This document shows positions 1 through 64,000 of a stretch of DNA of 64,000 nt, in pieces. Within the stretch, counting starts at the first letter, position 1, and each line of letters begins with the position of its first letter. The position numbers and the translations under genes are program-made. The stretch comes from Halobacteria archaeon (GTDB taxonomy: Archaea; Methanobacteriota_B; Thermococci; Methanofastidiosales; NM3), in the NCBI GenBank assembly GCA_036733165.1, contig DAINBB010000003.1, forward strand, positions 7,546 through 71,545. The letters are read 5' to 3'. The notes under the pieces are model-generated. The model did not search any database and was not told the origin of the DNA. It worked only from the letters and a program-made list of their open reading frames with translations.

Positions 1-2
1 TG

Positions 3-1934
3 GGCGTCGAACTTGACGAGAACGGGTTCTTCAAGGAGCGCGACCTGATATCCTGCCCCATGGAGAGCTCAAGGCCGGGAGTGTTCCTTTCGGGCTGTTC
101 ACAGTCACCTAAGGATATCCCCGATTCTGTTGCCCAGGGTTCTGCGGCAGCTGCGATGGTCATGGACATATTGCCAAAGCCCGTCATCAAGCCTGTCGAG
201 CAGTCCCCTGAAAAGGCCATCAAGGCCGACGATGAACCAAAGATAGGCGTGTTCATCTGCATGTGCGGTAAGAACATAGCAGGTTACATGGATGTCAACA
301 AGCTCTCGGAGTACGCATTGTCATTGCCAAATGTCAAGCATGCGGAGACATTGATGTTCGCATGTTCACAGGATGCCCAGGGCAAGATCAAGAAGGCTAT
401 CAAGGACAACGACCTCAACCGTGTCGTCGTTGCGGCATGCACGCCAAGGACCCATGAGGCCCTCTTCCAGGACACGATAAGGGAAGTTGGAATCAACAAG
501 TTCCTCTTCGAGATGGCAAACATCAGGAATCAGTGCTCATGGGTGCATTCGAACGACCCAGAGGTCGCTCTTCAGAAGGCCAAGGAGCTTGTGAATATGT
601 CTGTCGCCAAGGCGCGTCTGCTGGAATCGTTGGACCAGGGTCAGATAGAGGTCGAGGAATCGGCCATGGTGATAGGCGGCGGTGTATCTGGCATGAGCGC
701 TGCACTGGCACTGGCGGAATCCGGTATCAAGGTCTATCTCGTTGAGAAAAAGGACAAGCTTGGAGGAATGTTGAACGAACTCACTACACTGTATCCTTCA
801 GACATCAAGGCCCAGGACGTAGTCGACAAGCTTGCAGACGAGATTTCCAAGAACAAGAACATCGATGTGATGATAAACACGGTCATTAAGAACATATCTG
901 GTTACATCGGCAACTTTGAGGTGGAGCTCAAGGAAGTTGATCCGATGTACAAGAACTTTGAGGAGCCATTCAAGGTCGGGACTGTAATCATCGCCACCGG
1001 AGCTGAGCTCATCGACCCCAAGGGAATATACGGGTATGGCGACAGCGACAAGATAATCACCCAGCAAGAACTGGAGAAGATGCTCAAGGAGGGCACGTTC
1101 CCCAAGGATGCCAAAGAGGTAATATTCATATCTTGCGCCGGAGCCAGGGAAGACGAGGGCAGGACCTACTGTTGCAGGGTAGGATGCGGCACGATGCTCA
1201 GGAACGCAAAGGCCCTCAAGGAACTTGACCCCGACCTGAACCTGTTCGTCCTCTTCAGGGACATGAGGTCCTTCGGTAAGAAAGAGGAGGAATACTATGT
1301 CGACGTTCAGGAAAAATACGGTGTCAAATTCCTTAGGTACGAGAAGGACAACAAGCCTCAGGTGACCGTCGAGAACGGAGATGTGAAGCTTCTTGTGCAC
1401 GACATGCTTCTGGGTGAGGACCTTGAGTTCAAGCCCGATATGGTCGTGCTCACAACACCGACAGAGGGACAGGCAGAGGACGTTGCAATGATGCTCAAGG
1501 TGCCAACGTCAAAGAACGGTGGGTTCTTCATGGAGGCCCATGCCAAGATAAGACCGCTAGACTTCGCCACTGATGGTGTCTATGTCTGCGGTAGTGCACA
1601 CTTCCCCAAGGGAGTTGCAGACTCGATCGCGCAGGCGGTCGGCGCGGCATCAAGGGCGGCGGTCCCGATTTTCGAGAGGATCGTCAAGGGAGAGGCCATC
1701 GTCAGCGATGTTGACCAGGAAAAATGCATCGGTTGCGGTATATGCGTCAGCATCTGTCCATACGGTGCAATGGCACTAACAGAGGGAAAGTCCCAGTCCA
1801 ACAAGGCTCTCTGCAAGGGGTGCGGCACATGCGCTTCGGCCTGCCCGATGTTCGCGATAAAGATGCCACACTTCACTGACGGCCAGATATTCGAACAGAT
1901 CAAGGCTGCGACCGAGAAGCCCGGAGGTGCATGA
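3..1934 (+). CDS. hdrA: HdrA-like flavoprotein, 5'-partial, apparent tandem fusion. The C-terminal part of an upstream HdrA-like FAD domain runs in frame into a complete HdrA (N-terminal Cys4 domain, FAD domain, C-terminal 2x[4Fe-4S] ferredoxin).
   Basis: Frame is open from window position 3 with no stop. Residues [26 protein letters not shown] match the HdrA FAD-domain C-terminal motif. This is followed by [19 protein letters not shown], which matches the N-terminus of the second HdrA at 3858 (MIGVFICFCGQNIGGYINV). Also present: [17 protein letters not shown] dinucleotide fold, two CxxCxxCxxxCP motifs near the C-terminus, and ATGA stop/start overlap with the next gene. Confidence 0.8.
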
Positions 1935-2686
1935 AAATGGCAGAAGAAAAGTTTGAACCTAAGATAGTGGCTTTCACATGCAACTGGTGTTCATATGCAG
2001 GTGCAGACCTGGCGGGTACATCGCGTATCCAATATGCGCCGAACATGCGCATCATCCGTGTCATGTGCTCTGGCAGGGTCGAACCTACCTTTATCCTGGA
2101 AGCCCTAAAAGAGGGTGCCGACGGCGTATGCGTTCTCGGCTGCCACTTCGGGGACTGCCACTACATAAGCGGGAACTATGAGGCCAACAGGAGAATGGAG
2201 CTTCTGAAGAAGCTCTTCCAGGACCTAGGCATCGATGAGAGAAGGATAATGATCGAATGGGTCTCTGCCTCTGAAGGGGAGAGATTCTCAGAGGTCGTCA
2301 ACAACTTCACGGAGCAGATAAGGGAACTTGGACCATTGCCCCCAGATTACAATGACAAGCTCGAGCTGATAAGGGGTGCCCTTGAGGGAGAGAGGCTCAG
2401 GATCGTCCTGGGTTCCACCAAGAGGGCGTTCGAAGGCGGCAGTGTAGAGGAGGAAAGGTACAATACGGCCCTCCACGACATCGCGAAGGACGAAATCGAC
2501 AGGGTCAAGATGTTCAAGGTCCTTGACAGGGAGGCTCGTCCGCTCACGGTTCCAGAGTTCTCTGAAATGACCGGAATTCCCAAGATGACGGTATGGAGAC
2601 ACGTACTCTCACTCACAAGGAAGAACCTCCTTGAGGCAATTGGTGAGGAGCATCAATACATGCTGTACCAAAGGAGGGGTGTGTAA
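1931..2686 (+). CDS. mvhD: MvhD-like (methyl-viologen-reducing hydrogenase delta subunit) domain protein with an approximately 110-aa C-terminal extension resembling a winged helix-turn-helix. The likely true start is ATG 1937 (RBS GGAGGTG 1924-1930).
   Basis: [19 protein letters not shown]...[36 protein letters not shown] is the canonical MvhD Cys pattern. The C-terminal [31 protein letters not shown] looks like an HTH recognition helix plus wing. Confidence 0.8.
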
Positions 2687-3861
2687 TGGTCATCAAGGAC
2701 GAGGAGATGGACTTCGAGTTCTCAAAGAAACTTGAGAAGGAGCTTGAGAACAGCTTTGCGAAGTGTTTCCAGTGCGGTACCTGCACAGCCAGGTGCCCCG
2801 GGGGCGTCATCTCCGATTACAGGACAAGAAAGTTCATGAGAATGGCCCAATTGGGTCTAAAGGACAAGATACTGGGCTCAGAAGACCTATGGAACTGCAC
2901 GACATGTTCCACCTGCAAGATCCTTTGCCCTTGGGAAGTAGACCCCCTATCCACGATCTTGAAGCTGAGAAGGGAAGCGGTCAAGGCCGGCAAGGAGAAC
3001 AAGAAGCATGATCCCCTAGTGAAGAGCCTTATCAACTATGACAACCCCTGGTTGCAACCAAGGGCGGCAAGGAAGAAATGGTACAAGGGTCTCGATGTCG
3101 TTGACCTCTCAAAGGAACCCGGCAAGGCGGATGTGCTCTATTACGTTGGATGCACGGCCACCTTCGACAAGAGGCTGTGGGGCATGTCAAGATCTGTGGT
3201 CAAGGTCCTCAACAAGGCAGGCATCACCGTAGGTGTGCTTGGCAAGGATGAGAAGTGCTGCGGAGGTACTGTCCGCGGTGTGGGTCATCCAGAGATCTTT
3301 GAAGAGCTGGCGAAACAGAATGTAGACGATCTCAACAACGCCGGCGTGGACACTATAATATTCTCATGTCCCGGATGTCTCAACACGATAAAGAACGCAT
3401 ACAAGGCCGAGAAGATAGGGGAAATAAAACCCAGGCTCATTCATGTCGTTGAATATGTGGACGAGCTTCTCAAGGAAGGCAAGCTGAAACTTGACAAGGA
3501 TGTCAAGAGGATAGTCACATACCATGACCCATGCCACCTTGGAAAGCACTGTGAGGTTTTCGATGCCCCGAGGGATATCCTCAAGGCCATCCCTGGACTT
3601 GACTTCAGGGAGATGAAGTTTGTAAGAAAGGATTCCTGGTGTTGCGGTGCCGGCGGAGGCGTGAAGACTGCATTCCCCGAGCGCGCGACAGAACTGGCGG
3701 TCAATCGTCTGGATCAGGCGGAGGAGACGGAAGCTGACACGATATGCAGCGCATGCTCGTTCTGCTATCAGAATCTTTTGGACGGTCTGGTGGCCAAGAA
3801 GGATTCCAAGATGGAGATGAAAGATATTATGGAACTTGTAGCGGAGGCGATTGAGGAATGA
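2686..3861 (+). CDS. hdrD: HdrD-like iron-sulfur/CCG-domain oxidoreductase (HdrC-like 2x[4Fe-4S] ferredoxin fused to an HdrB-like tandem CCG domain)
   Basis: CFQCGTCTARCP and CTTCSTCKILCP ferredoxin motifs. Two CCG domains (…GCTATFD…KCCGGTV… and …HDPCHLGKHC…WCCGAGGGV). TAATG overlap with mvhD, and RBS AAGGAGGGG upstream. Confidence 0.8.
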   Translation: MVIKDEEMDFEFSKKLEKELENSFAKCFQCGTCTARCPGGVISDYRTRKFMRMAQLGLKDKILGSEDLWNCTTCSTCKILCPWEVDPLSTILKLRREAVKAGKENKKHDPLVKSLINYDNPWLQPRAARKKWYKGLDVVDLSKEPGKADVLYYVGCTATFDKRLWGMSRSVVKVLNKAGITVGVLGKDEKCCGGTVRGVGHPEIFEELAKQNVDDLNNAGVDTIIFSCPGCLNTIKNAYKAEKIGEIKPRLIHVVEYVDELLKEGKLKLDKDVKRIVTYHDPCHLGKHCEVFDAPRDILKAIPGLDFREMKFVRKDSWCCGAGGGVKTAFPERATELAVNRLDQAEETEADTICSACSFCYQNLLDGLVAKKDSKMEMKDIMELVAEAIEE

Positions 3862-6140
3862 TTGGCGTATTCATATGTTTCTGCGGACAGAACATTGGTG
3901 GTTACATCAATGTCCCAGAGCTCACAGACTACTTCAATAACTGGAGAGATGACGTTGTTGCCTTCAACACAACATTCCTTTGCTCCGAGATCGGTCAGGA
4001 TTTGATCAAGGACAAGATAGAGGAATTGAACCTTGAGGCAGTGGTAATTGCTTCATGTTCTCCTAAGCACCATGGTGGGATCTTCCAGGCCTGCATTGGA
4101 CAGAAGATGAACCAGTACAGGTGGGAGTTTGCCAACATCAGGGAGCAGTGTGCTTGGGTGACACCCAACAAGAAGAATGCCACCGAGAAGGCCAAGGCCA
4201 TCATAGCCGGCGCCGTCGAGAAGGCCAGATTGTTGCAGGACATCGGTTCAACAAGGGTGCCTGTGACCAAGGACGTCCTTGTCATAGGCGGAGGTATCGC
4301 TGGTATGCACGGTTCCTTGGAACTCACTGACAAGGGATTCCATGTGCACATGGTGGAAAAACAGGAGACCATCGGCGGACACATGGTACAGTTCGACAGG
4401 GTATTTCCGACCGATGACTGTGCAATGTGTACGAGCTCGCCTATTCTTGCCGACGTAGCAATGGACCCACTGATAGACATATACTCCCTTTCCGAGGTCA
4501 TAGAGGTCCGAGGAAGGCCTGGAGAGTATATTGTGAAGATCAGAAGAAATCCAAGATATGTCGATGAGTCTAAGTGTACGGCCTGCGGTGACTGTACCAC
4601 GCACTGCCCAGTCGAGGCCTGGAGCGAATGGCGCTATGGAATGGCGGTCAGGTCTGCGATAGACAAGCCGCTTGCACAGGCTGTGCCGCTCAAGAACAGG
4701 ATATACAATGACACATGTATCAGGTGCGGGACCTGTGAGAACGTCTGTAAGGCAGATGCGGTTCTATATAATCAGGAACCCGAGGAGTTCGAGATAACCG
4801 TCGGTGCGATAATGATATCGACAGGCTACGACATTCTTGACCTTTCAAACACAGAATATCATCAGGAGCATCCCAATGTCATATCCCATCTGCAACTTGA
4901 GGCGCTGAAGGTGCCATCTGGTCCAACGGCCGGAGAGATTCTGAGGCCATCGGACGGTAAGATGCCGAAGCACCTCGTGTTCGTACTATGTGCGGGGTCC
5001 AGGGACAGGAGACACAACGTATACTGTTCCAAGGTGTGCTGCATGTACACCACCAAGAACGCAAGGCTGATCAAGGCGGAGAATCCCAACATGAAGATCA
5101 CCATTTGCTATATCGACGTCCGTGCTGCAGGAAGGGGATATGAGGAATACTTTGACAAGGCCCGTGAGATGGGCATAAACTATGTCAGAGGCAATGTGTC
5201 CGAGATAGTTCCCAACGGGGAGGACCTCATAGTGAGGCTCGAGGACACCTTCACGAGCGAGCCATTGGAGCTTGACGCTGACCTTGTTGTCCTGTCAAGC
5301 GGAATGGTGCCTTCGCAAGGTACCAGGGACATGTCCGAAGTGATACATGTGGTATCTGGCGCAGACAAGTTCCTTGCGCCGGTGCACGTGAAGATCGCGC
5401 CTGTCGACACTGCCAACACCGGTGTCTACATCGCGGGTACCGTTGAGGCACCCAAACCTATCCAGGAGTCAATCACGGACGCGGGTCTCGTGGCATCCAG
5501 GATAGCCACGTTCCTTAAGGATCCCGAGATAGAGATCGATCTGAAGACCTCGAAGATAAACGCCGACGTATGTATAAAGTGCGGCACATGCGCGGACAAC
5601 TGTGTCTACGATGCCATTGACACCACCGGTGAGGACTTCAAGGTGCTTGATGTGTCATGCCAGGCATGCGGTAAGTGCTCGGTGATATGTCCGACAGGGG
5701 CCATTGACCTTCAGTTGTACACCGAGGACCAGCTCATCAAACAGGTCGATGGTATACTGGAGCAGGACCCGGACTCGATAATAGGATACTGCTGTTACCA
5801 ATGCGGTTACAACGCCGCTGACCTTGCAGGTACTGCAAAGGCTTTCATAAACCCCAAGGTCAAGGTCGTATTGGTGCCCTGTTCAGGACGTGTGACCATA
5901 CAGCACATGCTCTATCCGTTCTTCAAGGGCGCGAAGGGCGTCTTCCTCGCAGCATGCCTCGAGGGCCAGTGCCATTACATAGACGGCAATCTGCAGGCCA
6001 AGGAGAAGGTCAAGCTGGCGAAGAAATCACTGGACCTGATGGGTGTTGGTGGACGTAAGCTGAATCTGTTCAACATGTCCTCGGCAGAAGGTCCTAAGTT
6101 TGTCGCTGCTGCTAAAAGGATGGTGGAAATATGTCAGTAG
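3858..6140 (+). CDS. hdrA: HdrA-MvhD fusion protein (HdrA2-type): N-terminal Cys4 domain, FAD domain with an inserted ferredoxin domain, C-terminal ferredoxin, then a fused MvhD domain
   Basis: MIGVFICFCGQNIGGY N-terminal domain; VLVIGGGIAGMHGSLEL FAD fold; four CxxCxxCxxxC(P) motifs; C-terminal YCCYQCGYNAADLAG…VPCSGRV…ACLEGQCHY is MvhD-like. ATGA overlap with the upstream gene. Confidence 0.85.
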   Translation: MIGVFICFCGQNIGGYINVPELTDYFNNWRDDVVAFNTTFLCSEIGQDLIKDKIEELNLEAVVIASCSPKHHGGIFQACIGQKMNQYRWEFANIREQCAWVTPNKKNATEKAKAIIAGAVEKARLLQDIGSTRVPVTKDVLVIGGGIAGMHGSLELTDKGFHVHMVEKQETIGGHMVQFDRVFPTDDCAMCTSSPILADVAMDPLIDIYSLSEVIEVRGRPGEYIVKIRRNPRYVDESKCTACGDCTTHCPVEAWSEWRYGMAVRSAIDKPLAQAVPLKNRIYNDTCIRCGTCENVCKADAVLYNQEPEEFEITVGAIMISTGYDILDLSNTEYHQEHPNVISHLQLEALKVPSGPTAGEILRPSDGKMPKHLVFVLCAGSRDRRHNVYCSKVCCMYTTKNARLIKAENPNMKITICYIDVRAAGRGYEEYFDKAREMGINYVRGNVSEIVPNGEDLIVRLEDTFTSEPLELDADLVVLSSGMVPSQGTRDMSEVIHVVSGADKFLAPVHVKIAPVDTANTGVYIAGTVEAPKPIQESITDAGLVASRIATFLKDPEIEIDLKTSKINADVCIKCGTCADNCVYDAIDTTGEDFKVLDVSCQACGKCSVICPTGAIDLQLYTEDQLIKQVDGILEQDPDSIIGYCCYQCGYNAADLAGTAKAFINPKVKVVLVPCSGRVTIQHMLYPFFKGAKGVFLAACLEGQCHYIDGNLQAKEKVKLAKKSLDLMGVGGRKLNLFNMSSAEGPKFVAAAKRMVEICQ

Positions 6141-8083
6141 ATGAGAAGAAGGAAGAACCTATCCAGGTATCCGGCGGATGCGAGATAGGTGGCGTCTTGG
6201 AATGTGCCACCTGCAAGAGATGTTCGCTTGTCTGTCCGACAGAGCTTAACCTGGAAAAGGTCGTAAGGATCTCAAGATACCTCAGGGACCCGAAAGGATC
6301 CCACAGGAACATCTTCAAGATCACGTCGAAGCTCGCCGGAATGGCGGAGACACAGAGCTGGCTCAAGAACGGCGAGACAGGCACTGACATAGCATACTTC
6401 CCAGGTTGTTCAGCCCTCTTTGACATACTGTTGCAGAGGGACACCAACTACGCTGGTTCCGCCGAGGCGGCCGTGCTCGTATTGAACAAGCTAGGTTTCA
6501 AACCAGAAGTCATCTATGGCTGTTGCGGACATGACCTATATTACTCGGGTGCGCTCGATGAGTTCGAGACCGTCAAGAAAGAGATGATGAAGAAGGTCGA
6601 GGGCAAGAAGATAGTGGTCGGTTGTGCCGAATGCTACCATATGCTCAAGAACGTATATGGCATAGAGGATACGATACCTTTCGCAGAGTTCGTCCTTCAG
6701 CACAATCCGAAGTTCGAAAAGACCGACCTCAAGACCACCTACCACGACCCATGCAGGCTTGGCAGGTACAACAGCGTCTACGATGCTCCAAGGGAACTTC
6801 TGAAGAAGGCATCCGACTTCAGGGAGATGGAGAACATAAGGGAAGAGGCCATATGTTGTTCCGTTTCCGCCTGGCTCAACTGCAACAAGACGGCAAGGGA
6901 GGTCAGATTCAACAGGATCAAGGAAGCGAAGGCGACTGGCGCGGATTACCTTGTGACCGCATGCAACAAGTGTTCCATACATCTCGACTGTGTCCATTAC
7001 GAACTCAACAAGGAAGAGGTCGAGGAGCTCAGCGATATCAAGATAATGGGGCTTGAGGAGGTCGTCGGCTACGCCATGGGTGTCTATGACCCGTTCAAGG
7101 AGGAGAAGTCGTACGAGGTGCCGGAGATCACAGGCAAGTTCCTTGAACCGATCGAGATCGAGAAGGACCTTGAGAGATATATCGACGAGGAACTTGTCGA
7201 AGAGGCGTTCAAGTGCACGTCCTGCAAGAACTGCGCCATTGTATGCCCCGTGCATTACGATACCCCCGGAATGATGATGGAGGTATTCAGGCCGGAGCTT
7301 GTAAAGCGCGGCCACGGTCCTGAGAAACACGCGAAGATAGAGGGCGTCCTAAGGAAGACCGGAAATGCTTTCGGTGCGGAGGAAGGCGTAAAGACCAAAC
7401 TAAATCCAAAGGCAAAGTATGTATACTTCCCGGGATGCGTTGCTCAGTTCAGGCGCGATGACGTTTTCCAGGCAACGACCAAGATCTTGGACCTTCTCAA
7501 GATCGACTATGAGATACCAGAAGGGCTCGTATGTTGCGGTTCCGTCCTGAAGAGGACAGGTCACCCGATGGACTTCCTGATCGAGCAGAACATGAAGCTG
7601 CTCAAGGGCAAGCCCATAATCACATCCTGTTCAGGTTGTTATGCAACCTTGAAGAAGGACTATGAGGGCCTTGAGGTGTATCACATAACAGATATCATCA
7701 AGGAGAATCTGGACAAGCTTCCGCTGAAGGAGGTCAAGAAGAAGGTCATGTACCACGATCCTTGCCACCTTGGAAGGAAGTTCAGTTACTACGACATCCC
7801 AAGGGAGATAATCGAGGCCATTCCGGGCATTGAGCTCGTACCCTTCGACAAGGAGAAGGAGAACGCGCAATGTTGTGGTGCAGGTGGCGGGGTGAAGTCT
7901 GCGAAGCCAGACATCGCAAACAAACTTGCACAGAAGAAGATGGACGAGGCCAAGGAAAAGAAGGCCGACATGGTCGTATCATCATGTCCCTTCTGTGAGC
8001 TCAATCTTCAGGACAACAACAACGACATACCGGTGGTCGACATCCTGAATCTCCTTATGGAATCACTGGGGGTGGAAGCATGA
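6131..8083 (+). CDS. Internally duplicated HdrD-like protein: two consecutive [ferredoxin + CCG + CCG] units in one polypeptide
   Basis: Unit 1: CATCKRCSLVCP; YFPGC…CCGHD; HDPCRLG…ICCSVSAW. Unit 2: FKCTSCKNCAIVCP; YFPGC…VCCGS; HDPCHLGRKF…QCCGAGGGV. Confidence 0.75.
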   Translation: MSVDEKKEEPIQVSGGCEIGGVLECATCKRCSLVCPTELNLEKVVRISRYLRDPKGSHRNIFKITSKLAGMAETQSWLKNGETGTDIAYFPGCSALFDILLQRDTNYAGSAEAAVLVLNKLGFKPEVIYGCCGHDLYYSGALDEFETVKKEMMKKVEGKKIVVGCAECYHMLKNVYGIEDTIPFAEFVLQHNPKFEKTDLKTTYHDPCRLGRYNSVYDAPRELLKKASDFREMENIREEAICCSVSAWLNCNKTAREVRFNRIKEAKATGADYLVTACNKCSIHLDCVHYELNKEEVEELSDIKIMGLEEVVGYAMGVYDPFKEEKSYEVPEITGKFLEPIEIEKDLERYIDEELVEEAFKCTSCKNCAIVCPVHYDTPGMMMEVFRPELVKRGHGPEKHAKIEGVLRKTGNAFGAEEGVKTKLNPKAKYVYFPGCVAQFRRDDVFQATTKILDLLKIDYEIPEGLVCCGSVLKRTGHPMDFLIEQNMKLLKGKPIITSCSGCYATLKKDYEGLEVYHITDIIKENLDKLPLKEVKKKVMYHDPCHLGRKFSYYDIPREIIEAIPGIELVPFDKEKENAQCCGAGGGVKSAKPDIANKLAQKKMDEAKEKKADMVVSSCPFCELNLQDNNNDIPVVDILNLLMESLGVEA

Positions 8084-8706
8084 GCGAAGCCGAGACAAAG
8101 AAGGTGGATCAGATGGAAGAGGACCCGTACGAACTGGAGAACTTCCACAAGATCCTTGAGGACAGCAAGATCCTCAACTGCGTCCAATGCGGGAAATGCA
8201 CCGGAGGCTGCCCTGCAGGAAGGGACTCCAGGATAAGGATAAGGGAGCTTATCCATCTTGCCCACGAGGGTCATGACATCAAGGACTGCAAGGAGCTATG
8301 GCTTTGCACAACATGCTACAACTGCCAGGAAAGGTGTCCCAAGGGCGTTGACACGACAGAGGCCATCATTTCCCTGAGAAACAGGGCCATAAGAAAGGGC
8401 GACCACAACTTCCCGGAGATCCACGTCACCGCGATCACGTCCTTGCGTGATCAGGCCGATGGATTCCCGCTCAGCCCCGATGTTGAGTCTATCAGGTCTG
8501 TCATCGGACTTCCGAAACATCCGCACGACCTGGCCCATGACCCAGAGGGTCTCAAGAAGTTCCAGGAACTCATGGACGACCTTGACATCGTGGGACTAAT
8601 CGAGAAGCAATGTGGCGACAGCAAGCCATGGAAGTACGTGGACATCGATTACAAGCCACCAGTTGCCAGAGGCGCCAAGAAGAAGGAGGCTGAGTCAGAT
8701 GAGTGA
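8080..8706 (+). CDS. hdrC: HdrC-like subunit (2x[4Fe-4S] ferredoxin)
   Basis: CVQCGKCTGGCPAG and CTTCYNCQERCPKGVD motifs. ATGA overlap with the upstream gene. Confidence 0.8.
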   Translation: MSEAETKKVDQMEEDPYELENFHKILEDSKILNCVQCGKCTGGCPAGRDSRIRIRELIHLAHEGHDIKDCKELWLCTTCYNCQERCPKGVDTTEAIISLRNRAIRKGDHNFPEIHVTAITSLRDQADGFPLSPDVESIRSVIGLPKHPHDLAHDPEGLKKFQELMDDLDIVGLIEKQCGDSKPWKYVDIDYKPPVARGAKKKEAESDE

Positions 8707-9604
8707 AGAGGAAACAAGGAAACAGGAGACTTACTCTCTTTTCCCTGGATGCATCGCCAAGAACATGTATCCCTCCATAGAGAAGTCTACATATACCATC
8801 TTTGAGAAGATAGGCGTAAAGCTTCTCAATCACAGATACTCCTGCTGTCCAGCACCAGGTGTCTTCAGGGGATATGACAGGAAGACCCACATGACACTAG
8901 GTGTCAGGAACATAGTCATGGCGGCACAGGACAACGTGGATGTCATGACAATATGCAACGGATGCTACGGTTCCCTTTGGGAAGCGAACGAGATGTTCAG
9001 GAAGAGCAAGGAGAACCAGGAATTTGTGAACGGGAAACTTGCCAAGATAGGGCTCTCATACGATGGGAAGACCGAGGTGCTCCACTTCGTGGATGTTCTT
9101 CACAAGCACTTGGAGGATGTGGAGAATGCAAAGGAGATCGATCTTGGTCTTAAGGTGGCGGTCCATTACGGATGCCATTATCTGAGGCCGTCTGACAAGC
9201 ATCCCGACATCAATCCCGAAAGCCCACACGTCATCGAGGATGTCGTTGAGGCATTGGGCTGCGAGAGCGTGGACTTCAAGAACAAGCTTTCCTGCTGCGG
9301 TGCCGGCGGAGGTGTCTGGAGCGGAGCAGAGGAACTTGGGCTCAGGGTCCTTGATGCGAAGCTCAAGAACGTTCAAGAGTCAGGCGCAGACTGCATAGTC
9401 AACATATGCCCGTTCTGCCACATGCACCTTGACCAGAGCCAGGGCAAGCTTGAGGAGAGGTACAAGATACCTATCCTGCACCTTAGCGAGTTGACCGGTC
9501 TGGCATTTGGCATAAGACCAAAACACCTTGCGATGCACACGCACCTGATATCCACGCGTGACATCGAGAAGAAGATCAAGAGCGCAAAGAAGGAAAAGGC
9601 ATAG
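8699..9604 (+). CDS. hdrB: HdrB-like subunit (two CCG domains)
   Basis: ATG at 8699 overlaps the hdrC stop (8704-8706). FPGCIAKN…SCCPAPG and HYGCHYLRP…SCCGAGGGV motifs. The track ORF began further upstream with out-of-context residues. Confidence 0.8.
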   Translation: MSEEETRKQETYSLFPGCIAKNMYPSIEKSTYTIFEKIGVKLLNHRYSCCPAPGVFRGYDRKTHMTLGVRNIVMAAQDNVDVMTICNGCYGSLWEANEMFRKSKENQEFVNGKLAKIGLSYDGKTEVLHFVDVLHKHLEDVENAKEIDLGLKVAVHYGCHYLRPSDKHPDINPESPHVIEDVVEALGCESVDFKNKLSCCGAGGGVWSGAEELGLRVLDAKLKNVQESGADCIVNICPFCHMHLDQSQGKLEERYKIPILHLSELTGLAFGIRPKHLAMHTHLISTRDIEKKIKSAKKEKA

Positions 9605-9650
9605 ACCTTTCCTTTATTTTTTTTCTATTTGTAAGACAAATTTTTTATTA
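9605..9650 (+). terminator. Oligo-T rich tract directly after hdrB (archaeal-type terminator candidate)
   Basis: cctttattttttttctatttgtaagacaaattttttatta; runs of 8 and 6 T. Confidence 0.4.
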
Positions 9651-9676
9651 CGAAAATCATACTACCTTCATACAAT

Positions 9677-11443
9677 ATGGTGGTCATGATGCTCAATTAT
9701 TCTGGTGGTCTTAATTTTCATAGAATGGGCCTCTTCATTGGAATTATAGTCTTCTTTATCATGTTGATGCTGCCATCGTTTGGTTCCATGGATGACAGCA
9801 GCTATGATGTAATCTATGAAAAACTGCCGACAGATCTGAAGGAAAAAATATCCAGCGAGTTCGGTGATGTTAATGATGACAACTTTGATGATTTCTTGGA
9901 ATACTCCAAGTCCGTGGGTGTCTCGATATCAAAGACATCGGCGTCCTTCATCTCGGACCAGACCTACGATTCCCTCTCTTACAAATCGAACTATGCGGCG
10001 CCCATAAGCCTCTATGAGCTGATAAAGGGACAGAGCGAGGCACAGATGAAGGTCTTGGCGATCGCCCTTCTGATGGCGATATGGTGGATCACGGAGGCGA
10101 TACCCGTTTCTGTGACAGCCCTTCTTCCTGCCATGTTGCTTCCGTTCCTGGGCGTATGCCATTACAACGGCAACACATACCCTGGATACTTCTCTGCCTT
10201 TGAGCAATATGCCAATTACCTGATATTCCTTTTCCTTGGGGGATTCATAATCGCGGCGTCTATGAGGAAATGGGGTCTGGACAAGAGGATATCCCTCAAC
10301 ATACTTCGTGTATTTGGAACAAAACCTTCCAGGGTAGTGCTGGGATTCATGGTGGCCACAGCATTCTTGTCAATGTGGATATCCAACACCGCCACCGCGG
10401 CAATGATGATGCCTGTGGCGCTGGCGGTCCTGACGCAGGCCGGCCTAAAACCCGGCAAGAGCTCCTTTGGGTTCTGCCTCATGCTATCCATAGCCTATGC
10501 GGCGTCCATAGGCGGCATTGGCACGTTGATAGGCACGCCTCCCAACGGCATTGCGGTGGGATTCATTGCACAGTTCCAGGGAAAGGTGATAACATTCGCC
10601 GATTGGCTGAAGATAGGCCTGCCCATTGTAATAATATTTCTTCCGATAGCGTGGAGATACATAATATGGCGCTTTCCGCCCGAAGTTGAGGAGATATCCG
10701 GTGGCAAGGGAGTTATCAGGGAAAACCTGCGCAAACTTGGCAACCTCTCGACCGGTGAGAAGACGACCCTTTTCGTTTTCGTCCTCACTGCCGTCATGTG
10801 GGCCACAAGGTCATCCATAGTAATAGGCGACTTCACATTGCTGAAGGGATGGTCAACATGGTTTGGGGGATACTTTTCGTTCGTTCATGACAGCACGGTG
10901 TCCATCCTGGCGGTCATACTCCTGTTCCTATTGCCTGTCGGTGAGGGGAAGTTCACAATGGACTGGAGTACTGCAAGCAGATATGTTCCATGGGGCACAT
11001 TGATACTGTTCGGCGGGGGTCTCACACTTGGCAAGTCCATAGCTAACACCGGGCTTTCCTCCTGGTTCGCTTCGCATCTCACATCGTTTGGATCAGTGAA
11101 TATCGTCATCGTGCTGCTTGCCATAGCCATTATGAGCGTGCTTCTATCAGAGGTCACCTCGAACACTGCGACCACCTCCATGCTGATGCCTGTCATGTTC
11201 TCGCTTGGGGTGGCACTGAACAGGGATCCCGTGACATTCATGATAACATCCGCCGTGGCAACATCCATGGTGTTTTCCTTGCCTGTCGCGACTCCGCCCA
11301 ATGCAATAGTCTTTGGAACTGGTTATGTGGGCATCGACAGGATGGCCAAGAACGGCATACTTCTTGACTTTATTGGCATAATAATCTGGACGATTGTTGT
11401 GTATCTGGTGATAGGGACGCTATTCGGCATAATCGCTGTCTGA
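9677..11443 (+). CDS. DASS/SLC13-family anion (di/tricarboxylate or sulfate) symporter with an N-terminal approximately 130-aa extension
   Basis: Polytopic membrane protein with internal repeat. Motifs of the ArsB/NhaD/DASS superfamily: SNTATAAMMMPV and SNTATTSMLMPV re-entrant loops. Confidence 0.75.
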   Translation: MVVMMLNYSGGLNFHRMGLFIGIIVFFIMLMLPSFGSMDDSSYDVIYEKLPTDLKEKISSEFGDVNDDNFDDFLEYSKSVGVSISKTSASFISDQTYDSLSYKSNYAAPISLYELIKGQSEAQMKVLAIALLMAIWWITEAIPVSVTALLPAMLLPFLGVCHYNGNTYPGYFSAFEQYANYLIFLFLGGFIIAASMRKWGLDKRISLNILRVFGTKPSRVVLGFMVATAFLSMWISNTATAAMMMPVALAVLTQAGLKPGKSSFGFCLMLSIAYAASIGGIGTLIGTPPNGIAVGFIAQFQGKVITFADWLKIGLPIVIIFLPIAWRYIIWRFPPEVEEISGGKGVIRENLRKLGNLSTGEKTTLFVFVLTAVMWATRSSIVIGDFTLLKGWSTWFGGYFSFVHDSTVSILAVILLFLLPVGEGKFTMDWSTASRYVPWGTLILFGGGLTLGKSIANTGLSSWFASHLTSFGSVNIVIVLLAIAIMSVLLSEVTSNTATTSMLMPVMFSLGVALNRDPVTFMITSAVATSMVFSLPVATPPNAIVFGTGYVGIDRMAKNGILLDFIGIIIWTIVVYLVIGTLFGIIAV

Positions 11444-11477
11444 GAAATGGAGCAAGACAATGAAACAAGGGGAATCG

Positions 11478-11493
11478 GGTCGTTGTATCGACC
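11478..11493. terminator. GGTCG-ttgtat-CGACC hairpin followed by a T-rich tract between convergent genes
   Basis: 5-bp inverted repeat with a 6-nt loop at 11478-11493, then ttccgtccttttgag. Confidence 0.3.
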
Positions 11494-11509
11494 TTCCGTC
11501 CTTTTGAGT

Positions 11510-12514
11510 CTATGGCCGGTTGATGTTCCTATAAGGGCTTTGATAATCCTCTGGTTTTCTTATCCCTGTTATCATGTCCTTTGAGAAGTCAAAGAGCGTC
11601 CTTGACGAGCGAGTGTCCTTTATTGTCATTTTCCCATCGTCGGTGACCTTGCCGATGACACATGAACTGACGCTGCCGACATTGAACAGTTCTATGATGT
11701 CCTCGCTGTTGTCCTCATCACATGTCATGATGAAACCAAATCCCGGATACATCCTTATCCAATCTAGGAAGTCTATTCCATCCGGTCGGGGAACCGAGTC
11801 CAAATCCACAACGGCGCCAACGCGCGATGTTTCCAACAACATGCCTATGGTGCCCAGCAATCCCGGGTTCGATATGTCCTTGGCAGCTGTTGCCAGTCCA
11901 TCCTCGGCCACGGTGACCATCTTCTCCAGCCTGCCCACAACCTCTGTTGGGGACCTCATGCTTGTGGAGTCCCAGTTGAAGAAGTTCTTATGCCTCTCGC
12001 CTCCAAGGTCTATCGCCACGACGATGTCCTGGCCAGGCCTGGCATCGAACGATGTCAGTATGCTCTTTGCCTCGCCGACTATTGATACTGATAGCGACAT
12101 GGTGCTTGTATCGGGATGAAGATGTCCTCCTACCATCGGCACCTTGAACTTCTTGCATGCCATGTTTATGCCCTTGAGCACATCGTTGCACCCATCCGCC
12201 TCGGTCGTCGATAGGATGTTGGTCATGGCAAGCGGCCTCCCTCCCATTGCGTAGATATCGTTCACATTCGCCAACACGGCGCAATATCCCGCCCATATAG
12301 GGTCGTTCTCCATAAGCCTTTTCCATATGCCATCTGCCGCAAAAAGAAGATAATGGCCTTCATCGTCCTTGATGACAGCACTGTCGTCTCCGAAAGATAT
12401 TATCGTCTTGCCAAAGTCATCCACATCTGCGAAACAGTTCACAAGCTTGCATATGGGATTTTTCCTCAATACGCCATCATAGTTTCTCACGGCACTGATC
12501 ACGTCGTCCATCAA
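11510..12514 (-). CDS. AIR-synthase-related (PurM-superfamily) protein, ThiL/HypE-like fold
   Basis: FGDDSAVIKDDEGHYLLFAADGI motif (GDDxA of the PurM family); approximately 330 aa; sits 16 nt downstream of the ABC ATPase gene on the same strand. Confidence 0.55.
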   Translation of the reverse strand: MMDDVISAVRNYDGVLRKNPICKLVNCFADVDDFGKTIISFGDDSAVIKDDEGHYLLFAADGIWKRLMENDPIWAGYCAVLANVNDIYAMGGRPLAMTNILSTTEADGCNDVLKGINMACKKFKVPMVGGHLHPDTSTMSLSVSIVGEAKSILTSFDARPGQDIVVAIDLGGERHKNFFNWDSTSMRSPTEVVGRLEKMVTVAEDGLATAAKDISNPGLLGTIGMLLETSRVGAVVDLDSVPRPDGIDFLDWIRMYPGFGFIMTCDEDNSEDIIELFNVGSVSSCVIGKVTDDGKMTIKDTRSSRTLFDFSKDMITGIRKPEDYQSPYRNINRP

Positions 12515-12530
12515 CTTCCAACACCCGCTC

Positions 12531-13262
12531 TCATTCTATCTTAGATAAGATCTTCTTCCTAATGTTGATAAAATCGTTCGATGTCCTGTCCCTGGGTCTT
12601 GGGAGGTCTATGATAACCTCCGCATTGACCATGGTGGGCCTGGCTGTAAGGATAAGCACTCTGTCGGCCAGGTAAACGGCCTCGTCCACATTGTGCGTGA
12701 TGAATATTATCGTGTTCTGTCTCTTCTCCCATACCTTGATGAGTTCCCTTTGGAGCACGTTTCTCGTCTGTGCGTCCAGGGAAACGAAGGGTTCGTCCAT
12801 CAGCAGGAGCTCAGGCTCTATCACCAGGGCCCTGGATATGGCCACCCTCTTTTGCATGCCCCCCGACAGTTCCTTTGGATAGGAGTTCTCGAATCCCTTG
12901 AGCCCCATGAACTCTATCAGTTCCGAGACCTTCTTCTTTATCTCGTCCTTGGGCATTTTTGAAAGTTCAAGCCCAAGCGCTATGTTGTTGTATGCGGTTC
13001 TCCAAGGAAGTAGGGCATCGTCTTGGAAAACGAATCCTATCTTGTGGTCACTGCCGTCCTCCCACTCCATGGTACCGCTTGTGGGTTTCTCAAGACCAGC
13101 TATGATTCTCAGGAGGGTGGTCTTCCCGCATCCGCTGGGTCCTACTATGCAGAGAAACTCCTTGTCTTTCACAGTGAAGTTCATATCCCTGACAGCAGTT
13201 ACCTTGCTCTTTTTCTCGGATATGAACGTCTTCTCCAAGTCTTTGATACGTAGCTTTTCCAT
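12531..13262 (-). CDS. ABC transporter ATP-binding protein, nitrate/sulfonate/bicarbonate (TauB/SsuB) type
   Basis: Walker A GPSGCGKTT, signature LSGGMQKRVAISRAL, Walker B LLLMDEPF. Confidence 0.85.
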   Translation of the reverse strand: MEKLRIKDLEKTFISEKKSKVTAVRDMNFTVKDKEFLCIVGPSGCGKTTLLRIIAGLEKPTSGTMEWEDGSDHKIGFVFQDDALLPWRTAYNNIALGLELSKMPKDEIKKKVSELIEFMGLKGFENSYPKELSGGMQKRVAISRALVIEPELLLMDEPFVSLDAQTRNVLQRELIKVWEKRQNTIIFITHNVDEAVYLADRVLILTARPTMVNAEVIIDLPRPRDRTSNDFINIRKKILSKIE

Positions 13263-13270
13263 GGGGACAC

Positions 13271-14041
13271 CTACTGTTTAATCTCCCTCCAGGAGAAATA
13301 TCTCTTCTCGATCAGCTTGAAGCTTCTGTCAATGAGCAGTCCGATTATGCCTATGTATATGATACCTGAGATGATTATGGAGATCTGCCCTACGGTATTG
13401 GCCTGCCAGATAAGGTACCCAAGCCCTGAAGGGGCTATCCCAGGCATCATCTCTGCGGCCACGAGGCACATCCATGCTATTCCCATGCCGATCCTGAGCC
13501 CAGTGACAATGTATGGCGAGGAATGCGGGATCACTATCTTCCTCATTATGTCATAGTCGCTTGCATCAAAGGTCTTTGCGACCTCGATGTGCGATTTGCT
13601 TATGCTCTTGACGCCCTCGATGGTATTGACCAGTATCGGGAAGAATGCGCCAAGGAATATTATCATCACGGCGGACCTGAGACCAAGACCCAACCATGCC
13701 ATTATGAGGGGTATCCAGGCAAGTGGTGGGATCGGCCTAAGCACCTCCACGATATAATCAAAGAGGTCCCCAAGGTACTTCGACCATCCCATCCCGACTC
13801 CGAGGGGGATGGCTATCAGGCATGCGAGTCCGAATCCCAGCACTACCCTCTTCAGCGAATAGTAGGTATTCTCTATCAAAGTGCCGGTTCCAAGAAGACT
13901 ATTGTTGGGATGGGTGACAATGGATAATATTTTTACAAGTTGAGGTAGTTTCCAAGGATTGTCGATAGACATCGCAATCAGTTCCCATCCTACCACTATA
14001 CAGATAGGCACTATCAGTTTAATGATCTTCCTGTTCATCAT
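13271..14041 (-). CDS. ABC transporter permease (TauC/SsuC-like, BPD inner-membrane component)
   Basis: Six predicted TM helices; conserved loop AAEMMPGIAPSGLGYLI. Operonic with the ATPase. Confidence 0.8.
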   Translation of the reverse strand: MMNRKIIKLIVPICIVVGWELIAMSIDNPWKLPQLVKILSIVTHPNNSLLGTGTLIENTYYSLKRVVLGFGLACLIAIPLGVGMGWSKYLGDLFDYIVEVLRPIPPLAWIPLIMAWLGLGLRSAVMIIFLGAFFPILVNTIEGVKSISKSHIEVAKTFDASDYDIMRKIVIPHSSPYIVTGLRIGMGIAWMCLVAAEMMPGIAPSGLGYLIWQANTVGQISIIISGIIYIGIIGLLIDRSFKLIEKRYFSWREIKQ

Positions 14042-14222
14042 AGCACCTTGACTATAGGATATATACTAAAATATATTATTATATAATATATTCTGGACCT
14101 TTCCCTGATAAAATCCATGACTACTTTCTGGCGTTTGTTTAAAAATCTTTCTTAAAATTATTTTATCTGTTTTAGGAATATTATTTACCCAAAAGTATAA
14201 ATAATTCTATTTTATACTACTT

Positions 14223-14756
14223 TTGTGTGTTTATATGACTTATATCGATGTCTTGAACTCTATAGCGATATCCCATGACAGGTTCATAGAGTCTCTTAAG
14301 AAGACGATATATGATGAACACCACATGTCCATATCCAGCTTCGCCGACTATTCCAAGATACCTAAGAGCACCTTGTATAAGATATTTGATGGAAACAGGG
14401 AACCTACCCTCAAGGCTGTGAGGGACATATTAAAATCCCTTAAAAGGTTGGAAGATGTGACAGACCAACCGTTCATTGCAGTAATAGCTGCCAGGTCAGT
14501 CCTTTCAATGTATTCCCGCAACACCATAAAGATAAATAACAAGGAATACACGATACGGGAATACTCTGCTGTCACGATGGACGATGCCATAATATCGGCC
14601 GTAAATGCCGAGAGGGGCGGGGCCTTGGCGATAGTGTGCGCCCCCATCGTGTCGCCTTCCATTGACAGATTGGTCAAGATCCCCGTAATCACCATGATGC
14701 CAAAGTTCGCGCTCGAGGACGCGATCAAGAGGGCTGCGAAAAAAATATCGGAATAA
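14223..14756 (+). CDS. Putative HTH-containing regulator (XRE-like helix-turn-helix plus uncharacterized C-terminal domain)
   Basis: SKIPKSTLYKIFDGNREPTLKAVRDILKSL resembles a Cro/C1 HTH. The likely start is ATG at 14235. Divergent from the ABC operon across an AT-rich spacer. Confidence 0.45.
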   Translation: MCVYMTYIDVLNSIAISHDRFIESLKKTIYDEHHMSISSFADYSKIPKSTLYKIFDGNREPTLKAVRDILKSLKRLEDVTDQPFIAVIAARSVLSMYSRNTIKINNKEYTIREYSAVTMDDAIISAVNAERGGALAIVCAPIVSPSIDRLVKIPVITMMPKFALEDAIKRAAKKISE

Positions 14757-14772
14757 TAAAATAAAAAAGGAA

Positions 14773-15972
14773 TTAGACCTTGTAGTCTATTCCTGATTCC
14801 TGCAAAGCGTATTTGATCATTACATCCTGTATTGCGCCTATCATCGGAACGCCGATCTTTACAGTATCCCCTTCAGCGTACATCTCCTTTATCCAGTCGA
14901 TGAACTCGTCCCAGTTGTCCGCCGGCACATCGTTTGCAACAACAACACCCGAACCCTCTGTCTGCACTGGGGAGATTATCTTGGCTGGCGAGCCCTGGTC
15001 AATGAACATGATCGCCGGTGGGGCGCCGATGATCGCATAATCGAGATTTCCCTGGCTTATCGCCGTCATCACTGCGGAACCTGCTGAGAACTCTATGACA
15101 TTGACATTCGCGACCAAGGTCTCGTTCACATACAACTGGTAATCTGTCCCAGTCCCTGGGTTATCTGAATACAGATATATGCCAACATTGTCCCTGAAGT
15201 ATTCCCAATCATAGGCTGCCACGAAGAGTGCTGCATCATGGTCCGATGGAAGATAACCGAAACTTACCGTGGGGACGTTCCCTGAGAACTCATCATCGAG
15301 GTAGTCCATGCTCGTTAGGCTTTCATAGGCATCGTTGTATAGGCCAAGCTCAAGCAGGGCATCCAGTAACTCGTCGCCGGAAAGGTCCACCAGTTTGTCG
15401 TTTATCATGTCTATCTCCTTAAGGGACTCAACGAAGAGCTCTATGCCATTCAGCCAATCCTCGGATGGTTCCGTGACAAACCTTATCGTCTCTATCGACA
15501 TCTCCTCGACGTCGTATGAGTTCACTATGATGTCTCCGAAGGCCAGGTCCTCGCCACCAAAGAGCCAGTCGGCACAATATGCCACCGTTTCCTCCGTATG
15601 AGTCTCAATGTAGGAATCTGCACTGATCATCAACATGGTGAGGTACTTGACTATATCATAGTCCTCTTCAATGAAACTGTCAGTGGATACAAGGCAGCAA
15701 CACGGATGATTGGTCCATTGTCCGTCTGGTGGAAGGTTCTCTGAATATGTAATGACCTTTCCAACCTCAGCGACCTCTGCCACAGACACCATAGGTTGCC
15801 AGGCGATATATGCATCCAATTGATCGTTCGCTAGGGCAGAGGGCATTGTTCCACACCCTGACATGTAGACGAGTTCCACCACAGGTGTATCGGTTTCCTC
15901 ATCTCCACCTATACAGCCCGAACAAACAATTCCAACCAGTATGATCAAACCAATCAATATCCTCTTTAGCAT
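14773..15972 (-). CDS. NMT1/SsuA/TauA-like substrate-binding lipoprotein with a long acidic insertion
   Basis: N-terminal signal with lipobox-like SGCIGG. SBP-like segments (AWQPMVSV; GNLDYAIIGAPPAIMFIDQG). Start moved to M17 (ATG 15970-15972) with GGTGA upstream. Confidence 0.55.
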   Translation of the reverse strand: MLKRILIGLIILVGIVCSGCIGGDEETDTPVVELVYMSGCGTMPSALANDQLDAYIAWQPMVSVAEVAEVGKVITYSENLPPDGQWTNHPCCCLVSTDSFIEEDYDIVKYLTMLMISADSYIETHTEETVAYCADWLFGGEDLAFGDIIVNSYDVEEMSIETIRFVTEPSEDWLNGIELFVESLKEIDMINDKLVDLSGDELLDALLELGLYNDAYESLTSMDYLDDEFSGNVPTVSFGYLPSDHDAALFVAAYDWEYFRDNVGIYLYSDNPGTGTDYQLYVNETLVANVNVIEFSAGSAVMTAISQGNLDYAIIGAPPAIMFIDQGSPAKIISPVQTEGSGVVVANDVPADNWDEFIDWIKEMYAEGDTVKIGVPMIGAIQDVMIKYALQESGIDYKV

Positions 15973-16302
15973 AAATTCACCAAAGATAACATCTAGCTGT
16001 GATTTATATATTTTTCCCATATATTCAAAATAAATTGTCTTTTAATATAAAATATTTTATAATAATATACCTTAAGGTATTATATTTATATATTTCATAC
16101 ATATTAATGATACAATTCAGCAATGTGCGACTATTGGGATGGACATTTCACACAGGCGGATATGTTACTCGCATCGTGCATAACGCCCTCATTTCACAGG
16201 AGTTATCACTAAAATGAATAAATGAGGATCATTAGGATCAACTTATCGGTCCCTGACAATACAATCCCCAAATGTTCCTGCTAAATAGTACATGAGGTCT
16301 GC

Positions 16303-16761
16303 TCAGAAGAATCTTATCTCATGGGCATGTTTGTAAATCTCCGTGAACGTGGAGACGTGGATCATGCCGATTCCTGACTTGACGCCATCTATCGTCTTGA
16401 TCTTCTCATTCACGAATCGTCCTATGGACCTCTCATCAGGACCGATTACTTCCATGACTATGTCGTGGTCACCGCCAGTGGTACCTATCATCGTTACCTC
16501 ATCGAACTTTGATATTTTGTCTGCCACTTCTTCTATCTTGTCAGGCTGTACTGTCAGGCCCACTATCTTGCATGCTGGATATCCTACCTTCTTGGGATCG
16601 ACTATTGCTGCAAATTTCAAGATTATTCCGTTCTCGACCATTTTTTTTACTCTGGAGTGAACGGTCGTTGAACCAACATCCAACATCTTTCCGATTTCAT
16701 AGTACGGCGTTTTATCGTTCTTCTGTAAGATTTCAAGGATTTTCTTGTCCAAATCATCCAT
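16303..16761 (-). CDS. lrp: Lrp/AsnC-family transcriptional regulator
   Basis: MDDLDKKILEILQKNDKTPYYEIGKMLDVGSTTVHSRVKKMVENGII HTH plus C-terminal RAM domain. Confidence 0.85.
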   Translation of the reverse strand: MDDLDKKILEILQKNDKTPYYEIGKMLDVGSTTVHSRVKKMVENGIILKFAAIVDPKKVGYPACKIVGLTVQPDKIEEVADKISKFDEVTMIGTTGGDHDIVMEVIGPDERSIGRFVNEKIKTIDGVKSGIGMIHVSTFTEIYKHAHEIRFF

Positions 16762-16959
16762 AACAGCACCAAAATATAGAATAATATATTTATATTTAAA
16801 CTTATTGGAGAAGATGGTACATTTTTGCTTGGTTTTGGAGGTATTTCCTATATTGTATCTTATTTTTTTCTTATGGAATGAGGTCCATTTTTATCTGAAT
16901 ATTATACTTACTTATCAGAAGATGCAAAGATATTTATACCGTTCCCATTTTTTATAGCC

Positions 16960-17988
16960 ATGGACGACATCTTCGTCTTCGGTGTTCCTCTCGATCCTGA
17001 TGAACGAGAGGAGACTGTCATAAAAAAGAACGACACCGCCTTGAGGGACAAGCTTGGAATGAAGGATCCCTATGCCGCCATAAGTGATAGGCTGCCATTC
17101 AGAAAAAACCTTATCGGCAACGCCCCCGTCGAGGGCTGGCTGACACCATGCCCCCCGGATGAGGAACTCTTCATGTGCACGGTTGAGAACTATGTGGCGT
17201 TCATTGATTGCGATGGGTGCTGGGAATACACAAAGGCCATAAAGGATTCCATGGGCTCCATGATAGGGGGCAACAGGTCCCTCATGATAGCTGTCGACCA
17301 CTCTGTCGCCTGCGCCTCGATGATGCATTCAGCGGAAATATATGGGAGGGATGACCTTGGGGTGATCATATTTGATAGTCATTTCGATGGCATCTTGCCA
17401 AGCTATAGGTGCGGCCTGATACAATACGACATCGATACAAATCCACGCTCCCCATTCGATCCGAACGACCCGTTCATCTTTGATAGGCCGGACAGCTTCA
17501 ATGCAGATTCGTTCCTGTTCAAGATGATAGATGACGGTTACCTGCTTCCGGAGAACATCACAGTCATAGGCGTGTCGGACTATCCTTCGAATAAATCCGA
17601 AAAGATAGACGACGAGAGGGTGGCACGGTATCTAGAATTTTATCATGGCTATGAGGAACGGGGGCTGAACATAATATCCAAGGACAGACTTAGGGCGAAC
17701 AAGAGACTATTTGACCTTTCACAGTTGGAAGCTGGCCATCTGCATGTGTCCATAGATGTGGACGTGGGTTCCAGAATGGCCCTTCACGGTGCCAGATTCA
17801 TAGATTACAAAGGGCTCTCGGAGAGAGAGATATTCTCTCTGTTGGAAAGCGTAAGGTCCTCGAACAAAAGGATCGTCAGTTCAGATATCAACGAGATGGA
17901 CGTTTGGAAGGCGGGCCAGATGTACTCGGGGAAAAAGGACAGGACATACGACATTGCCGTAAGGATGACCAACAGCTTATTTGGATAG
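16960..17988 (+). CDS. Arginase/agmatinase/formiminoglutamase-family (ureohydrolase fold) protein
   Basis: Mn-binding motif series: AVDHS, IFDSHFDG (DxHxD), SIDVDVGS (SxDxD). Confidence 0.6.
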   Translation: MDDIFVFGVPLDPDEREETVIKKNDTALRDKLGMKDPYAAISDRLPFRKNLIGNAPVEGWLTPCPPDEELFMCTVENYVAFIDCDGCWEYTKAIKDSMGSMIGGNRSLMIAVDHSVACASMMHSAEIYGRDDLGVIIFDSHFDGILPSYRCGLIQYDIDTNPRSPFDPNDPFIFDRPDSFNADSFLFKMIDDGYLLPENITVIGVSDYPSNKSEKIDDERVARYLEFYHGYEERGLNIISKDRLRANKRLFDLSQLEAGHLHVSIDVDVGSRMALHGARFIDYKGLSEREIFSLLESVRSSNKRIVSSDINEMDVWKAGQMYSGKKDRTYDIAVRMTNSLFG

Positions 17989-18064
17989 GTCATTCATATC
18001 CTTTCGTCAAATGCAAAGCAACTGGTCCGGATTAGCATAAATTATTTATCATATATATGCCATT

Positions 18065-18078
18065 ATGACATATGTCAT
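18065..18078. promoter_or_regulatory. Perfect 14-bp palindrome ATGACATATGTCAT overlapping the start codon of the 18072 gene
   Basis: Read directly from sequence; candidate operator. Confidence 0.4.
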
Positions 18079-18650
18079 ATGGACCCAAACCGAACTTCCA
18101 CGAATTTGATGTTATTAGAGCGTTGTACATCGTAGATACCAAGGGCCCCATAGGTAGACACCTCTTGAGGAAAGAGCTCGACATAACTGAATGTTCGGTG
18201 AGGACCATATTGAAAAAGTTGATCAGGGACGATTTCATCGGTTCGACCTCATCGGGCCAGGTGATCAGGAAGGAAGGCAAAAAGGAACTCTCTTCTTGGC
18301 ACTTCTTTGACAGGGCACGCTATATCGATGTGGGGAATCTAAGTCTTGGAGACCATGATTTCCTCATAATTGCCGATAATCTAAAGAGGGAGGTCACAAA
18401 CGGGCTGGACCAAAGGGATGAGGCGATAAAGATCGGTGGGGATGGCGCGACCATCCTATTATACAAGGATGGCAAGTTCCATATGCCCCCGGGTTTCATG
18501 GACCTTGAGGAGAACTATCCCGAGGAGGTCAAAAAGCTTCGTTCAACGTTGGACCTATCCGACGGCGACACGCTGATCATCGGCAGCGGGAAGACAAAGA
18601 GGCTGGCACAGCTCGCTGCGATGGCCGCCTTCAGTTCCCTGAAGGGTTAA
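18072..18650 (+). CDS. Archaeal winged-helix domain protein (DUF4443-like putative regulator)
   Basis: N-terminal wHTH-like segment IGRHLLRKELDITECSVRTILKKLIRDDFI. Confidence 0.4.
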   Translation: MSYGPKPNFHEFDVIRALYIVDTKGPIGRHLLRKELDITECSVRTILKKLIRDDFIGSTSSGQVIRKEGKKELSSWHFFDRARYIDVGNLSLGDHDFLIIADNLKREVTNGLDQRDEAIKIGGDGATILLYKDGKFHMPPGFMDLEENYPEEVKKLRSTLDLSDGDTLIIGSGKTKRLAQLAAMAAFSSLKG

Positions 18651-18925
18651 CCTGCGCCAGTGTTCTCGCTCATCTCGCCGCTCTGAATGGCCCTTTGGAG
18701 GTCTTCCTGCATCTCCTTTTGCTTGTCTATGTCCAGCTCTTTGATGGCCTCTTTCTTCGCCACGGGCTTGTCGGTCTTTTCAAGGTATTCCATATCATAA
18801 TAGAGGTCTGTTCCTTCAAGTAGGGCGAACATCCTGCCATCTATCTCCTTGATCTCGGAGACCTTGCCAACTGTTCCGGTATTTACATACCTTGCATAAT
18901 CACCTTGTTCAATCATCTGCATCAT
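18647..18925 (-). CDS. Small conserved archaeal hypothetical protein (KOW/SH3-like N-terminus, acidic C-tail)
   Basis: 92-aa ORF; 17-nt overlap with the upstream gene on the same strand. Confidence 0.4.
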   Translation of the reverse strand: MMQMIEQGDYARYVNTGTVGKVSEIKEIDGRMFALLEGTDLYYDMEYLEKTDKPVAKKEAIKELDIDKQKEMQEDLQRAIQSGEMSENTGAG

Positions 18926-19466
18926 ATCCGATGATGATTGTCCAGAAGTTCTCAGATGTGTTGGACAACTTTTTGAGGTATGCGTCCGCTGGAGGCGAAA
19001 CAGTTCCGCTGACCACGTTTCTTATCCCCTCCACATCATCCAGTTCTGGAAATGGCAATGGCGGCATCATGAAAAAGCATTTTCCCACCCTGGGCGTCTT
19101 CTTGTAGAGAACAAAGTCATTGCTGATGAACTGGACGTCATCCCTTTCCTTGAACTCTTCCATACGTTCCTCTGGTATCCATTCCCCCACCGTGTTGCCC
19201 ATCTCATCGACTATGAGGGTCCATGAGCAGGGGGGATTCCTGAAACCCTGTTCCATGTCTGCCACTATAAGTACCAGGTGTTTTCTTCCAAGGGAGTCCC
19301 ATACGCCCTTGTTCTTGAACTCCATCATGCCTCCTGCGGCACCGTTGTCCTCGGCCAGCTTTTCGAGCTTGGAGATATTTCTCTTGTCCTTGAGGTCAAG
19401 TTTCATGATCTTCAGGATCCCCGGGACCTCCAACAGCCTCTTTTCCACATTTTCGTAAATGTCCAT
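18909..19466 (-). CDS. Hypothetical protein, co-oriented immediately downstream of ksgA
   Basis: 185-aa ORF; 5-nt gap to ksgA; no recognisable motif. Confidence 0.4.
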   Translation of the reverse strand: MDIYENVEKRLLEVPGILKIMKLDLKDKRNISKLEKLAEDNGAAGGMMEFKNKGVWDSLGRKHLVLIVADMEQGFRNPPCSWTLIVDEMGNTVGEWIPEERMEEFKERDDVQFISNDFVLYKKTPRVGKCFFMMPPLPFPELDDVEGIRNVVSGTVSPPADAYLKKLSNTSENFWTIIIGYDADD

Positions 19467-19470
19467 GGTC

Positions 19471-20265
19471 TCACCCGATGGCGTTGATTATGTAATCTGT
19501 GATCTCCTTCATCTTGTAAATGTCCAGGTCCTTTCCCCTGACATTCCTGTAAGGCACATCTTCCGCAACCACCCTCATTTCTTCCTTGTCTTTGTTAAAA
19601 CTTTCTCTGGAATCTATCAGGGCGTTCCTGACGATCTTTTTCTTGTGCGTCATCAGGCTCGTCACCACGGTCGAGTATGCCTCATCCACAGTGAACTTCC
19701 TGTTCGGCACTATCCTCACGATCATGGAATTGACCTTTGGCCTTGGGAAGAATGCCTTTGGCGGAACCTTCATCACAGGCGTCGTGTCACATAGCGCCTG
19801 GCTCATCATGGTCAATCTGGAGGGATTCTCGCTTGAATAGAGCTTCTCTGCAAACTCCTTCTGCAACATGAGCACAAGATATTCGTATTCTAGGCCCAAC
19901 AGCTTGAAGAGCAGGGGTGAGGAGATGGAATATGGCACCGAGGATATGCACACATCGAATCTTGGGACCTCCATCTCCAACACATCGGCGTATATTATCT
20001 CGACATTGTCCCAGTCGTGTTCCTGTGTCAGCACCCTTACCATGTTGGGGTCCTTTTCTATCGCAATGACGTTTTCCGCGTTCTTTGCCAACTCTTCGGT
20101 AAGTGTGCCAAGCCCCGGTCCGACCTCCAGGACGGTACCCTTTGCATAGGATGCCATCTTTTGGATAACCTGTCCGGAAACCAGGAAGTTCTGGGAGTAA
20201 TAGCTCTTTGCCCGCAGGCCGTACCTGGATAGAAGGGACCGTGGATCGATCGTCATCGGATACAC
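19471..20265 (-). CDS. ksgA: 16S rRNA (adenine1518/1519-N6)-dimethyltransferase KsgA/Dim1
   Basis: QNFLVSGQVIQKM, SAM motif VLEVGPGLGTLT, 264 aa. Confidence 0.85.
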   Translation of the reverse strand: MYPMTIDPRSLLSRYGLRAKSYYSQNFLVSGQVIQKMASYAKGTVLEVGPGLGTLTEELAKNAENVIAIEKDPNMVRVLTQEHDWDNVEIIYADVLEMEVPRFDVCISSVPYSISSPLLFKLLGLEYEYLVLMLQKEFAEKLYSSENPSRLTMMSQALCDTTPVMKVPPKAFFPRPKVNSMIVRIVPNRKFTVDEAYSTVVTSLMTHKKKIVRNALIDSRESFNKDKEEMRVVAEDVPYRNVRGKDLDIYKMKEITDYIINAIG

Positions 20266-20288
20266 TATCGGAGACAGGGATTAAAGGT

Positions 20289-20861
20289 TTATCTGAAGAT
20301 GGGATTGACGAATATCTTGTATCTGTCCTCGTTGTTTAATTCAGATATGATCCTTTTGACCACCATGTTGAGCGGATCAGGTATCGATGATATCCTTTCC
20401 TGAATGTCCTTGAAGGAGTCAAAGCTTCTCTTTTCCCTCTCCCCAAGTATCTCTTTCATGAGTTTCTTTCCGACACCAGGCAATAGCTCTAGTTGGTGGT
20501 ATCTTATCGAGAGCGGTTGGGACGTGTTGAAGAACTTGACGAACCTCGTATCATCCTCCATGACGATACTCTTCAGGATGTCCTCTATCTCTGACTTTGC
20601 GTATGATGTGAGGTCATCATACAATATCCTTCTCTTTACATGGGATATCTTGGTCCTGTCGCCCTTACCGATGAAGACCCTCTCATGGGATGAGAGCTCG
20701 GACTTGGGGACGACTTCCAAGAGTGAGAAGAAGTTCACGCCTATTATCTGTGCCAGAGGCACCCTCTTGTAGGACGGGGTGCTGTCCCCTATATGTCCTG
20801 TTGGCAGGTAATCCAGCACTACCGCTTCGGTTTCATACCTTTTTTGTACCATTTTTCTCAC
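20289..20861 (-). CDS. DUF655-family archaeal RNA-binding protein
   Basis: N-terminal EAVVLDYLPTGH motif and conserved position between rpoF and ksgA. Confidence 0.6.
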   Translation of the reverse strand: MRKMVQKRYETEAVVLDYLPTGHIGDSTPSYKRVPLAQIIGVNFFSLLEVVPKSELSSHERVFIGKGDRTKISHVKRRILYDDLTSYAKSEIEDILKSIVMEDDTRFVKFFNTSQPLSIRYHQLELLPGVGKKLMKEILGEREKRSFDSFKDIQERISSIPDPLNMVVKRIISELNNEDRYKIFVNPIFR

Positions 20862-20873
20862 CTCAAGAGATTC

Positions 20874-21212
20874 TTACCTATAGTTGTCAACTATCTCCAG
20901 AATCTTGTTCACTTCGTCATCGGTGAGGATAATTCGTTCCTTAGAAAAGATTAGGTTTAGGTCTTCCTTATCTGTAGGCATTATGTCTATTATCTTTACT
21001 ATGTTGTCTTCCTTGATCCTGGGCACTCCCTCTTCCAGCCTGTTGAGCATCTCCAGTCCTTGCTCCTCTGTGATCTTTGTGAACTTATGGATTATGTCCA
21101 AGGCTATCCTTTGCTCATATAGAGGCTCGGCTATGCTTTCCCTGGCCTCTAGTATGGCCCTGGCCTCTGACTGAGTCACATTTCGCTCATTGATCAACTT
21201 TTTTCCTATCAT
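20874..21212 (-). CDS. rpoF: DNA-directed RNA polymerase subunit F (Rpo4)
   Basis: 112 aa; conserved position next to L21e; Rpb4-like helical pattern. Confidence 0.65.
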   Translation of the reverse strand: MIGKKLINERNVTQSEARAILEARESIAEPLYEQRIALDIIHKFTKITEEQGLEMLNRLEEGVPRIKEDNIVKIIDIMPTDKEDLNLIFSKERIILTDDEVNKILEIVDNYR

Positions 21213-21216
21213 TATC

Positions 21217-21513
21217 TCACATTGCTTGGAGTTTGAGATGTTCGGGCCTGGATATGACTATCTTCCTTGCGTCCCCTTCCCTTATTTCCAGAAGATAGCT
21301 CCTACCCCTTCTTTCAAGGACTGTGCCTGTCTTTCCCTGGAATCTTGGATGTGGCATGCCTTTGTGGACTGAAGGTTCTATGGCGATGTGCACCTTCTGG
21401 CCTTGTTCGAATGTGGCAAGGGATCTGGTAATTGGGAACATGCCCTTCTTTCTGCTCTTCTTTGAAAGCTTGTTTCTCGTGCTTCTCCTGAATCCTTTGG
21501 ATTTTAGAGTCAT
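21217..21513 (-). CDS. rpl21e: 50S ribosomal protein L21e
   Basis: HKGMPHPRFQGKTGTV motif typical of L21e; 98 aa. Confidence 0.85.
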   Translation of the reverse strand: MTLKSKGFRRSTRNKLSKKSRKKGMFPITRSLATFEQGQKVHIAIEPSVHKGMPHPRFQGKTGTVLERRGRSYLLEIREGDARKIVISRPEHLKLQAM

Positions 21514-21517
21514 TGTC

Positions 21518-22603
21518 TCACCTGGAATGATCGTAATGTATCTTCATTACATCTAGCTTTAAACAAGTCAGTTCCATATTTAAAAGACTTGCGGCGCTAG
21601 GTGTGGTACGACCTTCATCACCAGAGATTAGTTCCTTAATATAAAGGCCACCATCACAATAAATCTCTAGTTCTGTAGTTTTATTGTTTTTTCCTATTAC
21701 TTTATAAACCTTTCTCTTTCTTATTTTATCGCTTCTTCGATGGGAAACCCTGATCGGGGTCCTTTGTTCAATTTCTGTTGTTAATTCATTTTCTATTATG
21801 GAAATATCATTATTTGTAATCTTTTTGTCCAAATGGGCCACGTATGTCTTTTTAAATTTGCCGTTCTTAAGGTGTTCGATCAATGATTTCTCACAATTTT
21901 CTAGGCCAGATACCTTGACCCTTTCGTCCTCGTTGACGAGCGCCTCCATCTCCGCCAGGTCCAGTTCCCTCGCCTTTGGATTGATTATCTCGATGACGAA
22001 TGGCCTGCCATCGCCGAGCATCCTGACATCTATGTCCTCCCTGCCGGCCCCATGGAACCTTGATTCCCTCCCCCTGGTGGCTTCCAGGAGGGGGGCGGCG
22101 ATTATTTCCTCCACAGAAGTCGGATACATCTTGCCCGTGAAGTCGCATCTCTTGCATCCCCTTCCCCTACAGGACTTGCAATGCCATTTTGTCTGCGGTA
22201 TCTCCCTTGAGAGCTTGCGGTATCTGCCGAACAATGTCAGTGACCTTATCTTGTAGAACACCCTGCCCTTCGCGAAGTTGATCTCGAATGTGACATCAGG
22301 ATTCTCAAGATCCACCGTTTTTCCCAGTCTTTTTGAAAGTACGTCCCTCAACTCCCGATTGAACTCTGTCTTGTAGCTTCTGACGTTTGATAGGCAAAGT
22401 TCCCTAACAAGTCCCGCCTCTCTCTCGGACGCGGAGGGGGGGAGCACTATGCCAACGTTGAATGATTCATACTCGAAGTCGGGAGATATGGAATCTATGA
22501 GGTCGGTCCTGTCAAGTACATTTTGACATATTTGGCATTCTCCTTCCTCGGAATCCTCTATTCCCAATCTTTTCGCACATCGGTCGCAAAGGATGGGCCT
22601 CAT
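21518..22603 (-). CDS. pus10: tRNA pseudouridine(54/55) synthase Pus10
   Basis: N-terminal zinc ribbon (CDRC…CQIC), internal CKSCRGRGCKRC, catalytic-region motif GAGREDIDVRMLG. Confidence 0.75.
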   Translation of the reverse strand: MRPILCDRCAKRLGIEDSEEGECQICQNVLDRTDLIDSISPDFEYESFNVGIVLPPSASEREAGLVRELCLSNVRSYKTEFNRELRDVLSKRLGKTVDLENPDVTFEINFAKGRVFYKIRSLTLFGRYRKLSREIPQTKWHCKSCRGRGCKRCDFTGKMYPTSVEEIIAAPLLEATRGRESRFHGAGREDIDVRMLGDGRPFVIEIINPKARELDLAEMEALVNEDERVKVSGLENCEKSLIEHLKNGKFKKTYVAHLDKKITNNDISIIENELTTEIEQRTPIRVSHRRSDKIRKRKVYKVIGKNNKTTELEIYCDGGLYIKELISGDEGRTTPSAASLLNMELTCLKLDVMKIHYDHSR

Positions 22604-22680
22604 AATATTGGAGTGAAAGATGATGTTTAAAAAGTTTTCAATTTGTCAATGGCAAGTCTTATATATGGCATCTTTGAGGT

Positions 22681-24060
22681 ATGCTGATGCAGGAGGAACA
22701 GGCGAGGAACCATCGTTATAGATTGTTGGACTCGAATCCGAAGAAGGGTATCATATCCTTGGCGATGCCAATGATCATCGCCTTTCTCTTCCAGAGCGGT
22801 TTCAATATCGTTGACACCATATTCGTGGGAAGGCTTGGGTACAGCGCCATCGCCGGCGTGAGCCTTGCGTTCCCCTTCCAGATGTTCATAATATCCATCT
22901 CTGCCGGACTTGGGATTGGGGCACAGTCCCTCATAGCGAGATCGATAGGCCGATCAAGGAAAGAGGATGCTGACAGGGCCGCAGGTCATGTAATAGTTCT
23001 GGCATTGATTTTCGGAGCGATAACCACATCGATAGGGCTCTTGATCTCACCCGCTCTTGTTTCCTCGCTTGATGCGTCGGAGGATGTGGTAGATAACTGC
23101 CTTTTATATCTTACACCCATACTTGCCGGTTCGGTCTTCATATACCTGAACATGGTCATGAATTCTGTATTTCGTGGAGAGGGCGACACTAAGCGCCCAA
23201 TGTACTTCATGGCCATCAGTGCCGTGATGAACATAGTGCTCGATCCCATCTTCATATTCTATCTGGACTATGGGGTGAGCGGAGCTGCCTATGCAACAGT
23301 ATTGTCGAGGATCACCGCGATATTGATCATCCTTTACTACATATTGATCAAGAAGAGCACATATGTCAGTTTCGTTAAGGATTCATTCAAGCTGAAGATC
23401 GGGACGATAAAGAACATAATCGATGTTGGTCTCCCAGCCTCGCTGGCCCAGACCGCCATGTCCCTTTCGTTGTTCTTCCTCAATGATATAGTTTCCCCAT
23501 TCGGCGACGAGGCATTGGCGGCATTCGGCGTGGGATTCAGGGTGGAGTCCTTGGTATTTCTTCCCATGATAGGATTTTCGAACGCCTTTATCTCCGCTGT
23601 CGGTTACTTCAAGGGTTCTGGCCAACCTCATAAAATCAAGACCATCCACACATATACTATCAAATTGCTGATAATGTTCATGGTCTTTTGTAGCATCCTG
23701 TTCTATACCATGCCGGACATCATATACGCCATATTCACAAATGAAGCCAACGTCATATCGATAGGGGAGGGATATCTGAGGATATTGGCGCTGTTCTATC
23801 CCATCATGCCATTCTCTCTCATGTCGGCCGCAGGGTTCCAAGGCATCGGAAAAGGGTATCCGTCGCTCGTGCTGGCCTTGGTCAGGTCGGGATGTGTATC
23901 GGTCCCAATGGCATATTACTTCACCGTCGTGGCGGGCGGTTCCATAAGGTACATATGGCTTGCCATAGCCATGGGTGACCTCTTCTCCGCGGTGTTTGGA
24001 CACATATGGTTCAAGATTGAGCAGAGAAAATTAGAAAATATGGCAACGAAAAATATTTAA
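22681..24060 (+). CDS. MATE-family multidrug/oligosaccharidyl-lipid efflux transporter
   Basis: 459 aa, 12 TM helices, two-fold repeat, N-terminal KKGIISLAMPMIIAFLFQSGFNIVDTIFVGRLG typical of MATE. Confidence 0.8.
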   Translation: MLMQEEQARNHRYRLLDSNPKKGIISLAMPMIIAFLFQSGFNIVDTIFVGRLGYSAIAGVSLAFPFQMFIISISAGLGIGAQSLIARSIGRSRKEDADRAAGHVIVLALIFGAITTSIGLLISPALVSSLDASEDVVDNCLLYLTPILAGSVFIYLNMVMNSVFRGEGDTKRPMYFMAISAVMNIVLDPIFIFYLDYGVSGAAYATVLSRITAILIILYYILIKKSTYVSFVKDSFKLKIGTIKNIIDVGLPASLAQTAMSLSLFFLNDIVSPFGDEALAAFGVGFRVESLVFLPMIGFSNAFISAVGYFKGSGQPHKIKTIHTYTIKLLIMFMVFCSILFYTMPDIIYAIFTNEANVISIGEGYLRILALFYPIMPFSLMSAAGFQGIGKGYPSLVLALVRSGCVSVPMAYYFTVVAGGSIRYIWLAIAMGDLFSAVFGHIWFKIEQRKLENMATKNI

Positions 24061-24091
24061 ACACATTTTGCCAATCGCCTTTATCAATTGT

Positions 24092-24166
24092 GCTCCGATA
24101 GTGTAGTCCGGTCAATCATCCAGCCCTCTCGAGGCTGAGACCCGGGTTCGAATCCCGGTCGGAGCA
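24092..24166 (+). tRNA. tRNA-Glu (anticodon CUC), no encoded CCA
   Basis: Cloverleaf by eye: acceptor GCUCCGA/UCGGAGC, anticodon stem CAGCC/GGCUG with loop CU-CUC-GA, T-arm CCGGGTTCGAATCCCGG. Close to the archaeal tRNA-Glu consensus. Confidence 0.85.
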
Positions 24167-24174
24167 CTCACATT

Positions 24175-24360
24175 CTACGATAAGCGTTTCTCTTTTTCCC
24201 TGTGATTGACCCACAATACTGTCAGGACAATTATAATTATGACCGCGAACAGCATCGTCACGTCACCGTCGTCCAGTCTTTCAGTCGCTCTGCCATACAG
24301 TATTATTGCAACAATACCTAAAAAGAAAGCTCCCATTGCCCGAATGTATTTGTTTTGCAT
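24175..24360 (-). CDS. Small two-TM membrane protein (hypothetical)
   Basis: 61-aa ORF with two hydrophobic helices; no homolog recognised. Confidence 0.3.
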   Translation of the reverse strand: MQNKYIRAMGAFFLGIVAIILYGRATERLDDGDVTMLFAVIIIIVLTVLWVNHREKEKRLS

Positions 24361-24408
24361 AGGGTAAAAACATCCTGAGGATATAAAAAATAATCTGTCA
24401 GAGTGTCA

Positions 24409-25158
24409 TCAGCTATCGTTCCTTTCCCTTACAAGCGCGCTTAGCGCCCTCAGTGTGGAAAATCCCTTTTCCGTGATCATGTAGTCTCCACGGTCATGCC
24501 TTTGCATTATCATCCCGGAACATTGAAGCTTCTGAAGGTGGAAAAGTAGGTTCCCTCCGTTAAGGTCCGTCATCCTTGAGATCTCCGAGAATGTCATTGT
24601 CCGCTTTGACAAGGCAAGCATTATCTGCATTCTCCTGTCATTTGCGATAGGTTCAAGGTATTCGTCAACTATGCCTTCAAGGTCGCCTATTGAAACGTCT
24701 AGGTCTTCCTGGCCCGCACCACTATATACGTCCAGTGAGCTAATGAGCCTCAAGTGCCTGTCGAAGATGTTCGACAGCTCTGTGGCACAGGTCTCACATT
24801 TGTCATAGGGCGCCTTGTCCTTTATCTCCATGATCAGGTCCTTTTTTATATCAGAGACCATGTCTTCGTTTTCTGCGTTGTCTATGATATCGATGTTTCT
24901 TTCGATAAGGTCCCTGAAATAATCGATGCACTTCGTCCTGTTGGGACATTCATTATCGATGTATCTGTTGAGGGACTCGTCGGAATTCTTCATGAGACTG
25001 TCGAGCATCCTCTCGCGCATCATGTCCCATGTGGCCTTCAGGACAACTTCGTAGTGTTTCTTATCGGTGGATTCCATATATCTTCTCAGTTCTTCCTGAA
25101 GACAATCCATCTTCTTGTCCATCTTTTCAAGCTTGTCATGGATTTCACCTTCGTTCAT
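24409..25158 (-). CDS. ArsR/SmtB-type wHTH transcriptional regulator with an N-terminal coiled-coil and Cys4 (CPNRTKC…CETC) region
   Basis: C-terminal RRMQIMLALSKRTMTFSEISRMTDLNGGNLLFHLQKLQCSGMIMQ is an ArsR-like HTH. Start set at M17 (ATG 25156-25158) with GGGTGA upstream. Confidence 0.6.
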   Translation of the reverse strand: MNEGEIHDKLEKMDKKMDCLQEELRRYMESTDKKHYEVVLKATWDMMRERMLDSLMKNSDESLNRYIDNECPNRTKCIDYFRDLIERNIDIIDNAENEDMVSDIKKDLIMEIKDKAPYDKCETCATELSNIFDRHLRLISSLDVYSGAGQEDLDVSIGDLEGIVDEYLEPIANDRRMQIMLALSKRTMTFSEISRMTDLNGGNLLFHLQKLQCSGMIMQRHDRGDYMITEKGFSTLRALSALVRERNDS

Positions 25159-25250
25159 TTGATTCACCCAGGTCTCAAAAATGTAGTTGGTATATTTTAA
25201 TAACAAAAAAATATATAAATATAACTGAATCTAATCATATCGGTGATACA

Positions 25251-25631
25251 ATGACCAAACTTACCAAGGAAGTAATCGATCTGCTCAATAAGGAACACCT
25301 TGTCTATGCCGCCACATCCTCAAAGGATGGTGTACCCAACGTGTCTCCGAAAGGCAGCATCACCGTGATCGACGAGGAAAAGCTTATTTTCGCTGAGATC
25401 GCATCCCCCCACACGATTGAGAACCTCAAGGCCAACCCCAAGATTTCCATGTACGTTCTGGACAGGGAATCGAACAAAGGATGCCAGATAAAGGGCACAT
25501 GCGTCTTGATGGATTCGGGCCCCATATTTGATAATGTGGCAAAGAAATTGAAGGAAATGATGCCCCAGCTTCCACCCACCAACTATGCGGTAATGGTGAA
25601 TGTTGAGGAGCTGTTCCCCTACAATCTATAA
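25251..25631 (+). CDS. Pyridoxamine 5'-phosphate oxidase-like FMN-binding split-barrel protein
   Basis: 126 aa from ATG 25251; VYAATSSKDGVPNVSPKGS pattern of the PNPOx-like family. Divergent from the ArsR gene. Confidence 0.6.
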   Translation: MTKLTKEVIDLLNKEHLVYAATSSKDGVPNVSPKGSITVIDEEKLIFAEIASPHTIENLKANPKISMYVLDRESNKGCQIKGTCVLMDSGPIFDNVAKKLKEMMPQLPPTNYAVMVNVEELFPYNL

Positions 25632-25634
25632 TTT

Positions 25635-26549
25635 TCACTCTCTTTTATTTTTTATCAGATACTCTGCTATTCCATATCCTTTCTTTCCATCATAGGTGTA
25701 TTCGGCAAGCGTTTCGTGCATTACGGACAATGTTTTCTTATCCTCGCTCATGAACGGCAGTTTGATGTTCTTGATGACCTTCGCGTCCACACTTCTTACT
25801 CTTCCCTCTGCGTCGGTCAGTTCCATCGTGAAGCTCTCCGGCGCACCATCGTCACCGAAGACGGTATCTATATTTGCGCCGATGATGGGGTGGTCTGTCC
25901 CATCTACATGGAAGAATCCAGCATCGACCTCCCCCTCGTCCACGATCAGTTTTGTGACGTTTAGGGCAAGCTTCTCTGAGAACTGCCCCGTCAACCATAT
26001 CCACATCCTGGGGGCGTTCCAGTCCCTGACCCCCCAACTGTGGTCCCTTTCCCCAAGACCATCGATCTCAAGGGTCTTTTCAAGCATCTCTATCTTCCCT
26101 GTGACCCTGCCAAACTGTTCGTAATGCTCAGACGCCACGGACCGGGACATCATTTCCTTGGGTCCGGTAACACATTTCCTGTAATCGAACATGTCGTTGA
26201 GGGCATTGAACTCTAGGTCGAGCTTCACGTCAATATATTCCAGAGTCTTGCACGAGACGACCTTCATGTCCCCTTCGTATGTCATCTTCCATCTCTTCTC
26301 TGCCTCAAGCTTCTCGTATTTCAATCCGTTTGTTTCCATCCCGTTGTGGTATATGTGCCCGTAGGCCCTCTTCCCTGCGACGATATGCGGGGTCGAGATG
26401 TAGCAGAACATGTTCTTCTCCTTTTTGTTGGGTCTCAACCCCATTCTCATGAATGCATAGGAATCATTGTCCTTATCATAAAAACTAAAATAGAAGCTCT
26501 CGTTCCATTCAGGTTCGCTGTTCGGTTCATGCAAAACATCTGTGTCCAT
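25635..26549 (-). CDS. Hypothetical protein (304 aa), translationally coupled downstream of the PEP-utilizing enzyme
   Basis: Start at MDTDVLHEPN (ATG 26547-26549) with GGAGTGA 8 nt upstream and only 4 nt after the upstream stop. No motif recognised. Confidence 0.5.
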   Translation of the reverse strand: MDTDVLHEPNSEPEWNESFYFSFYDKDNDSYAFMRMGLRPNKKEKNMFCYISTPHIVAGKRAYGHIYHNGMETNGLKYEKLEAEKRWKMTYEGDMKVVSCKTLEYIDVKLDLEFNALNDMFDYRKCVTGPKEMMSRSVASEHYEQFGRVTGKIEMLEKTLEIDGLGERDHSWGVRDWNAPRMWIWLTGQFSEKLALNVTKLIVDEGEVDAGFFHVDGTDHPIIGANIDTVFGDDGAPESFTMELTDAEGRVRSVDAKVIKNIKLPFMSEDKKTLSVMHETLAEYTYDGKKGYGIAEYLIKNKRE

Positions 26550-26553
26550 ATTA

Positions 26554-29187
26554 TCACTCCTCAAGATAAATAACTCCTTCATTACCGTCCAATGTGATCT
26601 TCTGCCCGTTCTTAAAAAAAGATGTTGCGTTCTTGACCGCGGTGACCGCCGGTATGCCATATTCCCTTGAGACCACGGCGCCATGTGAGAGTATTCCTCC
26701 CGTCTCCGTTATCAATCCGCCAAGTTTGGCGAAGATGGGCGTCCATCCCGGGTCCGTGTTCGAAGTGACCAGAATCTCGTCATCGTTGACAGATGGCAAC
26801 TGTTCGATGGATTCCACCACCCTTGCATATCCTGTGACTATGCCCGGGCTCGCCGATGTCCCTATGATCTTCACGACATCCTTGTCGTACATCACGGTGT
26901 CGTCGAACTCTGTCCTCCCCTTGAGGAACTTTGGTGGGAGCTTGTACCTGTTCTTCTCGAACTCCCCCCGTCTGGACTTTATGTGTCGTAGGGCGGCCCT
27001 GCTGCCACCGGCCGCGATTGAGAAGACCTCCTCCCTGGACAGAAAGAAAACGTCTTCAATAGAGTCTGTCAGTCCTTCTTCATGGAAGCGCCTGCCATAC
27101 TCGAGAAAGAGCCTTCTGGTCCTACAGAGGATGTGGTCGAGATAGAACCTCTGATTCTCCCTGAATATCAGGTATGTCTGAGCATATCTCAAAACGACAT
27201 TGAAGATTCTCTTCCTGAAGAAACCCATCGGCATCTTGCCAATCCTTTCGTCTATAAGTTTCTGGACCTCCAGTCTCTCCATTACATTTTTCTGCTCGAT
27301 CTCCTCAAAATCAATAGGTTGGGATCCAACAAGGGACCTGAGTATATCTATCACGAGACCTTGGTCCTCTGACCACCTTGGGAAGAGGATCTCCCTGGTA
27401 TGTGACCTATGGCCATATTCATCGATAAATCCCTGATAGTGCAGATATTGTGGTCTTCCCCTAAGTGTCTCGAGAAACTCTTCTTCTCCGCCATCTATCA
27501 AGGCCTTCGTCAAATCTTCGTCTTTCCTTATCATATCGGCAAGCCTGGCAATGGCCATGTTGGTCAATATCGTCTTGTTGTCTGGCAGGCCTGATATCAA
27601 CTTGGAGTACAGTTCGCCTGTTGAGTCGTCCAACCAATCCACCAACCATCTCTTGACCATAAGGTTGGTGCCTATGCTGTGGGTGACCATTCCGTACCTT
27701 ATCAGCCTGAAGTGCTTTAAGAATGCGCACTCCATGTAGTCGTACTGTGCCTTGAGCTCCTCGAAAGATAGCTTGCCGAGGTCCGTCCTGTCGTATGCCT
27801 CCATGGCGGCAAGAAAGTTCTCCGTCCATTCCCTGTATGCCTTGTCGGTCTTCATCATGCTTCCGTCAGGGTCTTTTAGCATGATCCTGATCTCTGCCCA
27901 GAGCCTTCTGAGGGTCTTCGTCTTGGCATTTGCGATCCTGTCCTGGTCCTTTATCGGAAAATAGTTGAGAAGTTCCTTTGTCCTTGAGAACCTTGGATTG
28001 AACGTGAACACTTCCTCAAGTACCTTTGAGTTGAAGTAGATGTGCCCCTTATGGAGCTTTAGTAGCTTAAGGTCCGTCAGTTCCTTGTATCCCATTATCT
28101 CGGAACCCTCATCGTTCACATACCTTGTGAGATAATGCCCAAGAAATGAAAAGAACAGCGGGGAAGTGGCATCGGCCCAGTATTCATCACCGTATGCCCT
28201 TGTCCACAATATATCCCCTCCGTCCCCGAGCGTTGTGATGGGGCGGGACTGAAGCAGCAGTATGGAACCATCCTCTATAGACCATTCTATGTCCTGCGGG
28301 CCGTCGAAATGATCCTCTATCCTCCTTCCAAAATCCAATAGTTCCATTATCTGCTCTTCCGATAGCGAGGATGACTCTTGTCTTCCTCGATCTATCGTTA
28401 CCGCTTCGTTTCCTGAATCGGAGAGGAATATGCCCCTTTCTTTCCTGTTGATCTTTTTCTCAACAATACTGCGACTTTCAAGGTCTATTACAAACCTGTC
28501 AGGGGTTACCAATCCAGATACTATCGACTCTCCCAGGCCCCAACTGGATTCGATGATGGCCCTTTTGCCGTTCTTGTCAACAGGGTCCCTGGTGAACATT
28601 ACGCCCGAGACATCGGAGTCCACCATCCTTTGGACGATGACTGCGACACCCCCCTCCGTGTGGGAAATGCCTGCGTAATGCCTGTACGACATGGCCCTCT
28701 CGTTCCAATATGATGCCCAACATCTCTTGATCGCACCCAGGACCGACTTGTCATCGACATTGAGAAATGTGTCCTGTTGTCCGGCAAAAGATGCTTCCGG
28801 AAGGTCCTCTGCGACAGCAGATGATCTTATGGCCCAAACTGTTCCGTCTGCAGATTCCCGTATCAGGCCCTCTATCTCATCTACGATACCTTTCCCGATG
28901 GCCGGAGCGGTGATCATCTCCCGTATGGCGTCCGAGCACATCTTTAGGGCGTTCTTGTCGTTCAGGTCGGCGTCCTGAAGCAAATCTGCTATTTTGCCGT
29001 CCAGGCCGTTTGACCCTATGAAGTCCAGGTACGCGTCCACTGTAACGACAAAGCCCCTGGGCACGGGGAATCCCCCTTCCAACAGCCTTATGAGATTGGC
29101 AGCCTTGCCCCCTACCTTGTTCAGGTCGCCCGATCTTGTTGTGTCAAGAGGTATACAATTGCTGTACATTCCATCACTTGCCAGCAT
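26554..29187 (-). CDS. PEP-utilizing enzyme with PPDK_N ATP-grasp N-terminal domain and C-terminal phosphohistidine swivel domain. It lacks the PEP/pyruvate-binding TIM-barrel domain, giving a rifampin-phosphotransferase-like architecture.
   Basis: N-terminus GGKAANLIRLLEGGFPVPRGFVVT (PPDK_N). Extreme C-terminus TSNTDPGWTPIFAKLGGLITETGGILSHGAVVSREYGIPAV (mobile His domain). 877 aa. Confidence 0.75.
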   Translation of the reverse strand: MLASDGMYSNCIPLDTTRSGDLNKVGGKAANLIRLLEGGFPVPRGFVVTVDAYLDFIGSNGLDGKIADLLQDADLNDKNALKMCSDAIREMITAPAIGKGIVDEIEGLIRESADGTVWAIRSSAVAEDLPEASFAGQQDTFLNVDDKSVLGAIKRCWASYWNERAMSYRHYAGISHTEGGVAVIVQRMVDSDVSGVMFTRDPVDKNGKRAIIESSWGLGESIVSGLVTPDRFVIDLESRSIVEKKINRKERGIFLSDSGNEAVTIDRGRQESSSLSEEQIMELLDFGRRIEDHFDGPQDIEWSIEDGSILLLQSRPITTLGDGGDILWTRAYGDEYWADATSPLFFSFLGHYLTRYVNDEGSEIMGYKELTDLKLLKLHKGHIYFNSKVLEEVFTFNPRFSRTKELLNYFPIKDQDRIANAKTKTLRRLWAEIRIMLKDPDGSMMKTDKAYREWTENFLAAMEAYDRTDLGKLSFEELKAQYDYMECAFLKHFRLIRYGMVTHSIGTNLMVKRWLVDWLDDSTGELYSKLISGLPDNKTILTNMAIARLADMIRKDEDLTKALIDGGEEEFLETLRGRPQYLHYQGFIDEYGHRSHTREILFPRWSEDQGLVIDILRSLVGSQPIDFEEIEQKNVMERLEVQKLIDERIGKMPMGFFRKRIFNVVLRYAQTYLIFRENQRFYLDHILCRTRRLFLEYGRRFHEEGLTDSIEDVFFLSREEVFSIAAGGSRAALRHIKSRRGEFEKNRYKLPPKFLKGRTEFDDTVMYDKDVVKIIGTSASPGIVTGYARVVESIEQLPSVNDDEILVTSNTDPGWTPIFAKLGGLITETGGILSHGAVVSREYGIPAVTAVKNATSFFKNGQKITLDGNEGVIYLEE

Positions 29188-29392
29188 TGATAGTAGATTA
29201 TCATTAAAATACGTTTTTCCATTTTTAAATGGTACCTAATAGGAAAAGTGAGGGGGTGGAAGGTGTCGAAGGTGGGAGGTTCCACATCCATTCCGTCGGC
29301 ATCGTGAATGAGGACGCCATACATTACCTGGTCGACAGGCGTTTTTGCATGATGGCGGAACAGATGGGGAAATATTCATTGGACCGAAAGGG

Positions 29393-30826
29393 TCATCTTG
29401 CCTCGTAGAAGGCCTTGAACCCTTTCTTTGTCATCCAGAGGTCTGCCTTTGATGCGATTTCGAAGGAAGAGTGCATGGACAATAGGGCAGGCCCGACGTC
29501 CACGACCTCCATGCCTAGGCGCGCCATGTACTTGGCTATCGTACCGCCGCCTCCCTCATCGACCTTTCCCAGTTCACCGGACTGCCAGACGATGTTGTTG
29601 TCGTTGAATATCTTCCTTATCTCTGAGACGAATTCGGCATTCGCATCGTTGGCCTCATATTTGCCGCTGGTACCGCTGTACTTTTGGATATAGAGGCCGT
29701 TCCCGAGCCTGGGTGCATTGTTCTCCTCGTGGACCTTTGGGAAGTTCGGATTCAGTGCGGCGCCGACATCGGAGGATATCGTCTTTCCGCCCATAAGGGC
29801 GTCCATAAGCTTCTGATTCGTTGTTTCACCCTGGATTGACATCATCTTAGACAGTGCCCAAGGGAAGAAGTTGCTTTGCATGGCGGTGTTGCCTTCGGAG
29901 TGGGTCTCCTCCTTGTCTGCCAGGAAGACTATCGATGTGTACTCCGGCACATCCATCTCCATCAAGGCCTTGAGCGAACAGAATACGCATATCCTGTCGT
30001 CCTGGCCATATGCGCCGATCATGCTCATGTCTATTCCGACATTCCTTGACTTTCCTGCCGGAACGGCCTCGATCTCCGCTGACACGAAGTCCTCTTCAGT
30101 TATGCCATACTTCTCATACAACAGCTTCAGCGCCATCATCTTTGTCTTCGTATCCATCTTCGTGTCCTTGTCTGGAATGCTTGAGAAGAGTATGTTAAGT
30201 TCCTCGCCCTTGATGACGTCCGGGGTCTTCCTTTCGTACTGGACCTTCTTGGACAGGTGTATCAGGATGTCGTTGACGGTGAACACGGGTTCGTCCTCGT
30301 TCTCGCCTATGGTGATGTCCACCCTGCTGCCGTCCCTTTTGTATACGACCCCGTGCAGTGCAAGGGGTATATTCGCGAAATGGTACTTCTTGATGCCGCC
30401 GTAGTAATGGGTCTTGAGCATTGCAAATTTCTTGGTCTCGATCAACGGATTTGGCTTGAGGTCAAGCCTTGGCGAGTCGACATGCGAGCCGATCATCCTG
30501 AATCCCTCGCTCAATGGCCTTTTTCCAATGACGAAGAGCACGATGTTCTTTTCCTTGTTCTTGACATATACCCTTTTTCCCGCCATTGTCCCTTTTCCAT
30601 CTTTCTTGAAAGATGCCTCGAGATCCTCTATTGGGACGAATCCGTCTTTTAGTGCCATCCTCTCGGAAAGTTCCACGACCTCCCTTTCGGTCTTTGCGTT
30701 ATCTATGAAGTCCCTGTACTCCCTTGAGAGCACTTCTATCTCATCTTTTTCGTCATCCCCTATGACGTTCCATACGGATTTCCTGTTCAACGTCAATTCC
30801 TCGTCAGTCAGCATAGAATTCCCCAC
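29393..30826 (-). CDS. M18-family aminopeptidase (aspartyl aminopeptidase-like)
   Basis: GSHVDSPRLDLKPNP (the AHTDSP-type motif), 477 aa. Confidence 0.7.
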   Translation of the reverse strand: MGNSMLTDEELTLNRKSVWNVIGDDEKDEIEVLSREYRDFIDNAKTEREVVELSERMALKDGFVPIEDLEASFKKDGKGTMAGKRVYVKNKEKNIVLFVIGKRPLSEGFRMIGSHVDSPRLDLKPNPLIETKKFAMLKTHYYGGIKKYHFANIPLALHGVVYKRDGSRVDITIGENEDEPVFTVNDILIHLSKKVQYERKTPDVIKGEELNILFSSIPDKDTKMDTKTKMMALKLLYEKYGITEEDFVSAEIEAVPAGKSRNVGIDMSMIGAYGQDDRICVFCSLKALMEMDVPEYTSIVFLADKEETHSEGNTAMQSNFFPWALSKMMSIQGETTNQKLMDALMGGKTISSDVGAALNPNFPKVHEENNAPRLGNGLYIQKYSGTSGKYEANDANAEFVSEIRKIFNDNNIVWQSGELGKVDEGGGGTIAKYMARLGMEVVDVGPALLSMHSSFEIASKADLWMTKKGFKAFYEAR

Positions 30827-30917
30827 GTTCGATAAACGATTGTAAATTTATAGCTTATTAGGGGGAGAAACCTTTTTAAAAACTTTGCATATCCCTTATA
30901 TAACGGCTGTGAAAATC

Positions 30918-31142
30918 ATGAAAGAGAAGGTAAAAGAAGTATTGGACAAGATTCGCCCAATGCTACAGGCGGATGGCGGGGATGTCGAACTTGTCGATGT
31001 CGATGAGGAGACAGGGAAGGTCATGGTGAAACTTACAGGTGCATGCGGCGGGTGTCCCATGTCCCAGATGACCTTGAAGTTCGGTATAGAGGCCGAACTG
31101 AAGAAGGAGATCCCAGAGGTCACGGAAGTAGTCAACCTTTGA
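30918..31142 (+). CDS. NifU-like (Nfu) Fe-S cluster scaffold domain protein
   Basis: LTGACGGCPMSQMTL CxxC motif of the NifU C-terminal domain; start set at ATG 30918. Confidence 0.7.
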   Translation: MKEKVKEVLDKIRPMLQADGGDVELVDVDEETGKVMVKLTGACGGCPMSQMTLKFGIEAELKKEIPEVTEVVNL

Positions 31143-31154
31143 TTTTTTGGATTT

Positions 31155-31481
31155 TTATTTTGATTCCTCTTTTTTTATACGCTTAGCTTCTGCCTTGATC
31201 CTCTTTTTCTCGATCTTGAGGCGTTCTTTCTCCGGTCCGTCGTCATTGTCAGTGATCAAGGTATTTTCTTCATTTTTTAGAATATGTTCACGATTGTGGC
31301 TATATGTCAGTAAAATCGCAATAAGCGCATATAGGCAAAGCCCCCCCACTATAACATAGACCATGCGTTCTGGAACTTCAGGATAGAATCTGGTAATCGC
31401 GAAAAATATAGATAACAATGCCAATGCGGCCCATGCATGATGCTTGTACCATCCGTAGCTTCTCTTTGCATCATCGCCCAT
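31155..31481 (-). CDS. Small membrane protein with a lysine-rich C-terminal tail (hypothetical)
   Basis: 108 aa, two TM helices. Confidence 0.4.
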   Translation of the reverse strand: MGDDAKRSYGWYKHHAWAALALLSIFFAITRFYPEVPERMVYVIVGGLCLYALIAILLTYSHNREHILKNEENTLITDNDDGPEKERLKIEKKRIKAEAKRIKKEESK

Positions 31482-31518
31482 TACAATAGATTGTGTGGGC
31501 TATCTATTAATAATATCG

Positions 31519-32283
31519 CTACAGTTCCAGCTCCAGTGCAATGGGGCAATGGTCGCTGCCCATGACGTCAGAGAGCATGTAGGATGCCTTCACGTTGCCG
31601 ACAAGCCCCTTGCTGACATAGAAGTAGTCTAGCCTCCAACCGACGTTCCTTTCCCGTGCCCTTGTCTTGTAGTCCCACCAGCTGTAGTGTCCGCCTTCAT
31701 CGTTAAACAGTCTGAACGTGTCTACAAGCCCGTTCTCGATGAATCTGTCCAGCCATTCCCTCTCCTCTGGCAGGAATCCGGAGGCCATCTCGTTCTCTTT
31801 GGGTCTGGCGATGTCCTTTTCTGTGTGGGCGGTATTCACATCGCCGCATACCACCAAGTCCATCCCTTTTGACATCATGTCCTTGCACTGTTCGATGAAC
31901 ACCTTGTAAAAGTCCATTTTGTACTCCAGCCTCTCCTTGGACATCTTTCCGTTCGGAAAGTATATGTTCATAAGATGGAATCTGTCGTAATCGGCAACGA
32001 TTATCCTTCCTTCATCCTCGACATCACCGAAATAGAACGTTTTATTGACAGATGTTGGGGATTGCCTGGTGTATATCGCGACACCACTGTAACCTCTTCG
32101 CTCAGGATACGAGAAAATGGCATCATACCCTTCTATATATCTCAGGTCCAGGGGAAGCTGATCCTCATGGGACTTGGTCTCCTGGATGCAGAGGATGTCA
32201 GGCCCCACAGACCTGAACCATTCCAGAAATCCCTTCTTGTACACTGCCCTGAGGCCATTGACGTTCCATGAGACGATCTGCAT
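31519..32283 (-). CDS. xth: Exodeoxyribonuclease III (Xth/APE1 family)
   Basis: [13 protein letters not shown], …QETK…, SDHCP motifs; 254 aa. Confidence 0.85.
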
Positions 32284-32310
32284 TTGAATCAGAAAAGGAA
32301 AATGGAAAGG

Positions 32311-32946
32311 TCAATCGACCTTCTTGTAGCAGAACCACCAGTCCTTGCACTCGAGGCTGTCGTCCTTGAGCCTTTTCTCCGCTTCCTCGACAGTGGTCGC
32401 GGGCGGAACTATGGCCCTGCCGCCTATGAACTCGTTGTTCGGCCAGTTGGCGGGCGCGGCAACCTTGTTCTTGTCCGTGAACTGGAGCGCCTTGACTATC
32501 CTCACTATCTCATCGAGGTTTCTTCCGATCTCCTGTGGATAGTATAGTATTACCCTTATTATGCTGTTCGGGTCTACAACGAACACCGCCCTGACGGTGT
32601 TGGAACCCTTGTTTGGATGAAGCATTCCAAGCATCTTTGAAAGTTTCCCATGGTCGGCGATAACTGGGAAAGGTATCTTTACACCAAGATTCTCTTCTAT
32701 CCATTGGACCCACATGATGTGTGAGAATACTTGGTCTATCGAGAGCCCTATTAGTTCACAGTTGAGCTCCTTGAGTTCAGGCGCCTTCTTTGCGAACCCT
32801 GCAAACTCGGTAGTGCATACTGGAGTGAAGTCACCTGGGTGACTAAAAAGGATGAACCATTTTCCCGAATATTCATTGGGAAGTATCTTCCTTCCCATGG
32901 TAGTTACCACCTTGACCTCCGGGAACTTATCCCCGATGAGGGGCAT
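32311..32946 (-). CDS. Peroxiredoxin (1-Cys/Prx6-type thiol peroxidase)
   Basis: [19 protein letters not shown] peroxidatic Cys motif; start set at [10 protein letters not shown]. Confidence 0.85.
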
Positions 32947-33085
32947 GCTTCTTTCTTCTTCACACATTTCAATACCTCTTTTGATTTGTGATAATCGTTA
33001 TGTTGGGGGATTATAATAATTTTTTTCAGAAAAGCATTAAAAACTTGTAGAAAATATGAATACAAAGAAAAAAAGGAGGTATCTC

Positions 33086-33202
33086 ATGACGAAGGTAGGA
33101 GAAAAGTACATCTGCGACATATGCGGAAACGAGGTCGAGGTCGTCAAGGCCGGAGGCGGGACGCTTGTATGTTGCGGAGTAAAGATGAGACTTACAGATT
33201 AA
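33086..33202 (+). CDS. dsr: Desulforedoxin (37 aa), absent from the ORF track
   Basis: MTKVGEKYICDICGNEVEVVKAGGGTLVCCGVKMRLTD with the CxxC…GGGTLVCCG desulforedoxin signature. RBS GGAGGT 6 nt upstream. Confidence 0.7.
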   Translation: MTKVGEKYICDICGNEVEVVKAGGGTLVCCGVKMRLTD

Positions 33203-33208
33203 TCTGAG

Positions 33209-33225
33209 TCCATGCCCTGCATGGA
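33209..33225 (+). other. Short hairpin TCCATG-ccctg-CATGGA followed by a C/T-rich tract between dsr and fprA
   Basis: 6-bp inverted repeat read from sequence. Confidence 0.25.
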
Positions 33226-33251
33226 CCCTTCCCTTTTCAAGGGGGATCCCA

Positions 33252-34442
33252 ATGAACAAAATAGAGTTGAAGAACGGTATATACTGGGTCGGGGCTATAG
33301 ATTGGAATCTCCGCGATTTCCACGGATACAAAACGCCGAACGGGTCTACATATAATGCATATCTCGTAGTTGGCGAGAAGATTGCATTGATAGACACGGT
33401 GAAGAGACCTTTTCTGAACGACCTTGTTGAAAACATCAGGAACATAGTGGAACCTGAGAAGATCGATTATCTTATAGTAAACCATGTCGAGATGGACCAT
33501 TCAGGTTCATTCCCGGAGATCGTGAAACTGCTCAAGAACGCCCGCATTGTCGCCACCAAGGAGGGCAAGGAGGAACTTTTGAAGCACCACGGCAAGGATT
33601 ATGACATAACGGTCGTGGAGGACGGTGACACGATATCCCTGGGCAACAAGACCCTCAGATTCATAAAGACTCCGATGCTGCATTGGCCCGACTCGATGAT
33701 GACATATGTCCAGGAGGACAAGGTGATATTTACTTCGGACGCCTTTGGCCAACATTACGCCTCCACAGAAAGGTTCGACGACGAGCTTGACGAGAAGACG
33801 CTCTATGACGCGGCTGGGGAATACTATTCCAACATACTTTGGCTCTACAGCCCGCTTGTATCACGCCTGATCGAGAAGGTGATGGACATGGGCATCAAGC
33901 TGGAGATGGTGGCACCCGACCATGGCATAATATGGAGAAACGACCCGCATAAACCCATAAACTGGTATTGCGAGTGGGCAAATGGAAAGTCTGTGAACAA
34001 GGTGTTGCTGGTATATGAAACGATGTGGGGCTCCACGGAAAAGATGGCCAGGGCGATAGCCAAGGGAATAACAGACCAGGGAATGAACGTCAAGCTGATG
34101 AAGCTTAAGGAGACCGAATACAGCTACGTGATCAAGGAACTGCTCGGGTGCAGAGGCATACTTGTGGGCACACCTACCCTCAACAACAACATGTTCCCCT
34201 CCATGGGCGGTTTTCTGACATATCTTAAAGGGCTCAGGCCAAAGGGAAGGATAGGAGCGACCTTTGGTTCCTATGGCTGGGGCGGCGGTGCGTGCAAGGC
34301 CGCGGAGGAGATGCTGGACGAGGCGGGTGTCAGGATAGCGTTCCCGCCACTGGAGCTTAAATGGGTCCCTACGGCCGAAGAGCTCGAGGACTGTTACACC
34401 TTTGGAAAGGAGTTTGCATCTAAAGCTATGGAGAAGATATAG
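33252..34442 (+). CDS. fprA: Flavodiiron protein FprA (metallo-beta-lactamase-like diiron domain + flavodoxin domain)
   Basis: HVEMDHSGS (HxExDH) motif plus a C-terminal flavodoxin-like domain; 396 aa. Confidence 0.85.
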   Translation: MNKIELKNGIYWVGAIDWNLRDFHGYKTPNGSTYNAYLVVGEKIALIDTVKRPFLNDLVENIRNIVEPEKIDYLIVNHVEMDHSGSFPEIVKLLKNARIVATKEGKEELLKHHGKDYDITVVEDGDTISLGNKTLRFIKTPMLHWPDSMMTYVQEDKVIFTSDAFGQHYASTERFDDELDEKTLYDAAGEYYSNILWLYSPLVSRLIEKVMDMGIKLEMVAPDHGIIWRNDPHKPINWYCEWANGKSVNKVLLVYETMWGSTEKMARAIAKGITDQGMNVKLMKLKETEYSYVIKELLGCRGILVGTPTLNNNMFPSMGGFLTYLKGLRPKGRIGATFGSYGWGGGACKAAEEMLDEAGVRIAFPPLELKWVPTAEELEDCYTFGKEFASKAMEKI

Positions 34443-35342
34443 TTGGAGAAACAGGATCTTAAGAATGAGGCATGGAAGAAGGTCGGCACAAAGTTTGCAC
34501 ATATAACAAGTGTCCATCCATGCTACAATGAGGATGCGCATCACAAAAACGCCAGGATACACCTCCCAGTGGCCCCGAAATGCAACATCCAATGCAGATT
34601 CTGCAGCAGGGGTCTGGACAAGTGTGCCAATCGGCCTGGCGCCTATTCCCACCTATTGAGCCCCGAGGGGGCTGTGGAACGGGTCAGGGAGGCGAAGAAG
34701 AAGTATAGGACGCTCCGGGTGGTCGGAATAGCGGGCCCGGGCGAACCATTGTTCAACCTCGAGACGTTCGAGACATTGTCAATGGTTGACAAGGCGTTCC
34801 CGAAACTATACAAGTGCATAGCCACCAACGGCCTCCTATTGCCAAAGAAAGTGGACATCCTCAAGAGCAACAACGTCGGCAGCGTCACCGTGACGGTGAA
34901 CGGCCTGGACCCGGATGTCGTTTCACAGATAGTGTCATGGGTGGTGTACGAGGGCAAGCTGTACAAGGACGAAAGGGGCGCCGAGAAGCTGATAGAGAAT
35001 CAGCTTGAAGGGATCGAAAAGGCCGTTAATGCGGGAATGGTGGTGAAGGTCAACACGGTCCTCATACCTTCCATCAACATGGACGAGGTAGAGATGATAG
35101 CAAAGACCGCATCCGAGCTTGGCGCATGGATAATGAACATCATCCCACTGATACCGCTCAACGATTTCTCAGACATGGAACCGCCGGGTTGCGATGACCT
35201 CAAGAGGGCAAGGCAGATGGCCGAGAAGCATATAAATCAGTTCAGGCTCTGCAAACAGTGCAGGGCGGATTCCTGCGGCGTTCCGGGAAAAGAGGACCAT
35301 TCAATACCAAGGACCTGCGCATCAGAATATTTCCATGGGTGA
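34443..35342 (+). CDS. NifB-like radical SAM protein (minimal NifB, no NifX domain), apparent TTG start abutting the fprA stop
   Basis: HPCYNEDAHHKNARIHLPVAPKCNIQCRFCSRGLDKCANRPG is nearly the NifB signature (HPCY…AHH…ARMH…VAP.[21 protein letters not shown]). There is no in-frame ATG before this motif. Confidence 0.7.
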   Translation: MEKQDLKNEAWKKVGTKFAHITSVHPCYNEDAHHKNARIHLPVAPKCNIQCRFCSRGLDKCANRPGAYSHLLSPEGAVERVREAKKKYRTLRVVGIAGPGEPLFNLETFETLSMVDKAFPKLYKCIATNGLLLPKKVDILKSNNVGSVTVTVNGLDPDVVSQIVSWVVYEGKLYKDERGAEKLIENQLEGIEKAVNAGMVVKVNTVLIPSINMDEVEMIAKTASELGAWIMNIIPLIPLNDFSDMEPPGCDDLKRARQMAEKHINQFRLCKQCRADSCGVPGKEDHSIPRTCASEYFHG

Positions 35343-35348
35343 TCCGGC

Positions 35349-37685
35349 ATGGAAGGGAGGTTCCATCTCGAGGGAATACACTGTGCAGGGTGTGTGAAGA
35401 AGATAGAGGATGCACTAAGGTCCCTTGATGGCGTGAAAGATGTGGCCATCAACCTTGCATCCAATTCTGGAACAGTCGATTACGATGAATCCGTTGTAGA
35501 CGGCAGGACGATATCGGCGAAGATATCCTCTCTGGGTTACAAGGTGAAGCTCGAGAGCGTCGTGGTGGACATAGTGGGCATGCACTGCGCCAACTGCGCG
35601 CTCGGTCTTGAGAAGGCCCTGGGCGGCACCGACGGCGTATCCAGTGCAAATGTGAACTTCAACACTGGCAGGGCGTTTGTCACCTACGACCCCTTGGCGT
35701 TCGATGCGGGGCTTATCAACGATATAGTTGAGAAGAGGGGGTACAAGGTCGCCTCAAGGGAGAAGACCGACGAGAAGGAAAGCAATCCGTATCTGAGGAC
35801 GTTCATCTTTACCTTGCTGCTCGCAGTTCCTGTCATATTCATCACCCACTTCACCGAGTTTGACAACAGGCCCATCGTGCTTTTCCTTTTGACAACGCCG
35901 ATACAGTTTATCTCGGGCTTTACATTCTACAGAAGCGCCCTCTACTCTCTCAAGGGTGGTAGCGCCAACATGGATGTCCTCGTGATGCTTGGGACATCTG
36001 CGGCATACTTCTATTCGGTGGGGACGACGTTCTTCTTCGAAGGCCCACTGTTCTTTGAGACCACCGCAATGCTCCTTTCGTTCATACTGCTGGGAAAACT
36101 GCTTGAGACATACGCCAAGGGTAGAACCTCCCAGGCCCTAAAGAAGCTGATGGCACTGCAGGTCAAGTTCGCACTGGTCGAACGCGACGGAAGACAGATA
36201 GAGGTGCCCATAGACTTCGTGAAGGAGGGAGACATAACGATAGTGAGGCCAGGGGAACGCGTGCCCGTGGACGGCATCGTCACTGAAGGGTATTCGACGG
36301 TGGACGAGTCCATGATAACGGGCGAGTCGATACCCAGGGAGAAGGTCGGGGGCGATGATGTCATAGGGGGCACCATAAACGGCAATGGCCTTCTGAAGGT
36401 AAGGGCCACCAAGGTGGGGGCGGATGCCATGCTATCCCAGATAATATCGTTTGTCGAGAAGACCCAGGGCACCAAGCCGCCCATACAAAGGTTCGCCGAC
36501 AGGGTGTCATCCTATTTCGTCCCGGCGATCATCATCATCGGCCTGACCACCTTCGCATTGTGGTATCTCGTCCTTGACGAGACATTCGTCTTCTCGCTGA
36601 CCAGGATGATAGCCGTGCTTGTCGTGGCGTGCCCATGCGCGCTGGGCCTTGCGACACCCACGGCCATTGCGGTCGGCACGGGTGTGGGGGCGAACAACGG
36701 CATCCTGATAAAGAGCGGCGAGGCGCTTGAGAAGGTCCAGGACGTCGACACGGTAGTGTTCGACAAGACGGGGACCCTGACCAGGGGAACGCCGGAGGTC
36801 ACTGACTACACATCCATGGATGTGCTCAGGTACGCTGCCAGCATTGAAAAGGGGTCTACGCATCCCCTTGCCGAGGCCATCGCCTCAAAGGCGGAGCAAG
36901 AGGGCATAGAACTGGCCGGCGTTGAAAAGCTGAACACGATCCCTGGAAGGGGCATCGAGGCCGAGATGGGCGGCAAGAGGTACCTTTTAGGCAATTCATC
37001 ATTATTGAAGGACAATCATATCCCGTTCAGGGAGGAGGGGGCCATACTTCTTGAAAACAGGGGAAACACCGTTGTGCACCTGGCAAGGGAGGGCGAGTAT
37101 CTGGGACATGTGGCTTTGGCAGACACGGTAAAGGACAATGCGCCCCGGGCGGTTGCAGACCTTCGCAGGAGGGGCATATCCGTATGGATGATCACGGGGG
37201 ACAATGAGAACACGGCCAGGGCCATATCACATCAGCTTGGCATAGACAACTTCATGTCCAACATACTTCCAAAGGACAAGGCGCTCAAGATAAAGGAGCT
37301 TCAGGACGGCGGAAAGAAGGTCGCGATGGTCGGCGACGGCATCAACGACGCGCCCGCCCTGATACAGGCGGACGCGGGGATAGCCATCGGCTCCGGTTCC
37401 GAGATAGCCATAGAATCCGGAGAGATAATACTGGTCGGTGACGACATAGGCGATGTCAACGTCTCCTTGTCCCTGTCCAAGAGCATATATTCGAAGATAA
37501 TGCAGAACATGTTCTGGGCGCTGTTCTACAATTCCCTGATGATCCCCATCGCCGCAGGGCTACTGTCGGGTCATGGCATAAACATGAGGCCCGAGCTGGC
37601 GGCGCTCGCCATGTCAATGTCCTCCGTGTCTGTGGTTTCCAACTCCCTTTTGTTAAGAAGATTTAAAATGAAGGATTCAGATTAG
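35349..37685 (+). CDS. copA: Cu+-translocating P1B-type ATPase CopA with two N-terminal HMA domains
   Basis: GIHCAGC and GMHCANC metal-binding sites; CPC, DKTGTLT, HP and [10 protein letters not shown] motifs. Confidence 0.9.
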
Positions 37686-37705
37686 TGTGTTGGAGGTAGG
37701 AACAA

Positions 37706-38200
37706 ATGAGCAACCCCCTTGATCTGGCCATAAAGACCGAAAAGGACGGTATAGCGTTCTATAAGAAAGAAGCCGAAAAGAGTGGCGATGAAATGGGAAG
37801 GAAGATGTTCCTTTCATTCGTTGAGGATGAGAAGCGGCACCTTGAGATACTTCAAAAGATGTCATGCAAGGAACATGTCTGCATATCCGACATTGAGAAC
37901 TACAGTCCGAAAAAGAACCTCAAGACCATATTCTCTGAGATGAAGGAAGAGGAAAGGAAGGGTTCCATCGACACCTCGACGGACATTGGGGCGCTTGAGT
38001 TGGCCATGGAGATGGAAAGGATGGGCTATGACCAATACATGGAGGCAGCGAAGATGGAAAAGGACGAGGAACACAAGAGGATATACATGAAGCTTGCCCA
38101 GGAGGAGAAGGAGCACTTTGACCTTCTGCAGGAGGCAAGGAGCTATCTTGAAGACACAGGGAACTGGTACATGTGGTACGAGCACAAGTTCCCGACATAG
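37706..38200 (+). CDS. Ferritin-like diiron protein (rubrerythrin family, no rubredoxin domain)
   Basis: Two ExxH motifs (EDEKRH, EEKEH) in a four-helix pattern; RBS GGAGGT upstream. Confidence 0.6.
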   Translation: MSNPLDLAIKTEKDGIAFYKKEAEKSGDEMGRKMFLSFVEDEKRHLEILQKMSCKEHVCISDIENYSPKKNLKTIFSEMKEEERKGSIDTSTDIGALELAMEMERMGYDQYMEAAKMEKDEEHKRIYMKLAQEEKEHFDLLQEARSYLEDTGNWYMWYEHKFPT

Positions 38201-38319
38201 GAGATGAGATTATGTACGATGATGACGAAATGGAGACGTTGTTCTGCTTCGAGCCTTCGAAGCATGTTGGAAAGAGCAATGGCAGGGTACTTTACTTTCT
38301 ATACAACAAATATATGTAG

Positions 38320-38808
38320 GTGCTATGGGTGACATATACTGTTAAGGACATACTCAACATTGCCGTAAGGTCCGAAGAGGAGGCGGAACTGTACTATTCC
38401 CGCCTGGGCGACAAGACCGAAAATGTATTTTTTAAAGAAAAGTTACGGCAGCTATCGGCAGAGGAGAAGGGACACAAGGCCGTGATACTCTCATTGATGG
38501 GTGAACAAGGCGTGAATGTTGCCATAAGTGAGGAGAAGGCCGTATCCCTGGAGCTGCCTTCCCTGACGTTCGACGACTCAAAGCCCATGTCCTTGCTCAT
38601 AGAGGCGGCCATGGATGCAGAGAATGCGGCAAGGGTCTTTTACAAGACATTGTCGGAGAGTGTCGAGGAAGGACGCGAACGTGCGATGTTGGAGTACCTT
38701 GCATCGTTTGAAGCGTCCCATTATCACATGCTGGAGGCCGAGATGGCGGCCATCAAGCATTTCGAGGACTACGATGAGTTCAACGAGATGATGCATGTGG
38801 GGCCCTAA
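38320..38808 (+). CDS. Ferritin-like diiron protein, paralog of the upstream gene
   Basis: EEKGHKAV and EASHYHMLE ExxH motifs; GTG start (alternative GTG at 38329). Confidence 0.55.
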   Translation: MLWVTYTVKDILNIAVRSEEEAELYYSRLGDKTENVFFKEKLRQLSAEEKGHKAVILSLMGEQGVNVAISEEKAVSLELPSLTFDDSKPMSLLIEAAMDAENAARVFYKTLSESVEEGRERAMLEYLASFEASHYHMLEAEMAAIKHFEDYDEFNEMMHVGP

Positions 38809-39641
38809 GCCCTCATTTTCACCATTTCAATAAGCTCTTCTTTTGAGGAAAAACCATCCCTTGAGCCCATATTTCTCACGTTCAGCGCCGTACATGCCAC
38901 CCCCCACCTTCCGCATTCCTCAAGTCCGAACCCTTCTGTCAGGCCATAGATGAATCCCGCATCGAACGCGTCCCCGGCGCCCGTGGTGTCCAGGGCCTCA
39001 TCTTCCCAGCCCCGCACCCTGAGCGTGCCGTTGATGACGCAACCGCCGCCGTTCATCGTGACAACGATGTTCCCAGGGGGGTTTCCGTCGACCTCTTCCT
39101 GGTGCCTTCCGTATTCGTCCTCGTTCATGAAGAGGTAGTCCACCTTGTCCAGGATCCCCTCATGCAGCGAGTCCGAGGGGTCCCACGAGACCGTTATGCC
39201 ATGGCGCTCGGCGAATCTGACAATGCTTTCGGCCATTTTTTTCTTCACTGAGGACATATGGATGTGCGAGGCATTGTCATACTGGTCCTCGTCGAAGGGG
39301 ATGTCGTTGTTCGCTCCAGCGACCTTTATCATCCTCTTGTCCTGCCCGCACGAGATGATGGTGGCCAGACCAGTTCGCCTGCAGCTTCTTCCGATGGTCG
39401 TCGTGTCGACACCTGCCGACTTTAGATCCTCTATGGCATCGTCGCCAAGTCTGTCCCTTCCGACACACCCCACCATCCTGGCATCAGCACCCATCCTTGC
39501 CAACCACCATGCGGTGTTCGCGGCGGAACCACCCTGGCCGATATAATAGTAACGGGTGGTCACCTTCTCATGGCATCCTGGAAATCTGTCCAGCGAAAAG
39601 ATGATGTCCTGGTTGATGTTACCGCATAGGCATACTGTCAT
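38805..39641 (-). CDS. PfkB-family carbohydrate/nucleoside kinase
   Basis: N-terminal GG motif (GQGGSAAN) and C-terminal DTTGAGDAFDAGF anion-hole motif. Confidence 0.8.
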   Translation of the reverse strand: MTVCLCGNINQDIIFSLDRFPGCHEKVTTRYYYIGQGGSAANTAWWLARMGADARMVGCVGRDRLGDDAIEDLKSAGVDTTTIGRSCRRTGLATIISCGQDKRMIKVAGANNDIPFDEDQYDNASHIHMSSVKKKMAESIVRFAERHGITVSWDPSDSLHEGILDKVDYLFMNEDEYGRHQEEVDGNPPGNIVVTMNGGGCVINGTLRVRGWEDEALDTTGAGDAFDAGFIYGLTEGFGLEECGRWGVACTALNVRNMGSRDGFSSKEELIEMVKMRA

Positions 39642-39667
39642 TGTGATAGTTATCGCCCTTGATGATT

Positions 39668-40180
39668 TTATCTTTTGCGTTCGATGCGCATGCCCTCGTA
39701 GAACGGCATGAAGTACAGGGTGGCAACGCCTATGATCAGAAGTATCTGCATGTTCGTCTGCCCCTCACCCATGAAGTATATGTCATAGAGGCCGAACCGT
39801 GACAACAGTCCGAACGTGATGATTATCGCTGCCAGATAGAGCATTGGGGGAACGTATTTCCTGTTCCTTCTCAACCTGAGCCATGGTAGCCCCATACCCC
39901 TTGCCTTGTTGAGAGTGTGTTCGAGTGCGACCAGCATTGGCAGCAATATGGCAATGGTGAACGACAGCGTGGACGTATCGAACGCGTTCTTGAAATGAAA
40001 GAGATGGGAGAGGATCATTGCGTCCGAGAACGCTATCAGGAGCAGACCTCTTTCGTTCCACCTGTATGTTAGGGCGATGGACAGGATGGCCAGCAATGAA
40101 AGCATGACAAGATACTGCCACGCCACTCCGGAGTAAATGCCTATTGCGAGGGAGTAGAATGAGAACAGAATTGCCATCAT
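39668..40180 (-). CDS. Polytopic membrane protein, terminal gene of the MoxR operon
   Basis: 170 aa, about 5 TM helices; 4-nt overlap with the DUF58 gene. Confidence 0.45.
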   Translation of the reverse strand: MMAILFSFYSLAIGIYSGVAWQYLVMLSLLAILSIALTYRWNERGLLLIAFSDAMILSHLFHFKNAFDTSTLSFTIAILLPMLVALEHTLNKARGMGLPWLRLRRNRKYVPPMLYLAAIIITFGLLSRFGLYDIYFMGEGQTNMQILLIIGVATLYFMPFYEGMRIERKR

Positions 40181-41592
40181 GACAGTTCACCCTTTATCTT
40201 TGGATATATGATACTAAGTGTGTCTTCGGGCGTCTCTTCGATTATCCTGACCCCGACGTTCCTCATCGTGGACATGTTCCTCCTCTTTGTCAGATAGTTC
40301 TTGTAGAGCCCTTCGGCAGTCTTTATGTCCATTGAGGAGATATCCATGTCGTACCATGGGGAATATGGCGTGATGAGAAGGACCTCCCCACCCCTGGAGC
40401 TTATCATCTTGATGGTGTCAATCAATGCCTTCGAGTTCGATTCAAGGTCCGAGATCACCAGCATCAGGCTCTTTTCGTACTTCTCCCCCATCGCCATGAC
40501 GGTACTGTACAGTCCCGATACGCCCATGATGGACTTGACGGCCCTTCTGCTGCCTGAGAGGTATGGCAGGACCTTTCCTAGGAATTCCTTCGATTCCTCA
40601 TCAAGCGCGTCCTGCTCATATCTGGGGTCGAGAGGATATGTCGCCCTGTACGTGTCAGGCAGCCTCTCGAGCGAGGAGAGGATCGTGCTGTACTGTCCCC
40701 TGTTGAAGAAGGCCGGCACGTTCTCGACCACAGTGTGCTCATCGAAGGCTATGAATCCTGTAGGATTCTCATGTTCAAGGAATATCTTCGTCAATTGCAT
40801 TGTGAGAAGTATGGAATGATTGAACTTGGACCTGTCACCATATGTTGCCCTCATAGACCTGGAGACGTCAAGCAGGACGTATATGCTGCCATACCCCTCC
40901 GCTTCTGAGAGCTTTGTGAGCAGTTTCTGGAGCCTTGACGAGGCCTTCCAGTCTATGTCGGATATCCTGTCCCCAGGTTGGTACTCACGTATCCCTGCAA
41001 AGTCCATCCCTGTGGTGAGCACAGTTTCCTCCTCGACCAGCTCCTCCCTTGAAGAACCTTTTGCAATGTAATCGGCCCTCTTGATCCTGTCTCTGGAATC
41101 CTGGTATGTTATCTCGTTGCGGAGGTCGTACCCCCTCTGGAACATGAACAGCCCCCGCTTGTCAACTACATTGGTCTCAATGGCCTCGAAGACGGCCGTT
41201 CCCCTGCTTTCCCTCACAAGGTCATACGAGTACTCTATTCCCCTCAGGGAGCTGACGACATCGGTATGGACGTTGCTCCCCTCCAGCACGAACGAGTCCT
41301 TCGGGATCCTATCCTTGATCTCGAGGAAGACCTCGTCCGTGAACGGATAGGAGTAACTGACGCTGACCCTTACGGGTTCCTTAGCGAAATAGGTCTTCTT
41401 TTGGATGTTCCTTTGTATGTTCACGTCTTGACTGTCCACGGCGGCGGCGAACGATGATCTGCAGAAGAGGATGTATGAAAGTACGCCGATGCCAAGCAGG
41501 GAGGGAAGGACATTTCCAGAGAGATAGCTCTGCAAGAAGAGCACGAAGATCAGTGCGAACAATATCCTTGCGTCCCTACTAAGTTCCATCAA
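40177..41592 (-). CDS. DUF58-domain protein (vWA-like partner of MoxR) with N-terminal TM helices
   Basis: DWKASSRLQKLLTKL…IYVLLDVSRSMRA is the DUF58 core. Confidence 0.7.
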   Translation of the reverse strand: MMELSRDARILFALIFVLFLQSYLSGNVLPSLLGIGVLSYILFCRSSFAAAVDSQDVNIQRNIQKKTYFAKEPVRVSVSYSYPFTDEVFLEIKDRIPKDSFVLEGSNVHTDVVSSLRGIEYSYDLVRESRGTAVFEAIETNVVDKRGLFMFQRGYDLRNEITYQDSRDRIKRADYIAKGSSREELVEEETVLTTGMDFAGIREYQPGDRISDIDWKASSRLQKLLTKLSEAEGYGSIYVLLDVSRSMRATYGDRSKFNHSILLTMQLTKIFLEHENPTGFIAFDEHTVVENVPAFFNRGQYSTILSSLERLPDTYRATYPLDPRYEQDALDEESKEFLGKVLPYLSGSRRAVKSIMGVSGLYSTVMAMGEKYEKSLMLVISDLESNSKALIDTIKMISSRGGEVLLITPYSPWYDMDISSMDIKTAEGLYKNYLTKRRNMSTMRNVGVRIIEETPEDTLSIIYPKIKGELS

Positions 41593-41597
41593 TTACA

Positions 41598-43013
41598 CTA
41601 CCTTTTCTCCAACGGTACTTTGATGTTCTCCAAAATATTGTTGATTACCCCCCCTATCGAACCCTCCTCGGGGTCCAGGTCGGGGGATGGCAGCAGTCTG
41701 TGGTTCAAGGTGTCATACACAACGTCCTTCACGTCATCGGGTATGATGTAGTCCCTCCCCCTTATGCAGGCCTTTGCCCTTGCGGCGTACAATAGCTGTT
41801 CCGAGGCCCTCGGGGAGGCGCCGATGGTGATCAGTCGGCTGTTCCTTGTGGAGGCTATGATCTCGTTGATGTACTCTATGATGCTTTCATCGACAAACAC
41901 GTTGTCATAGGCCTCTTCCAATCTCTCGAGGTCGAAGACCTTTGGGGGAGCATGACTGGTCCGTTTCCCGTTTGCCTTCATCCTCAGGAGCTCTAGCTCC
42001 CTTTCCTTTGATATATAGCCCATGTTTACCTTTAGCATGAATCTGTCTGCCTGGGCCATGGGCAACTGGTACACTCCGTCGTGTTCGATTGGATTGATCG
42101 TGGCGATCACCATGAAGGGTTGGGGCAGCACGAAGGTCTTGCCCTCTATCGTGACCTGTTTCTCCTCCATGGACTCCAAGAGTGCGGACTGGGTCTTTGG
42201 CGTAGTACGATTTATCTCGTCGGCCAAGAGCAGATTGGAGAAGATGGGTCCCTTCCTCAGCTCGAACTCATGGGCCATCTGGTTGTAGAAGAAGTGACCG
42301 GTAATGTCCTGCGGCAGCATGTCTGGCGTGAACTGTATCCTCTGGCATTCCATTCCCAATGTCGATGTGAATGTCTTGGCGAGGGTCGTCTTCGCGATTC
42401 CTGGAACGCCTTCGAGGAGGACATGCCCCCTTGCCAGAAGGGCTATCAGCAAGTTCTCGACAATATCGTCATAGCCGATGACGACACGGCTGATCTCCCG
42501 CTTGAACTCCTGGACCATGTCCAGGATATCTTTGTTCAGGCAGCCTTCCGCCGGCATGTCGCCAAATATGCTGTCTCTGACGACGTTAATTGGGGATACT
42601 TCATCGTTCACGGCCTGGGGGGGAATCTGCTCATCCTCGAACATGTTCTCGATGATCTCGCCTTTCTCAGCGACGACGGGGGATACGTCGGCCGGTGGCT
42701 CGCCCTCCTCATACAGGTCCTCGGGCGCTTCAAACGTTTCCACGCGTTCGTTGGGTGGCATCTGTTCTTCGATGGCCATGTCATCTTCGGCTGCCTGATC
42801 CTCGTAGACCGTTGTTTTTTCATGCTCGGACGCTTCCTCTGCCGCGATGGGCTCTTCGGGCGTCTTTGCGTCTTCTTCCCTGTCCTCCGTCATTGCCGCC
42901 GTTTCGTCGATATTGATGTTTTCCAAGTCCTTGAGGGTCTCTTCCATATCCTTGTATATCTGGGCGATGGTGTCCTTGACCTCCTCATGGGACAGTTTTT
43001 TCGTTTCTTCCAT
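41598..43013 (-). CDS. MoxR-family AAA+ ATPase with an approximately 150-aa acidic low-complexity N-terminal extension
   Basis: LLEGVPGIAKTTLAK Walker A; QFTPDMLPQDITG typical of MoxR. The N-terminus is E/D-rich. Confidence 0.85.
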   Translation of the reverse strand: MEETKKLSHEEVKDTIAQIYKDMEETLKDLENINIDETAAMTEDREEDAKTPEEPIAAEEASEHEKTTVYEDQAAEDDMAIEEQMPPNERVETFEAPEDLYEEGEPPADVSPVVAEKGEIIENMFEDEQIPPQAVNDEVSPINVVRDSIFGDMPAEGCLNKDILDMVQEFKREISRVVIGYDDIVENLLIALLARGHVLLEGVPGIAKTTLAKTFTSTLGMECQRIQFTPDMLPQDITGHFFYNQMAHEFELRKGPIFSNLLLADEINRTTPKTQSALLESMEEKQVTIEGKTFVLPQPFMVIATINPIEHDGVYQLPMAQADRFMLKVNMGYISKERELELLRMKANGKRTSHAPPKVFDLERLEEAYDNVFVDESIIEYINEIIASTRNSRLITIGASPRASEQLLYAARAKACIRGRDYIIPDDVKDVVYDTLNHRLLPSPDLDPEEGSIGGVINNILENIKVPLEKR

Positions 43014-43022
43014 ATAATCCCC

Positions 43023-44120
43023 CTACCTGAACTTTGAAAAAAATGAATTGAGACCTGAAGCCTGCCATTCCGGATGCATCTTCTTAAGCGAATCTATCAA
43101 TTCCTTCCTATCCGTACTTCTTAAAGATGTTTCCTTACCGAATTTAAACTTATTTATAATATGTCTTGAGACCGAACCGACATACGATAACAGATTGCCC
43201 TCTATCACGAGCACGATCAAGAGGAATGATATGATGATGTATCTGAAGAGGGGATTGTTAGGCATGGTGAGCACCACGTTGAACCTCTCTATGTCCTCCA
43301 AGGTGCCAAGATGCGCCTCGTCTATGTATACCGTCTTTGAGTAGTTGTCCGTGATATCCTCCATCATATGATGTAAAAATGCCATGTTGTCCATCTTGCC
43401 GATCATGTTGTTTATGAGGATGCTGGGGTCGGAGATCATGTACACGATCCCGTCCCCTATCTCCACGCTCGCCACGACCGTAAAGGGCCCGCTGATATCG
43501 CCTTTGCCATAGGAACCGTCCTCATCTATGTCCAGGAATGCCATGCTTGTGGTCTCGAATATCGGTATCACGTCCCCTTCTATGGTGGAAGGGTAGTTGA
43601 GGAGCAGGCTGTACTCAGAGAGCTCGCCTCCCTTGTAGGCTATGGGGAATGCACCCGCCTTTTCGAAGACGGTGTCCAGCATCGGCAGATTGCTGAATCT
43701 TGCCTCGAGCCCTATCCCTTCAAGTACTTCGTTCCCCGTGCCGAAATCGTCGGCTATGAGCAGTGTGCCGCCACCCTCGACAAATTGCCTCAAGAACGCT
43801 TTTTCGTCCCCCGAGTAGCTTGCCCTTGGCCCTATTATGACCACTACGGAGTCATTGTAATCTCCCTCCAGGGTCTCTGACAGGTCTCCGAAGAACGCGT
43901 TGAGGTACCTTTCCTCGTTCATCTCAAGGTCTATGGCACTGACGTTCTCCATATAATCCCTATAGAATCCCGAGGTCCCGTTCCAGCCATTGTTAAAGAC
44001 ACTGAAGTCCGAGGACCTTGAGAGGTAGGGCACCACCAACGGGACGAATATGAACACTATGACTATGATAAAGATAAGAAGATAGACGTAGAACTTCTTC
44101 ATTCCTGGCGAAAACATCAT
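43023..44120 (-). CDS. DUF4350-like membrane-anchored protein
   Basis: N-terminal and C-terminal TM helices, extracytoplasmic middle; gene-context match to MoxR/DUF58 operons. Confidence 0.5.
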   Translation of the reverse strand: MMFSPGMKKFYVYLLIFIIVIVFIFVPLVVPYLSRSSDFSVFNNGWNGTSGFYRDYMENVSAIDLEMNEERYLNAFFGDLSETLEGDYNDSVVVIIGPRASYSGDEKAFLRQFVEGGGTLLIADDFGTGNEVLEGIGLEARFSNLPMLDTVFEKAGAFPIAYKGGELSEYSLLLNYPSTIEGDVIPIFETTSMAFLDIDEDGSYGKGDISGPFTVVASVEIGDGIVYMISDPSILINNMIGKMDNMAFLHHMMEDITDNYSKTVYIDEAHLGTLEDIERFNVVLTMPNNPLFRYIIISFLLIVLVIEGNLLSYVGSVSRHIINKFKFGKETSLRSTDRKELIDSLKKMHPEWQASGLNSFFSKFR

Positions 44121-45775
44121 CTCCCACCACCTATCCTTCCGACAACGTGTCTGACAGACCTGAAGAACGAGCTTTTCCTGTCTTTTCCTATGTCCCTCCC
44201 GGAGTACCTTGCCAGTTCGAAGGTGGCGGTTATGTCCCTGACCTCGTTGGCCGAATCCGAGATCGTTCTCAGTTCCCTGTCTATGTCCGTATGGGTCGTC
44301 GACGGGTGCAGATGCACGACCCTGCGGACCGCAAGGAACTCTATCATCCTGGAATAGGCGAGTATCACGGATTCCTTGACATTTCCTATCTTCTCAAGAA
44401 TGCCCAGTTCAATCAGGAACGTTTCCCTGCGTCCAATATCCTCCATCCCTTCCGTTTCTGGGGACGAGGATTGCATATCTTTTCTCGCATGGCCATCTCT
44501 CCAGTGCACGAGAAGGGCGATAACAAGGCCCGACACCACCGTAATTGCCAACAGCATCTCATATATGTTATTGGAACCTTGCCCTGCCTCTGTTACATGG
44601 GTGCTGAACTCAAGGGCCTGCGACCTGCTTTGAACGAACGGGGCACCTTCCTCAGGGACAAACTCTGCGTACACAACATAGTCAGCATCGTCGATGCCCT
44701 GAACAGTATGTTCGAATAGGCCGTCTTCCCCGGTGACGATGTGGGTCGCCTCCCCGTTTATGTTCAATAAGACGTTCCTGTCTTCCAATCCGTGCCCATA
44801 GATGTCATCAAGCCTGCCTGTAAATAATATGGAATAATCGTTTCCTGCCGGCCCCTGTCCCCTCGACAGTGATATCGTTGTAGGTATTTCGACATACACC
44901 TCAATCTCGTCCGACAGTATTGTCTCATATTGATATGTGGTCTGGGCCATTATGTTAATATGGTCGAAGTCGGCATTGACGGGAAGGTCGTAAAGATAGC
45001 TGAAATGTCCATCCTCGTCAGTTTCAAGCGTTATGGCCGATCCGTTGATGACCAACCCTATGTCGTGAAGTCCCACGGGCAGACCTTCAAAATAGAGATG
45101 TCCATCGACGATAAGCCTGTAGTTCTCGCTAGACCCTGTGTCATATGCGCTGATAAACAGGCCGTTGCCCTGGTACCCATTGTTCTCCATGAGTGCGTCT
45201 ATGGAATCCCTGTAGGTATCGAGGGTGCCCCTGAGCAGCGATATGGAGGCTGCCACGTTCCCCGTCTCATAACCTAATCCTAAAAGGCCGGATGCCGCCT
45301 CCTCGAGATTGTCAAGTCTTGACTCTATCTGGGCGAGCATGTTATCGGCAATTATTATGTGTGATCCGATGTCCGGTCCATCCCCCATCGTCTCAAGGCC
45401 CTCCAGGAGCGTTTTCAATTCTGGCTGGATATTGATGATGCCGTACAGCTGTTCATAAATCGCTTGGAATGACCGATAGTAGAGTGGGAGAAGCTGTTCT
45501 TCAAGTTCCTTGGTGTCCAGCTCTAGCACTATTTCCCCCGGGACCGCAAGGTCGTTTGAAAGTGTTCCTATCCCTTCCATGGCACCCTGGAAGTTCTCTT
45601 GGGAAAGGTGGAAGACCGCATCGGATATGATAGTCACATCGCCCATGAAGTATGAATGCAGGACCTCTGGGTCCTCCATGGCCTCGTTTATGTTCTGGTG
45701 AGAAGGCGAACCCGCCAAGGGGCATGAGGACATTAGCACTATGGCCAACGCGATGGCCAAATGATATTTTCTCAT
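44117..45775 (-). CDS. Secreted/membrane protein with C-terminal DUF4129-like cytoplasmic domain
   Basis: Signal peptide; CarboxypepD_reg-like beta-sandwich segment; TM helix near residue 420; C-terminal …TFELARYSGRDI… resembles the DUF4129 motif. Confidence 0.5.
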   Translation of the reverse strand: MRKYHLAIALAIVLMSSCPLAGSPSHQNINEAMEDPEVLHSYFMGDVTIISDAVFHLSQENFQGAMEGIGTLSNDLAVPGEIVLELDTKELEEQLLPLYYRSFQAIYEQLYGIINIQPELKTLLEGLETMGDGPDIGSHIIIADNMLAQIESRLDNLEEAASGLLGLGYETGNVAASISLLRGTLDTYRDSIDALMENNGYQGNGLFISAYDTGSSENYRLIVDGHLYFEGLPVGLHDIGLVINGSAITLETDEDGHFSYLYDLPVNADFDHINIMAQTTYQYETILSDEIEVYVEIPTTISLSRGQGPAGNDYSILFTGRLDDIYGHGLEDRNVLLNINGEATHIVTGEDGLFEHTVQGIDDADYVVYAEFVPEEGAPFVQSRSQALEFSTHVTEAGQGSNNIYEMLLAITVVSGLVIALLVHWRDGHARKDMQSSSPETEGMEDIGRRETFLIELGILEKIGNVKESVILAYSRMIEFLAVRRVVHLHPSTTHTDIDRELRTISDSANEVRDITATFELARYSGRDIGKDRKSSFFRSVRHVVGRIGGGR

Positions 45776-45907
45776 CGCAATTTTGCTATATTTAAATGTT
45801 AATATATTTTTCCTATTCGGTCCATATAATAAGATAGGAAAATTGCATATTTGAACATGTTAATAACTAGAATAATGTGTTACAATATATGATATTTTCA
45901 TTGAATG

Positions 45908-45951
45908 GTGTTATTAATGATAACAACTTTTTTAAAATGATGTTATTAGTG
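45908..45951. promoter_or_regulatory. Direct repeat TGTTATTA(A/G)TG twice, 30 bp apart, in the AT-rich promoter region of the ABC importer operon
   Basis: gtgttattaatga at 45908-45920 and gatgttattagtg at 45938-45951. Confidence 0.3.
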
Positions 45952-45967
45952 CAGTGTTGGTGTAATA

Positions 45968-47287
45968 ATGGCAAATGACACTAAGAAGATTGGAGCTGTA
46001 GCATTGACCGCTATAGTGATCATAGCTGCTATTTTCATATTTTACGACAGAGGCCCCGACCAGGACCTCACAGAGGCCTTGGGAGAGAACACCGAGTTCT
46101 CCGACCTCTTTGACGCTTTGGAGTCAACAGGAATCCTTGAGGGCCTTGCCGGAAGCGAATACACGATACTGGCCCCCACTGACGGCGCCTTCGACGACTA
46201 CGATACAGAGCTTTATGGCGACCTTCTGGAGGACACCGACTCCCTTGGGGCATTGTTGAACTATCACATCATAGAAGGCAAGTACTCTGTGGCAGATATA
46301 TCGAAGATGTCTACCGTAACGACACTGCAGGGAGAGGTTATCTCGATATCCACGACCGGCAATGTGACGGTTAACGATGTTGAGATATCCCAGAGCGAGG
46401 AGATAGAGTGCGAGAACGGATATATCATCCCCGTGGGCGAGATACTCCTGCCACCAACCATCGAGAGTACCTACATCGACCTGACGATCACGGATGCTGC
46501 TGGAAGGGAGGTATACATCAAGAAGGTCCCTGAAAGGATAGTATCGATTGCGAGTTCCGCCACGGAGACGCTGTATGCGATCAATGCGGGGGACCTCCTG
46601 GTCGGAAGGGACAAGTACAGTGTCTATCCTGAGGAGGCCAACGATCTTCCAGATCTCGGCAGCGGTTCATCCCTCGCCCTTGAGGAGACATTGAACCTGA
46701 ATCCGGACCTTGTGATCACGTGGTACTACAGCACCTCGGCGATAGAGAGCCTTGAACAGAACGGAATAACCGTCCTTGCCATAGGGCCGTCATCGGTTCA
46801 GGACGTACTGGACCTTATCACGTTGTTTGGTCAGATATGCGACCACGAAGCCGATGCCCAGGCCATAGTCCAAGATATGCAGACGACCATCGATGAGATC
46901 TCATCATATGCGGAATCCTTGTCCGAAGATGAGAAGGTCAAGGTGTTCTACGAGCTGTCAACCGCCTTCAAGAGCGTGAGCGACCAGACGTTCACAGGGG
47001 AGCTTATAGAGCTTGCGGGGGGCATAAACATCGCGGCGGACCAGGAGGCGACATATCCGCAGATGTCCAGCGAATGGATAATAGACCAAAATCCCGATGT
47101 TGTTGTCGTTGTCTCATACGGCGCCACAACGGACGAGATCAAGTCAAGGGACGGTTGGGACTCCATCGATGCAGTTTTAAATGACAAAGTGTATTCTATT
47201 GAGAGCAACTGGGTCAGTTCTACCCCTAGAATGGTATTGGGGCTTGAACAGTTCGCCAAGTGGTTCTACCCTGAACACTTTGCGTGA
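45968..47287 (+). CDS. Siderophore/cobalamin-type (BtuF/FepB-like) ABC substrate-binding protein with an N-terminal fasciclin (FAS1) domain
   Basis: FAS1 motifs YTILAPTDGAFDD, LLNYHIIEG and NGYIIPVGEILLPP. Then BtuF-like IVSIASSATETLYAINAGDLLVGRDKYS…NPDLVITWYY. N-terminal TM anchor. Confidence 0.75.
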   Translation: MANDTKKIGAVALTAIVIIAAIFIFYDRGPDQDLTEALGENTEFSDLFDALESTGILEGLAGSEYTILAPTDGAFDDYDTELYGDLLEDTDSLGALLNYHIIEGKYSVADISKMSTVTTLQGEVISISTTGNVTVNDVEISQSEEIECENGYIIPVGEILLPPTIESTYIDLTITDAAGREVYIKKVPERIVSIASSATETLYAINAGDLLVGRDKYSVYPEEANDLPDLGSGSSLALEETLNLNPDLVITWYYSTSAIESLEQNGITVLAIGPSSVQDVLDLITLFGQICDHEADAQAIVQDMQTTIDEISSYAESLSEDEKVKVFYELSTAFKSVSDQTFTGELIELAGGINIAADQEATYPQMSSEWIIDQNPDVVVVVSYGATTDEIKSRDGWDSIDAVLNDKVYSIESNWVSSTPRMVLGLEQFAKWFYPEHFA

Positions 47288-48345
47288 ATCAAATGCATAA
47301 CATCGACGGATACTACCAAGACATAAAGCACAAGAGGTTTATGCTTCTCATAGGCCTCTTGATTATTCTTTTTTTCGTCACCGTTCTTGGGATAATGGTG
47401 GGTCCGGTTTTCATAAGCCCCAAGGTGGTGCTCAAGATACTGGCCTCCAATCTGCCCCTGATAGGCGACGACATCGTTCAGACATGGCCTGGAACGTACA
47501 ACAGCATAGTGATGGACGTCAGGCTTCCACGGGTGTTGGTCGGTCTGATGGTGGGTGCAGGCCTGTCGGTTGCCGGCTGCGGCATGCAGGGGCTTTTCAG
47601 GAACCCAATGGCATCTCCGTACGTCACGGGCATATCATCCGGCGGCGCCTTCGGTGCAGCCCTTGCGGTGAATCTCGGCATAATATATTATCTTGTTCCG
47701 GCATTCGCGTTCTTTTTCTCTGCCATGACGGTGTTCTTGGTCTATGCAATCTCCATGGTGCGCGGAAAGGTCAGGATGGAGACCTTGCTCCTTTCGGGAA
47801 TAGCTGTGGCATCCTTCTTCTCGGCCCTCGTCTCCCTGATGATGTACCTGGCCGCGCAGAAGCTTGAGAGCATCGTCTTCTGGATGATGGGGGGATTCTG
47901 GGCGTCGGGCTGGGACGAGGTGATGATCATCCTGCCGTTCGTCATAGTATGCATCCCGATATACATCTTTCTTTCAAGGGACCTAAATGCGATGATGCTT
48001 GGGGAGGATGCCGCAAGGGACCTTGGCATAGATGTGGAGACGACTAAGAAGATAGTCCTCGTGCTCACAGCGATCCTTGTCGGATGCTGTGTTGCAGTTT
48101 CGGGGACCATTGGTTTCGTGGGCCTTATAATCCCCCACATCACCAGGATAATCGTGGGCCCGGACCACAGGGTCCTCATCCCCGCCTCTGTGTTCACAGG
48201 AGGCATATTCATGATATTCACGGACATTGTGGCACGAATGATAATACAGCCATCGGAGCTCCCTGTCGGCATCATAACGTCCTTGTGCGGAGTGCCCTTC
48301 TTCCTATATCTACTTAGGAGGAGAAAGTCTTCAATGGGGTGGTAG
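47284..48345 (+). CDS. FecCD/BtuC-family ABC permease
   Basis: 353 aa polytopic; typical FecCD glycine-rich TM pattern; ATGA overlap with the SBP gene. Confidence 0.8.
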   Translation: MNQMHNIDGYYQDIKHKRFMLLIGLLIILFFVTVLGIMVGPVFISPKVVLKILASNLPLIGDDIVQTWPGTYNSIVMDVRLPRVLVGLMVGAGLSVAGCGMQGLFRNPMASPYVTGISSGGAFGAALAVNLGIIYYLVPAFAFFFSAMTVFLVYAISMVRGKVRMETLLLSGIAVASFFSALVSLMMYLAAQKLESIVFWMMGGFWASGWDEVMIILPFVIVCIPIYIFLSRDLNAMMLGEDAARDLGIDVETTKKIVLVLTAILVGCCVAVSGTIGFVGLIIPHITRIIVGPDHRVLIPASVFTGGIFMIFTDIVARMIIQPSELPVGIITSLCGVPFFLYLLRRRKSSMGW

Positions 48346-48346
48346 G

Positions 48347-49129
48347 GTGGACCTGAACGTGGAATCTCTTTATTTCGGATACTTCAAGAAGAACATTCTC
48401 AAGGATGTCAGCTTCACTGCCAAGAGCGGGGAGGTCATGGGAATAGTCGGACCCAATGGTTCCGGAAAGACCACACTTCTCAAGTGCATCAGGAAGGCGC
48501 TCACCCCAAGGCAAGGGAGTATAATGCTGGACGGCGAGGACATAATGGAATGGGATAGGACGAAGATAGCCAAGTACTTTGGCGTCGTTCCCCAAAACAC
48601 GAACATTACATTTCCCTTCACCGTTCTCGAGATAGTCATGATGGGGAGGATACCCCACCTGAAGAGGATGCAGGGGGAGGGTGAGGACGATGTCTATGTG
48701 GCCAAGAAGGCCATGTCCCTGACAGCCATTGAACATCTCTACTACCGTTACGTCAACAATCTTTCAGGAGGCGAGGTGCAAAGGGTCATCATTGCCAGGG
48801 CTCTTGCCCAGGAACCCAAGATACTCCTGCTCGACGAACCGACATCGAACCTGGACATAAATCACCAGTTCGAGACCATGAAGCTTATCAGAAAACTTGC
48901 AAAGGATGAGGACATGATAGTTGTCATCATATCCCATGACCTCAACCTTTCGATGAGATATTGCGACAATCTAATCCTTCTGCACGACGGCGAGGTATTC
49001 TCGAGCGGCAGGCCCGTCGATGTGCTGACGAAGGAAAACATAAGAAAGGTCTACGGCGTCGAGGCCCAGATAGACTTCAACACCGCAATAGACTCAAATC
49101 AGATAACGCTGATAGATATTGTGGAATGA
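48347..49129 (+). CDS. ABC ATP-binding protein (FecE/BtuD-like), GTG start
   Basis: GPNGSGKTT, LSGGEVQRVIIARAL, LLLDEPTSNLD. Confidence 0.8.
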   Translation: MDLNVESLYFGYFKKNILKDVSFTAKSGEVMGIVGPNGSGKTTLLKCIRKALTPRQGSIMLDGEDIMEWDRTKIAKYFGVVPQNTNITFPFTVLEIVMMGRIPHLKRMQGEGEDDVYVAKKAMSLTAIEHLYYRYVNNLSGGEVQRVIIARALAQEPKILLLDEPTSNLDINHQFETMKLIRKLAKDEDMIVVIISHDLNLSMRYCDNLILLHDGEVFSSGRPVDVLTKENIRKVYGVEAQIDFNTAIDSNQITLIDIVE

Positions 49130-49813
49130 TCACTTCTTGAAGGGCAGCATGGGTGTCAACCATGAGGCGAACGCGGTCGGATTCCTTGTCTGCATGAAGA
49201 CCTTTCCCCGTCCTCTGAGCTTGAGGACCAGGCCCTCCCCTGAGAGGAACGTCGATTTCAATCCGCCGATCTTTTTTACCTCGTATTGTATCCCGCCCTG
49301 GAACCCAACCAAGTGACCGGTGTCAACGATGAGCTCGCCGTCGAGGTCGTATTCGTACAGGGCGCCGAACGCGGATATGAAGATGTCCCCGACCCCCTCT
49401 GCCTTAAGGAAAAATAGGCCTTCCCTGGAGACGAATCCCTTAAGCCCCTGGAACTTGGTGTCGAGGTCTATGTTGACGTTCGATGCCAGGAAGGCTCCCC
49501 CCTGCAGGAACCAGGTCTCATTGTTGAGCTCTAACCTCTCCACATCCCCAGGATAACCCGGGGCCAGCGTTATCTCTCCCTGGCCGTCAGCCTTGAAGAT
49601 GTTCTGGAAGAAGGACTCGCCTCCGAGGGCGCTCCTCTTAAGGGCATTGAACATCCCGCCCTGCATTTTCGTCTCTATATTTAAGTTGGGCGTCATGGAG
49701 ACCAGGGCGCCTGCCTCTGCCTTTATCTCCTGTCCATCTTTGAGACCCACTTTCAGCAACGTGTAAGCAGGACTCTTGAAAATTTCATATTCATAGTCTA
49801 TTCCGGTTGGCAT
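49130..49813 (-). CDS. AIM24/DUF124 (TIGR00266) family protein
   Basis: 227 aa, with the characteristic Gly-rich beta pattern of the family. Confidence 0.55.
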   Translation of the reverse strand: MPTGIDYEYEIFKSPAYTLLKVGLKDGQEIKAEAGALVSMTPNLNIETKMQGGMFNALKRSALGGESFFQNIFKADGQGEITLAPGYPGDVERLELNNETWFLQGGAFLASNVNIDLDTKFQGLKGFVSREGLFFLKAEGVGDIFISAFGALYEYDLDGELIVDTGHLVGFQGGIQYEVKKIGGLKSTFLSGEGLVLKLRGRGKVFMQTRNPTAFASWLTPMLPFKK

Positions 49814-49886
49814 GTATACACCGATAATAATAGCTTTATAATGTATATAATCTTATTGATATTTGAACATATGTGACGTGGCGGCA

Positions 49887-50834
49887 ATGGAGTATCTGAT
49901 AATCCTGGCTTCCTTTGCGGTGGCCTTGAGCATAGGCGCCAACGATATGGCGAACGCTATCGGAACGACCGTCGGTTCTAACGTGCTGAGGTACAGGAGG
50001 GCCATCTTGTACGGAGGGATCGCCGTAGGCATAGGGGCGCTTTGGGGCGGGAGCAATACCATCGAGACTGTGGGAAAGGGCGTCATAGACACGACAACAG
50101 TGGAACCCGCGGTCCTTGCGGCCGCGATATTCTGTGCCGCGCTCACCGTGGGCGTTGCAACGTACCTGAGCTTTCCGGTCTCTGCAACACAGGCCCTTGT
50201 AGGTTCCCTCGCCGGCACGGGCATGGCAATGGGCATAGAATTGAACAGTCAGGTCCTCCTCGACATCGCCGTTGTCTGGCTGTTCCTACCATTCCTGTCG
50301 ATGGCCCTGTCGTTCTCCCTTTATTTTGTGATTAGGGTCCCGTTCAGTGCCATATATGGCCGATGGTATGGGGCATACCAGATACTTATCCGGTACCTTG
50401 TCATATTCTCGGGCATACTGGTTGCCTTCTCGTTGGGGACGAACAACATCGGGAACGTGGTCGGCGTCCTGGAGGTGAATTCCGTGTTGGGCACAGTTCC
50501 CTCCGTAGTCCTGGGTGCCGTGGGGATCACCATAGGGGCCTTCTTGTTCTCCCAGGGTGTAATACTGTCGATAGGCAAGCGGATCACCACGCTGGACCCC
50601 CTGCGCGCATTTGTCAGCCAGCTTGCGACGGCGCTTTCGGTCCTTGTATGCACCGCGATTGGCATACCCGTATCATTGAGCCAGGCAATGGTCGGAAGTG
50701 TCATGGGTTGCGGCCTTACAAAGGGCAGGGCATACATAAACAAGGGATTCATGTTAAAGGTGGTCGCCAGCTGGGCGCTTTGTCCCTTGTTATCAGGGCT
50801 GACGATGTATGTGCTCTATGGCATCATAGCCTGA
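49887..50834 (+). CDS. PiT-family inorganic phosphate transporter
   Basis: Twice-repeated GANDxANAIGT motif (GANDMANAIGTTVGS; GTNNIGNVVG). ATG at 49887; the track ORF began at an upstream TTG. Confidence 0.8.
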   Translation: MEYLIILASFAVALSIGANDMANAIGTTVGSNVLRYRRAILYGGIAVGIGALWGGSNTIETVGKGVIDTTTVEPAVLAAAIFCAALTVGVATYLSFPVSATQALVGSLAGTGMAMGIELNSQVLLDIAVVWLFLPFLSMALSFSLYFVIRVPFSAIYGRWYGAYQILIRYLVIFSGILVAFSLGTNNIGNVVGVLEVNSVLGTVPSVVLGAVGITIGAFLFSQGVILSIGKRITTLDPLRAFVSQLATALSVLVCTAIGIPVSLSQAMVGSVMGCGLTKGRAYINKGFMLKVVASWALCPLLSGLTMYVLYGIIA

Positions 50835-51588
50835 TCCTTGTGCCGGGATTCTTGCCTTCCAGCGCCATTCTCAAAGACCCTTTCTTCTCCAGATTCGTGA
50901 TCACTATCTCGTTGATGTGTCCCTTGAACTGCAGTATTTCGTCCAGTTTGCCCTTCATGCCACCGGTGGCATCGCCTGTGGTGCCCGCATCTATCTTTTC
51001 CAATTCGTCGAAAGTTATCTCTTTAAGAAGCTTGGCATTGCCATCGACCTTTGGATCTGTGGTATATATGCCTTCCACATCTGTTAGGAATATTGCCTTG
51101 GAACCGGGATATCTCTCCGCCATTTTCCTCATTATCTGGTCTCCGGAGACTATGCTGAAAGCGTTGGTCCTGTCGTATACCACATCCCCGTACAGTATCG
51201 GCACGAAACCGAGTTTCACCAGGTTATCTATCAATTCCAGATCAAAGTTCTTGATGATGCCGTTGTCGGCGTCCATTATCGCGCTCGTTTGGAGGGCGAA
51301 TGGCCTGCACCCTTCCTTCTCCAACGCCTCCGCTACTATGTTGGACAGCCTCCTCATCGCTATGTTTATCTTGGACACGCCCCTTTTCTGGTCGTCTGTG
51401 CCAATCTTCCCAACGATGTTGTACTTCAGTGCCAATGGATGGCCAAATGACCCGCCCCCATGGCAGATCACCATTTCCTGCCTGGTCCCGGACAGCTCAC
51501 TGGCAAGCGTACAGAGCGCTTCCTTCTTTATGGAGAAAGGGGTCCTCTTGTCAGTCAGGGCCGAGCCCCCCGCCTTGATCAGAATCAT
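50824..51588 (-). CDS. ipk: Isopentenyl phosphate kinase (amino-acid-kinase fold; archaeal mevalonate pathway)
   Basis: MILIKAGGSALTDK…ICHGGGSFGHP matches IPK rather than NAGK. Confidence 0.75.
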   Translation of the reverse strand: MILIKAGGSALTDKRTPFSIKKEALCTLASELSGTRQEMVICHGGGSFGHPLALKYNIVGKIGTDDQKRGVSKINIAMRRLSNIVAEALEKEGCRPFALQTSAIMDADNGIIKNFDLELIDNLVKLGFVPILYGDVVYDRTNAFSIVSGDQIMRKMAERYPGSKAIFLTDVEGIYTTDPKVDGNAKLLKEITFDELEKIDAGTTGDATGGMKGKLDEILQFKGHINEIVITNLEKKGSLRMALEGKNPGTRIRL

Positions 51589-51596
51589 TCCATCAC

Positions 51597-52232
51597 CTAA
51601 AATTTAAGGAAGGATATTGCCCGTGATATGTCCTCTTCGTTCACGATGAAGATGGTGTTTGTCCAACAGCTCATCGTCTCTTTTATGTTTATCCCATGCT
51701 CTCCGAACAATGAGTAGAGGTAGGCGGTCACACCGGCCGTGTTCTCAAGTTCCTGAGGGCTCTTTATGGTGATCATTGCCAGGTCCTCAGACATCTTGAT
51801 GATGTCGTCGCCTATCATGCTCTCCACCGCGTCCTTGTGCTTCTGTGTGGTGATGAGCGTTATGGCGGTGGACCCCTCTATGCTGTAGAAGATGTCCTGC
51901 CTGTCCTTGATCTTGTCCTCCAGTGTGAGGATGATCTTTTGGGGAATCCCCTTCTTGATGATGGCCACCACGATCCTGTTCTTGATCTCAAGCTCGCTCT
52001 TCCTAAGGATCTCCATGACCTTGTCCTCGTGGGTCTTCTTTGGCTTGAGATGTTCGAAGTACCTTCTGCTGGCCACGATGATGGCGTCCTTGCTGGTCTT
52101 TTTCTCGATGTGCATCTCGCCTGCGATCTTTTCCGCCAGTTTGGAATAGTTTATAAGATTGTTCCTTATGCAGTCCTTGATGGATGGATGAGTGTCAATA
52201 TACTCCTTGGTGATCTCTGCAGTTGTTTTCAT
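51597..52232 (-). CDS. COG2150-like putative regulator with ACT domain
   Basis: C-terminal ACT-like beta-alpha-beta-beta-alpha-beta segment. Confidence 0.45.
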   Translation of the reverse strand: MKTTAEITKEYIDTHPSIKDCIRNNLINYSKLAEKIAGEMHIEKKTSKDAIIVASRRYFEHLKPKKTHEDKVMEILRKSELEIKNRIVVAIIKKGIPQKIILTLEDKIKDRQDIFYSIEGSTAITLITTQKHKDAVESMIGDDIIKMSEDLAMITIKSPQELENTAGVTAYLYSLFGEHGINIKETMSCWTNTIFIVNEEDISRAISFLKF

Positions 52233-52390
52233 ATTAAGGGAGTGATATTATTTCTTATATAAATGTTTTTAGAAGAACATTGACGTTTGATATCAAATTG
52301 TTTAAAAATCACTTTATTGTTGTTTGAATAGTTCGAAATTGGTCGATACTTTTAAGTTAATATCAGCACTGCTCATCCTCAGTGATAATA

Positions 52391-53602
52391 ATGGAGAACA
52401 AGAAGGTTATCTTGGCATACAGTGGAGGCCTCGACACATCCATAATACTGAAGTGGCTCGTGGAAAGGGGCAACGAGGTAGTTGCCTACGTCGCCGATGT
52501 AGGGCAGGATGATGATTTCAAGAAGATCGAGGAGAAGGCTTACTATTGCGGAGCCTCAAAGGTATACGTGAGCGACCTCAGGGAGGAGTTCATCACCGAA
52601 TATGTGTTCAGGGCGCTAAAGGCCAATGCGGTCTACGAGGGCACATACCTCCTGGGCACCGCTGTTGCAAGGCCCCTGATAGCCAAGGAGCATGTAAGGA
52701 TCGCCAAGCTCGAGAACGCCACGGTGCTGTGTCATGGCGCCACAGGCAAGGGGAACGACCAGGCGAGATTCGAGATAGGTTACATGGCGCTTATGCCCGA
52801 GGCGGAGATATACAGTCCTTGGAAGGACGCCGAGTTCCTCAATGAGTTCCAGGGCCGAAAGGACATGATCAAGTATGCCGAGGAACATGACATACCCATA
52901 CCGGTGACACTGAAGAAACCATTCTCCATTGATGAGAATCTGTTGCACACGAGCTACGAGGCCGGAATCCTGGAAGACCCGGCAAACAAGTACGATCCTG
53001 CGATGTTCAAAAAAGGCATACATCCAAAGGACGCGCCAGACCAGACGGAGACGATCAAACTGACGTTCAAGGAAGGCGTCCCTGTGGAAGTGGAAAATCT
53101 TGGCACCGGAGCCTCCTACACGGATCCGTTGGAGCTCTTCACATACCTCAACGATCTTGGTTACAAGCACGGGATAGGGATTGTCGACATGGTGGAGAAC
53201 AGATTGATGGGAATGAAGTCACGTGGTGTGTACGTGACCCCTGGCGGCACGATACTCTATAACGCCCACAAGGACCTTGAGACGATAACGTTGGACAAGG
53301 AAGTGCAGCATTACAAGCTCCTTATGTCCTCCGAGATAGGAAGGATAATATACAACGGCCTCTGGTTCTCGCCGGAAATGGAGTTCCTGATGGCCGCCAT
53401 CGACAACAGCCAGAAAAGCGTCAATGGCGAGGTAGAGATGTGCCTTTATAAAGGAAATGCCATCGTCACGTCGAGAACATCCGAGAACTCTTTATATAAT
53501 GAGGGCATAGCTTCAATGGACATCAACGGAGACTATGACCAGACGGACGCAAAGGGATTCATAAGGATCTATGGACTGAGATTGAGAGGCAGGTACCAGT
53601 AG
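52391..53602 (+). CDS. argG: Argininosuccinate synthase
   Basis: ILAYSGGLDTS PP-loop and a conserved C-terminal region. Start moved to ATG 52391. Confidence 0.9.
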   Translation: MENKKVILAYSGGLDTSIILKWLVERGNEVVAYVADVGQDDDFKKIEEKAYYCGASKVYVSDLREEFITEYVFRALKANAVYEGTYLLGTAVARPLIAKEHVRIAKLENATVLCHGATGKGNDQARFEIGYMALMPEAEIYSPWKDAEFLNEFQGRKDMIKYAEEHDIPIPVTLKKPFSIDENLLHTSYEAGILEDPANKYDPAMFKKGIHPKDAPDQTETIKLTFKEGVPVEVENLGTGASYTDPLELFTYLNDLGYKHGIGIVDMVENRLMGMKSRGVYVTPGGTILYNAHKDLETITLDKEVQHYKLLMSSEIGRIIYNGLWFSPEMEFLMAAIDNSQKSVNGEVEMCLYKGNAIVTSRTSENSLYNEGIASMDINGDYDQTDAKGFIRIYGLRLRGRYQ

Positions 53603-54790
53603 ATGAAGCTGTGGGAAAAGAACATACCACATGATGAGGACGCATCAGAGTTCTCGGCAGGAAAGGACAAGGTTCAGGACGACCTGCTACTGCCATACGA
53701 TTGCAAGGCATCCATCGCGCATGCCAAGGGACTTTGCAAGATAGGCATGCTCACAGATGCCGAGACGGATGAGATCGTGGGCGTGCTGGAGGACATCATA
53801 TCCGCACATGCCGAGGGCAAATTCTCCTTGACGGACGAGGACGAGGACTGTCACAGCGCCATAGAGCGTCATCTCACCGAGCGATTGGGCGACGTGGGCA
53901 GGAAGATACATACCTGCCGTTCAAGGAACGACCAGGTGCTCTGCGCGCTCAGGCTCTACTACATAGACAGCATGGACGACATATCGCACAGCGCCATCAA
54001 CCTGATAACGTCCCTTCACGACTTTCTCGAGAAACATGGAAAGACAGAGTTCCCCGGACACACCCATACCCGCAAGGCCATGCCCACCTCCGTCAAGGAC
54101 TGGGCCATGGGATATATAGCGTGCGTCAAGGACAGTATCGCGATCATGGACTTCCTGGTCAAGATGCTGAGGTCGAATCCTTTGGGCACGGGGGCCGGTT
54201 ATGGTCTGCCCATTGAGACGGACAGGAAATTTGTAGCGAGGGAGCTCGGTTTCGGGACGATCGATGTCAATGGCATATATTCCCAGCTGAGCAGGACCAA
54301 GCACGAGAAGATGATAATGTGCTCTCTCTCGGCCGCCATGTACGACCTGAACAGGATGGCCAGCGACCTGATATTGTTCACCTACCCTGATATAGGCTAC
54401 TTCGTCCTCGATAGGTCCCTCACCACAGGTTCCTCCATAATGCCACAGAAGACCAACCCCGACGTGCTCGAGATAATAAGGGGGTATTATTCCGTCATAC
54501 AGGGATATGAGCTGCAGACATCCACATTGTCGCAAAATCTCATATCAGGCTACCACAGGGACCTCCAGCTCTCTAAATCGGCCATCTTCGAGTCCTTCGG
54601 GATAGTTGACAGATGCCTTGACATGATGGCCAAGGTGATAGATTCCCTTTCGGTCTCCCCCGAGAAATGCAAAGAGGCCCTTACCGACGACATCTATCTG
54701 ACGATGAAGGCATATGAGCTCGTGAAAAAGGGCATACCTTTCAGGACAGCGTATCAGCAGGTTGCCAATGAGTACCTCGATGAGGAGTAA
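53603..54790 (+). CDS. argH: Argininosuccinate lyase
   Basis: Fumarate-lyase signature GSSIMPQKTNPD; abuts the argG stop. Confidence 0.9.
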   Translation: MKLWEKNIPHDEDASEFSAGKDKVQDDLLLPYDCKASIAHAKGLCKIGMLTDAETDEIVGVLEDIISAHAEGKFSLTDEDEDCHSAIERHLTERLGDVGRKIHTCRSRNDQVLCALRLYYIDSMDDISHSAINLITSLHDFLEKHGKTEFPGHTHTRKAMPTSVKDWAMGYIACVKDSIAIMDFLVKMLRSNPLGTGAGYGLPIETDRKFVARELGFGTIDVNGIYSQLSRTKHEKMIMCSLSAAMYDLNRMASDLILFTYPDIGYFVLDRSLTTGSSIMPQKTNPDVLEIIRGYYSVIQGYELQTSTLSQNLISGYHRDLQLSKSAIFESFGIVDRCLDMMAKVIDSLSVSPEKCKEALTDDIYLTMKAYELVKKGIPFRTAYQQVANEYLDEE

Positions 54791-54797
54791 ATTATTA

Positions 54798-55910
54798 ATG
54801 TTTGCTGATTCATCTATCTCTGGTGTTAATTTGCTTGATATTGAGGATTATCTTGAGGACAGCAAGAAGGTCATAGAACCGTTGATAGAGAGGGCGCTTC
54901 CAAAGGTCATCAGCGAGAACTATATTAACTATTTATCAGGGCGGCCATCCTATGCCTACGACACGATGGCCCTTAACAAGGGCATAAGCGAACCTGTTTG
55001 GGATTTTCTCTCCAGGGGCGGCAAGAGATGGAGACCAGCGCTCTTCCTCCTGATAACGAAGGCCCTTGGCGGGGATCTGGACAGGACAAGGCCCTTTGCC
55101 GCGATACCGGAGCTGGTCCACAACGGCACGATAATCATTGACGACATCGAGGACGGTGCGGACACCAGAAGGGGAAAGCCCAGCCTTCATCTCAAGTTCG
55201 GCGTTGACACTGCCATCAACTCTGGAAATGCCATATACTTCATACCCTTGGCGATAATAGAGGCGAACAAGGGCAGATTCGCCGAGGAGGTGTTGCTGGA
55301 CCTTTATTCTGTATATTCCAAGGAGATGATAAACGTTCACATGGGACAGGCGATGGACATAGCCTGGCATCGCGGGGAGAGGGATCCTTCCGAGATAGAT
55401 GAAATGCAGTACATGCAGATGTGCGCCTACAAGACAGGGACCCTTGCCAGGATGTCGGCGAAGCTTGCCGCCGTCCTTTCTGGCGCCAGCGACGAGCAGC
55501 TGGACGCCTTGGGAAGATTTGCAGAGTCCATAGGCATAGCCTTTCAGATACAGGACGACATACTCGACATCGTGACAAGCGGAGAGGAAAGGGAGAAGTT
55601 CGGAAAACCGTACGGCAACGACATCACGGAAGGCAAGATAACCCTGATAGTCATCAAGACGCTCCACAAGGCAGACGCGAGGGACAGGAAGGCGCTCACT
55701 AGGATACTGCAGTCCCATACCAAGAACAAGCGTTCCATAGACGCGGCCATCCGCATCATCGAGAAGTACGGCGCCATAGAGGAATGTGAGAAAGTGGCCC
55801 GTTCACTTGTCGAATCGTCTTGGGAAAAAGCCGAGAAAGTTATCCCAGACGGACATTCTAAGGATGTTTTGGGGGCATTTGCTAACTTCTTAATTGAAAG
55901 AAAACTATAA
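54798..55910 (+). CDS. Geranylgeranyl diphosphate synthase (trans-polyprenyl synthetase) with an approximately 40-aa N-terminal extension
   Basis: FARM IIIDDIEDGADTRRG and SARM FQIQDDILD. Start set at ATG 54798 (RBS GAGGAG 54783-54788). Confidence 0.8.
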   Translation: MFADSSISGVNLLDIEDYLEDSKKVIEPLIERALPKVISENYINYLSGRPSYAYDTMALNKGISEPVWDFLSRGGKRWRPALFLLITKALGGDLDRTRPFAAIPELVHNGTIIIDDIEDGADTRRGKPSLHLKFGVDTAINSGNAIYFIPLAIIEANKGRFAEEVLLDLYSVYSKEMINVHMGQAMDIAWHRGERDPSEIDEMQYMQMCAYKTGTLARMSAKLAAVLSGASDEQLDALGRFAESIGIAFQIQDDILDIVTSGEEREKFGKPYGNDITEGKITLIVIKTLHKADARDRKALTRILQSHTKNKRSIDAAIRIIEKYGAIEECEKVARSLVESSWEKAEKVIPDGHSKDVLGAFANFLIERKL

Positions 55911-56159
55911 TTTTGCTTTTTTCTTCAATTGAATTTTAGTATTTACAATGTAGTAATTGCATTATTTCCTTATTTTTTTTATTTTACAGTAAAACCACTG
56001 CAAAAAGTATTTAAAGGAAAAGTTACATTAAATGCCTATATAGCTATACGGAGTGTTGGAGCGTGAACATGTTCGAAAAAGTAATCCAATTAGTTAATGG
56101 TATATTTACACACGATTCTGATACAGATTTTGTCAATGATAAGTATGGTTGGAGGTTTA

Positions 56160-59100
56160 ATGATGCGACCTGTATATAAGAAGGGAATTTCGATATTATT
56201 TGGAATATTGATCGTTATGAGCCTCGTCTACATCAACGTCGGCTCCACCCGTGCGGCATCTGCCATCACTGGCGCTACTGATGCCGTTTGGTACGACACG
56301 GACGGAAATGGGGTCTTCGATGCTGGAGAGGGGATTGGGAACATCAATGTTTATCTGGACAATTCAGGGGTGGTAGTTGCAACAACGGATGCCAACGGTT
56401 CCTTCCCTGATGTGTTCGCAACCGCTGATTCAGACCTTGATTGGGATGGAGAGCACTATCTAACATTCAAGGCTGATGGTTTCAGGACTGTGACATACAA
56501 TGTCAGCAACGTTGCTGGGGTATATGCTCTTCCGGCAGGGTCGGTCCAGATGGTCACCCAGGACAGCATTTACGGAAGGGTGGTCGACGACGACGGACAA
56601 CCGGTGGCGGGCATCACCATCGAGGCATTGGTGTATGGCACAGGCATCGTGGCCACCGATGTTGTCGGGGGAACGGCCCAGACGGTCACTGATCAGTACG
56701 GTAATTATGTTATAAAGGGATTGCCGGCGGCCACTTACGACATAAGGTCCAAGAAGGCCGAGTACATAACCCAGATCCTGACCGGTGTGAAGGTCGTTTA
56801 CGGCAAGACAACGGAGAACGTCAACTTCACGATGGTGCCTAACTACGGGTCCATCACGGGTCATGTGACAGACGGCGCGACGCCGATACAGGGCGCTGTC
56901 GTCTCCATACCAGGCCTTGGACTATCCGCCGTCACGGACTCGAACGGACAGTACACCATAACGGATGTAATGCCGGGCAGCTACACGATGATATGTGAGA
57001 AGGACGGTTACAAGATATGTGTTCTATACTATAATGACACTGGATCGTCCTATGCTTGCAACCCTGCCGACTATTCGCCATTCGTCCAACCAGGTCCGTC
57101 CGTGACACCTGTCTCTGCAGACTTCAACCTGGAGCCTGAACCGCTGACACCGGTGAATGGATACATCTCAGGTCTCCTCACTGATGAGGACGGGACCCCG
57201 ATAGAATGCGCATATGTGACAATTCCGGGGCTGGGAATGGAAGTGTGCACTGACAAGGGCGGCTACTACATATTCGAGGAAGTTCCCAACGGGGAGTACG
57301 ATGTGTTGGCCCAGGACCCCAATCCAACCACGGGGACCTTGGAACACAAGTCGGCGAAGGCGAGAATTGATGTGATACAGGGCGAGAACTCAGATGCCGA
57401 CTTTTCACTGGACAACAACACGGGTTTCATCGTTGGACAGATATATGATAAGGATGCATTGCCCGTCAGCGGCGCGTCTGTGACCATACCGAACTCCACA
57501 ATATCCTCACTTACCGACCTGAACGGCTGGTATGCCCTTGAGGATGTCGATGTGTGCAGGTATTCCGTATATGACTACACTGCGGAAACGATCACCTACG
57601 TAGTGGCCAATGTTGTCGTAAAGGCATCAAATTCGGACTACAACTCCAACACGCTGATAGTGGAGCCCATACCTGCGAACGGTTCGTACTATAATACATA
57701 TAATATTAATATATTCAAGAAAACTGGCGTCATCAAGGGACAGGTCTATGAAGTAGGGACCGGACAGCCTATCGAGAACGCTAGGGTCAGGGTCTACGGC
57801 AGGGAGGCCATCACCGACGAGAGTGGCGTTTACGAGTTCGTAGGCGTCCCTGTGGGAAGTTACACTGTCGTCGCAGGTGAGGGCCCTGAACAGACATACA
57901 CCGAGACGACCTATGACATAGTCATAGCGACCAACGTGACCGTAGGATCAAATGCGCAGACGATGAAGAACTTCTATCTCCCTGACGACACCAGCTCGCT
58001 CTACGGATACGTATCTGGCATATTATACGATGATGTCAACGGGAGCTCGGGCTTCTCTGAAGGCGAGGGTCTCTCTGGCGTCACCGTTGAGATACCTGGA
58101 TACTCCATTGTGGAGACCGATGACTTCGGATTCTATATAGTCTCAGCCGATGCCGGTGACCATTATCAGGTCATATACGGCGACGACTACGAGTGGGTGA
58201 ACAACGGGCTTGTCACATTCACAAGCGATGTTGAGGATCCGGGCAACGACCTTGAACTTGTCAGGAAGACCGGAGAGCTTATAGGAAACGTTAGCGAGGA
58301 CGGCGCGCCTGTCGAGAGTGCCGAGCTGTGGGTTCCCCAATATGACAACGATTGGGAAGAGGGGTCCACATCGGTAGTACAGGTGACATCCGACGCATAT
58401 GGTAACTACGCCTTCGCAGATTCCTATTCATTGGAGAAGGGCAGACATCTTCTCGTAGTCCAGAGATGGGACGACGGAAACATGTCATTCGAGTTCGACT
58501 TATCATTCGTCAACATAGCATCGACCGTTACCAAGAACGTGTCCCTAACACGTGAGACGGGACGCGTCGAGGGTTACGCATGGGACGACCTCGATGGCGA
58601 TGGCCTCAAGGACGTTAGCGAGCCATACCTTCCGGACGTGGAAGTGTCTCTCTCGAAGGTTTACTCGACGATGACAGACAGCACGGGTTACTACACGATA
58701 TTGGACGTGCCTGTCACCTTGGACAGGTCGACCACACATCCGACACCCGCATACGAGATAAACAGGTACACCGGCATAGCCTACCTTACAGGTTATGACA
58801 CCGAGACCTACGTCATCGATCCGCCTGTGGCTGCCGATCCGGAGATATACGATCACACGAGCATTGCCACAGTAGAATACGTGGACTGCAACAACATAGC
58901 GATATTTGAGGACATATCACTCTCAGATGTCACGACAAACATCGACTATCCCTTGGACAAGGCCGACCCTCTGCCAGTGACAGGGTCCGTGTCGGGCTAT
59001 GTGAACCTTGACATGAATCTGATAAATGCAGAGGCCGAGGTCTGGATAGAGGGCACGAACATGAACACATGGTCGGACATCGAAGGATTCTGGATAATCC

Positions 59101-62100
59101 TGGACGTGTCCCCTGACAACTATGCGATACAGGCCGGAAAGCCCAACTACGTGTCCCAGATACAGGCGAACGTGCCGATAATAGAGGGATACGAGAGTGA
59201 GAACATAGACTTCTCCCTGGAGAAGGACGGTTTCATATATGGTACCGTCTTTGAGGACATAGACCACGATGGGATAAAGGACGCGACAGACGTCCCGATA
59301 CAGGGCGCTGTGGTCACCATCGCTGGCAAACAGGTCTACACTGACTCCAATGGAGAGTTCATCATAGACGACGTCTATGCCAACGCCCCCTACAACGGGT
59401 ACACAGTGACGGCAACGAAGCAGAACTACACGATGGACGTCGAGTATGATGTGGAGGTCATACACGCCGATCCAAACGGCACAGAGGTCAACTTCCTCCT
59501 TGAGAAGTATGAAGGATTCTTCATAGGCAAGGTATCTGACCACTCCACCATGGATGGCATTGCGAACATTGATGTCTATGCCATGGACGATCTGATCACC
59601 AACAACACCGAGACGGGAACGACGGACGACGCAGGTTACTATGTGATCGAGGCCAACAGGGGCACATACACGCTCCAGGCCCCCATGGAACCAAACGCGA
59701 CCGACTATGTCACCAAGGAGATCTACGACGCTTCCCTCGGCGGGTACTCGATAACCAGGGAGAACTTCGTGCTGTGGGACGAGACGACAATGCCTGACAA
59801 CAATGTGTTCGGCATCGTTTACCGTGATGACAATTCAAACTCGACCTATGATGACGGAGAGGAGATCGGTGGCGTCCAGGTGTCCATACCGGGCCTTGGC
59901 ATGACAGTGATCAGCGCCACGGACCTGACGGACCCGGACGGGACGCCGAACTCTGGGGACGAGTACAACTACATATTCATGGATGTCCCGAACAACGGCT
60001 ATCATTACACCGTCACTGCAAAGATGGCCATCCCAGGAACATCGCCTACCCAGTACATAATCGAGTACATAGTGAATGTCGAACCTTCGACAACGGTCCA
60101 GTGGAACATAGGGATGGAATGGCCTCCGACGAGCCCGTACGACTCGTGGATAGAGGGCATAGTGTTCTGGGATGAGAACGGCAACGGCACGGTCGACGAG
60201 AACGAGAGACTGGCCGATATGGACGTTTACATACCAGGGTCATCCGTCGACAACGAGGTCGCCACGGCATTCCTGACGGCCGTTACGGACTCCACGGGAT
60301 ACTACATCATAGATGACATCCCTTCAAGGATAGATGACGTGTCAGTGACATGCACGGTCCTTGCAGGGGAGCCAAGTGCCACCGCAATCTATGAGATTGG
60401 GATCCAGAGGAATCTCCCGATCCAGTCAGGACTGGGCACATGGATAGACTTCCCGCTCGTGAGGACGACATCGTACACCTCGGCATACATCTTTGGAGAG
60501 GTGTACTTCGATGCCGATGACTCTGGCACATACGACGTTGATGATACTCCCTACACCGAGGGCATACTCAATGCCACACTCACAATAGGTTCGGACACGC
60601 AGACGACCGACAGCTTCGGTTTCTACATATTCGACGGGCTCACGGCGAACCAGACATATCTGGTAAACGTCACCGCAAACGGTTATGAGGACCACAACGA
60701 GTATGAGACCGCCAAACTCGGTTACAACGCGAAGGTGAACTTCTCAATGACAAAGGAGGCCAACTCCATATCTGGCTTCGTCTTCGAAGACGTCAATGAG
60801 AACGGTATACTGGACGCGGGCGACAAGATAATCAACGCCAAGATAACCGCGGTCAAGGACGGTGGCGGAAACTATGAGGCTTACACGGACGCCACAGGTT
60901 TCTACCTGCTTCCAAATCTGCCGGTTGGCGACTATGACATAGTGTGCACGCAGATCGTCAGCGGTCTTGAGCTTCCGGAATACCAGGACTGGACGTATCT
61001 TGACAATCCGGTGACCATCACCGCAGGCAACGCGGCCACGGTGGACATCCCGATGGCAAGGTACTATGTCGATGTCGACGGAACTGTCACGGATTCGGAC
61101 ACGTCGATGGCAATAGTGAACGTTACAGTGGCTTGGTACTCTCCAGATGACTTCGTAACGCCTAGATATATAGCACTTACAGACCTTTACGGAGATTGGA
61201 GCACCAGCGCCAACCCTGGCTCGGATGATGACTGGAACCATGCTGACCTTGATGGCGACGGAATTGTCGACCCAGACGAGGTCGGCGTACCTGTAGGCAC
61301 ATGGTACGTGGTATTCTCCGCAACAGGATACAACACCACTTCAAAGTGGGTGGTGCTGGACTATGATGACTATCCGGGACCAATAACGATCGACATTGAG
61401 CTTGATCCGACATCGGCCGATGTCGGCACCCTGGAAGGTTCCGTGACCAACAATAATGGCGGCACACCGATAGAGAACGCCACGATCACGGCAACGAACC
61501 AGACCACGCTTGACATATTTGCCATACAGAGCCTGGCCGACGGCAGCTACTCGCTAGTGGTGCCGGAGGGAACATACGATATAGTGTGCTCCAGGGTCGG
61601 ATTCGTCAGCGAGACTGTGACAAATGTCGTTGTGGGAATAGGCGCCACCGTCACCAACGACTTTGGCCTTGACCCGGCCGGAGGACTTGGCGACATCGTA
61701 GTGAACGTTGAGGACGAAAGCATGAATCCGCTCGACGATGTGCTCGTGACGGTATGGTACCAGAGCCCGACATCGAATCTGTTCGAGATCATCGTGGATG
61801 GCCTCACGACCGCTGGAACGATCACGTTCGTGGACGTGCCGGAAGGCACGTACTATGTATGTGCATCCGACAACGACAACGACAGGATAATGCAGACCGA
61901 GGAAGTGGTCCTCGCTGCAAATGCCACAGAGACAGTGGACTTCACGCTTGTTGACGGAACATCATCGACGATAACGCTTGACGGAACGACATCGCAGTGG
62001 TACCTGCTTTCGCTGCCGGTACTGGTCGAGGACGATACCTTCTGGCCGGCACTGCTATACGCAAGCGGTATAGACCTGACGGATTGGGACATGATAGCTT

Positions 62101-62531
62101 CATGGAGCAATACGACCGACGCCTATGAATACTATGACATGACGCTTTCGAGGACCACGGAGTACTGGCTTGTAAGGGACCCGTCCCTGACATACGAACC
62201 GGGCGTGTGGATCCACATGGAGGCCGGAACATACAATCTCAAGGTAGTGGGCACTGAGGAGACGAGTGTGCAGTACACTCTGCCCGGAGGCCACTGGTCG
62301 CTCGTTGGCTACGCGTTGACAGCAGATGGCAACCCGATCGCGACGGCGCTTGAGCAGACTCCTGAGGACTCGGTGAATCTCATGTGGACATACGACATAC
62401 CACCTACGGCGGCAGAGTTGTATGACCCAAGGGGTAGATTCGTACCTCCAGACTTCACCACGTTCGACATATGGCATGCCTACTGGGTCTATGTGGACTA
62501 TGACTGCACATTGACAATATCCTCCCCATGA
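56160..62531 (+). CDS. Giant secreted surface protein (about 2,120 aa) of about 18 tandem CarboxypepD_reg-like / SdrD-B-like Ca-binding beta-sandwich repeats, a distinct approximately 190-aa C-terminal domain, and no membrane anchor
   Basis: Signal peptide after MMRPVYKKGISILFGILIVMSLVYINVGSTRAASA. Recurring G-x-V-x-D-x-x-G-x-P-I-x-G-A-x-V-x-I-P-G motifs and DxDxDG Ca-sites (DDLDGDGLKD, DIDHDGIKD, DLDGDGIVDPDE). RBS GGAGGT 56151-56156. Confidence 0.8.
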   Translation: MMRPVYKKGISILFGILIVMSLVYINVGSTRAASAITGATDAVWYDTDGNGVFDAGEGIGNINVYLDNSGVVVATTDANGSFPDVFATADSDLDWDGEHYLTFKADGFRTVTYNVSNVAGVYALPAGSVQMVTQDSIYGRVVDDDGQPVAGITIEALVYGTGIVATDVVGGTAQTVTDQYGNYVIKGLPAATYDIRSKKAEYITQILTGVKVVYGKTTENVNFTMVPNYGSITGHVTDGATPIQGAVVSIPGLGLSAVTDSNGQYTITDVMPGSYTMICEKDGYKICVLYYNDTGSSYACNPADYSPFVQPGPSVTPVSADFNLEPEPLTPVNGYISGLLTDEDGTPIECAYVTIPGLGMEVCTDKGGYYIFEEVPNGEYDVLAQDPNPTTGTLEHKSAKARIDVIQGENSDADFSLDNNTGFIVGQIYDKDALPVSGASVTIPNSTISSLTDLNGWYALEDVDVCRYSVYDYTAETITYVVANVVVKASNSDYNSNTLIVEPIPANGSYYNTYNINIFKKTGVIKGQVYEVGTGQPIENARVRVYGREAITDESGVYEFVGVPVGSYTVVAGEGPEQTYTETTYDIVIATNVTVGSNAQTMKNFYLPDDTSSLYGYVSGILYDDVNGSSGFSEGEGLSGVTVEIPGYSIVETDDFGFYIVSADAGDHYQVIYGDDYEWVNNGLVTFTSDVEDPGNDLELVRKTGELIGNVSEDGAPVESAELWVPQYDNDWEEGSTSVVQVTSDAYGNYAFADSYSLEKGRHLLVVQRWDDGNMSFEFDLSFVNIASTVTKNVSLTRETGRVEGYAWDDLDGDGLKDVSEPYLPDVEVSLSKVYSTMTDSTGYYTILDVPVTLDRSTTHPTPAYEINRYTGIAYLTGYDTETYVIDPPVAADPEIYDHTSIATVEYVDCNNIAIFEDISLSDVTTNIDYPLDKADPLPVTGSVSGYVNLDMNLINAEAEVWIEGTNMNTWSDIEGFWIILDVSPDNYAIQAGKPNYVSQIQANVPIIEGYESENIDFSLEKDGFIYGTVFEDIDHDGIKDATDVPIQGAVVTIAGKQVYTDSNGEFIIDDVYANAPYNGYTVTATKQNYTMDVEYDVEVIHADPNGTEVNFLLEKYEGFFIGKVSDHSTMDGIANIDVYAMDDLITNNTETGTTDDAGYYVIEANRGTYTLQAPMEPNATDYVTKEIYDASLGGYSITRENFVLWDETTMPDNNVFGIVYRDDNSNSTYDDGEEIGGVQVSIPGLGMTVISATDLTDPDGTPNSGDEYNYIFMDVPNNGYHYTVTAKMAIPGTSPTQYIIEYIVNVEPSTTVQWNIGMEWPPTSPYDSWIEGIVFWDENGNGTVDENERLADMDVYIPGSSVDNEVATAFLTAVTDSTGYYIIDDIPSRIDDVSVTCTVLAGEPSATAIYEIGIQRNLPIQSGLGTWIDFPLVRTTSYTSAYIFGEVYFDADDSGTYDVDDTPYTEGILNATLTIGSDTQTTDSFGFYIFDGLTANQTYLVNVTANGYEDHNEYETAKLGYNAKVNFSMTKEANSISGFVFEDVNENGILDAGDKIINAKITAVKDGGGNYEAYTDATGFYLLPNLPVGDYDIVCTQIVSGLELPEYQDWTYLDNPVTITAGNAATVDIPMARYYVDVDGTVTDSDTSMAIVNVTVAWYSPDDFVTPRYIALTDLYGDWSTSANPGSDDDWNHADLDGDGIVDPDEVGVPVGTWYVVFSATGYNTTSKWVVLDYDDYPGPITIDIELDPTSADVGTLEGSVTNNNGGTPIENATITATNQTTLDIFAIQSLADGSYSLVVPEGTYDIVCSRVGFVSETVTNVVVGIGATVTNDFGLDPAGGLGDIVVNVEDESMNPLDDVLVTVWYQSPTSNLFEIIVDGLTTAGTITFVDVPEGTYYVCASDNDNDRIMQTEEVVLAANATETVDFTLVDGTSSTITLDGTTSQWYLLSLPVLVEDDTFWPALLYASGIDLTDWDMIASWSNTTDAYEYYDMTLSRTTEYWLVRDPSLTYEPGVWIHMEAGTYNLKVVGTEETSVQYTLPGGHWSLVGYALTADGNPIATALEQTPEDSVNLMWTYDIPPTAAELYDPRGRFVPPDFTTFDIWHAYWVYVDYDCTLTISSP

Positions 62532-64000
62532 TGGTGAAACTGATGAGAAGATATCCTATAGGTCTCGCACTGGCTCTTATCGTGCTCCTCAGCGCGGTCC
62601 AGGTAGCCGGTGTGACCTATGAGCACTACATCGTCTGGGACGAACAGGAAAGGGTGGTGTATGCCGGGAACAGCGCAGAGTTCAATCTGACCATAGTTAC
62701 CACGGCACAAGGCACACCCACATCCACTCCCTCTCCCACGAATCCGCCGACCACGTGGCCTACACCGCCACCACCACCAGACGATTCGGCTTCCCTAGGT
62801 CCGCTGTCATATTCCATGAACGGAGCCGCGGGCGCTGTCCAATCGTCCTTTTCCCTGGCAGATATTAAGAATGTCTACCTGAGCGCAACGGCACCCCAGG
62901 GGTGGGATGTCGAGCTTTCAGCCGACACGCTTTACATGAACGGAGAGGACTCGGAGGAAGTGCTGGTGGAGGTGACATCCCCTTCGGATGCCGAACCCGG
63001 AGTTTACTCCATACTCTTCACTGCCAAGATGGAGGGGGTGGACAAGACCGTAGAGCTGCTCGTGAGGGTGCTCGACCCGTTCGATGTATTCATCTCGAAC
63101 ATATCCTACAGTCCCGCCGAACCCCAGTTGGGACAGGAGATAACGTTCACGGCGGACGTTACCCTTGACGGGAACGTACTGATACCGACAAAGACTGTCG
63201 CACTCTACATAAATGACATCTCCCAGTCGAAACTTGCCAGTGTGGAGGTAGATATAGATCCAAATTCCACAGAAACCATATCTTTAACATGGACCGCAAG
63301 CCAGATCGGTGACTTCACCGCAAGATTGTATCTAAACCCGACCAGCAACGAGTCCGACCTCACCAACAACGAGATATCCACAACGATATCGATACTGCCT
63401 GCCGAGGACCCATGCACACTTGCAGATGATACATACGCCCTGGCACTTGGTATGTATGATGAGGACTGCCAGTCCGCGATGTCAACCCTCGCGGTGGCCA
63501 AGGCCTTGTACGAACAATGCGGGGACACAAACGGCGCGACGCTGTGCCAAGAGCTCATAGACAAGTGCGAGGACTACACCCTAGCCGAGGAGCTGGAGTC
63601 ACAGGGGGACGTACTGGCCGCAAATGGAGATTGCGAGGGCGCCATAGCGAAATGGGAGGCGGCCATAGCGATCTATGAGGACTATGGTGACCAGGACAGG
63701 ATAGATTCCCTTAACACGAAGATTGACAATTGCGAATTGGAGCCAGAGCCGGAACCCCAGAAGGGATTCTTTGGCAAGTACTGGAAGTGGATAGTCTTGC
63801 TTCTTGTCGCTCTACTGCTCTTGCTAATATTACTGTACTCCAGAAGGAAGAAGGAGGACGAAGGCGACACCACGTTTGGTATCTATCCATCCGAGGGCGG
63901 AGCCAAGAAGGAACCCGATTCCTTGTTCGGAGGGCCGCTTGAGGAAGAGCTGGAGATCCCGCCTGTGATACCGATACCCTTGGTGACGAGAAAGGACGAG
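62528..64000 (+). CDS. 3'-partial membrane-anchored surface protein: signal peptide, Pro/Thr-rich linker, CARDB-like domain, Cys-rich helical region, TM helix, cytoplasmic tail
   Basis: Open frame from ATG 62528 to the window end. PTSTPSPTNPPTTWPTPPPPPDD linker. CARDB-like …ISYSPAEPQLGQEITFTADV…LTNNEIS. TM WKWIVLLLVALLLLLILLY. Overlaps the stop of the giant gene (ATGA). Confidence 0.7.
   Translation, partial: MMVKLMRRYPIGLALALIVLLSAVQVAGVTYEHYIVWDEQERVVYAGNSAEFNLTIVTTAQGTPTSTPSPTNPPTTWPTPPPPPDDSASLGPLSYSMNGAAGAVQSSFSLADIKNVYLSATAPQGWDVELSADTLYMNGEDSEEVLVEVTSPSDAEPGVYSILFTAKMEGVDKTVELLVRVLDPFDVFISNISYSPAEPQLGQEITFTADVTLDGNVLIPTKTVALYINDISQSKLASVEVDIDPNSTETISLTWTASQIGDFTARLYLNPTSNESDLTNNEISTTISILPAEDPCTLADDTYALALGMYDEDCQSAMSTLAVAKALYEQCGDTNGATLCQELIDKCEDYTLAEELESQGDVLAANGDCEGAIAKWEAAIAIYEDYGDQDRIDSLNTKIDNCELEPEPEPQKGFFGKYWKWIVLLLVALLLLLILLYSRRKKEDEGDTTFGIYPSEGGAKKEPDSLFGGPLEEELEIPPVIPIPLVTRKDE

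What the first reader, a model, noticed from the sequence alone, without database searches (positions are those of the whole stretch)
34443..35342. Minimal NifB-like radical SAM protein outside any nif context, TTG-initiated and coupled to FprA
The HPCY…AHH…VAP.CNIQC motif block is almost diagnostic of NifB (the FeMo-co NifB-co synthase). There is no nifHDKEN in 64 kb. The only possible start before the conserved N-terminal motif is a TTG, directly after the fprA stop codon. A NifB-type carbide/Fe-S cluster-fusing enzyme embedded in an O2-defence operon hints at a cluster-repair or cluster-biosynthesis role for a non-nitrogenase target.
Basis: partly seen in the sequence, partly recalled or inferred. 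Interest (0 to 1): 0.6.

Follow-up and report, generated by a model that had tools for sequence, protein, structure and literature searches.

The report
Methanogen housekeeping NifB in oxygen-defence operon
This is a genuine single-domain NifB from a Methanofastidiosa methanogen, and a NifB without nearby nitrogenase genes is already known and largely explained in methanogens (it is thought to make the [8Fe-9S-C] clusters of the methyl-coenzyme M reductase activation complex); only its tight operon with oxygen-defence genes and one lost cluster ligand are mildly new.

Summary
ORF 34443..35342 (+) encodes 299 aa. TTG is its only possible start, and it directly follows the in-frame TAG stop of a flavodiiron gene. 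The protein is a stand-alone NifB: TIGR01290 scores 272 bits against 66 for MoaA, and PDB NifB structures match at E 1e-86. The radical-SAM, K1 and K2 Cys/His ligands are all present.

No nifHDKEN-type gene lies in the 64 kb. The host is a Candidatus Methanofastidiosa archaeon.

This is not new biology. NifB is universal in methanogen genomes, a third of which lack nitrogenase, and it is essential in Methanosarcina (bioRxiv 10.1101/2023.10.20.563283). The MCR activation complex carries L-cluster-like [8Fe-9S-C] clusters on McrC and Mmp7, with NifB as the proposed source (PMC12176620).

Two points are modestly new:
- The desulforedoxin-FDP-nifB-copA-rubrerythrin operon is conserved across this lineage. 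An FDP was the most widely distributed nifB neighbour among the 80 archaeal and bacterial species loci examined.
- The normally invariant Glu of the ExRP motif, a K1-cluster ligand, is Ala in this sub-clade only, while the gene is under strong purifying selection.

Verdict: a new member of a known kind, of low to moderate interest.

The parts
34443..35342 (+). nifB: stand-alone radical SAM NifB, 299 aa, TTG start
   Evidence: ORF and unique start. (TIGR01290 272 bits, MoaA 66 bits). (PDB NifB E 1e-86). (ligands invariant). (dN/dS 0.056 against the 82%-identical orthologue).
34430..34433 (+). GGAG Shine-Dalgarno-like element inside the 3' end of the FDP gene, 9 nt before the nifB TTG
   Evidence: Read directly from the sequence. 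That it acts as a ribosome-binding site is inference.
34521..34523 (+). Codon for Cys27 of the HPC motif (equivalent to C18 of 7BI7, a K1/bridging ligand)
   Evidence: Alignment, ligand list in PMC8179604, invariant.
34581..34604 (+). Radical SAM cluster motif C47-x3-C51-x2-C54
34623..34637 (+). Plug-loop Cys61 followed by A62-N-R-P, in place of the conserved ExRP motif (K1 glutamate ligand lost)
   Evidence: Ala occurs only in P0001-P0004 among the 120 nearest homologues. Motif defined in PMC5715403. Glu is a K1 ligand in 6Y1X (PMC10114646).
35250..35261 (+). C270-x2-C273 (equivalent to C260/C263 of 7BI7, K2-cluster ligands)
33252..34442 (+). Class-A flavodiiron protein (FprA / rubredoxin:oxygen oxidoreductase type), 396 aa. 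Its TAG stop is in frame with nifB and abuts it.
   Evidence: ODP + Flavodoxin_1 domains. (PDB 1YCF E 5e-125, 1E5D, F420H2 oxidase 6FRM)..
33086..33202 (+). Desulforedoxin-like 38-aa gene with a GGAGG ribosome-binding site; first gene of the operon
   Evidence: Desulfoferrod_N, E 1.2e-14. (sequence). The same gene is called in the homologous loci.
35349..37685 (+). CopA-type heavy-metal P-type ATPase, 6 nt after the nifB stop
   Evidence: 2x HMA, E1-E2_ATPase, Hydrolase domains. Conserved position.
37706..38200 (+). Rubrerythrin-like protein 1
   Evidence: conserved.
38320..38808 (+). Rubrerythrin-like protein 2, last gene of the cluster (a convergent pfkB gene follows)
32311..32967 (-). 1-Cys peroxiredoxin, divergent from the operon
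   Evidence: conserved position.

Best explanation
The gene encodes the housekeeping NifB of an MCR-containing methanogen of the Methanofastidiosa. Using its radical-SAM cluster and two substrate [4Fe-4S] clusters (K1, K2), it fuses them and inserts a SAM-derived carbide to give an [8Fe-9S-C] L-cluster (NifB-co). In this organism the product is most likely delivered not to nitrogenase but to McrC and Mmp7 of the ATP-dependent methyl-coenzyme M reductase activation complex. There such clusters relay low-potential electrons to F430. The gene is translated from a TTG that abuts the stop codon of a flavodiiron O2/NO reductase gene. It is co-transcribed in a desulforedoxin-FDP-nifB-copA-rubrerythrin operon. 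Shown here: the protein's identity and fold family, its ligand set, purifying selection, the operon structure and its conservation, and the absence of nif genes nearby. Inferred from the literature: the product and its acceptor. Inferred from gene order only: that an extremely O2-labile cluster synthase is made together with O2, peroxide and copper detoxification, so that MCR reactivation capacity can be protected or rebuilt after oxidative stress.
For: Identity as NifB:
- TIGR01290 scores 272 bits over profile positions 9-279, against 66 bits for the next family, MoaA.
- PDB NifB 7JMA/7JMB/7BI7 match at E about 1e-86 and 6Y1X at 8e-76.
- The equivalents of C18, H24, H31, C38/42/45, C52, C115 and C260/263 of the structure papers are all present and invariant.
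- The sub-cutoff NCBIfam score is normal for NifX-less archaeal NifB: the crystallised Methanothrix NifB scores 308 bits and an ANME-2 NifB 280 bits.
- dN/dS is 0.056.

Host and context:
- The identical protein is annotated from a Candidatus Methanofastidiosa archaeon.
- Hdr/Mvh-type genes are in the window.
- The 80 best GTDB-species hits come mostly from lineages known to carry MCR or ACR.
- No nif structural genes are in the window.
- The operon is conserved, with gaps of 0-7 nt or 4-nt overlaps between fprA and nifB, in orthologues of 63-82% identity.
- In one other archaeon nifB is followed at 1 nt by methanogenesis marker 14.

Literature:
- NifB is universal in 245 methanogen proteomes, about 33% of which lack nitrogenase.
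- It is essential in M. acetivorans and not regulated by nitrogen.
- NifB from the nitrogenase-less Methanothrix complements it.
- Three L-cluster-like [8Fe-9S-C] clusters sit on McrC/Mmp7, and NifB is proposed as their source.
- Methanofastidiosa sequences appear in that paper's McrC/Mmp7/CfbD trees.
Against: - No acceptor gene (mcrC, mmp7) was seen on the about 71 kb inspected, and their presence in this genome rests on literature for the class.
- The rest of the genome could not be searched, so nitrogenase or nitrogenase-like genes elsewhere are not excluded.
- Transfer of NifB-co to the MCR activation complex has not been demonstrated biochemically, even in model methanogens.
- The conserved Glu of ExRP, a K1 ligand in 6Y1X, is Ala here, so the enzyme departs from every experimentally confirmed NifB at one ligand position.
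- The link to O2 defence is from gene order only, and most MCR-bearing lineages lack it (61 of the 80 loci).
Confidence: 0.75

Rival explanations
1. It is an ordinary nitrogenase maturase. The genome carries nifHDK(EN) elsewhere, and this is its only nifB, merely located away from the nif cluster.
For: About 67% of methanogen proteomes with NifB do have nitrogenase. In several diazotrophic archaea nifB is unlinked to nifHDK. Only about 71 kb of this genome was seen.
Against: No nif gene is in the window. In all orthologous loci nifB is embedded in an O2/metal-stress operon. From memory, and not checkable here because the paper is not held, the original WSA2/Methanofastidiosa genome paper reported no nitrogen fixation genes. 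Even if nitrogenase were present, the essential non-nitrogenase role would still apply.
Confidence: 0.1
2. It supplies clusters to a nitrogenase-like (group IV, Mar-type) reductase acting on methylated sulfur compounds. This would fit the methylated-thiol lifestyle of Methanofastidiosa.
For: Methylthio-alkane reductases use nitrogenase-type clusters, as cited in PMC12176620. Methanofastidiosum lives on methylated thiols.
Against: No NifD/K-like or NifH-like gene was found in the window or in any of the orthologous loci examined. This is pure analogy.
Confidence: 0.03
3. The E-to-A change in the ExRP loop marks a neofunctionalised NifB paralogue that makes or repairs a different Fe-S species for an oxidative-stress target. 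The FDP, the rubrerythrins or other damaged clusters are candidates.
For: The Glu is lost only in this sub-clade (4 of 120 homologues). The operon with FDP, CopA and rubrerythrins is strictly conserved. In one relative a cysteine desulfurase and TusA lie inside the same cluster.
Against: Sister orthologues in the same operon keep the Glu (P0005-P0008; L011, L012), so the operon context predates the substitution. All other ligands and motifs are intact. No second nifB was found in the loci examined, and every methanogen needs one. FDPs and rubrerythrins use di-iron sites, not complex Fe-S clusters.
Confidence: 0.07
4. The adjacency to the FDP gene is historical accident with no functional meaning; only the NifB function matters.
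For: 61 of 80 species loci have no FDP within about 3.5-6 kb of nifB. Methanocella, Methanosarcinales, Archaeoglobi and Methanomethylicia show unrelated neighbours.
Against: The FDP is the single most widespread neighbour family (19 of 80 loci). It occurs in three different arrangements involving two FDP paralogues, in Methanofastidiosales and in Methanoperedens. Stop-start abutment or 4-nt overlaps are kept across 63-82% identity.
Confidence: 0.3

Closest known systems
Methanothrix thermoacetophila NifB (PDB 7JMA/7JMB/7BI7), from a methanogen without nitrogenase
   Same: Single radical-SAM domain of about 290 aa, the same RS/K1/K2 Cys and His ligands, and a host reported to lack nitrogenase. 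It was shown to make the [8Fe-9S-C] cluster by complementing M. acetivorans.
   Different: Only 46% identity. It keeps the ExRP glutamate, whereas the window protein has Ala. The window gene lies in an FDP-copA operon.
Methanosarcina acetivorans NifB (essential housekeeping NifB)
   Same: Same orthogroup, which is universal in methanogens, and the same ligand set. The window-lineage NifB falls as sister to the Methanosarcinales/Methanocella/Methanoperedens clade in a neighbour-joining tree.
   Different: M. acetivorans also has three nitrogenases served by the same NifB. Identity to Methanosarcinales-clade NifBs (ANME-2, Methanoperedens and relatives) is about 55-58%. No operon with O2-defence genes is reported for it.
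Bacterial NifB-NifX fusion proteins (Azotobacter vinelandii, Klebsiella oxytoca)
   Same: Homologous radical-SAM core with HPC, Cx3Cx2C, AGPG, TxTxN and Cx2CR motifs.
   Different: The window protein has no NifX-like domain, so only profile positions 9-279 of 441 match. It is not in a nif cluster and not NifA-regulated, and the ExRP Glu is lost.
Methanoperedens rubredoxin-nifB unit with a divergent FDP gene; genus Methanofastidiosum nifB ... FDP-rubrerythrin
   Same: nifB lies next to a flavodiiron protein and a small Fe(Cys)4 redox protein or a rubrerythrin.
   Different: Different gene orders and strands. The Methanofastidiosum FDP is a distant paralogue (32-35% identity). No copA is present, and these NifBs keep the Glu.
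Rhodobacter capsulatus nif cluster A (fprA and peroxiredoxin prxS under NifA control)
   Same: A flavodiiron protein and a peroxiredoxin are encoded and co-regulated with nitrogenase cofactor-biosynthesis genes. This is a precedent for pairing O2 scavengers with this O2-labile chemistry.
   Different: It is a bacterial diazotroph. There fprA is in a separate operon from nifB and serves nitrogen fixation, not methanogenesis.

Membership tests
NifB (radical SAM [8Fe-9S-C] / NifB-co synthase) | Canonical Cx3Cx2C radical-SAM cluster motif | tested here: met
   C47-NIQ-C51-RF-C54. Pfam Radical_SAM E 1.5e-21. Invariant in the alignment.
NifB (radical SAM [8Fe-9S-C] / NifB-co synthase) | N-terminal HPC motif cysteine plus the K1 ligands His and Cys (C18, H31, C115 in 7BI7 numbering) | tested here: met
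   C27, H40 and C125 align to C18, H31 and C115 (ligand list). Invariant in 15 sequences.
NifB (radical SAM [8Fe-9S-C] / NifB-co synthase) | C-terminal Cx2CRxDAxG motif carrying the K2 cysteines (C260/C263) | tested here: met
   C270-KQ-C273-RAD is present. The tail reads DSCG instead of DAxG; Ser occurs at this position in 12 of 120 homologues.
NifB (radical SAM [8Fe-9S-C] / NifB-co synthase) | ExRP motif (its Glu is the fourth K1 ligand in 6Y1X); strictly conserved in experimentally confirmed NifBs | tested here: not met
   The sequence is C61-A62-N-R-P. Ala is found only in P0001-P0004 among the 120 nearest homologues, and Glu in every other archaeal locus where the motif could be located. 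Filing the protein under NifB therefore rests on overall orthology and the remaining ligands; it is a variant at this position.
NifB (radical SAM [8Fe-9S-C] / NifB-co synthase) | AGPG and TxTxN motifs | tested here: met
   A97-G-P-G100 and T149-V-T-V-N153.
NifB (radical SAM [8Fe-9S-C] / NifB-co synthase) | Score above the curated cutoff of the NCBIfam equivalog TIGR01290 | tested here: inconclusive
   272.2 bits against a cutoff of 343.65. The crystallised, functional Methanothrix NifB also fails (308 bits), as do ANME-2 and Methanocella NifBs (280-291 bits), because the model includes the bacterial NifX domain.
NifB (radical SAM [8Fe-9S-C] / NifB-co synthase) | Catalytic formation of NifB-co (carbide insertion and cluster fusion) | not testable with these tools
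   Needs complementation or an in vitro assay.
Methanogen housekeeping NifB (nitrogenase-independent, proposed supplier of the MCR activation complex) | The host encodes MCR and the cluster-binding acceptors McrC and Mmp7 | not testable with these tools
   These genes are not in the about 71 kb seen. The literature places Methanofastidiosa sequences in the McrC/Mmp7/CfbD trees. Hdr/Mvh genes in the window are consistent with a methanogen.
Methanogen housekeeping NifB (nitrogenase-independent, proposed supplier of the MCR activation complex) | Not embedded in or co-regulated with a nif operon | tested here: met
   No PF00148 or PF00142 proteins are in the window or in the orthologous loci. The gene is co-oriented and coupled with FDP and copA.
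Methanogen housekeeping NifB (nitrogenase-independent, proposed supplier of the MCR activation complex) | Genome lacks nitrogenase altogether | not testable with these tools
This is not strictly a defining feature, because diazotrophic methanogens use the same NifB.
MoaA / other radical SAM maturases (considered and rejected) | Score near the family cutoff | tested here: not met
   MoaA models score 55-67 bits against cutoffs of 231-325. All other radical-SAM families score 41 bits or less.

The most novel reading that the evidence does not exclude
In Methanofastidiosales, and independently in Methanoperedens, nifB belongs to an oxidative-stress regulon. After O2 exposure destroys the L-clusters of the MCR activation complex and oxidises F430, the cell co-expresses an O2-reducing flavodiiron protein with its desulforedoxin or rubredoxin partner, rubrerythrins, a copper exporter and NifB. 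O2 removal and resynthesis of [8Fe-9S-C] clusters are thereby coupled, making NifB a recovery or repair factor for methanogenesis. In this sub-clade the enzyme also works without the 'invariant' ExRP glutamate, which would show that this K1 ligand is dispensable.
Probability: 0.25. Interest if true: 0.5.

Novelty: new member of a known kind. Interest (0 to 1): 0.3.

Why it matters
The gene adds a Methanofastidiosa example to the now-established picture that NifB is a core methanogenesis gene rather than a nitrogen-fixation marker. Public annotation still labels this exact protein only as 'radical SAM protein', because archaeal NifBs fall below the NCBIfam cutoff.

Two details are useful handles for experiment:
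- nifB is recurrently linked to flavodiiron, rubredoxin and rubrerythrin genes. This suggests a testable connection between O2 stress and renewal of the MCR activation machinery.
- This sub-clade carries a natural Glu-to-Ala variant at a crystallographically observed K1-cluster ligand while the gene stays under strong purifying selection. That bears on which ligands NifB really needs, which matters for engineering NifB into other hosts.

Tried and rejected
- Searched for nif structural genes with Pfam scans of about 55 window ORFs and a six-frame NifH P-loop motif search. None was found; there is only an 85-aa Nfu-type 'NifU' domain protein.
- Tried to decide whether the whole genome lacks nitrogenase. 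This was not possible. The GTDB scan returns only loci around NifB. The source MAG is not a species representative. The WSA2 genome paper is not held. Other papers mentioning Methanofastidiosa say nothing about nif.
- Walked the contig. The left side gave 7.5 kb up to the contig end with no nif, mcr or mmp gene. A DUF2124 protein there did not match any NCBIfam methanogenesis-marker model. The look-up for the right side failed because the 2144-aa product is not on record.
- Considered MoaA or another radical-SAM identity and rejected it on scores.
- Considered an FDP-NifB read-through fusion, because the TAG stop is in frame with nifB. Rejected as a conserved feature: orthologues have a 7-nt out-of-frame spacer or a 4-nt overlap, and ATG starts.
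- Tested whether the A2-like double ABC ATPase next to nifB in 7 other loci is MCR component A2. The result was inconclusive: TIGR03269 scores 297 bits against a cutoff of 517.
- Folded the two small hairpins between the desulforedoxin and FDP genes. They are not significant (z = -1.6) and are not conserved, since the spacer in L001 is only 18 nt.
- Searched the literature for an nifB-fprA link in archaea and found none. The only hit is the bacterial R. capsulatus precedent.
Full report
**1. What is in the sequence**

ORF 34443..35342 (+) encodes 299 aa. The upstream gene, 33252..34442, ends with TAG at 34440-34442. The next codon, in the same reading frame, is TTG at 34443. It is the only ATG/GTG/TTG in frame before the conserved HPC motif. 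A GGAG lies 9 nt upstream, inside the end of the preceding gene. NCBI's annotation of the 100%-identical protein (P0001, 299 aa) uses the same start. Orthologues start with ATG at the equivalent position, either after a 7-nt spacer or with a 4-nt ATGA overlap. The TTG is therefore a local substitution of the start codon, and the tight coupling is conserved.

**2. Identity of the protein**

Family scores:
- Pfam sees only the radical SAM domain.
- NCBIfam TIGR01290 (NifB) scores 272 bits (E 7e-81) over profile positions 9-279 of 441. The next family, MoaA, scores 66 bits.
- The score is below the curated cutoff of 343.65, but this is a property of all NifX-less archaeal NifBs. As controls, the crystallised Methanothrix NifB scores 308 bits, an ANME-2 NifB 280 bits and Methanocella 291 bits.
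- Against the PDB, the only hits are NifB structures: 7JMA/7JMB/7BI7 at E about 1e-86 and 6Y1X at 8e-76.

The ligands named in the structural papers (7BI7 numbering) map as follows:

| Ligand in 7BI7 | Role | Window residue |
|---|---|---|
| C18 | K1 / bridging | C27 |
| H24 | semi-conserved His near K2 | H33 |
| H31 | K1 | H40 |
| C38/C42/C45 | radical-SAM cluster | C47/C51/C54 |
| C52 | plug-loop Cys | C61 |
| C115 | K1 | C125 |
| C260/C263 | K2 | C270/C273 |

All of these are invariant in the 15-sequence alignment. The single-domain 'minimal' form is the normal archaeal architecture and is sufficient for activity in vivo (PMC5715403).

**3. One real deviation**

Arragain et al. define confirmed NifBs by the motifs HPC, Cx3Cx2C, ExRP, AGPG, TxTxN and Cx2CRxDAxG. 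The window protein has A62-N-R-P instead of ExRP, and DSCG instead of DAxG.

[quoted passage not shown] Ala at this position occurs only in the four closest cluster representatives (P0001-P0004, 75-100% identity) among the 120 nearest homologues. It is absent from every other archaeal locus in which the motif could be located. Sister orthologues in the same operon (P0005-P0008; L011, L012) keep the Glu.

The gene is under strong purifying selection: dN/dS is 0.056 against the 82%-identical orthologue, with dS about 2, which is near saturation. This is therefore a functional variant, not decay.

**4. Organism and surroundings**

The identical protein comes from a Candidatus Methanofastidiosa archaeon MAG. 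The same contig occurs as a 98.7-kb JGI metagenome contig.

The window carries Hdr/Mvh-type genes at 60..9604, which fits a methyl-reducing methanogen. About 55 ORFs covering the window were scanned. None has an Oxidored_nitro or NifH domain, and there is no NifH-type P-loop in any frame. The only 'Nif' name is an 85-aa Nfu-type domain protein at 30885..31142. The 7.5 kb left of the window, up to the contig end, also has no nif, mcr or mmp gene. About 27 kb to the right, and the rest of the genome, could not be inspected.

nifB sits in a co-directional, tightly packed cluster:

| Gene | Coordinates | Evidence |
|---|---|---|
| Desulforedoxin, 38 aa, GGAGG ribosome-binding site | 33086..33202 | |
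| Class-A flavodiiron protein | 33252..34442 | |
| nifB | 34443..35342 | |
| CopA-type P-type ATPase | 35349..37685 | |
| Rubrerythrin-like protein 1 | 37706..38200 | |
| Rubrerythrin-like protein 2 | 38320..38808 | |

The flavodiiron protein is closest to Moorella FDP 1YCF (E 5e-125), D. gigas rubredoxin:oxygen oxidoreductase, and methanogen F420H2 oxidases. A 1-Cys peroxiredoxin is divergent upstream at 32311..32967. The order FDP-nifB-copA is kept in every contig of this lineage that was examined, with NifB identity from 63% to 82%; the peroxiredoxin, desulforedoxin and rubrerythrin genes accompany it in most.

**5. Comparison across archaea**

A scan of one genome per GTDB species returned 80 loci. 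Most come from lineages known to carry MCR or ACR: Methanosarcinales/ANME-2, Methanoperedens, Methanocella, Archaeoglobi, ANME-1/Alkanophaga, Methanomethylicia, Bathyarchaeia and Methanofastidiosum. A few are bacterial.

Clustering all ORFs within 3.5 kb of nifB showed that the flavodiiron protein is the most widely distributed neighbour family, present in 19 of 80 loci. It occurs in three arrangements:
- Upstream and translationally coupled, in the window lineage.
- Downstream, as a distant FDP paralogue (32-35% identity) followed by a rubrerythrin, in the genus Methanofastidiosum. There nifB is also next to a convergent rhodanese gene.
- Divergent from a rubredoxin-nifB unit, in about a dozen Methanoperedens species.

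The other recurrent neighbours are lineage-specific synteny. In one archaeon nifB is followed at 1 nt by methanogenesis marker 14. In seven loci an A2-like double ABC ATPase is nearby, but it scores below the A2 cutoff.

In an unbootstrapped neighbour-joining tree, the window-lineage NifB is sister to the Methanocella/Methanosarcinales/Methanoperedens clade. It is separate from the genus Methanofastidiosum NifBs. This agrees with the horizontal transfers noted for NifB in PMC12176620.

**6. What is already known**

- A NifB homologue was listed among the methanogen-specific genes in 2011 (PMC3087415).
- Saini et al. (bioRxiv 10.1101/2023.10.20.563283) found NifB in all 245 methanogen proteomes, although about a third lack nitrogenase.
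- The same study showed that NifB is not nitrogen-regulated and cannot be deleted in M. acetivorans.
- It also showed that NifB from the nitrogenase-less Methanothrix both rescues viability and supports diazotrophy.
- Ramirez-Amador et al. (Nature 2025, PMC12176620) found three L-cluster-like [8Fe-9S-C] clusters bound by McrC and Mmp7 in the ATP-driven MCR activation complex. They proposed NifB as the source of these clusters and included Methanofastidiosa sequences in their McrC/Mmp7/CfbD trees.

**7. Most likely mechanism**

The most likely reading has three parts.
- Chemistry: NifB fuses its K1 and K2 [4Fe-4S] clusters and inserts a SAM-derived carbide and a ninth sulfide, giving [8Fe-9S-C]. 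This chemistry is established for homologues and inferred here from orthology and ligand conservation.
- Acceptor: the cluster is handed to McrC/Mmp7, where it relays electrons that reduce F430 to Ni(I). This comes from the literature and was not tested here.
- Regulation: co-transcription with an O2/NO-reducing FDP, its small Fe(Cys)4 partner, rubrerythrins and a Cu exporter is shown by gene order. That this protects an O2-labile enzyme, or times L-cluster resynthesis to recovery from oxidative inactivation of MCR, is inference only.

A bacterial precedent exists: in R. capsulatus, fprA and a peroxiredoxin lie in the NifA-activated nif cluster.

**8. Rivals**

- A plain nitrogenase maturase with nif genes elsewhere: cannot be excluded without the genome, and it would not remove the housekeeping role.
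- A supplier for a Mar-type nitrogenase-like reductase: no such gene was seen.
- A neofunctionalised repair enzyme: the Glu loss is younger than the operon, and all other NifB features are intact.
- Accidental adjacency to the FDP: argued against by recurrence in three arrangements, but 61 of 80 loci lack the FDP.

**9. Verdict**

The gene is a new member of a known kind, the nitrogenase-independent NifB of MCR-bearing archaea. It has two modestly new features: the conserved O2-defence operon context and the ExRP Glu-to-Ala variant. Interest is 0.3.

Noticed in passing
window 34626-34628 (codon A62 of nifB): The 'strictly conserved' Glu of the NifB ExRP motif, a K1-cluster ligand in PDB 6Y1X, is Ala. 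This is seen only in the four closest cluster representatives among 120 homologues. The gene is nevertheless under strong purifying selection (dN/dS 0.056).
   Followed up: partly
window 34440-34445: The FDP stop codon TAG and the nifB start TTG are adjacent and in the same reading frame, so read-through of a single stop would give an FDP-NifB fusion. Orthologues are out of frame, so this is probably incidental.
   Followed up: yes
window 33086-33202 and 33208-33246: There is a 38-aa desulforedoxin-like gene with a strong GGAGG ribosome-binding site at the head of the operon. Two small hairpins lie between it and the FDP gene (MFE -19.2 kcal/mol, z -1.6, not significant). They are absent from the orthologous locus, which has an 18-nt spacer.
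   Followed up: partly
L043:6001-9708; also L058, L061, L067, L071 (genus Methanofastidiosum): nifB is followed by a convergent rhodanese-domain gene, then a distant FDP paralogue and a rubrerythrin. A rhodanese (rhdN) is co-transcribed with nifB in A. vinelandii and has been proposed as donor of the ninth sulfur (PMC8179604).
   Followed up: no
L009:6161-8891 and about a dozen Methanoperedens loci (L022, L026, L033, L034, L036, L038, L040, L048, L051, L062, L076): A rubredoxin gene lies directly upstream of nifB, with a divergent FDP that is 50-52% identical to the window FDP. This is closer than the FDP next to nifB in the genus Methanofastidiosum, which hints at shared ancestry or transfer of the FDP/nifB neighbourhood.
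   Followed up: partly
L006:7014-10025: In a 64%-identical relative, a YHS/TRASH mini-protein, TusA and a cysteine desulfurase are inserted between the two rubrerythrin genes of the same cluster. This adds sulfur-mobilisation genes to the nifB operon neighbourhood.
   Followed up: no
L010:7266-10316 (same contig as L025): nifB sits between a DUF169 gene and methanogenesis marker 14 (TIGR03285, 643 bits) with 0-1 nt spacers, downstream of the mtr operon. This is a direct genomic link between nifB and methanogenesis-marker genes.
   Followed up: partly
L027:8293-9927 and 6 other loci (L020, L044, L049, L053, L054, L084): A double ABC ATPase with no membrane domain lies near nifB in Archaeoglobi, Bathyarchaeota and Methanoperedens. 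Its best NCBIfam hit is MCR component A2, but below the cutoff (297 against 517 bits).
   Followed up: partly
window 60-9604 and L092:6392-17124: A large heterodisulfide-reductase/Mvh-delta-type cluster is present. It includes a 1020-aa HdrA-like fusion that starts left of the window, two FlpD (MvhD) domains and four CCG-domain proteins.
   Followed up: no
L092:1816-3504 (contig left of the window): A rubredoxin gene, an acetate-uptake transporter and a 179-aa DUF2124 protein lie here. The DUF2124 protein matches no NCBIfam model, and no paper in the library mentions DUF2124.
   Followed up: partly
window 56097-62531: This ORF encodes a 2144-aa protein made of many CarboxypepD_reg / SdrD-B / prealbumin-like repeats, presumably a surface protein. 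Its product as read from the first start codon is not on record in the gene collection, so the start may be mis-set.
   Followed up: no
window 34443-35342 versus public annotation: The identical NCBI protein is named only 'radical SAM protein'. Archaeal single-domain NifBs, including the crystallised one, fall below the TIGR01290 cutoff and so are systematically under-annotated.
   Followed up: yes

Follow-up and report, generated by a model that had tools for sequence, protein, structure and literature searches.

The pairing of MoxR ATPases with vWA proteins is well established, as exemplified by RavA-ViaA, CbbQ-CbbO, NorQ-NorD and BchI-BchD (reviewed in PMC7159879). For archaea, Makarova, Galperin and Koonin described in 2015 a predicted secretion or membrane-remodelling complex centred on arCOG01314, a family delineated from proteins of Thermococcus and Pyrococcus and treated as equivalent to DUF4350 (PMC5898192). 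This complex comprises a DUF4350 protein with an extracellular flavodoxin-like domain, a MoxR ATPase, an Ig+vWA (DUF58) protein, an Ig-domain membrane protein and a small membrane protein with five TM segments; arCOG02884/pfam07760 (DUF1616) and a small component of 2-3 TM segments are encoded nearby. An experimental study of any archaeal module member was not found in the literature searched.

Within a stretch of 64,000 nt (referred to as the window), a five-gene cluster at positions 39668-45775 can be assigned to this pan-archaeal arCOG01314 module, of which it is the Methanofastidiosa version, based on Pfam matches, Thermococcus homologues of g2 and the core gene order shared across archaea. 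The kind of module is thus already known, and the Methanofastidiosa form represents a modest variant. It stands out by a single trait: the MoxR protein bears a long acidic, disordered tail capped by a conserved helix. The host genome is that of a Candidatus Methanofastidiosa archaeon; a metagenome-assembled genome of Candidatus Methanofastidiosa carries an annotated protein 100% identical to one from the cluster. All five ORFs (g1 to g5; Table 1) are located on the minus strand, with junctions of -4 nt (g1/g2), +9 nt (g2/g3), +5 or, depending on the start codon of g4, +8 nt (g3/g4) and -4 nt (g4/g5), in agreement with the co-directional genes and the 4-nt overlaps or gaps of at most 10 nt noted beforehand from the letters and open reading frames. 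The region upstream of g1 is shared with a divergent Fasciclin/Peripla_BP_2 ABC-transporter operon and harbours two putative TATA-like boxes; a sigma-70 promoter scan is inapplicable to an archaeal host. A PfkB kinase gene follows g5, and genes for a Cu-type P-type ATPase, rubrerythrins and a flavodiiron protein are located near the operon. A 2144-aa surface protein with multiple CarboxypepD_reg domains is encoded 10 kb from the operon, within the window.

Table 1. Genes, predicted protein segments and upstream elements of the cluster, with positions numbered from the first letter of the window
Feature	Residues	Positions	Strand	Description or basis
g1		44117-45775	-	552 aa; bitopic membrane protein with DUF4129
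g1 signal peptide	1-23	45707-45775	-	hydropathy and AlphaFold2
g1 extracellular helical bundle	36-199	45179-45670	-	hydropathy and AlphaFold2
g1 two Ig-like beta-sandwiches	205-391 (205-294, 296-391)	44603-45163	-	hydropathy and AlphaFold2
g1 TM helix	404-427	44495-44566	-	hydropathy and AlphaFold2
g1 cytoplasmic five-helix DUF4129 domain	442-547	44135-44452	-	hydropathy and AlphaFold2
g2		43023-44120	-	365 aa; DUF4350 (arCOG01314-type) protein
g2 N-terminal TM	12-30		-	hydropathy
g2 extracellular GldG/IFT52-GIFT-like alpha/beta domain	42-252		-	Pfam DUF4350; profile match
g2 second TM	294-312		-	hydropathy
g2 basic cytoplasmic tail	~50 aa		-	conserved helix RKELIDSLKKMHPEW, from tail alignment
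g3		41598-43013	-	471 aa; MoxR AAA+ ATPase
g3 conserved amphipathic N-helix	9-40	42894-42989	-	motif in 16 sequences; AlphaFold2
g3 acidic disordered linker	41-160	42534-42893	-	composition; AlphaFold2
g3 canonical MoxR core	161-471	41598-42533, including stop codon	-	Pfam, AlphaFold2
g4		40177-41592	-	471 aa; DUF58 protein; TTG start, or ATG 3 nt downstream
g4 N-terminal hydrophobic hairpin	10-26, 29-46		-	hydropathy
g5		39668-40180	-	170 aa; small polytopic membrane protein
Intergenic region upstream of g1		45776-45967	-	192 nt, AT-rich; likely promoter region (archaeal TATA consensus)
TATA-like box AAATATAT		45802-45809	upstream of g1	read from sequence; putative
TATA-like box TTTAAATA		45789-45796	upstream of g1	read from sequence; putative

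The distribution of the module was surveyed in 80 archaeal DUF4350 loci, 24 of them well flanked. Most of these GTDB loci, representing Thermoplasmata, Thermococci, Methanomicrobiales, Archaeoglobi, Bathyarchaeia, Korarchaeia and Nitrososphaerota, contain the core, and its order is also found in T. litoralis, Methanoregula and Thermoplasmata. Since the gene order is moreover identical in four close relatives, the arrangement of the cluster is not a matter of chance. A sequence-only reading of this DNA had described the operon family as widespread but functionally unassigned; the first part holds for archaea (80 loci), whereas a specific prediction and a model were published in 2015 (PMC5898192). 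As in the published complex, DUF4350, MoxR and the vWA protein are encoded in one predicted operon of the window, together with an Ig-like membrane protein (g1, two Ig-like domains) and g5 with its five to six hydrophobic segments. In contrast to the complex elsewhere, where DUF1616, DUF7982 and DUF8044 accompany 20-24 of the 24 well-flanked loci, no DUF1616 (pfam07760/arCOG02884), DUF7982 or DUF8044 was detected within the 64-kb window by means of tblastn and iterated HMMs. DUF1616 neighbours occur in 50 of the 80 loci. The lack of these usual neighbours is a feature of the Methanofastidiosa clade that the sequence-only reading had overlooked. Conversely, MoxR and DUF58 were missing within 6 kb of DUF4350 in five of the 24 well-flanked loci, all 24 of which contain DUF7982, so the ectodomain proteins may act in some capacity without strictly requiring the ATPase in cis.

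The DUF4129, DUF4350 and DUF58 assignments, for which HMM confirmation had been proposed, all exceed the curated Pfam cut-offs, and the same applies to MoxR. For g1, residues 473-532 match DUF4129 (PF13559) with 31.1 bits (cut-off 24.8); three of four g1 orthologs match this family. The T. litoralis ortholog scores 25.0 bits. Bacterial DUF4129 is commonly annotated on transglutaminase-family proteins, whereas g1 combines it with an Ig-type ectodomain in one chain. AlphaFold2 modelled g1 with a mean pLDDT of 69, with folded domains mostly at 74-94 per 10-residue block and some stretches lower. Its best Foldseek matches are generic tandem Ig-like domains, namely intimin D0-D1, adhesin extender regions and PECAM. 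The beta-sandwich had previously been labelled CarboxypepD_reg-like; this label is not supported for g1, as the only beta-sandwich HMM match was Big_1 (E=0.12) and Foldseek returned the generic tandem Ig-like domains. Full-length homology was found to a 709-aa Big_3_5/DUF4129 protein of another archaeal locus, L008 (tblastn E=1e-12). Moreover, a comparison of the surface domains beside the operon, likewise suggested beforehand, revealed an Ig-like/DUF4129 gene (~560-730 aa) directly upstream of DUF4350 in 72 of 80 archaeal loci and in all 24 with full flanks. The large secreted N-terminal part of about 400 aa, correctly recognized together with DUF4129 in the sequence-only reading, is therefore the archaeal norm and not an elaboration.

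The g2 protein matches DUF4350 (PF14258) with 52.3 bits (cut-off 30.4) and, according to hydropathy, features the DUF4350 layout of an N-terminal signal or anchor, a large extracellular domain and a C-terminal TM segment. Thermococcus homologues were found at E=1e-24 to 1e-26. Further matches of g2 were sub-threshold, namely ABC_transp_aux (E=6e-5) and IFT52_GIFT in Pfam and TIGR03521 (E=0.009), and the g2-family profile matched the IFT52 GIFT structure 5fmr (E=0.0016).

The g3 protein matches AAA_3 with 200.9 bits (cut-off 27) and AAA_lid_2 with 62.4 bits (cut-off 22.7) in Pfam. It also matches the bpMoxR model of MoxR-vWA-beta-propeller systems with 43.2 bits (cut-off 27), though AAA_3 scores far higher over the same residues, and the DUF58 gene g4, whose adjacency is a mark of the MoxR family, follows after 5 nt. 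The nearest solved structure is 2R44 (sequence E=1.7e-75; target-normalised TM-score 0.84, 40% identity), and the AlphaFold2 pLDDT of the core is mostly above 90. Walker A and B, sensor 1, the arginine finger and sensor 2 are all intact; an alignment of 37 MoxR proteins shows no variation at K208/T209 of Walker A (GVPGIAKT), D265/E266 of Walker B (LLLADE), N307, R324 and R402. Based on these invariant catalytic residues and the match of the core to 2R44, g3 is predicted to be ATPase-competent.

The polyacidic N-tail of about 150 aa reported earlier was recovered as residues 1-165, composed of 32% Asp/Glu versus 7% Lys/Arg and containing 12 Pro. In addition to the acidic character already recognized, the tail carries a conserved N-terminal helix that had escaped notice: 16 relatives share an amphipathic helix that precedes an acidic disordered linker of 86-216 residues. 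The first 31 residues of g3 are conserved, whereas the linker varies in length and sequence. AlphaFold2 assigned pLDDT values of 93-95 to residues 11-30 and below 50, i.e., predicted disorder, to residues 42-156. The hydrophobic moment of the helix (0.56) was reached by only four of 2000 shuffles, with hydrophobic positions spaced by 3-4 residues. Furthermore, a Shine-Dalgarno-like element (GGGGGA) lies 5 nt upstream of the g3 ATG, itself 9 nt past the g2 stop. Based on the conserved helix and variable linker, the modelled transition from helix to disorder, the amphipathicity and the Shine-Dalgarno-like element, the tail is predicted to be translated and putatively functional. MoxR proteins of other archaeal operons possess only ~20-37 residues ahead of the core, and the tail, absent from the arCOG01314 complex of other classes, is accordingly judged from sequence and model to be real and restricted to the Methanofastidiosa lineage.

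The g4 protein matches DUF58 (PF01882) with 49.1 bits (cut-off 23.4), while VWA_2 (18.8 bits) and VWA_CoxE (16.2 bits) remain below their cut-offs. Behind the hairpin lies the vWA-like DUF58 domain, in which the DxSxS motif is intact (DVSRS) and an 'ISD' strand is present. In the alignment of g4 orthologs, the GDxxxxIDWK signature is kept, whereas the MIDAS-like serines vary (DASRT, DASSS, DCAPP, DSTRE, DCGRS). Since this motif is not conserved, metal-dependent ligand capture is probably not a general feature of these DUF58 proteins. The two-segment hairpin and the need to meet MoxR suggest a cytoplasmic location of the DUF58 domain, contrary to the published account, in which the protein is termed 'likely secreted' and the vWA protein is modelled outside the cell (PMC5898192).

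For g5, whose start overlaps the g4 stop by 4 nt, no family match was obtained in Pfam or NCBIfam, and a search of 1.84 billion representative proteins yielded only 18 matches, of which the credible ones are ~165 aa long. When a g5 HMM was run iteratively on the 6411 ORFs of 91 sequences (the window plus 90 loci), it matched 21 ORFs. Every one of them immediately follows DUF58 in the same orientation, and 18 share the 4-nt overlap. Accordingly, g5, previously described correctly as a membrane protein but without mention of this coupling, is indicated by its genomic context to be a conserved, translationally coupled partner of DUF58.

Related arrangements are known from bacteria. In actinobacterial MoxR-DUF58-transglutaminase clusters (the Bifidobacterium PFNA operon, the mycobacterial moxR1 operon and the Esr pathway), an MRP-type MoxR likewise adjoins DUF58 and is accompanied by a surface protein with Ig/FN3-like repeats (PMC8430577, PMC12067865, PMC13622651); unlike these, the archaeal operon and its neighbours lack a Ser/Thr kinase, FHA, transglutaminase and beta-propeller. 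Membership in the MoxR-vWA ternary conflict systems (Kaur et al. 2020) or Esr was rejected, as a third sensor (VMAP, beta-propeller, iSTAND) and an effector or signalling domain are missing; Pfam detected no such domain in the operon and ten neighbours, and the five proteins gave no PADLOC match. The Bacteroides Bat (aerotolerance) operon and Borrelia BB0172-BB0176 also start with a MoxR-DUF58 pair heading a membrane-protein operon (PMC5700661). However, in Bat operons the pair is followed by BatA/BatB vWA membrane proteins and by TPR proteins, which are absent here, and DUF4350 and DUF4129, both present in the window operon, do not belong to Bat. Bat identity was rejected, as MoxR-DUF58 is followed by g5, which has no family, and the PfkB kinase.

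BchD/ChlD and midasin/Rea1 are built from an AAA+ module, an acidic linker and a vWA/MIDAS domain. Likewise, g3 joins an acidic, Pro-containing disordered segment to its MoxR-related AAA+ module, and the next gene encodes the vWA-like partner. However, the segment of g3 is N-terminal instead of lying between AAA+ and vWA, the vWA domain resides on a separate membrane-anchored polypeptide, and the tail ends in a conserved helix. This likeness suggests, by analogy and not by homology, a tethering role for the g3 linker. Identity of g3 as Mg-chelatase D subunit was rejected (TIGR02031 46.7 bits, cut-off 499.55; vWA encoded by a separate gene).

Based on gene context and predicted topology, a MoxR-DUF58 chaperone pair that drives a cell-envelope scaffold via membrane-spanning partners is considered the probable, if by no means certain, explanation for the module. 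Hydropathy, flanking charges, the g1 model and its Ig-like Foldseek matches predict the helical bundle and two Ig domains of g1 and the GldG/GIFT-like domain of g2 to be outside the cell. One TM segment of g1, two of g2, the g4 hairpin and five to six segments of g5 would lie in the membrane, and the DUF4129 helical domain of g1, the basic g2 tail, the vWA-like DUF58 domain and MoxR in the cytoplasm. A MoxR hexamer would work with DUF58 as vWA-type adaptor and would spend ATP to assemble the cytoplasmic ends of g1 and g2 or to switch their conformation, thereby controlling the extracellular scaffold at the cell envelope. Each MoxR subunit would bear its amphipathic helix on an acidic disordered tether of ~120 residues, possibly a tethered docking or autoregulatory element, with the helix reaching a partner (DUF58, DUF4129 or the basic g2 tail) or gating the ATPase. 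Such a system would represent a surface assembly or remodelling chaperone and not a protein-conducting channel. The general idea of a chaperone-like system linked to the cell surface, put forward in the sequence-only reading, is supported and matches the published module prediction (PMC5898192).

An outside-in sensor, in which the Ig-like and GIFT-like ectodomains detect a cue (ligand, envelope damage or an attached virus or epibiont) and MoxR-vWA turns it into a thresholded cytoplasmic response, as in ternary conflict systems and actinobacterial Esr, is considered rather unlikely. The receptor-like bitopic layout of g1 (ectodomain, one TM segment, cytoplasmic helical domain) and the bpMoxR match of g3, itself far outscored by AAA_3, would fit such a function, and in the account of Kaur et al. 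MoxR-vWA acts as a thresholding switch (PMC7159879). Furthermore, experiments in a 2026 preprint tie a surface Ig-repeat sensor to activation of Esx secretion, for which signal passing via the MoxR and vWA proteins of the cluster is proposed (PMC13622651). However, an output or effector component is missing, since neither the operon nor the neighbours conserved with it include a gene for a kinase, FHA protein, toxin, nuclease, protease or transcription factor, and PADLOC matched none of the five proteins. Diversifying or hypervariable elements were not observed, and the module's pattern is housekeeping-like, unlike that of the patchy, fast-evolving conflict systems.

True protein secretion, with MoxR energising the export of large surface proteins through a membrane conduit, appears unlikelier still, although it is the published prediction (PMC5898192 section 3.2) and most components are membrane or extracellular proteins. 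The 2144-aa surface protein encoded 10 kb away would fit such an export, yet no cargo candidate is conserved beside the module, and nothing channel-like is encoded, the 170-aa g5 being the sole polytopic protein of the operon. The sub-threshold GldG-like matches of g2 allow an analogy with the link of GldG to the gliding/type IX apparatus; GldG, however, is an ABC transporter accessory subunit and not the type IX translocon itself. Moreover, MoxR-class AAA+ proteins are established as chaperones for remodelling and not as membrane polypeptide translocases (PMC3893208). Maturation of a metalloenzyme or respiratory complex, modelled on CoxD/CoxE, NorQ/NorD and RavA/ViaA and with the membrane proteins as mere anchors, is regarded as very improbable. 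MoxR-vWA pairs have precedents in metal-centre maturation and respiratory-complex assembly (PMC7159879; PMC3893208), and g4 shows weak similarity to VWA_CoxE, but its MIDAS motif is variable and the conserved partners are extracellular Ig-like and GIFT-like proteins instead of enzymes. The neighbouring Cu-type P-type ATPase, rubrerythrin and flavodiiron genes would fit metal insertion as well; they are conserved in close relatives only and not across classes, and no target metalloenzyme was found in or beside the module in any class.

For the surface assembly or remodelling chaperone, a link to the cell envelope is apparent in other archaea. In T. litoralis, the gene next after the operon is STT3/AglB-like, and sugar-nucleotide enzymes flank two further loci (L009 and L010). 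Moreover, DUF1616 neighbours the module in many loci, and a Haloferax DUF1616 protein is an AglB-dependent N-glycoprotein (PMC8241124).

The five consecutive ORFs of the operon encode, in order, an Ig-like/DUF4129 membrane protein (g1), a DUF4350 protein (g2), a MoxR AAA+ ATPase (g3), a DUF58 (vWA-like) protein (g4) and a small polytopic membrane protein (g5). The co-directional arrangement with tight junctions described in the sequence-only reading was confirmed, with g1-g2 and g4-g5 each overlapping by 4 nt, g2 and g3 being separated by 9 nt and g3 and g4 by 5 nt (8 nt with an ATG start), and inspection of the sequence revealed a purine-rich Shine-Dalgarno-like element upstream of every internal start. 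Its domain assignments also held in Pfam HMM searches, in which DUF4129 (g1, 31.1 bits vs. a cut-off of 24.8), DUF4350 (g2, 52.3 bits vs. 30.4), MoxR (g3, AAA_3 with 200.9 bits and AAA_lid_2 with 62.4 bits) and DUF58 (g4, 49.1 bits vs. 23.4) all scored above the curated cut-offs. The g1 protein is 100% identical to an annotated protein of a Candidatus Methanofastidiosa archaeon MAG.

Coordinates of the operon and of further features in the window and in related loci
Feature	Position	Strand	Remarks
Five consecutive ORFs (g1 to g5)	39668-45775	-	552, 365, 471, 471, 170 aa
FecCD/ABC transporter	45968-49129	+	divergent from operon; syntenic in four relatives
Oxygen/metal-stress cluster	33252-38808		flavodiiron protein, radical SAM protein, HMA-domain P-type ATPase, two rubrerythrins
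WNGTS region	43975-43989		g2 residues 44-48
ORF antisense to MoxR acidic tail and core	42081-43037	+	318 aa
Giant surface/adhesin-like protein	56097-62531	+	2144 aa; at least 11 CarboxypepD_reg repeats, SdrD_B and SpaA-like domains
tRNA-Glu	24092
STT3/AglB-like protein of L005 (T. litoralis CP006670.1)	11799-14096		765 aa; 74 nt after module
MoxR of relative L002 (GCA_016930445.1, JAFGGT010000025.1)	10794-12278		494-aa form; 324 aa from internal start in public annotation

The module is of a known, published kind that is uncharacterised. In section 3.2 and Table 2 of Makarova, Galperin and Koonin 2015 (PMC5898192), arCOG01314, equated with DUF4350, is accompanied by a MoxR ATPase of COG0714, a protein combining Ig and vWA domains, membrane proteins with Ig domains (pfam07760 among them) and small membrane proteins with either 2-3 or 5 TMs, and the set was predicted to represent a novel secretion or membrane-remodelling complex, for which a tentative model was drawn. 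The g2 protein matches Thermococcus proteins with E-values of 1e-24 to 1e-26. Moreover, the gene order Big_3_5/DUF4129 (602-709 aa), DUF4350, MoxR, DUF58 and membrane protein (155-168 aa) was found in Thermococcus litoralis, Methanoregula and a Thermoplasmata contig, with DUF8044, DUF7982 and DUF1616 genes beside the module.

A pattern scan of GTDB species genomes yielded 80 loci, all of them archaeal (80/80), originating from Thermoplasmata, Thermococci, Methanomicrobiales, Archaeoglobi, Bathyarchaeia, Korarchaeia and Nitrososphaerota, and 6411 ORFs from 91 sequences (90 loci and the window) were searched with HMMs built for this analysis. Co-occurrence was counted in 24 of the 80 loci, those flanked by 6 kb or more on either side of DUF4350, where the g1-type protein and DUF7982 were each present in 24/24, DUF8044 in 22/24, DUF1616 in 20/24, and MoxR and DUF58 in 19/24 each. 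Therefore, the standard archaeal architecture of the DUF4129 protein includes the large ectodomain that had been regarded as an elaboration of the window's operon. Compared with other archaeal membrane gene sets without an experimental function, the module is one of the more widely conserved. Within these loci, the linkage of DUF7982 to DUF4350 and the Ig/DUF4129 protein is tighter than that of MoxR and DUF58. The flanks retrieved for one Thermoplasmata subgroup lacked both MoxR and DUF58; in the related contig L008, which was not part of the survey, both are located approximately 3 kb away. ‘MoxR’ matches of 720-760 aa in some Thermoplasmata loci were rejected, as they are actually Cdc48/VCP-type double-AAA proteins.

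Screening of the 64-kb window by tblastn and HMM searches detected none of the DUF7982, DUF8044, DUF1616 and AglB-like genes, and a compact five-gene form of the module without its usual DUF7982, DUF8044 and DUF1616 neighbours exists. DUF7982 and DUF8044 were kept as divergent neighbours in the short-tailed relatives L009 and L010. The window's locus leaves the picture drawn by the specific 2015 prediction unchanged; its additions are a reduced gene set and an ATPase tail that is lineage-specific and ends in a conserved helix, and no description of either was found in the open-access literature.

This ATPase, g3, is a complete MoxR protein whose catalytic residues are all invariant in the alignment and whose closest solved structure is 2R44. 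Long proteins were confined to the fourteen nearest of the 120 best MoxR homologues listed, five having 448-480 aa, eight 392-417 aa and one 524 aa, and almost all others comprise about 300-340 aa. Based on the 18 surveyed operon MoxRs matching a motif search, 106-202 residues precede the conserved ‘GY’ in the clade vs. 21-37 outside it; the more distant tail-bearing MoxRs belong to the same operon type. In the sixteen long sequences (the fourteen matches, the window and the related locus L003), the helix motif [ED][IV]xxx[IL]xxI[YQ]x[ED]M[EQ]xT[LI] was observed at the start of each (16/16). The tail of 86-216 residues, mostly linker after this N-helix, varies freely in sequence, and its acidity is kept (20-33% Asp/Glu, net charge -9 to -58). 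The acidic N-tail noticed in the sequence-only reading was thus substantiated. In the AlphaFold2 model of g3, residues 11-30 have pLDDT values of 93-95, residues 42-156 are predicted to be disordered (values below 50), and most of the core exceeds 90. Furthermore, the N-helix is amphipathic, with hydrophobic residues at positions 12, 16, 19/20, 23, 27 and 30 and a hydrophobic moment of 0.56 that was reached in 4 of 2000 shuffles. Taken as a whole, the tail is best read as a putative tethered docking or regulatory helix. For L002, a 494-aa MoxR form, called on an independent assembly of apparently the same sequence, includes the conserved N-helix; since the first 31 residues are conserved, this long form is argued to be real, and the public call without the 170-residue tail is likely a start-codon mis-annotation. 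The ORF antisense to the tail and core is unlikely to be a gene; GAA/GAG-rich coding probably gave rise to it as a mirror artefact.

Regarding the remaining proteins, a signal-like segment was deduced from hydropathy at the N-terminus of g1, and an AlphaFold2 model (four sequences, mean pLDDT 69, with 10-residue blocks in the folded domains mostly at 74-94 and some lower stretches inside) placed a helical bundle at residues 36-199, beta-sandwiches at 205-294 and 296-391, a TM helix at 404-427 and a C-terminal five-helix cytoplasmic domain holding DUF4129. The CarboxypepD_reg-like sandwich initially suggested for g1 was not recovered, neither g1 nor any of its three orthologs giving a match at E<=1; weak Big_1 matches (best E=7e-4, in one ortholog) were the sole sandwich signal from HMMs, and Foldseek searches against the PDB returned generic tandem Ig-like domains such as intimin D0-D1, adhesin extender regions and PECAM. 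The g2 protein consists of an N-terminal TM segment, the DUF4350 domain, which shows sub-threshold likeness to GldG/ABC_transp_aux and IFT52 GIFT, a second TM segment and a basic tail approximately 50 residues long. A near-invariant NxGWNGTS marks the start of the DUF4350 domain and contains an N-G-T sequon in most orthologs; T. litoralis has NGAS and no sequon. The motif may be structural or may serve as a glycosylation site. Two hydrophobic segments lie back to back at the N-terminus of g4, which carries DVSRS, an intact DxSxS motif whose serines vary among orthologs, and scores under the cut-offs of the Pfam vWA HMMs.

No Pfam or NCBIfam model matched g5, for which hydropathy indicated 5-6 hydrophobic segments, and phmmer retrieved 18 matches among 1.84 billion representative proteins, the credible ones being about 165 aa long. 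Its equivalence to the positional counterparts in T. litoralis and Methanoregula was not accepted from hhalign, which gave a weak probability of 15.6%. An iterated HMM recovered the link, with 21 matches among the 6411 ORFs, specificity being checked by position. Since all of these (21/21) directly follow DUF58 on the same strand, 18/21 with the same 4-nt overlap, g5 represents a conserved, translationally coupled partner of DUF58, and a small polytopic protein is fixed in this role in loci of several archaeal classes. The likely counterparts of g5 in the 2015 table are the ‘5 TM’ arCOGs.

Based on sequence and models, the proteins together span the membrane, with Ig-like and GIFT-like domains outward and the DUF4129 helical domain, basic tail, vWA-like domain and AAA+ ATPase inside. 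To our knowledge, every characterised MoxR has a vWA partner with which it shares its compartment. Such pairs include RavA-ViaA, CbbQ-CbbO, NorQ-NorD and BchI-BchD (PMC7159879), and DUF58 is therefore placed in the cytoplasm on a TM hairpin, whereas it was labelled ‘likely secreted’ in the 2015 model (PMC5898192). From this topology we infer, with moderate confidence, that MoxR/DUF58 would remodel the cytoplasmic ends of g1 and g2, by which an envelope scaffold would be assembled or switched. A true secretion conduit, as proposed in 2015 (PMC5898192), appears improbable, because a plausible channel is lacking and MoxR as a translocase is without known precedent. An outside-in sensor resembling the experimentally studied Esr pathway of actinobacteria (PMC13622651), a less probable reading than envelope remodelling, would fit g1, which is shaped like a receptor. 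It is, however, difficult to reconcile with a module so widely and stably conserved, with the lack of an output module in the operon or its neighbours (Pfam scans, survey) and with the lack of a PADLOC match; a defence-system reading was likewise rejected at zero PADLOC matches. A metal-insertion chaperone is very improbable, as no conserved client enzyme was found.

BchD/ChlD and midasin possess acidic linkers that adjoin their AAA+ and vWA modules. The likeness of the MoxR tail to these linkers is a functional analogy alone, and g3 failed the NCBIfam test for membership in the BchD/ChlD family. Speculatively, and with low probability, the Methanofastidiosa N-helix on its acidic tether might serve as a dedicated MoxR docking arm for the membrane-anchored DUF58/vWA or the basic cytoplasmic g1/g2 ends, non-covalently recreating the ‘AAA+ - acidic linker - vWA’ order of Mg-chelatase D/midasin; it could compensate for the DUF7982, DUF8044 and DUF1616 subunits missing beside the module. 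In that case, a machine remodelling the surface from the cytoplasm would have its reach and stoichiometry set by six flexible arms on each hexamer, and reconstitution could draw on this lineage for a minimal version of five proteins. A comparison of g2 tails and g4 between tailed and tail-less clades yielded no lineage-specific helix partner, because the g2 C-terminal helix occurs in tail-less clades too. As one lineage's addition, the conserved helix on an acidic tether provides a concrete handle on what MoxR touches. For specialists, the locus offers a useful approach to a long-standing question, without being surprising; the mechanism, if solved, would bear on how archaea couple cytoplasmic ATP to S-layer/glycan-surface events.

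Weak hints at a glycosylated surface are given by the STT3/AglB-like protein of T. litoralis (STT3-PglB_core, 25.1 bits vs. a cut-off of 23), sugar-nucleotide enzymes adjoining the L009 and L010 modules, and a Haloferax DUF1616 protein known as an AglB-dependent glycoprotein (PMC8241124). GT2 glycosyltransferases are located farther on from the T. litoralis gene, and an AglB-like fragment adjoins the module in the survey loci L055 and L090.

Upstream of the operon, a 192-nt AT-rich spacer separates it from the divergent Fasciclin/Peripla_BP_2-FecCD-ABC transporter, whose substrate-binding protein is a fusion of an N-terminal Fasciclin domain with Peripla_BP_2. A PfkB kinase follows 26 nt downstream, and then rubrerythrins and a P-type metal ATPase. 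Synteny of the stress cluster is limited to close relatives. The wider flank synteny is kept in four relatives whose g1 proteins are just 39-43% identical and is absent in other classes, and the flanking genes were therefore excluded from the system. Rfam and tRNA scans found solely the tRNA-Glu, unrelated to the operon, and the sigma-70 promoter/terminator scan, being a bacterial model, was uninformative for an archaeal operon. The giant surface/adhesin-like protein is encoded approximately 10 kb from the operon.

Follow-up and report, generated by a model that had tools for sequence, protein, structure and literature searches.

A giant beta-sandwich repeat protein lacking a C-terminal anchor is encoded beside a predicted membrane protein in Candidatus Methanofastidiosa

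The SlaA protein of Sulfolobales (1,424 aa), which is beta-rich, glycosylated, furnished with a signal peptide and anchorless, sits on its partner SlaB via the SlaA C-terminal domain (PMC10903991). SlaB (475 aa) comprises N-terminal beta-sandwich domains, a helical region and a C-terminal transmembrane (TM) helix (PMC10903991). The locus described here similarly encodes an anchorless protein of 2,123 aa (the giant protein) together with a 556-aa NEW3/CARDB/helical/TM protein (the partner), a likeness that is architectural only. The SlaA domains are of complex topology, whereas in the giant protein 19 prealbumin-like repeats follow one another linearly, and the partner, with a cytoplasmic tail of ~110-130 aa, has a Cys-rich helical region in contrast to the long trimeric coiled coil of the Sulfolobales system. 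Formation of a two-dimensional lattice is a further mark of the SlaA/SlaB-type S-layer.

Other described surface proteins share parts of this arrangement. The Haloferax csg S-layer protein resembles the giant protein as a euryarchaeal, glycosylated, linear series of Ig-like domains (PMC10903991), but has six domains and its own PGF-CTERM/archaeosortase anchor compared with 19 domains and no PGF-CTERM here. The VARTIG proteins of Thermococcales, a sister lineage, are defined by a C-terminal Ig domain that is hypervariable and by a D[ND]NxxxG[GD] motif at the C-terminus, and are encoded in operons in which a large Ig-domain gene at the 5′ end precedes small membrane-protein genes, with CARDB-type domains, as at this locus (PMC8416519). 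Membership of the giant protein in this group was rejected: its C-terminal module is 52-82% identical among orthologues, which is not below the remainder of the protein (46-78%), and the D[ND]NxxxG[GD] motif is absent from its last 15 aa. The locus also is syntenic and stable, unlike a variable island. Sdr-family/SdrD B-repeat adhesins (PF17210, PF13620) consist of the same repeat families, with DxDxDG-type loops that occur in seven repeats of the giant protein. However, these adhesins bear a C-terminal LPXTG/sortase anchor and an N-terminal ligand-binding A domain, neither of which is found in the giant protein, whose host is an archaeon and whose sole distinct domain is C-terminal.

The window is the whole stretch of 64,000 nucleotides that was analyzed. 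The longest ORF spans 56097..62531 on the + strand (2,144 aa), and is identical over 2144/2144 aa to a gene on ENA contig ERZ27264001:k141_896267 (locus L009). Within this ORF, an ATGATG start at 56160 is preceded 5-10 nt upstream by GGAGG. Orthologues with the N-termini MRPIYRKG... and MNSALKKG... support this start, so that the protein length is 2,123 aa. The sequence was annotated at first pass as a secreted multi-repeat protein of ~2,120 aa, a description that is upheld by the ORF, by Pfam repeats and by an N-terminal signal peptide. The giant protein is a real 2,123-residue protein of an uncultured Candidatus Methanofastidiosa methanogen, with orthologues that are 78% (L003) and 46-51% (L002) identical. 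It is acidic with a calculated pI of about 4, includes 28 N-x-S/T sequons where about 20 are expected, and ends in the residues DYDCTLTISSP. The features of the locus are as follows.

55999..56034, + strand: putative promoter block TGCAAAAAGTATTTAAAGGAAAAGTTACATTAAATG, the same in the window, L003, L131 and L002
56150..56155, + strand: GGAGGT Shine-Dalgarno-like site, from sequence reading; kept in L003
56160..62531, + strand: giant surface protein CDS, 2,123 aa plus TGA stop
56160..56264, + strand: predicted signal peptide MMRPVYKKGISILFGILIVMSLVYINVGSTRAASA, the sole hydrophobic stretch of the giant protein, with an orthologue-conserved c-region
56298..61949, + strand: 19 tandem prealbumin-like beta-sandwich domains of the CarboxypepD_reg / SdrD_B type, from Pfam, a self-repeat HMM and motif counts
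61953..62246, + strand: C-terminal module repeat 1 (aa 1932-2029), from alignments A1-A3 and an AF2 model
62247..62528, + strand: C-terminal module repeat 2 (aa 2030-2123), from an AF2 model and an HMM match; protein end
62533..62537, + strand: GGTGA Shine-Dalgarno-like site of the partner gene, within the 11-nt spacer; GGTG(A/G) in six of six related loci
62543..64000, continuing past the window end, + strand: partner gene, from translation, Pfam and orthologue alignment
63767..63838, + strand: partner TM helix FFGKYWKWIVLLLVALLLLLILLY, from a hydropathy scan; kept in L001 and L003

The giant gene is preceded by a 249-nt spacer with a GC content of 27.7% compared to 50.3% across the window. 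About 125 nt before the start codon, this spacer includes the block TGCAAAAAGTATTTAAAGGAAAAGTTACATTAAATG in which a purine-rich BRE-like element is followed by a TATA-like box, TATTTAAA. The block is invariant at all four loci, including that of L002 whose protein is only ~50% identical. It presumably acts as a promoter, as judged from the archaeal BRE/TATA consensus, and the region elicited no match to an Rfam family. The long AT-rich promoter and strong ribosome-binding site that had been proposed earlier are both recognizable.

The repeat domains occupy aa 47-1930 of the giant protein and are about 80-100 aa each. An HMM derived iteratively from the repeats of the giant protein itself delineated 19 units, 15 of full length and four that are partial or degenerate, which is slightly more than the 18 or so of the first-pass annotation. 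Pfam matches were far above the curated cut-offs for CarboxypepD_reg (PF13620; 2.7e-105, 345.3 bits with a cut-off of 32.3, in 11 stretches) and CarbopepD_reg_2 (PF13715; 1.4e-53, 179.3 bits), and also for SdrD_B (PF17210; 2e-36, 125 bits with a cut-off of 29.7), the first and last being the families against which domain parsing had been suggested. With tandem copies above the HMM threshold, the giant protein belongs to the CarboxypepD_reg/prealbumin-like repeat proteins. The PF17210 match and the presence of DxDxDG loops also place it among SdrD B-like proteins at the level of sequence, with calcium binding putative. The hairpin TDxxGxY occurs 17 times and strict DxDxDG four times, whereas the loop D/N-x-D/N-x-D/N/S-G-x-x-D/E was found seven times, at aa 46, 810, 1033, 1338, 1451, 1544 and 1696. 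Therefore, roughly one repeat in three has a calcium-type loop, and not every one as had been supposed.

The last 192 aa of the giant protein, with a high content of Trp (5.4%) and Tyr (8.1%), form a distinct domain, as the first-pass annotation recognized, for which no Pfam or NCBIfam match was found. The predicted structure of the whole module is confident (AF2; pLDDT 87.6, pTM 0.84), as is that of repeat 2 alone (pLDDT 92.1, pTM 0.81). A Foldseek search of the PDB returned best E-values of 0.059 (module) and 0.3 (one repeat) and gave no functional clue. The domain is not unique, as the original description had it. When the module was compared with 1.84 billion representatives by phmmer, canonical members (P0005-P0008) of a family provisionally named 'GWNL-GYW' in the present analysis were matched at E-values of 3.7e-6 to 7.9e-4. 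The family is built on two beta repeats of ~90 aa in tandem, with the consensus GWNLIS.P...VW.YD...W..Y.P...PG.GYWI. An HMM (A4) built from canonical members only, without Methanofastidiosa sequences, matched the window module at 3.7e-5 and the L002 orthologue module at 7e-11, and by this profile match the module is assigned to the family. Repeat 1 is a divergent GWNLIS.P...GYWI unit, here QWYLLSLP...GVWIHM, and repeat 2 reads GHWSLVGY...LMWTYD...LYDP...HAYWVYVDYDCTLTISSP. The four hallmark Trp residues are all retained, but QWY in repeat 1 and HWS in repeat 2 replace GWN, and GVW or AYW replaces GYW, which makes the window protein a divergent member.

The 'GWNL-GYW' family is large, widespread and undescribed, with no Pfam, NCBIfam or PDB counterpart. 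It numbered 215 proteins in a word-limited profile search and at least 120 genome loci in a DNA-pattern scan, all HMM-confirmed, and is spread over many bacterial and archaeal phyla with very diverse passengers that include peptidases and RHS proteins. The usual location is the extreme C-terminus, or just before a type IX secretion system (T9SS) sorting domain: the module ended within 5 aa of the C-terminus in 65 of the 73 modules of one set and in 61 of 108 among the genome-locus matches listed. In the giant protein it terminates two residues before the stop. Among orthologues, the module is conserved no less than the remainder of the giant protein (82% vs 78%, and 52-55% vs 46-51% identity).

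A hydropathy scan of the giant protein (Kyte-Doolittle, 19-aa window, >1.6) identified aa 5-30 only, which leaves the C-terminus devoid of a TM helix and of a PGF-type tail. Correspondingly, a PGF-CTERM/archaeosortase A signal was not found, there being no hydrophobic stretch after aa 30 and no NCBIfam match, nor was there a Pfam match to a T9SS sorting domain (Por_Secre_tail PF18962 or CHU_C PF13585) or an LPXTG tail at the C-terminus. The giant protein therefore lacks a C-terminal anchor, and the earlier observation that no canonical sorting signal is evident there withstood the Pfam, NCBIfam and hydropathy searches.

Cell attachment in trans had been postulated, and is made more concrete by a gene at 62543 that the first reading had missed. 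The giant gene stop (62529-62531) and the partner ATG are separated by an 11-nt spacer, and orthologues beginning MRRY, MRKY or MRTY support the partner start. The partner, which is 556 aa in the public record, is 100% identical to P0125, named 'NEW3 domain-containing protein [Candidatus Methanofastidiosa archaeon]'. It comprises in order a signal peptide, a NEW3/NPCBM_assoc domain (30.8 bits, cut-off 24.4) with a Thr/Pro-rich insertion, a CARDB domain (30.2 bits, cut-off 22.7), a helical region with seven conserved Cys, the TM helix and a cytoplasmic tail. The sequence SRRKKEDE follows the helix, and by the positive-inside rule the partner is probably a type-I membrane protein, N-out/C-in. 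The order giant gene then partner gene is conserved in six of six Methanofastidiosa lineages (window/L009, L001, L002, L003, L131 and L133), with spacers of 11-19 nt that include GGTG[A/G]. The genes form a conserved operon. Over related lineages, identity ranges from 82% down to 52% for the module and from 72% down to 39% for the partner, and all five homologues of the partner among 5.8 billion proteins are from Methanofastidiosa.

The wider family also was inspected for links to anchors. T9SS-type bacterial proteins (n = 18) contain the module, then a ~110-aa domain, then Por_Secre_tail (PF18962), which locates the module at the cell-proximal end of these surface proteins. The giant protein differs in having no sorting-domain match, and the module itself is not a sorting signal; to our knowledge, archaea have no T9SS. 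Among the matches listed, 28 of 120 genome loci possess a homologous ~100-aa domain (consensus P.IP.QFyG.VtvnG.PAPDG...) in a same-strand ORF <600 nt downstream, often as a signal peptide, the ~100-aa domain, a low-complexity linker and a C-terminal TM helix; in L007 the domain is accompanied by two CARDB domains and a TM helix. The same domain is fused to the module in at least 20 ORFs, the fused form being that of T9SS bacteria. Separate in some loci and fused in others, it exhibits a fusion/fission (Rosetta-stone) pattern. These gene and domain arrangements show that, across the family, the module is genomically coupled to a protein or domain that bears an anchor, with certain qualifications. 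No partner-domain match was found within 8 kb at 71 of the 120 genome loci among the matches listed, the downstream gene in some bacteria (Syntrophales) has no TM helix, and the partner domain is itself distantly related to generic prealbumin-like domains, so that co-occurrence could partly reflect clustering of surface-protein genes. Furthermore, the family-typical domain was not detected in the window partner (HMM, no match at E<10; hhalign probability 0.3%), which shares gene order and topology (signal peptide, TM helix) with typical partners but not the domain. The family-wide argument therefore carries over by analogy of gene order and topology only.

These data are best explained by a tethered surface structure of two components, analogous to SlaA/SlaB, in which the module would be docked on the partner and the partner would hold the giant protein, a reading that we consider about as likely as not. 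The N-terminus admits another view. In the peptide MMRPVYKKGISILFGILIVMSLVYINVGSTRAASA, the n-region is basic, the h-region is 18 aa long and the c-region is of the A-x-A type, from which cleavage is predicted. The KKG|I motif here loosely resembles a class III (prepilin-type) site. The hydrophobic segment might conceivably be retained in the membrane as an uncleaved anchor, so the earlier assertion that the protein has no membrane anchor of its own is firm for the C-terminus only. Under this alternative, which is unlikely, the giant protein would be a self-anchored adhesin, held either by a signal-anchor or by a class III (KKG|I) helix retained in the membrane or a pilus-like fiber, with the module as a distal ligand-binding head and the partner as an accessory factor. 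Archaeal class III signals have a basic residue and Gly directly before the hydrophobic run. The N-terminus MMRPVYKKG-ISILFGILIVMSLVY conforms to this pattern, which is kept in orthologues (YRKG-VSVLFG, LKKG-GSIFLG). In SdrD-type adhesins a terminal binding domain is carried on a stalk of repeats, and the module is the sole non-repeat domain of the giant protein. However, the hydrophobic run is followed by a conserved A-x-A/S c-region (STRAASA, SSRAANS in orthologues) typical of cleaved Sec signals, the module is cell-proximal in T9SS relatives, and an anchor-bearing protein is encoded beside the module, or fused to it, family-wide.

The composition of the module raises the distinctly unlikely prospect that it is lectin-like or matrix-binding, recognizing a glycan or polymer and no specific protein partner, so that cell retention or syntrophic aggregation would be carbohydrate-mediated. 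Its targets would be the glycosylated envelope of the cell itself, the stalks of neighboring proteins, which are Thr/Pro-rich and glycosylated, or a substrate or partner organism. Small aromatic-rich beta-sandwich repeats with conserved surface-type Trp/Tyr motifs suit such a role, as do weak, non-significant fold neighbors that include CBM6, CBM11, CBM16 and a collagen-binding domain, the low-complexity Thr/Pro/Gly/Ser linkers in partner proteins, and passenger diversity like that of carbohydrate-binding modules. Nonetheless, no fold match was significant, carbohydrate-binding modules, unlike this module, are not as a rule restricted to the extreme C-terminus, and this reading leaves unexplained why the module is so strictly paired with a specific downstream gene. 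Release into the medium or into the matrix of a biofilm, where the giant protein might serve, for instance, as a calcium-dependent fiber, with gene adjacency reflecting co-regulation of envelope genes only, accords with the lack of any known type of covalent or lipid anchor signal and with several bacterial module proteins that have no obvious anchored neighbor, but is very unlikely given the tight two-gene unit in all six lineages, with its Shine-Dalgarno site inside the short spacer, and the finding that in other phyla the module is fused to T9SS surface-attachment signals, which favors surface retention.

Surface proteins with SdrD B-repeats or CarboxypepD_reg domains are expected to be rod-like stalks. 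In the two-component arrangement, the giant gene and partner gene would be co-transcribed and translationally linked, and the giant protein would be Sec-exported, probably glycosylated and located at the surface. After removal of the signal peptide, the 19 beta-sandwich domains would form a long rod, of roughly 60-80 nm at full extension, stiffened by SdrD-B-type calcium loops in about a third of the domains. The final 192 aa, a compact pair of beta repeats, would dock non-covalently on the extracellular part of the partner whose TM helix would thereby supply cell attachment. The assembly may be the S-layer or canopy of the cell, or a fibrillar adhesin.

The giant gene occupies 56160-62531 on the forward strand within a reading frame whose longest form is 56097..62531 (+). 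Assignment of the start to the ATG at 56160, which yields a protein of 2,123 aa, is borne out by GGAGG just upstream and by the N-termini of orthologues (MRPIYRKG... and MNSALKKG...). The strong ribosome binding site proposed in the first-pass annotation is this GGAGG, directly 5′ of the ATG, and the region upstream is AT-rich as also proposed: the 249-nt spacer has a GC content of 27.7% compared to 50.3% for the window. Within this spacer, a 36-nt BRE/TATA-like block (55999-56034) shows no change across four loci, including one whose protein is only ~50% identical. If transcription begins just past the TATA-like box, the leader (56036-56159) is ~120 nt which is unusually long. Further conserved stretches are found within the leader, e.g., GTGAACATGTTC, along with an in-frame upstream ATG at 56097, the start chosen by gene callers. 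An Rfam scan of the leader for a riboswitch or other RNA matched no family.

The giant protein is acidic with a calculated pI of about 4, is abundant in T, V, D, G and Y, and contains 28 N-glycosylation sequons compared to about 20 expected. Pfam parsing yielded matches to CarboxypepD_reg (2.7e-105), CarbopepD_reg_2 (1.4e-53) and SdrD_B (2e-36), all far above the curated cut-offs, which agrees with the initial classification of the repeats as CarboxypepD_reg/SdrD_B members; the repeats are ordinary for those families. No match emerged from an NCBIfam scan of the protein. The repeats were recognized correctly as beta-sandwiches at the outset, but an HMM refined iteratively with the repeats of the protein itself delineated 19 units between aa 47 and 1930, 15 of which are complete, instead of the ~18 estimated. 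Similarly, the calcium-type loops (DxDxDGxxD and variants) described previously are present, but in seven copies and therefore in about a third of the 19 repeats. The TDxxGxY hairpin occurs in 17 copies. The sole hydrophobic stretch comprises aa 5-30, and the C-terminus bears no sorting signal, as noted originally: the protein is not a PGF-CTERM, LPXTG or T9SS substrate. Membership of the VARTIG group also was rejected, as the C-terminus is conserved rather than hypervariable and the DNNxxxGG motif is absent.

The gene is identical residue for residue to one on ENA contig ERZ27264001:k141_896267 (the related Methanofastidiosa locus L009). This copy was found via the partner protein described below, as exact-sequence look-ups with the 2,123-aa and 2,144-aa forms of the giant protein gave no match. 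The closest relatives among the search results are labeled hypothetical or are without a name, and the gene as such therefore appears to be known already but uncharacterized. The orthologue in locus L002 (P0003; 4732-11862; 55% identical) is interrupted midway through its repeats by an additional ~250 aa (aa ~1190-1430; EALDGWSAYGEEDMLL...FLSVDHFIFSD), because of which it is 2,376 aa long. The insertion, which is absent from the window protein, looks like a different beta domain, possibly of carbohydrate-binding type.

The stop codon of the giant gene (62529-62531) is separated by an 11-nt spacer containing GGTGA from the ATG of the partner gene at 62543, and in six of six lineages the spacer is 11-19 nt and includes GGTG(A/G). 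The partner gene extends past the end of the window; its product, with a length of 556 aa in the public record, is 100% identical to P0125, a 'NEW3 domain-containing protein [Candidatus Methanofastidiosa archaeon]'. From the N- to the C-terminus, the features of this protein (gene from 62543, forward strand) are as follows:
Signal peptide
NEW3/NPCBM_assoc domain, split by a Thr/Pro-rich insertion
CARDB domain
Helical region of ~110 aa with seven conserved Cys
Transmembrane helix, then basic residues
Cytoplasmic tail of about 110-130 aa

Homologues of the partner form five clusters among 5.8 billion proteins, all from the Methanofastidiosa clade and each directly 3′ of a giant-protein orthologue. 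A sixth copy, 39% identical, lies behind the 55%-identical giant orthologue in L002. All seven Cys in the helical region (63440-63760; aa ~290-405; extracellular) are kept in a 69%-identical orthologue. In the C-terminal domain of the giant protein, a lone Cys is located seven residues before the terminus (DYDCTLTISSP), and either an intermolecular disulfide with the partner or a metal site is conceivable. A disulfide between this residue and the seven Cys of the partner was considered but is mentioned here as a side remark only, as the residue is kept in only 17/45 and 13/68 members of the domain family.

Genes for polyprenyl synthetase, the giant protein, the membrane protein, an rpoK-like protein and FEN1 follow one another in this order in five related loci (L001, L003, L009, L131 and L133), and L002 displays the same order from polyprenyl synthetase to FEN1 as far as its shorter contig extends. 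The rest of the window encodes HdrA/MvhD-like and CCG-domain (HdrB-like) proteins, a PEP synthase-type enzyme, a P-type ATPase, arginine biosynthesis and an ABC importer, a gene content that fits a methanogen-type archaeon. Details of three segments are as follows:
60-8083 (+): heterodisulfide reductase/hydrogenase subunit-like gene cluster with a pair of HdrA-like FAD/4Fe-4S proteins, of which one carries an MvhD/FlpD domain fusion, and a 650-aa protein containing four CCG (HdrB-type) domains
40177-45775 (-): MoxR-type AAA ATPase, DUF58 protein and 552-aa DUF4129 protein in a row
45968-47287 (+): FecCD/ABC importer substrate-binding protein with an N-terminal fasciclin fusion (Fasciclin 6e-24; Peripla_BP_2 1.4e-37)
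The first is consistent with methanogen-type energy metabolism, the second is the usual MoxR-DUF58-transglutaminase-like membrane cluster of unknown role, and the fusion in the third is conserved in L003.

The C-terminal domain of the giant protein (aa 1932-2123), hereafter the module, had been regarded as unique. This view is refuted by its membership of a family found in many bacterial and archaeal groups. The module consists of two tandem repeats of about 85-90 aa each with the consensus GWNLIS.P ... VW.YD ... W..Y.P ... PG.GYWI ... TLT. A single-sequence search of 1.84 billion representatives retrieved two orthologues (81% and 55% identity) and four small proteins (E 4e-6 to 8e-4) whose sequences revealed this repeat structure, and a profile search recovered at least 215 proteins from Syntrophales, Dehalococcoidia, Kapabacteria, Colwellia, Nanoarchaeota, Ranarchaeia and others. 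A scan of 185,579 species genomes with a two-gap degenerate DNA pattern identified at least 120 module loci, all those listed being confirmed by HMM. Bacterial hosts among the listed loci are Chloroflexota, Desulfobacterota, Bacteroidota, Ignavibacteriales, Zixibacteria, KSB1, Verrucomicrobiota, Kiritimatiellota, Nitrospiraceae, Acidobacteriota and CPR; archaeal hosts include Methanosarcinales, Methanoregulaceae, Bathyarchaeia, Thermoplasmatales and several DPANN groups. The N-terminal parts of the proteins are very varied (CarboxypepD_reg, fn3, Calx-beta, Big_5, CARDB, TIG, peptidase M10, P-proprotein, RHS). The window copy is divergent, retaining four of four hallmark Trp residues with GWN altered to QWY or HWS; an HMM built from canonical members only matched it with an E-value of 3.7e-5 and the L002 orthologue with 7e-11. 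One 1,201-aa repetitive protein (P0004; 9.7e-7) was discarded, as it lacks the motifs of the module and has the appearance of an artefact of composition or repeats. On a bacterial contig (L006, 4754-6783), two 260-aa CarboxypepD_reg genes adjoin and the module ends the second only; the first terminates with a basic tail of unrelated sequence and resembles a copy that has decayed or been frameshifted.

Scanning of 45 module sequences against Pfam and NCBIfam revealed no recurrent family above noise, and a PDB sequence search with module profile A2 gave no match. The PDB matches of single-repeat profile A5 were limited to designer 'SAKe' propellers of Kelch type and to Keap1; they cover ~25 residues (VW.YD...W..Y.P), and none of the individual stretches exceeds the threshold:
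~62360-62450: Kelch-like hairpin, module repeat aa 39-67 of A5, from the A5 PDB search
The AF2 model of the repeat has six strands plus a helix instead of a four-stranded blade. Thus, the resemblance to Kelch is regarded as a short common hairpin motif instead of homology. The hairpin score might nevertheless point to a relation with Kelch blades that is very distant or convergent.

The module lies at the very C-terminus in 65/73 full matches in the protein set and, among the matches listed, in 61/108 in the genome set. In 18 proteins among the matches listed, from Bacteroidota, Ignavibacteriales, Zixibacteria, KSB1, Acidobacteriota and some unclassified bacteria, it is followed by a ~110-aa domain and then a T9SS sorting domain, with Por_Secre_tail confirmed on one example (1.8e-7). 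As the module precedes the sorting domain, it occupies the part of surface proteins nearest the cell and does not itself act as a secretion tag. The gene immediately 3′ of the module gene in archaea, Chloroflexota and CPR codes in very many cases for a signal peptide, a conserved ~100-aa domain, a low-complexity linker and a C-terminal transmembrane helix. This partner domain (consensus P.IP.QFyG.VtvnG.PAPDGt.V.A...) has no Pfam family of its own and is only a remote relative of CarboxypepD_reg (sub-threshold Pfam matches; hhalign probability 25%). Its HMM matches 49 of the 120 loci listed: in 28 the domain is in a separate same-strand ORF starting <600 nt downstream, and in 20 ORFs it is fused before, after or on both sides of the module. 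This fusion and fission pattern, as read from sequence, is the strongest comparative evidence that the module may work with an anchor-bearing protein. In seven loci of T9SS-bearing bacteria (L012, L017, L047, L057, L060, L104 and L129), partner domain, module, partner domain and Por_Secre_tail sorting domain follow each other as a fixed cassette of four parts at the C-terminus of large proteins that are otherwise unrelated.

The window partner shares gene order and topology, but not sequence, with this general pattern. It was rejected as a divergent version of the typical partner, as the partner domain was not detected in it by HMM or hhalign. A distant locus (L007) joins both types: its downstream protein combines the partner domain with two CARDB domains and a transmembrane helix, and a NEW3-repeat protein is encoded next.

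The giant protein would be exported by Sec with cleavage of its signal peptide, and would fold to a long rod of 19 beta-sandwich domains stiffened in part by calcium. The module would then dock non-covalently on the ectodomain of the co-expressed type-I membrane protein whose transmembrane helix would tether the rod to the cell surface. The probability of this scheme as a whole is judged to be about even: the architecture, the missing C-terminal anchor, the conserved operon and the genomic coupling across the family are demonstrated, and binding, location at the surface and shape are inferred. The tethered assembly may be an S-layer or fibrillar adhesin. The closest functional precedent is the Sulfolobus S-layer in which anchorless SlaA sits on transmembrane-anchored SlaB through the C-terminal domains of SlaA (PMC10903991); the likeness is one of outline, and the domain types differ. 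Alternatively, the hydrophobic stretch at aa 5-30 could anchor the N-terminus, either uncleaved or as a class III signal, and the module would then be an adhesive head at the distal end; the cell-proximal position of the module in T9SS-type proteins is set against this arrangement, which is unlikely. A lectin-like module is slightly less probable again. Release as a matrix protein, which the missing sorting signal would permit, is improbable given the conserved adjacent gene for a membrane protein.

Beyond the proposed tethering of the giant protein by its neighbor, module and partner domain could constitute an unrecognized non-covalent dock-and-anchor system for large surface proteins in many phyla, a tentative proposal that we consider possible but doubtful. 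The anchor half would be a transmembrane helix in archaea and monoderm-type bacteria or a T9SS sorting domain in the FCB-group, Acidobacteriota and KSB1 members sampled. The Methanofastidiosa locus would be a variant with a diverged module and a NEW3/CARDB membrane protein as replacement anchor, and the pair might be the main envelope layer of this methanogen class.

Neither the module family nor its link with an anchor-bearing partner appears to have been described: the family has no entry in Pfam-A 2025, NCBIfam 2026 or the PDB, and neither a description of it nor any mention of GWNLIS/GWNLIG motifs was found in open-access full text. Methanofastidiosa are an uncultured class of methanogens common in anaerobic digesters and sediments, and a search of the literature on their cell envelope or surface proteins produced nothing relevant; the giant and partner genes provide a concrete, testable candidate for their major surface structure and its mode of attachment. 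If docking does not occur, the giant protein still is an ordinary giant repeat-type surface protein. The family is large, its members being attached to peptidases, RHS proteins and adhesin-like proteins across dozens of phyla, and has a clear fusion and neighborhood link to a second undescribed domain that bears a membrane or T9SS anchor. If docking is correct, it would represent a widespread protein-protein anchoring mechanism beside the SLH, cohesin-dockerin, sortase and PGF-CTERM systems, and would allow better annotation of many 'hypothetical' surface proteins.
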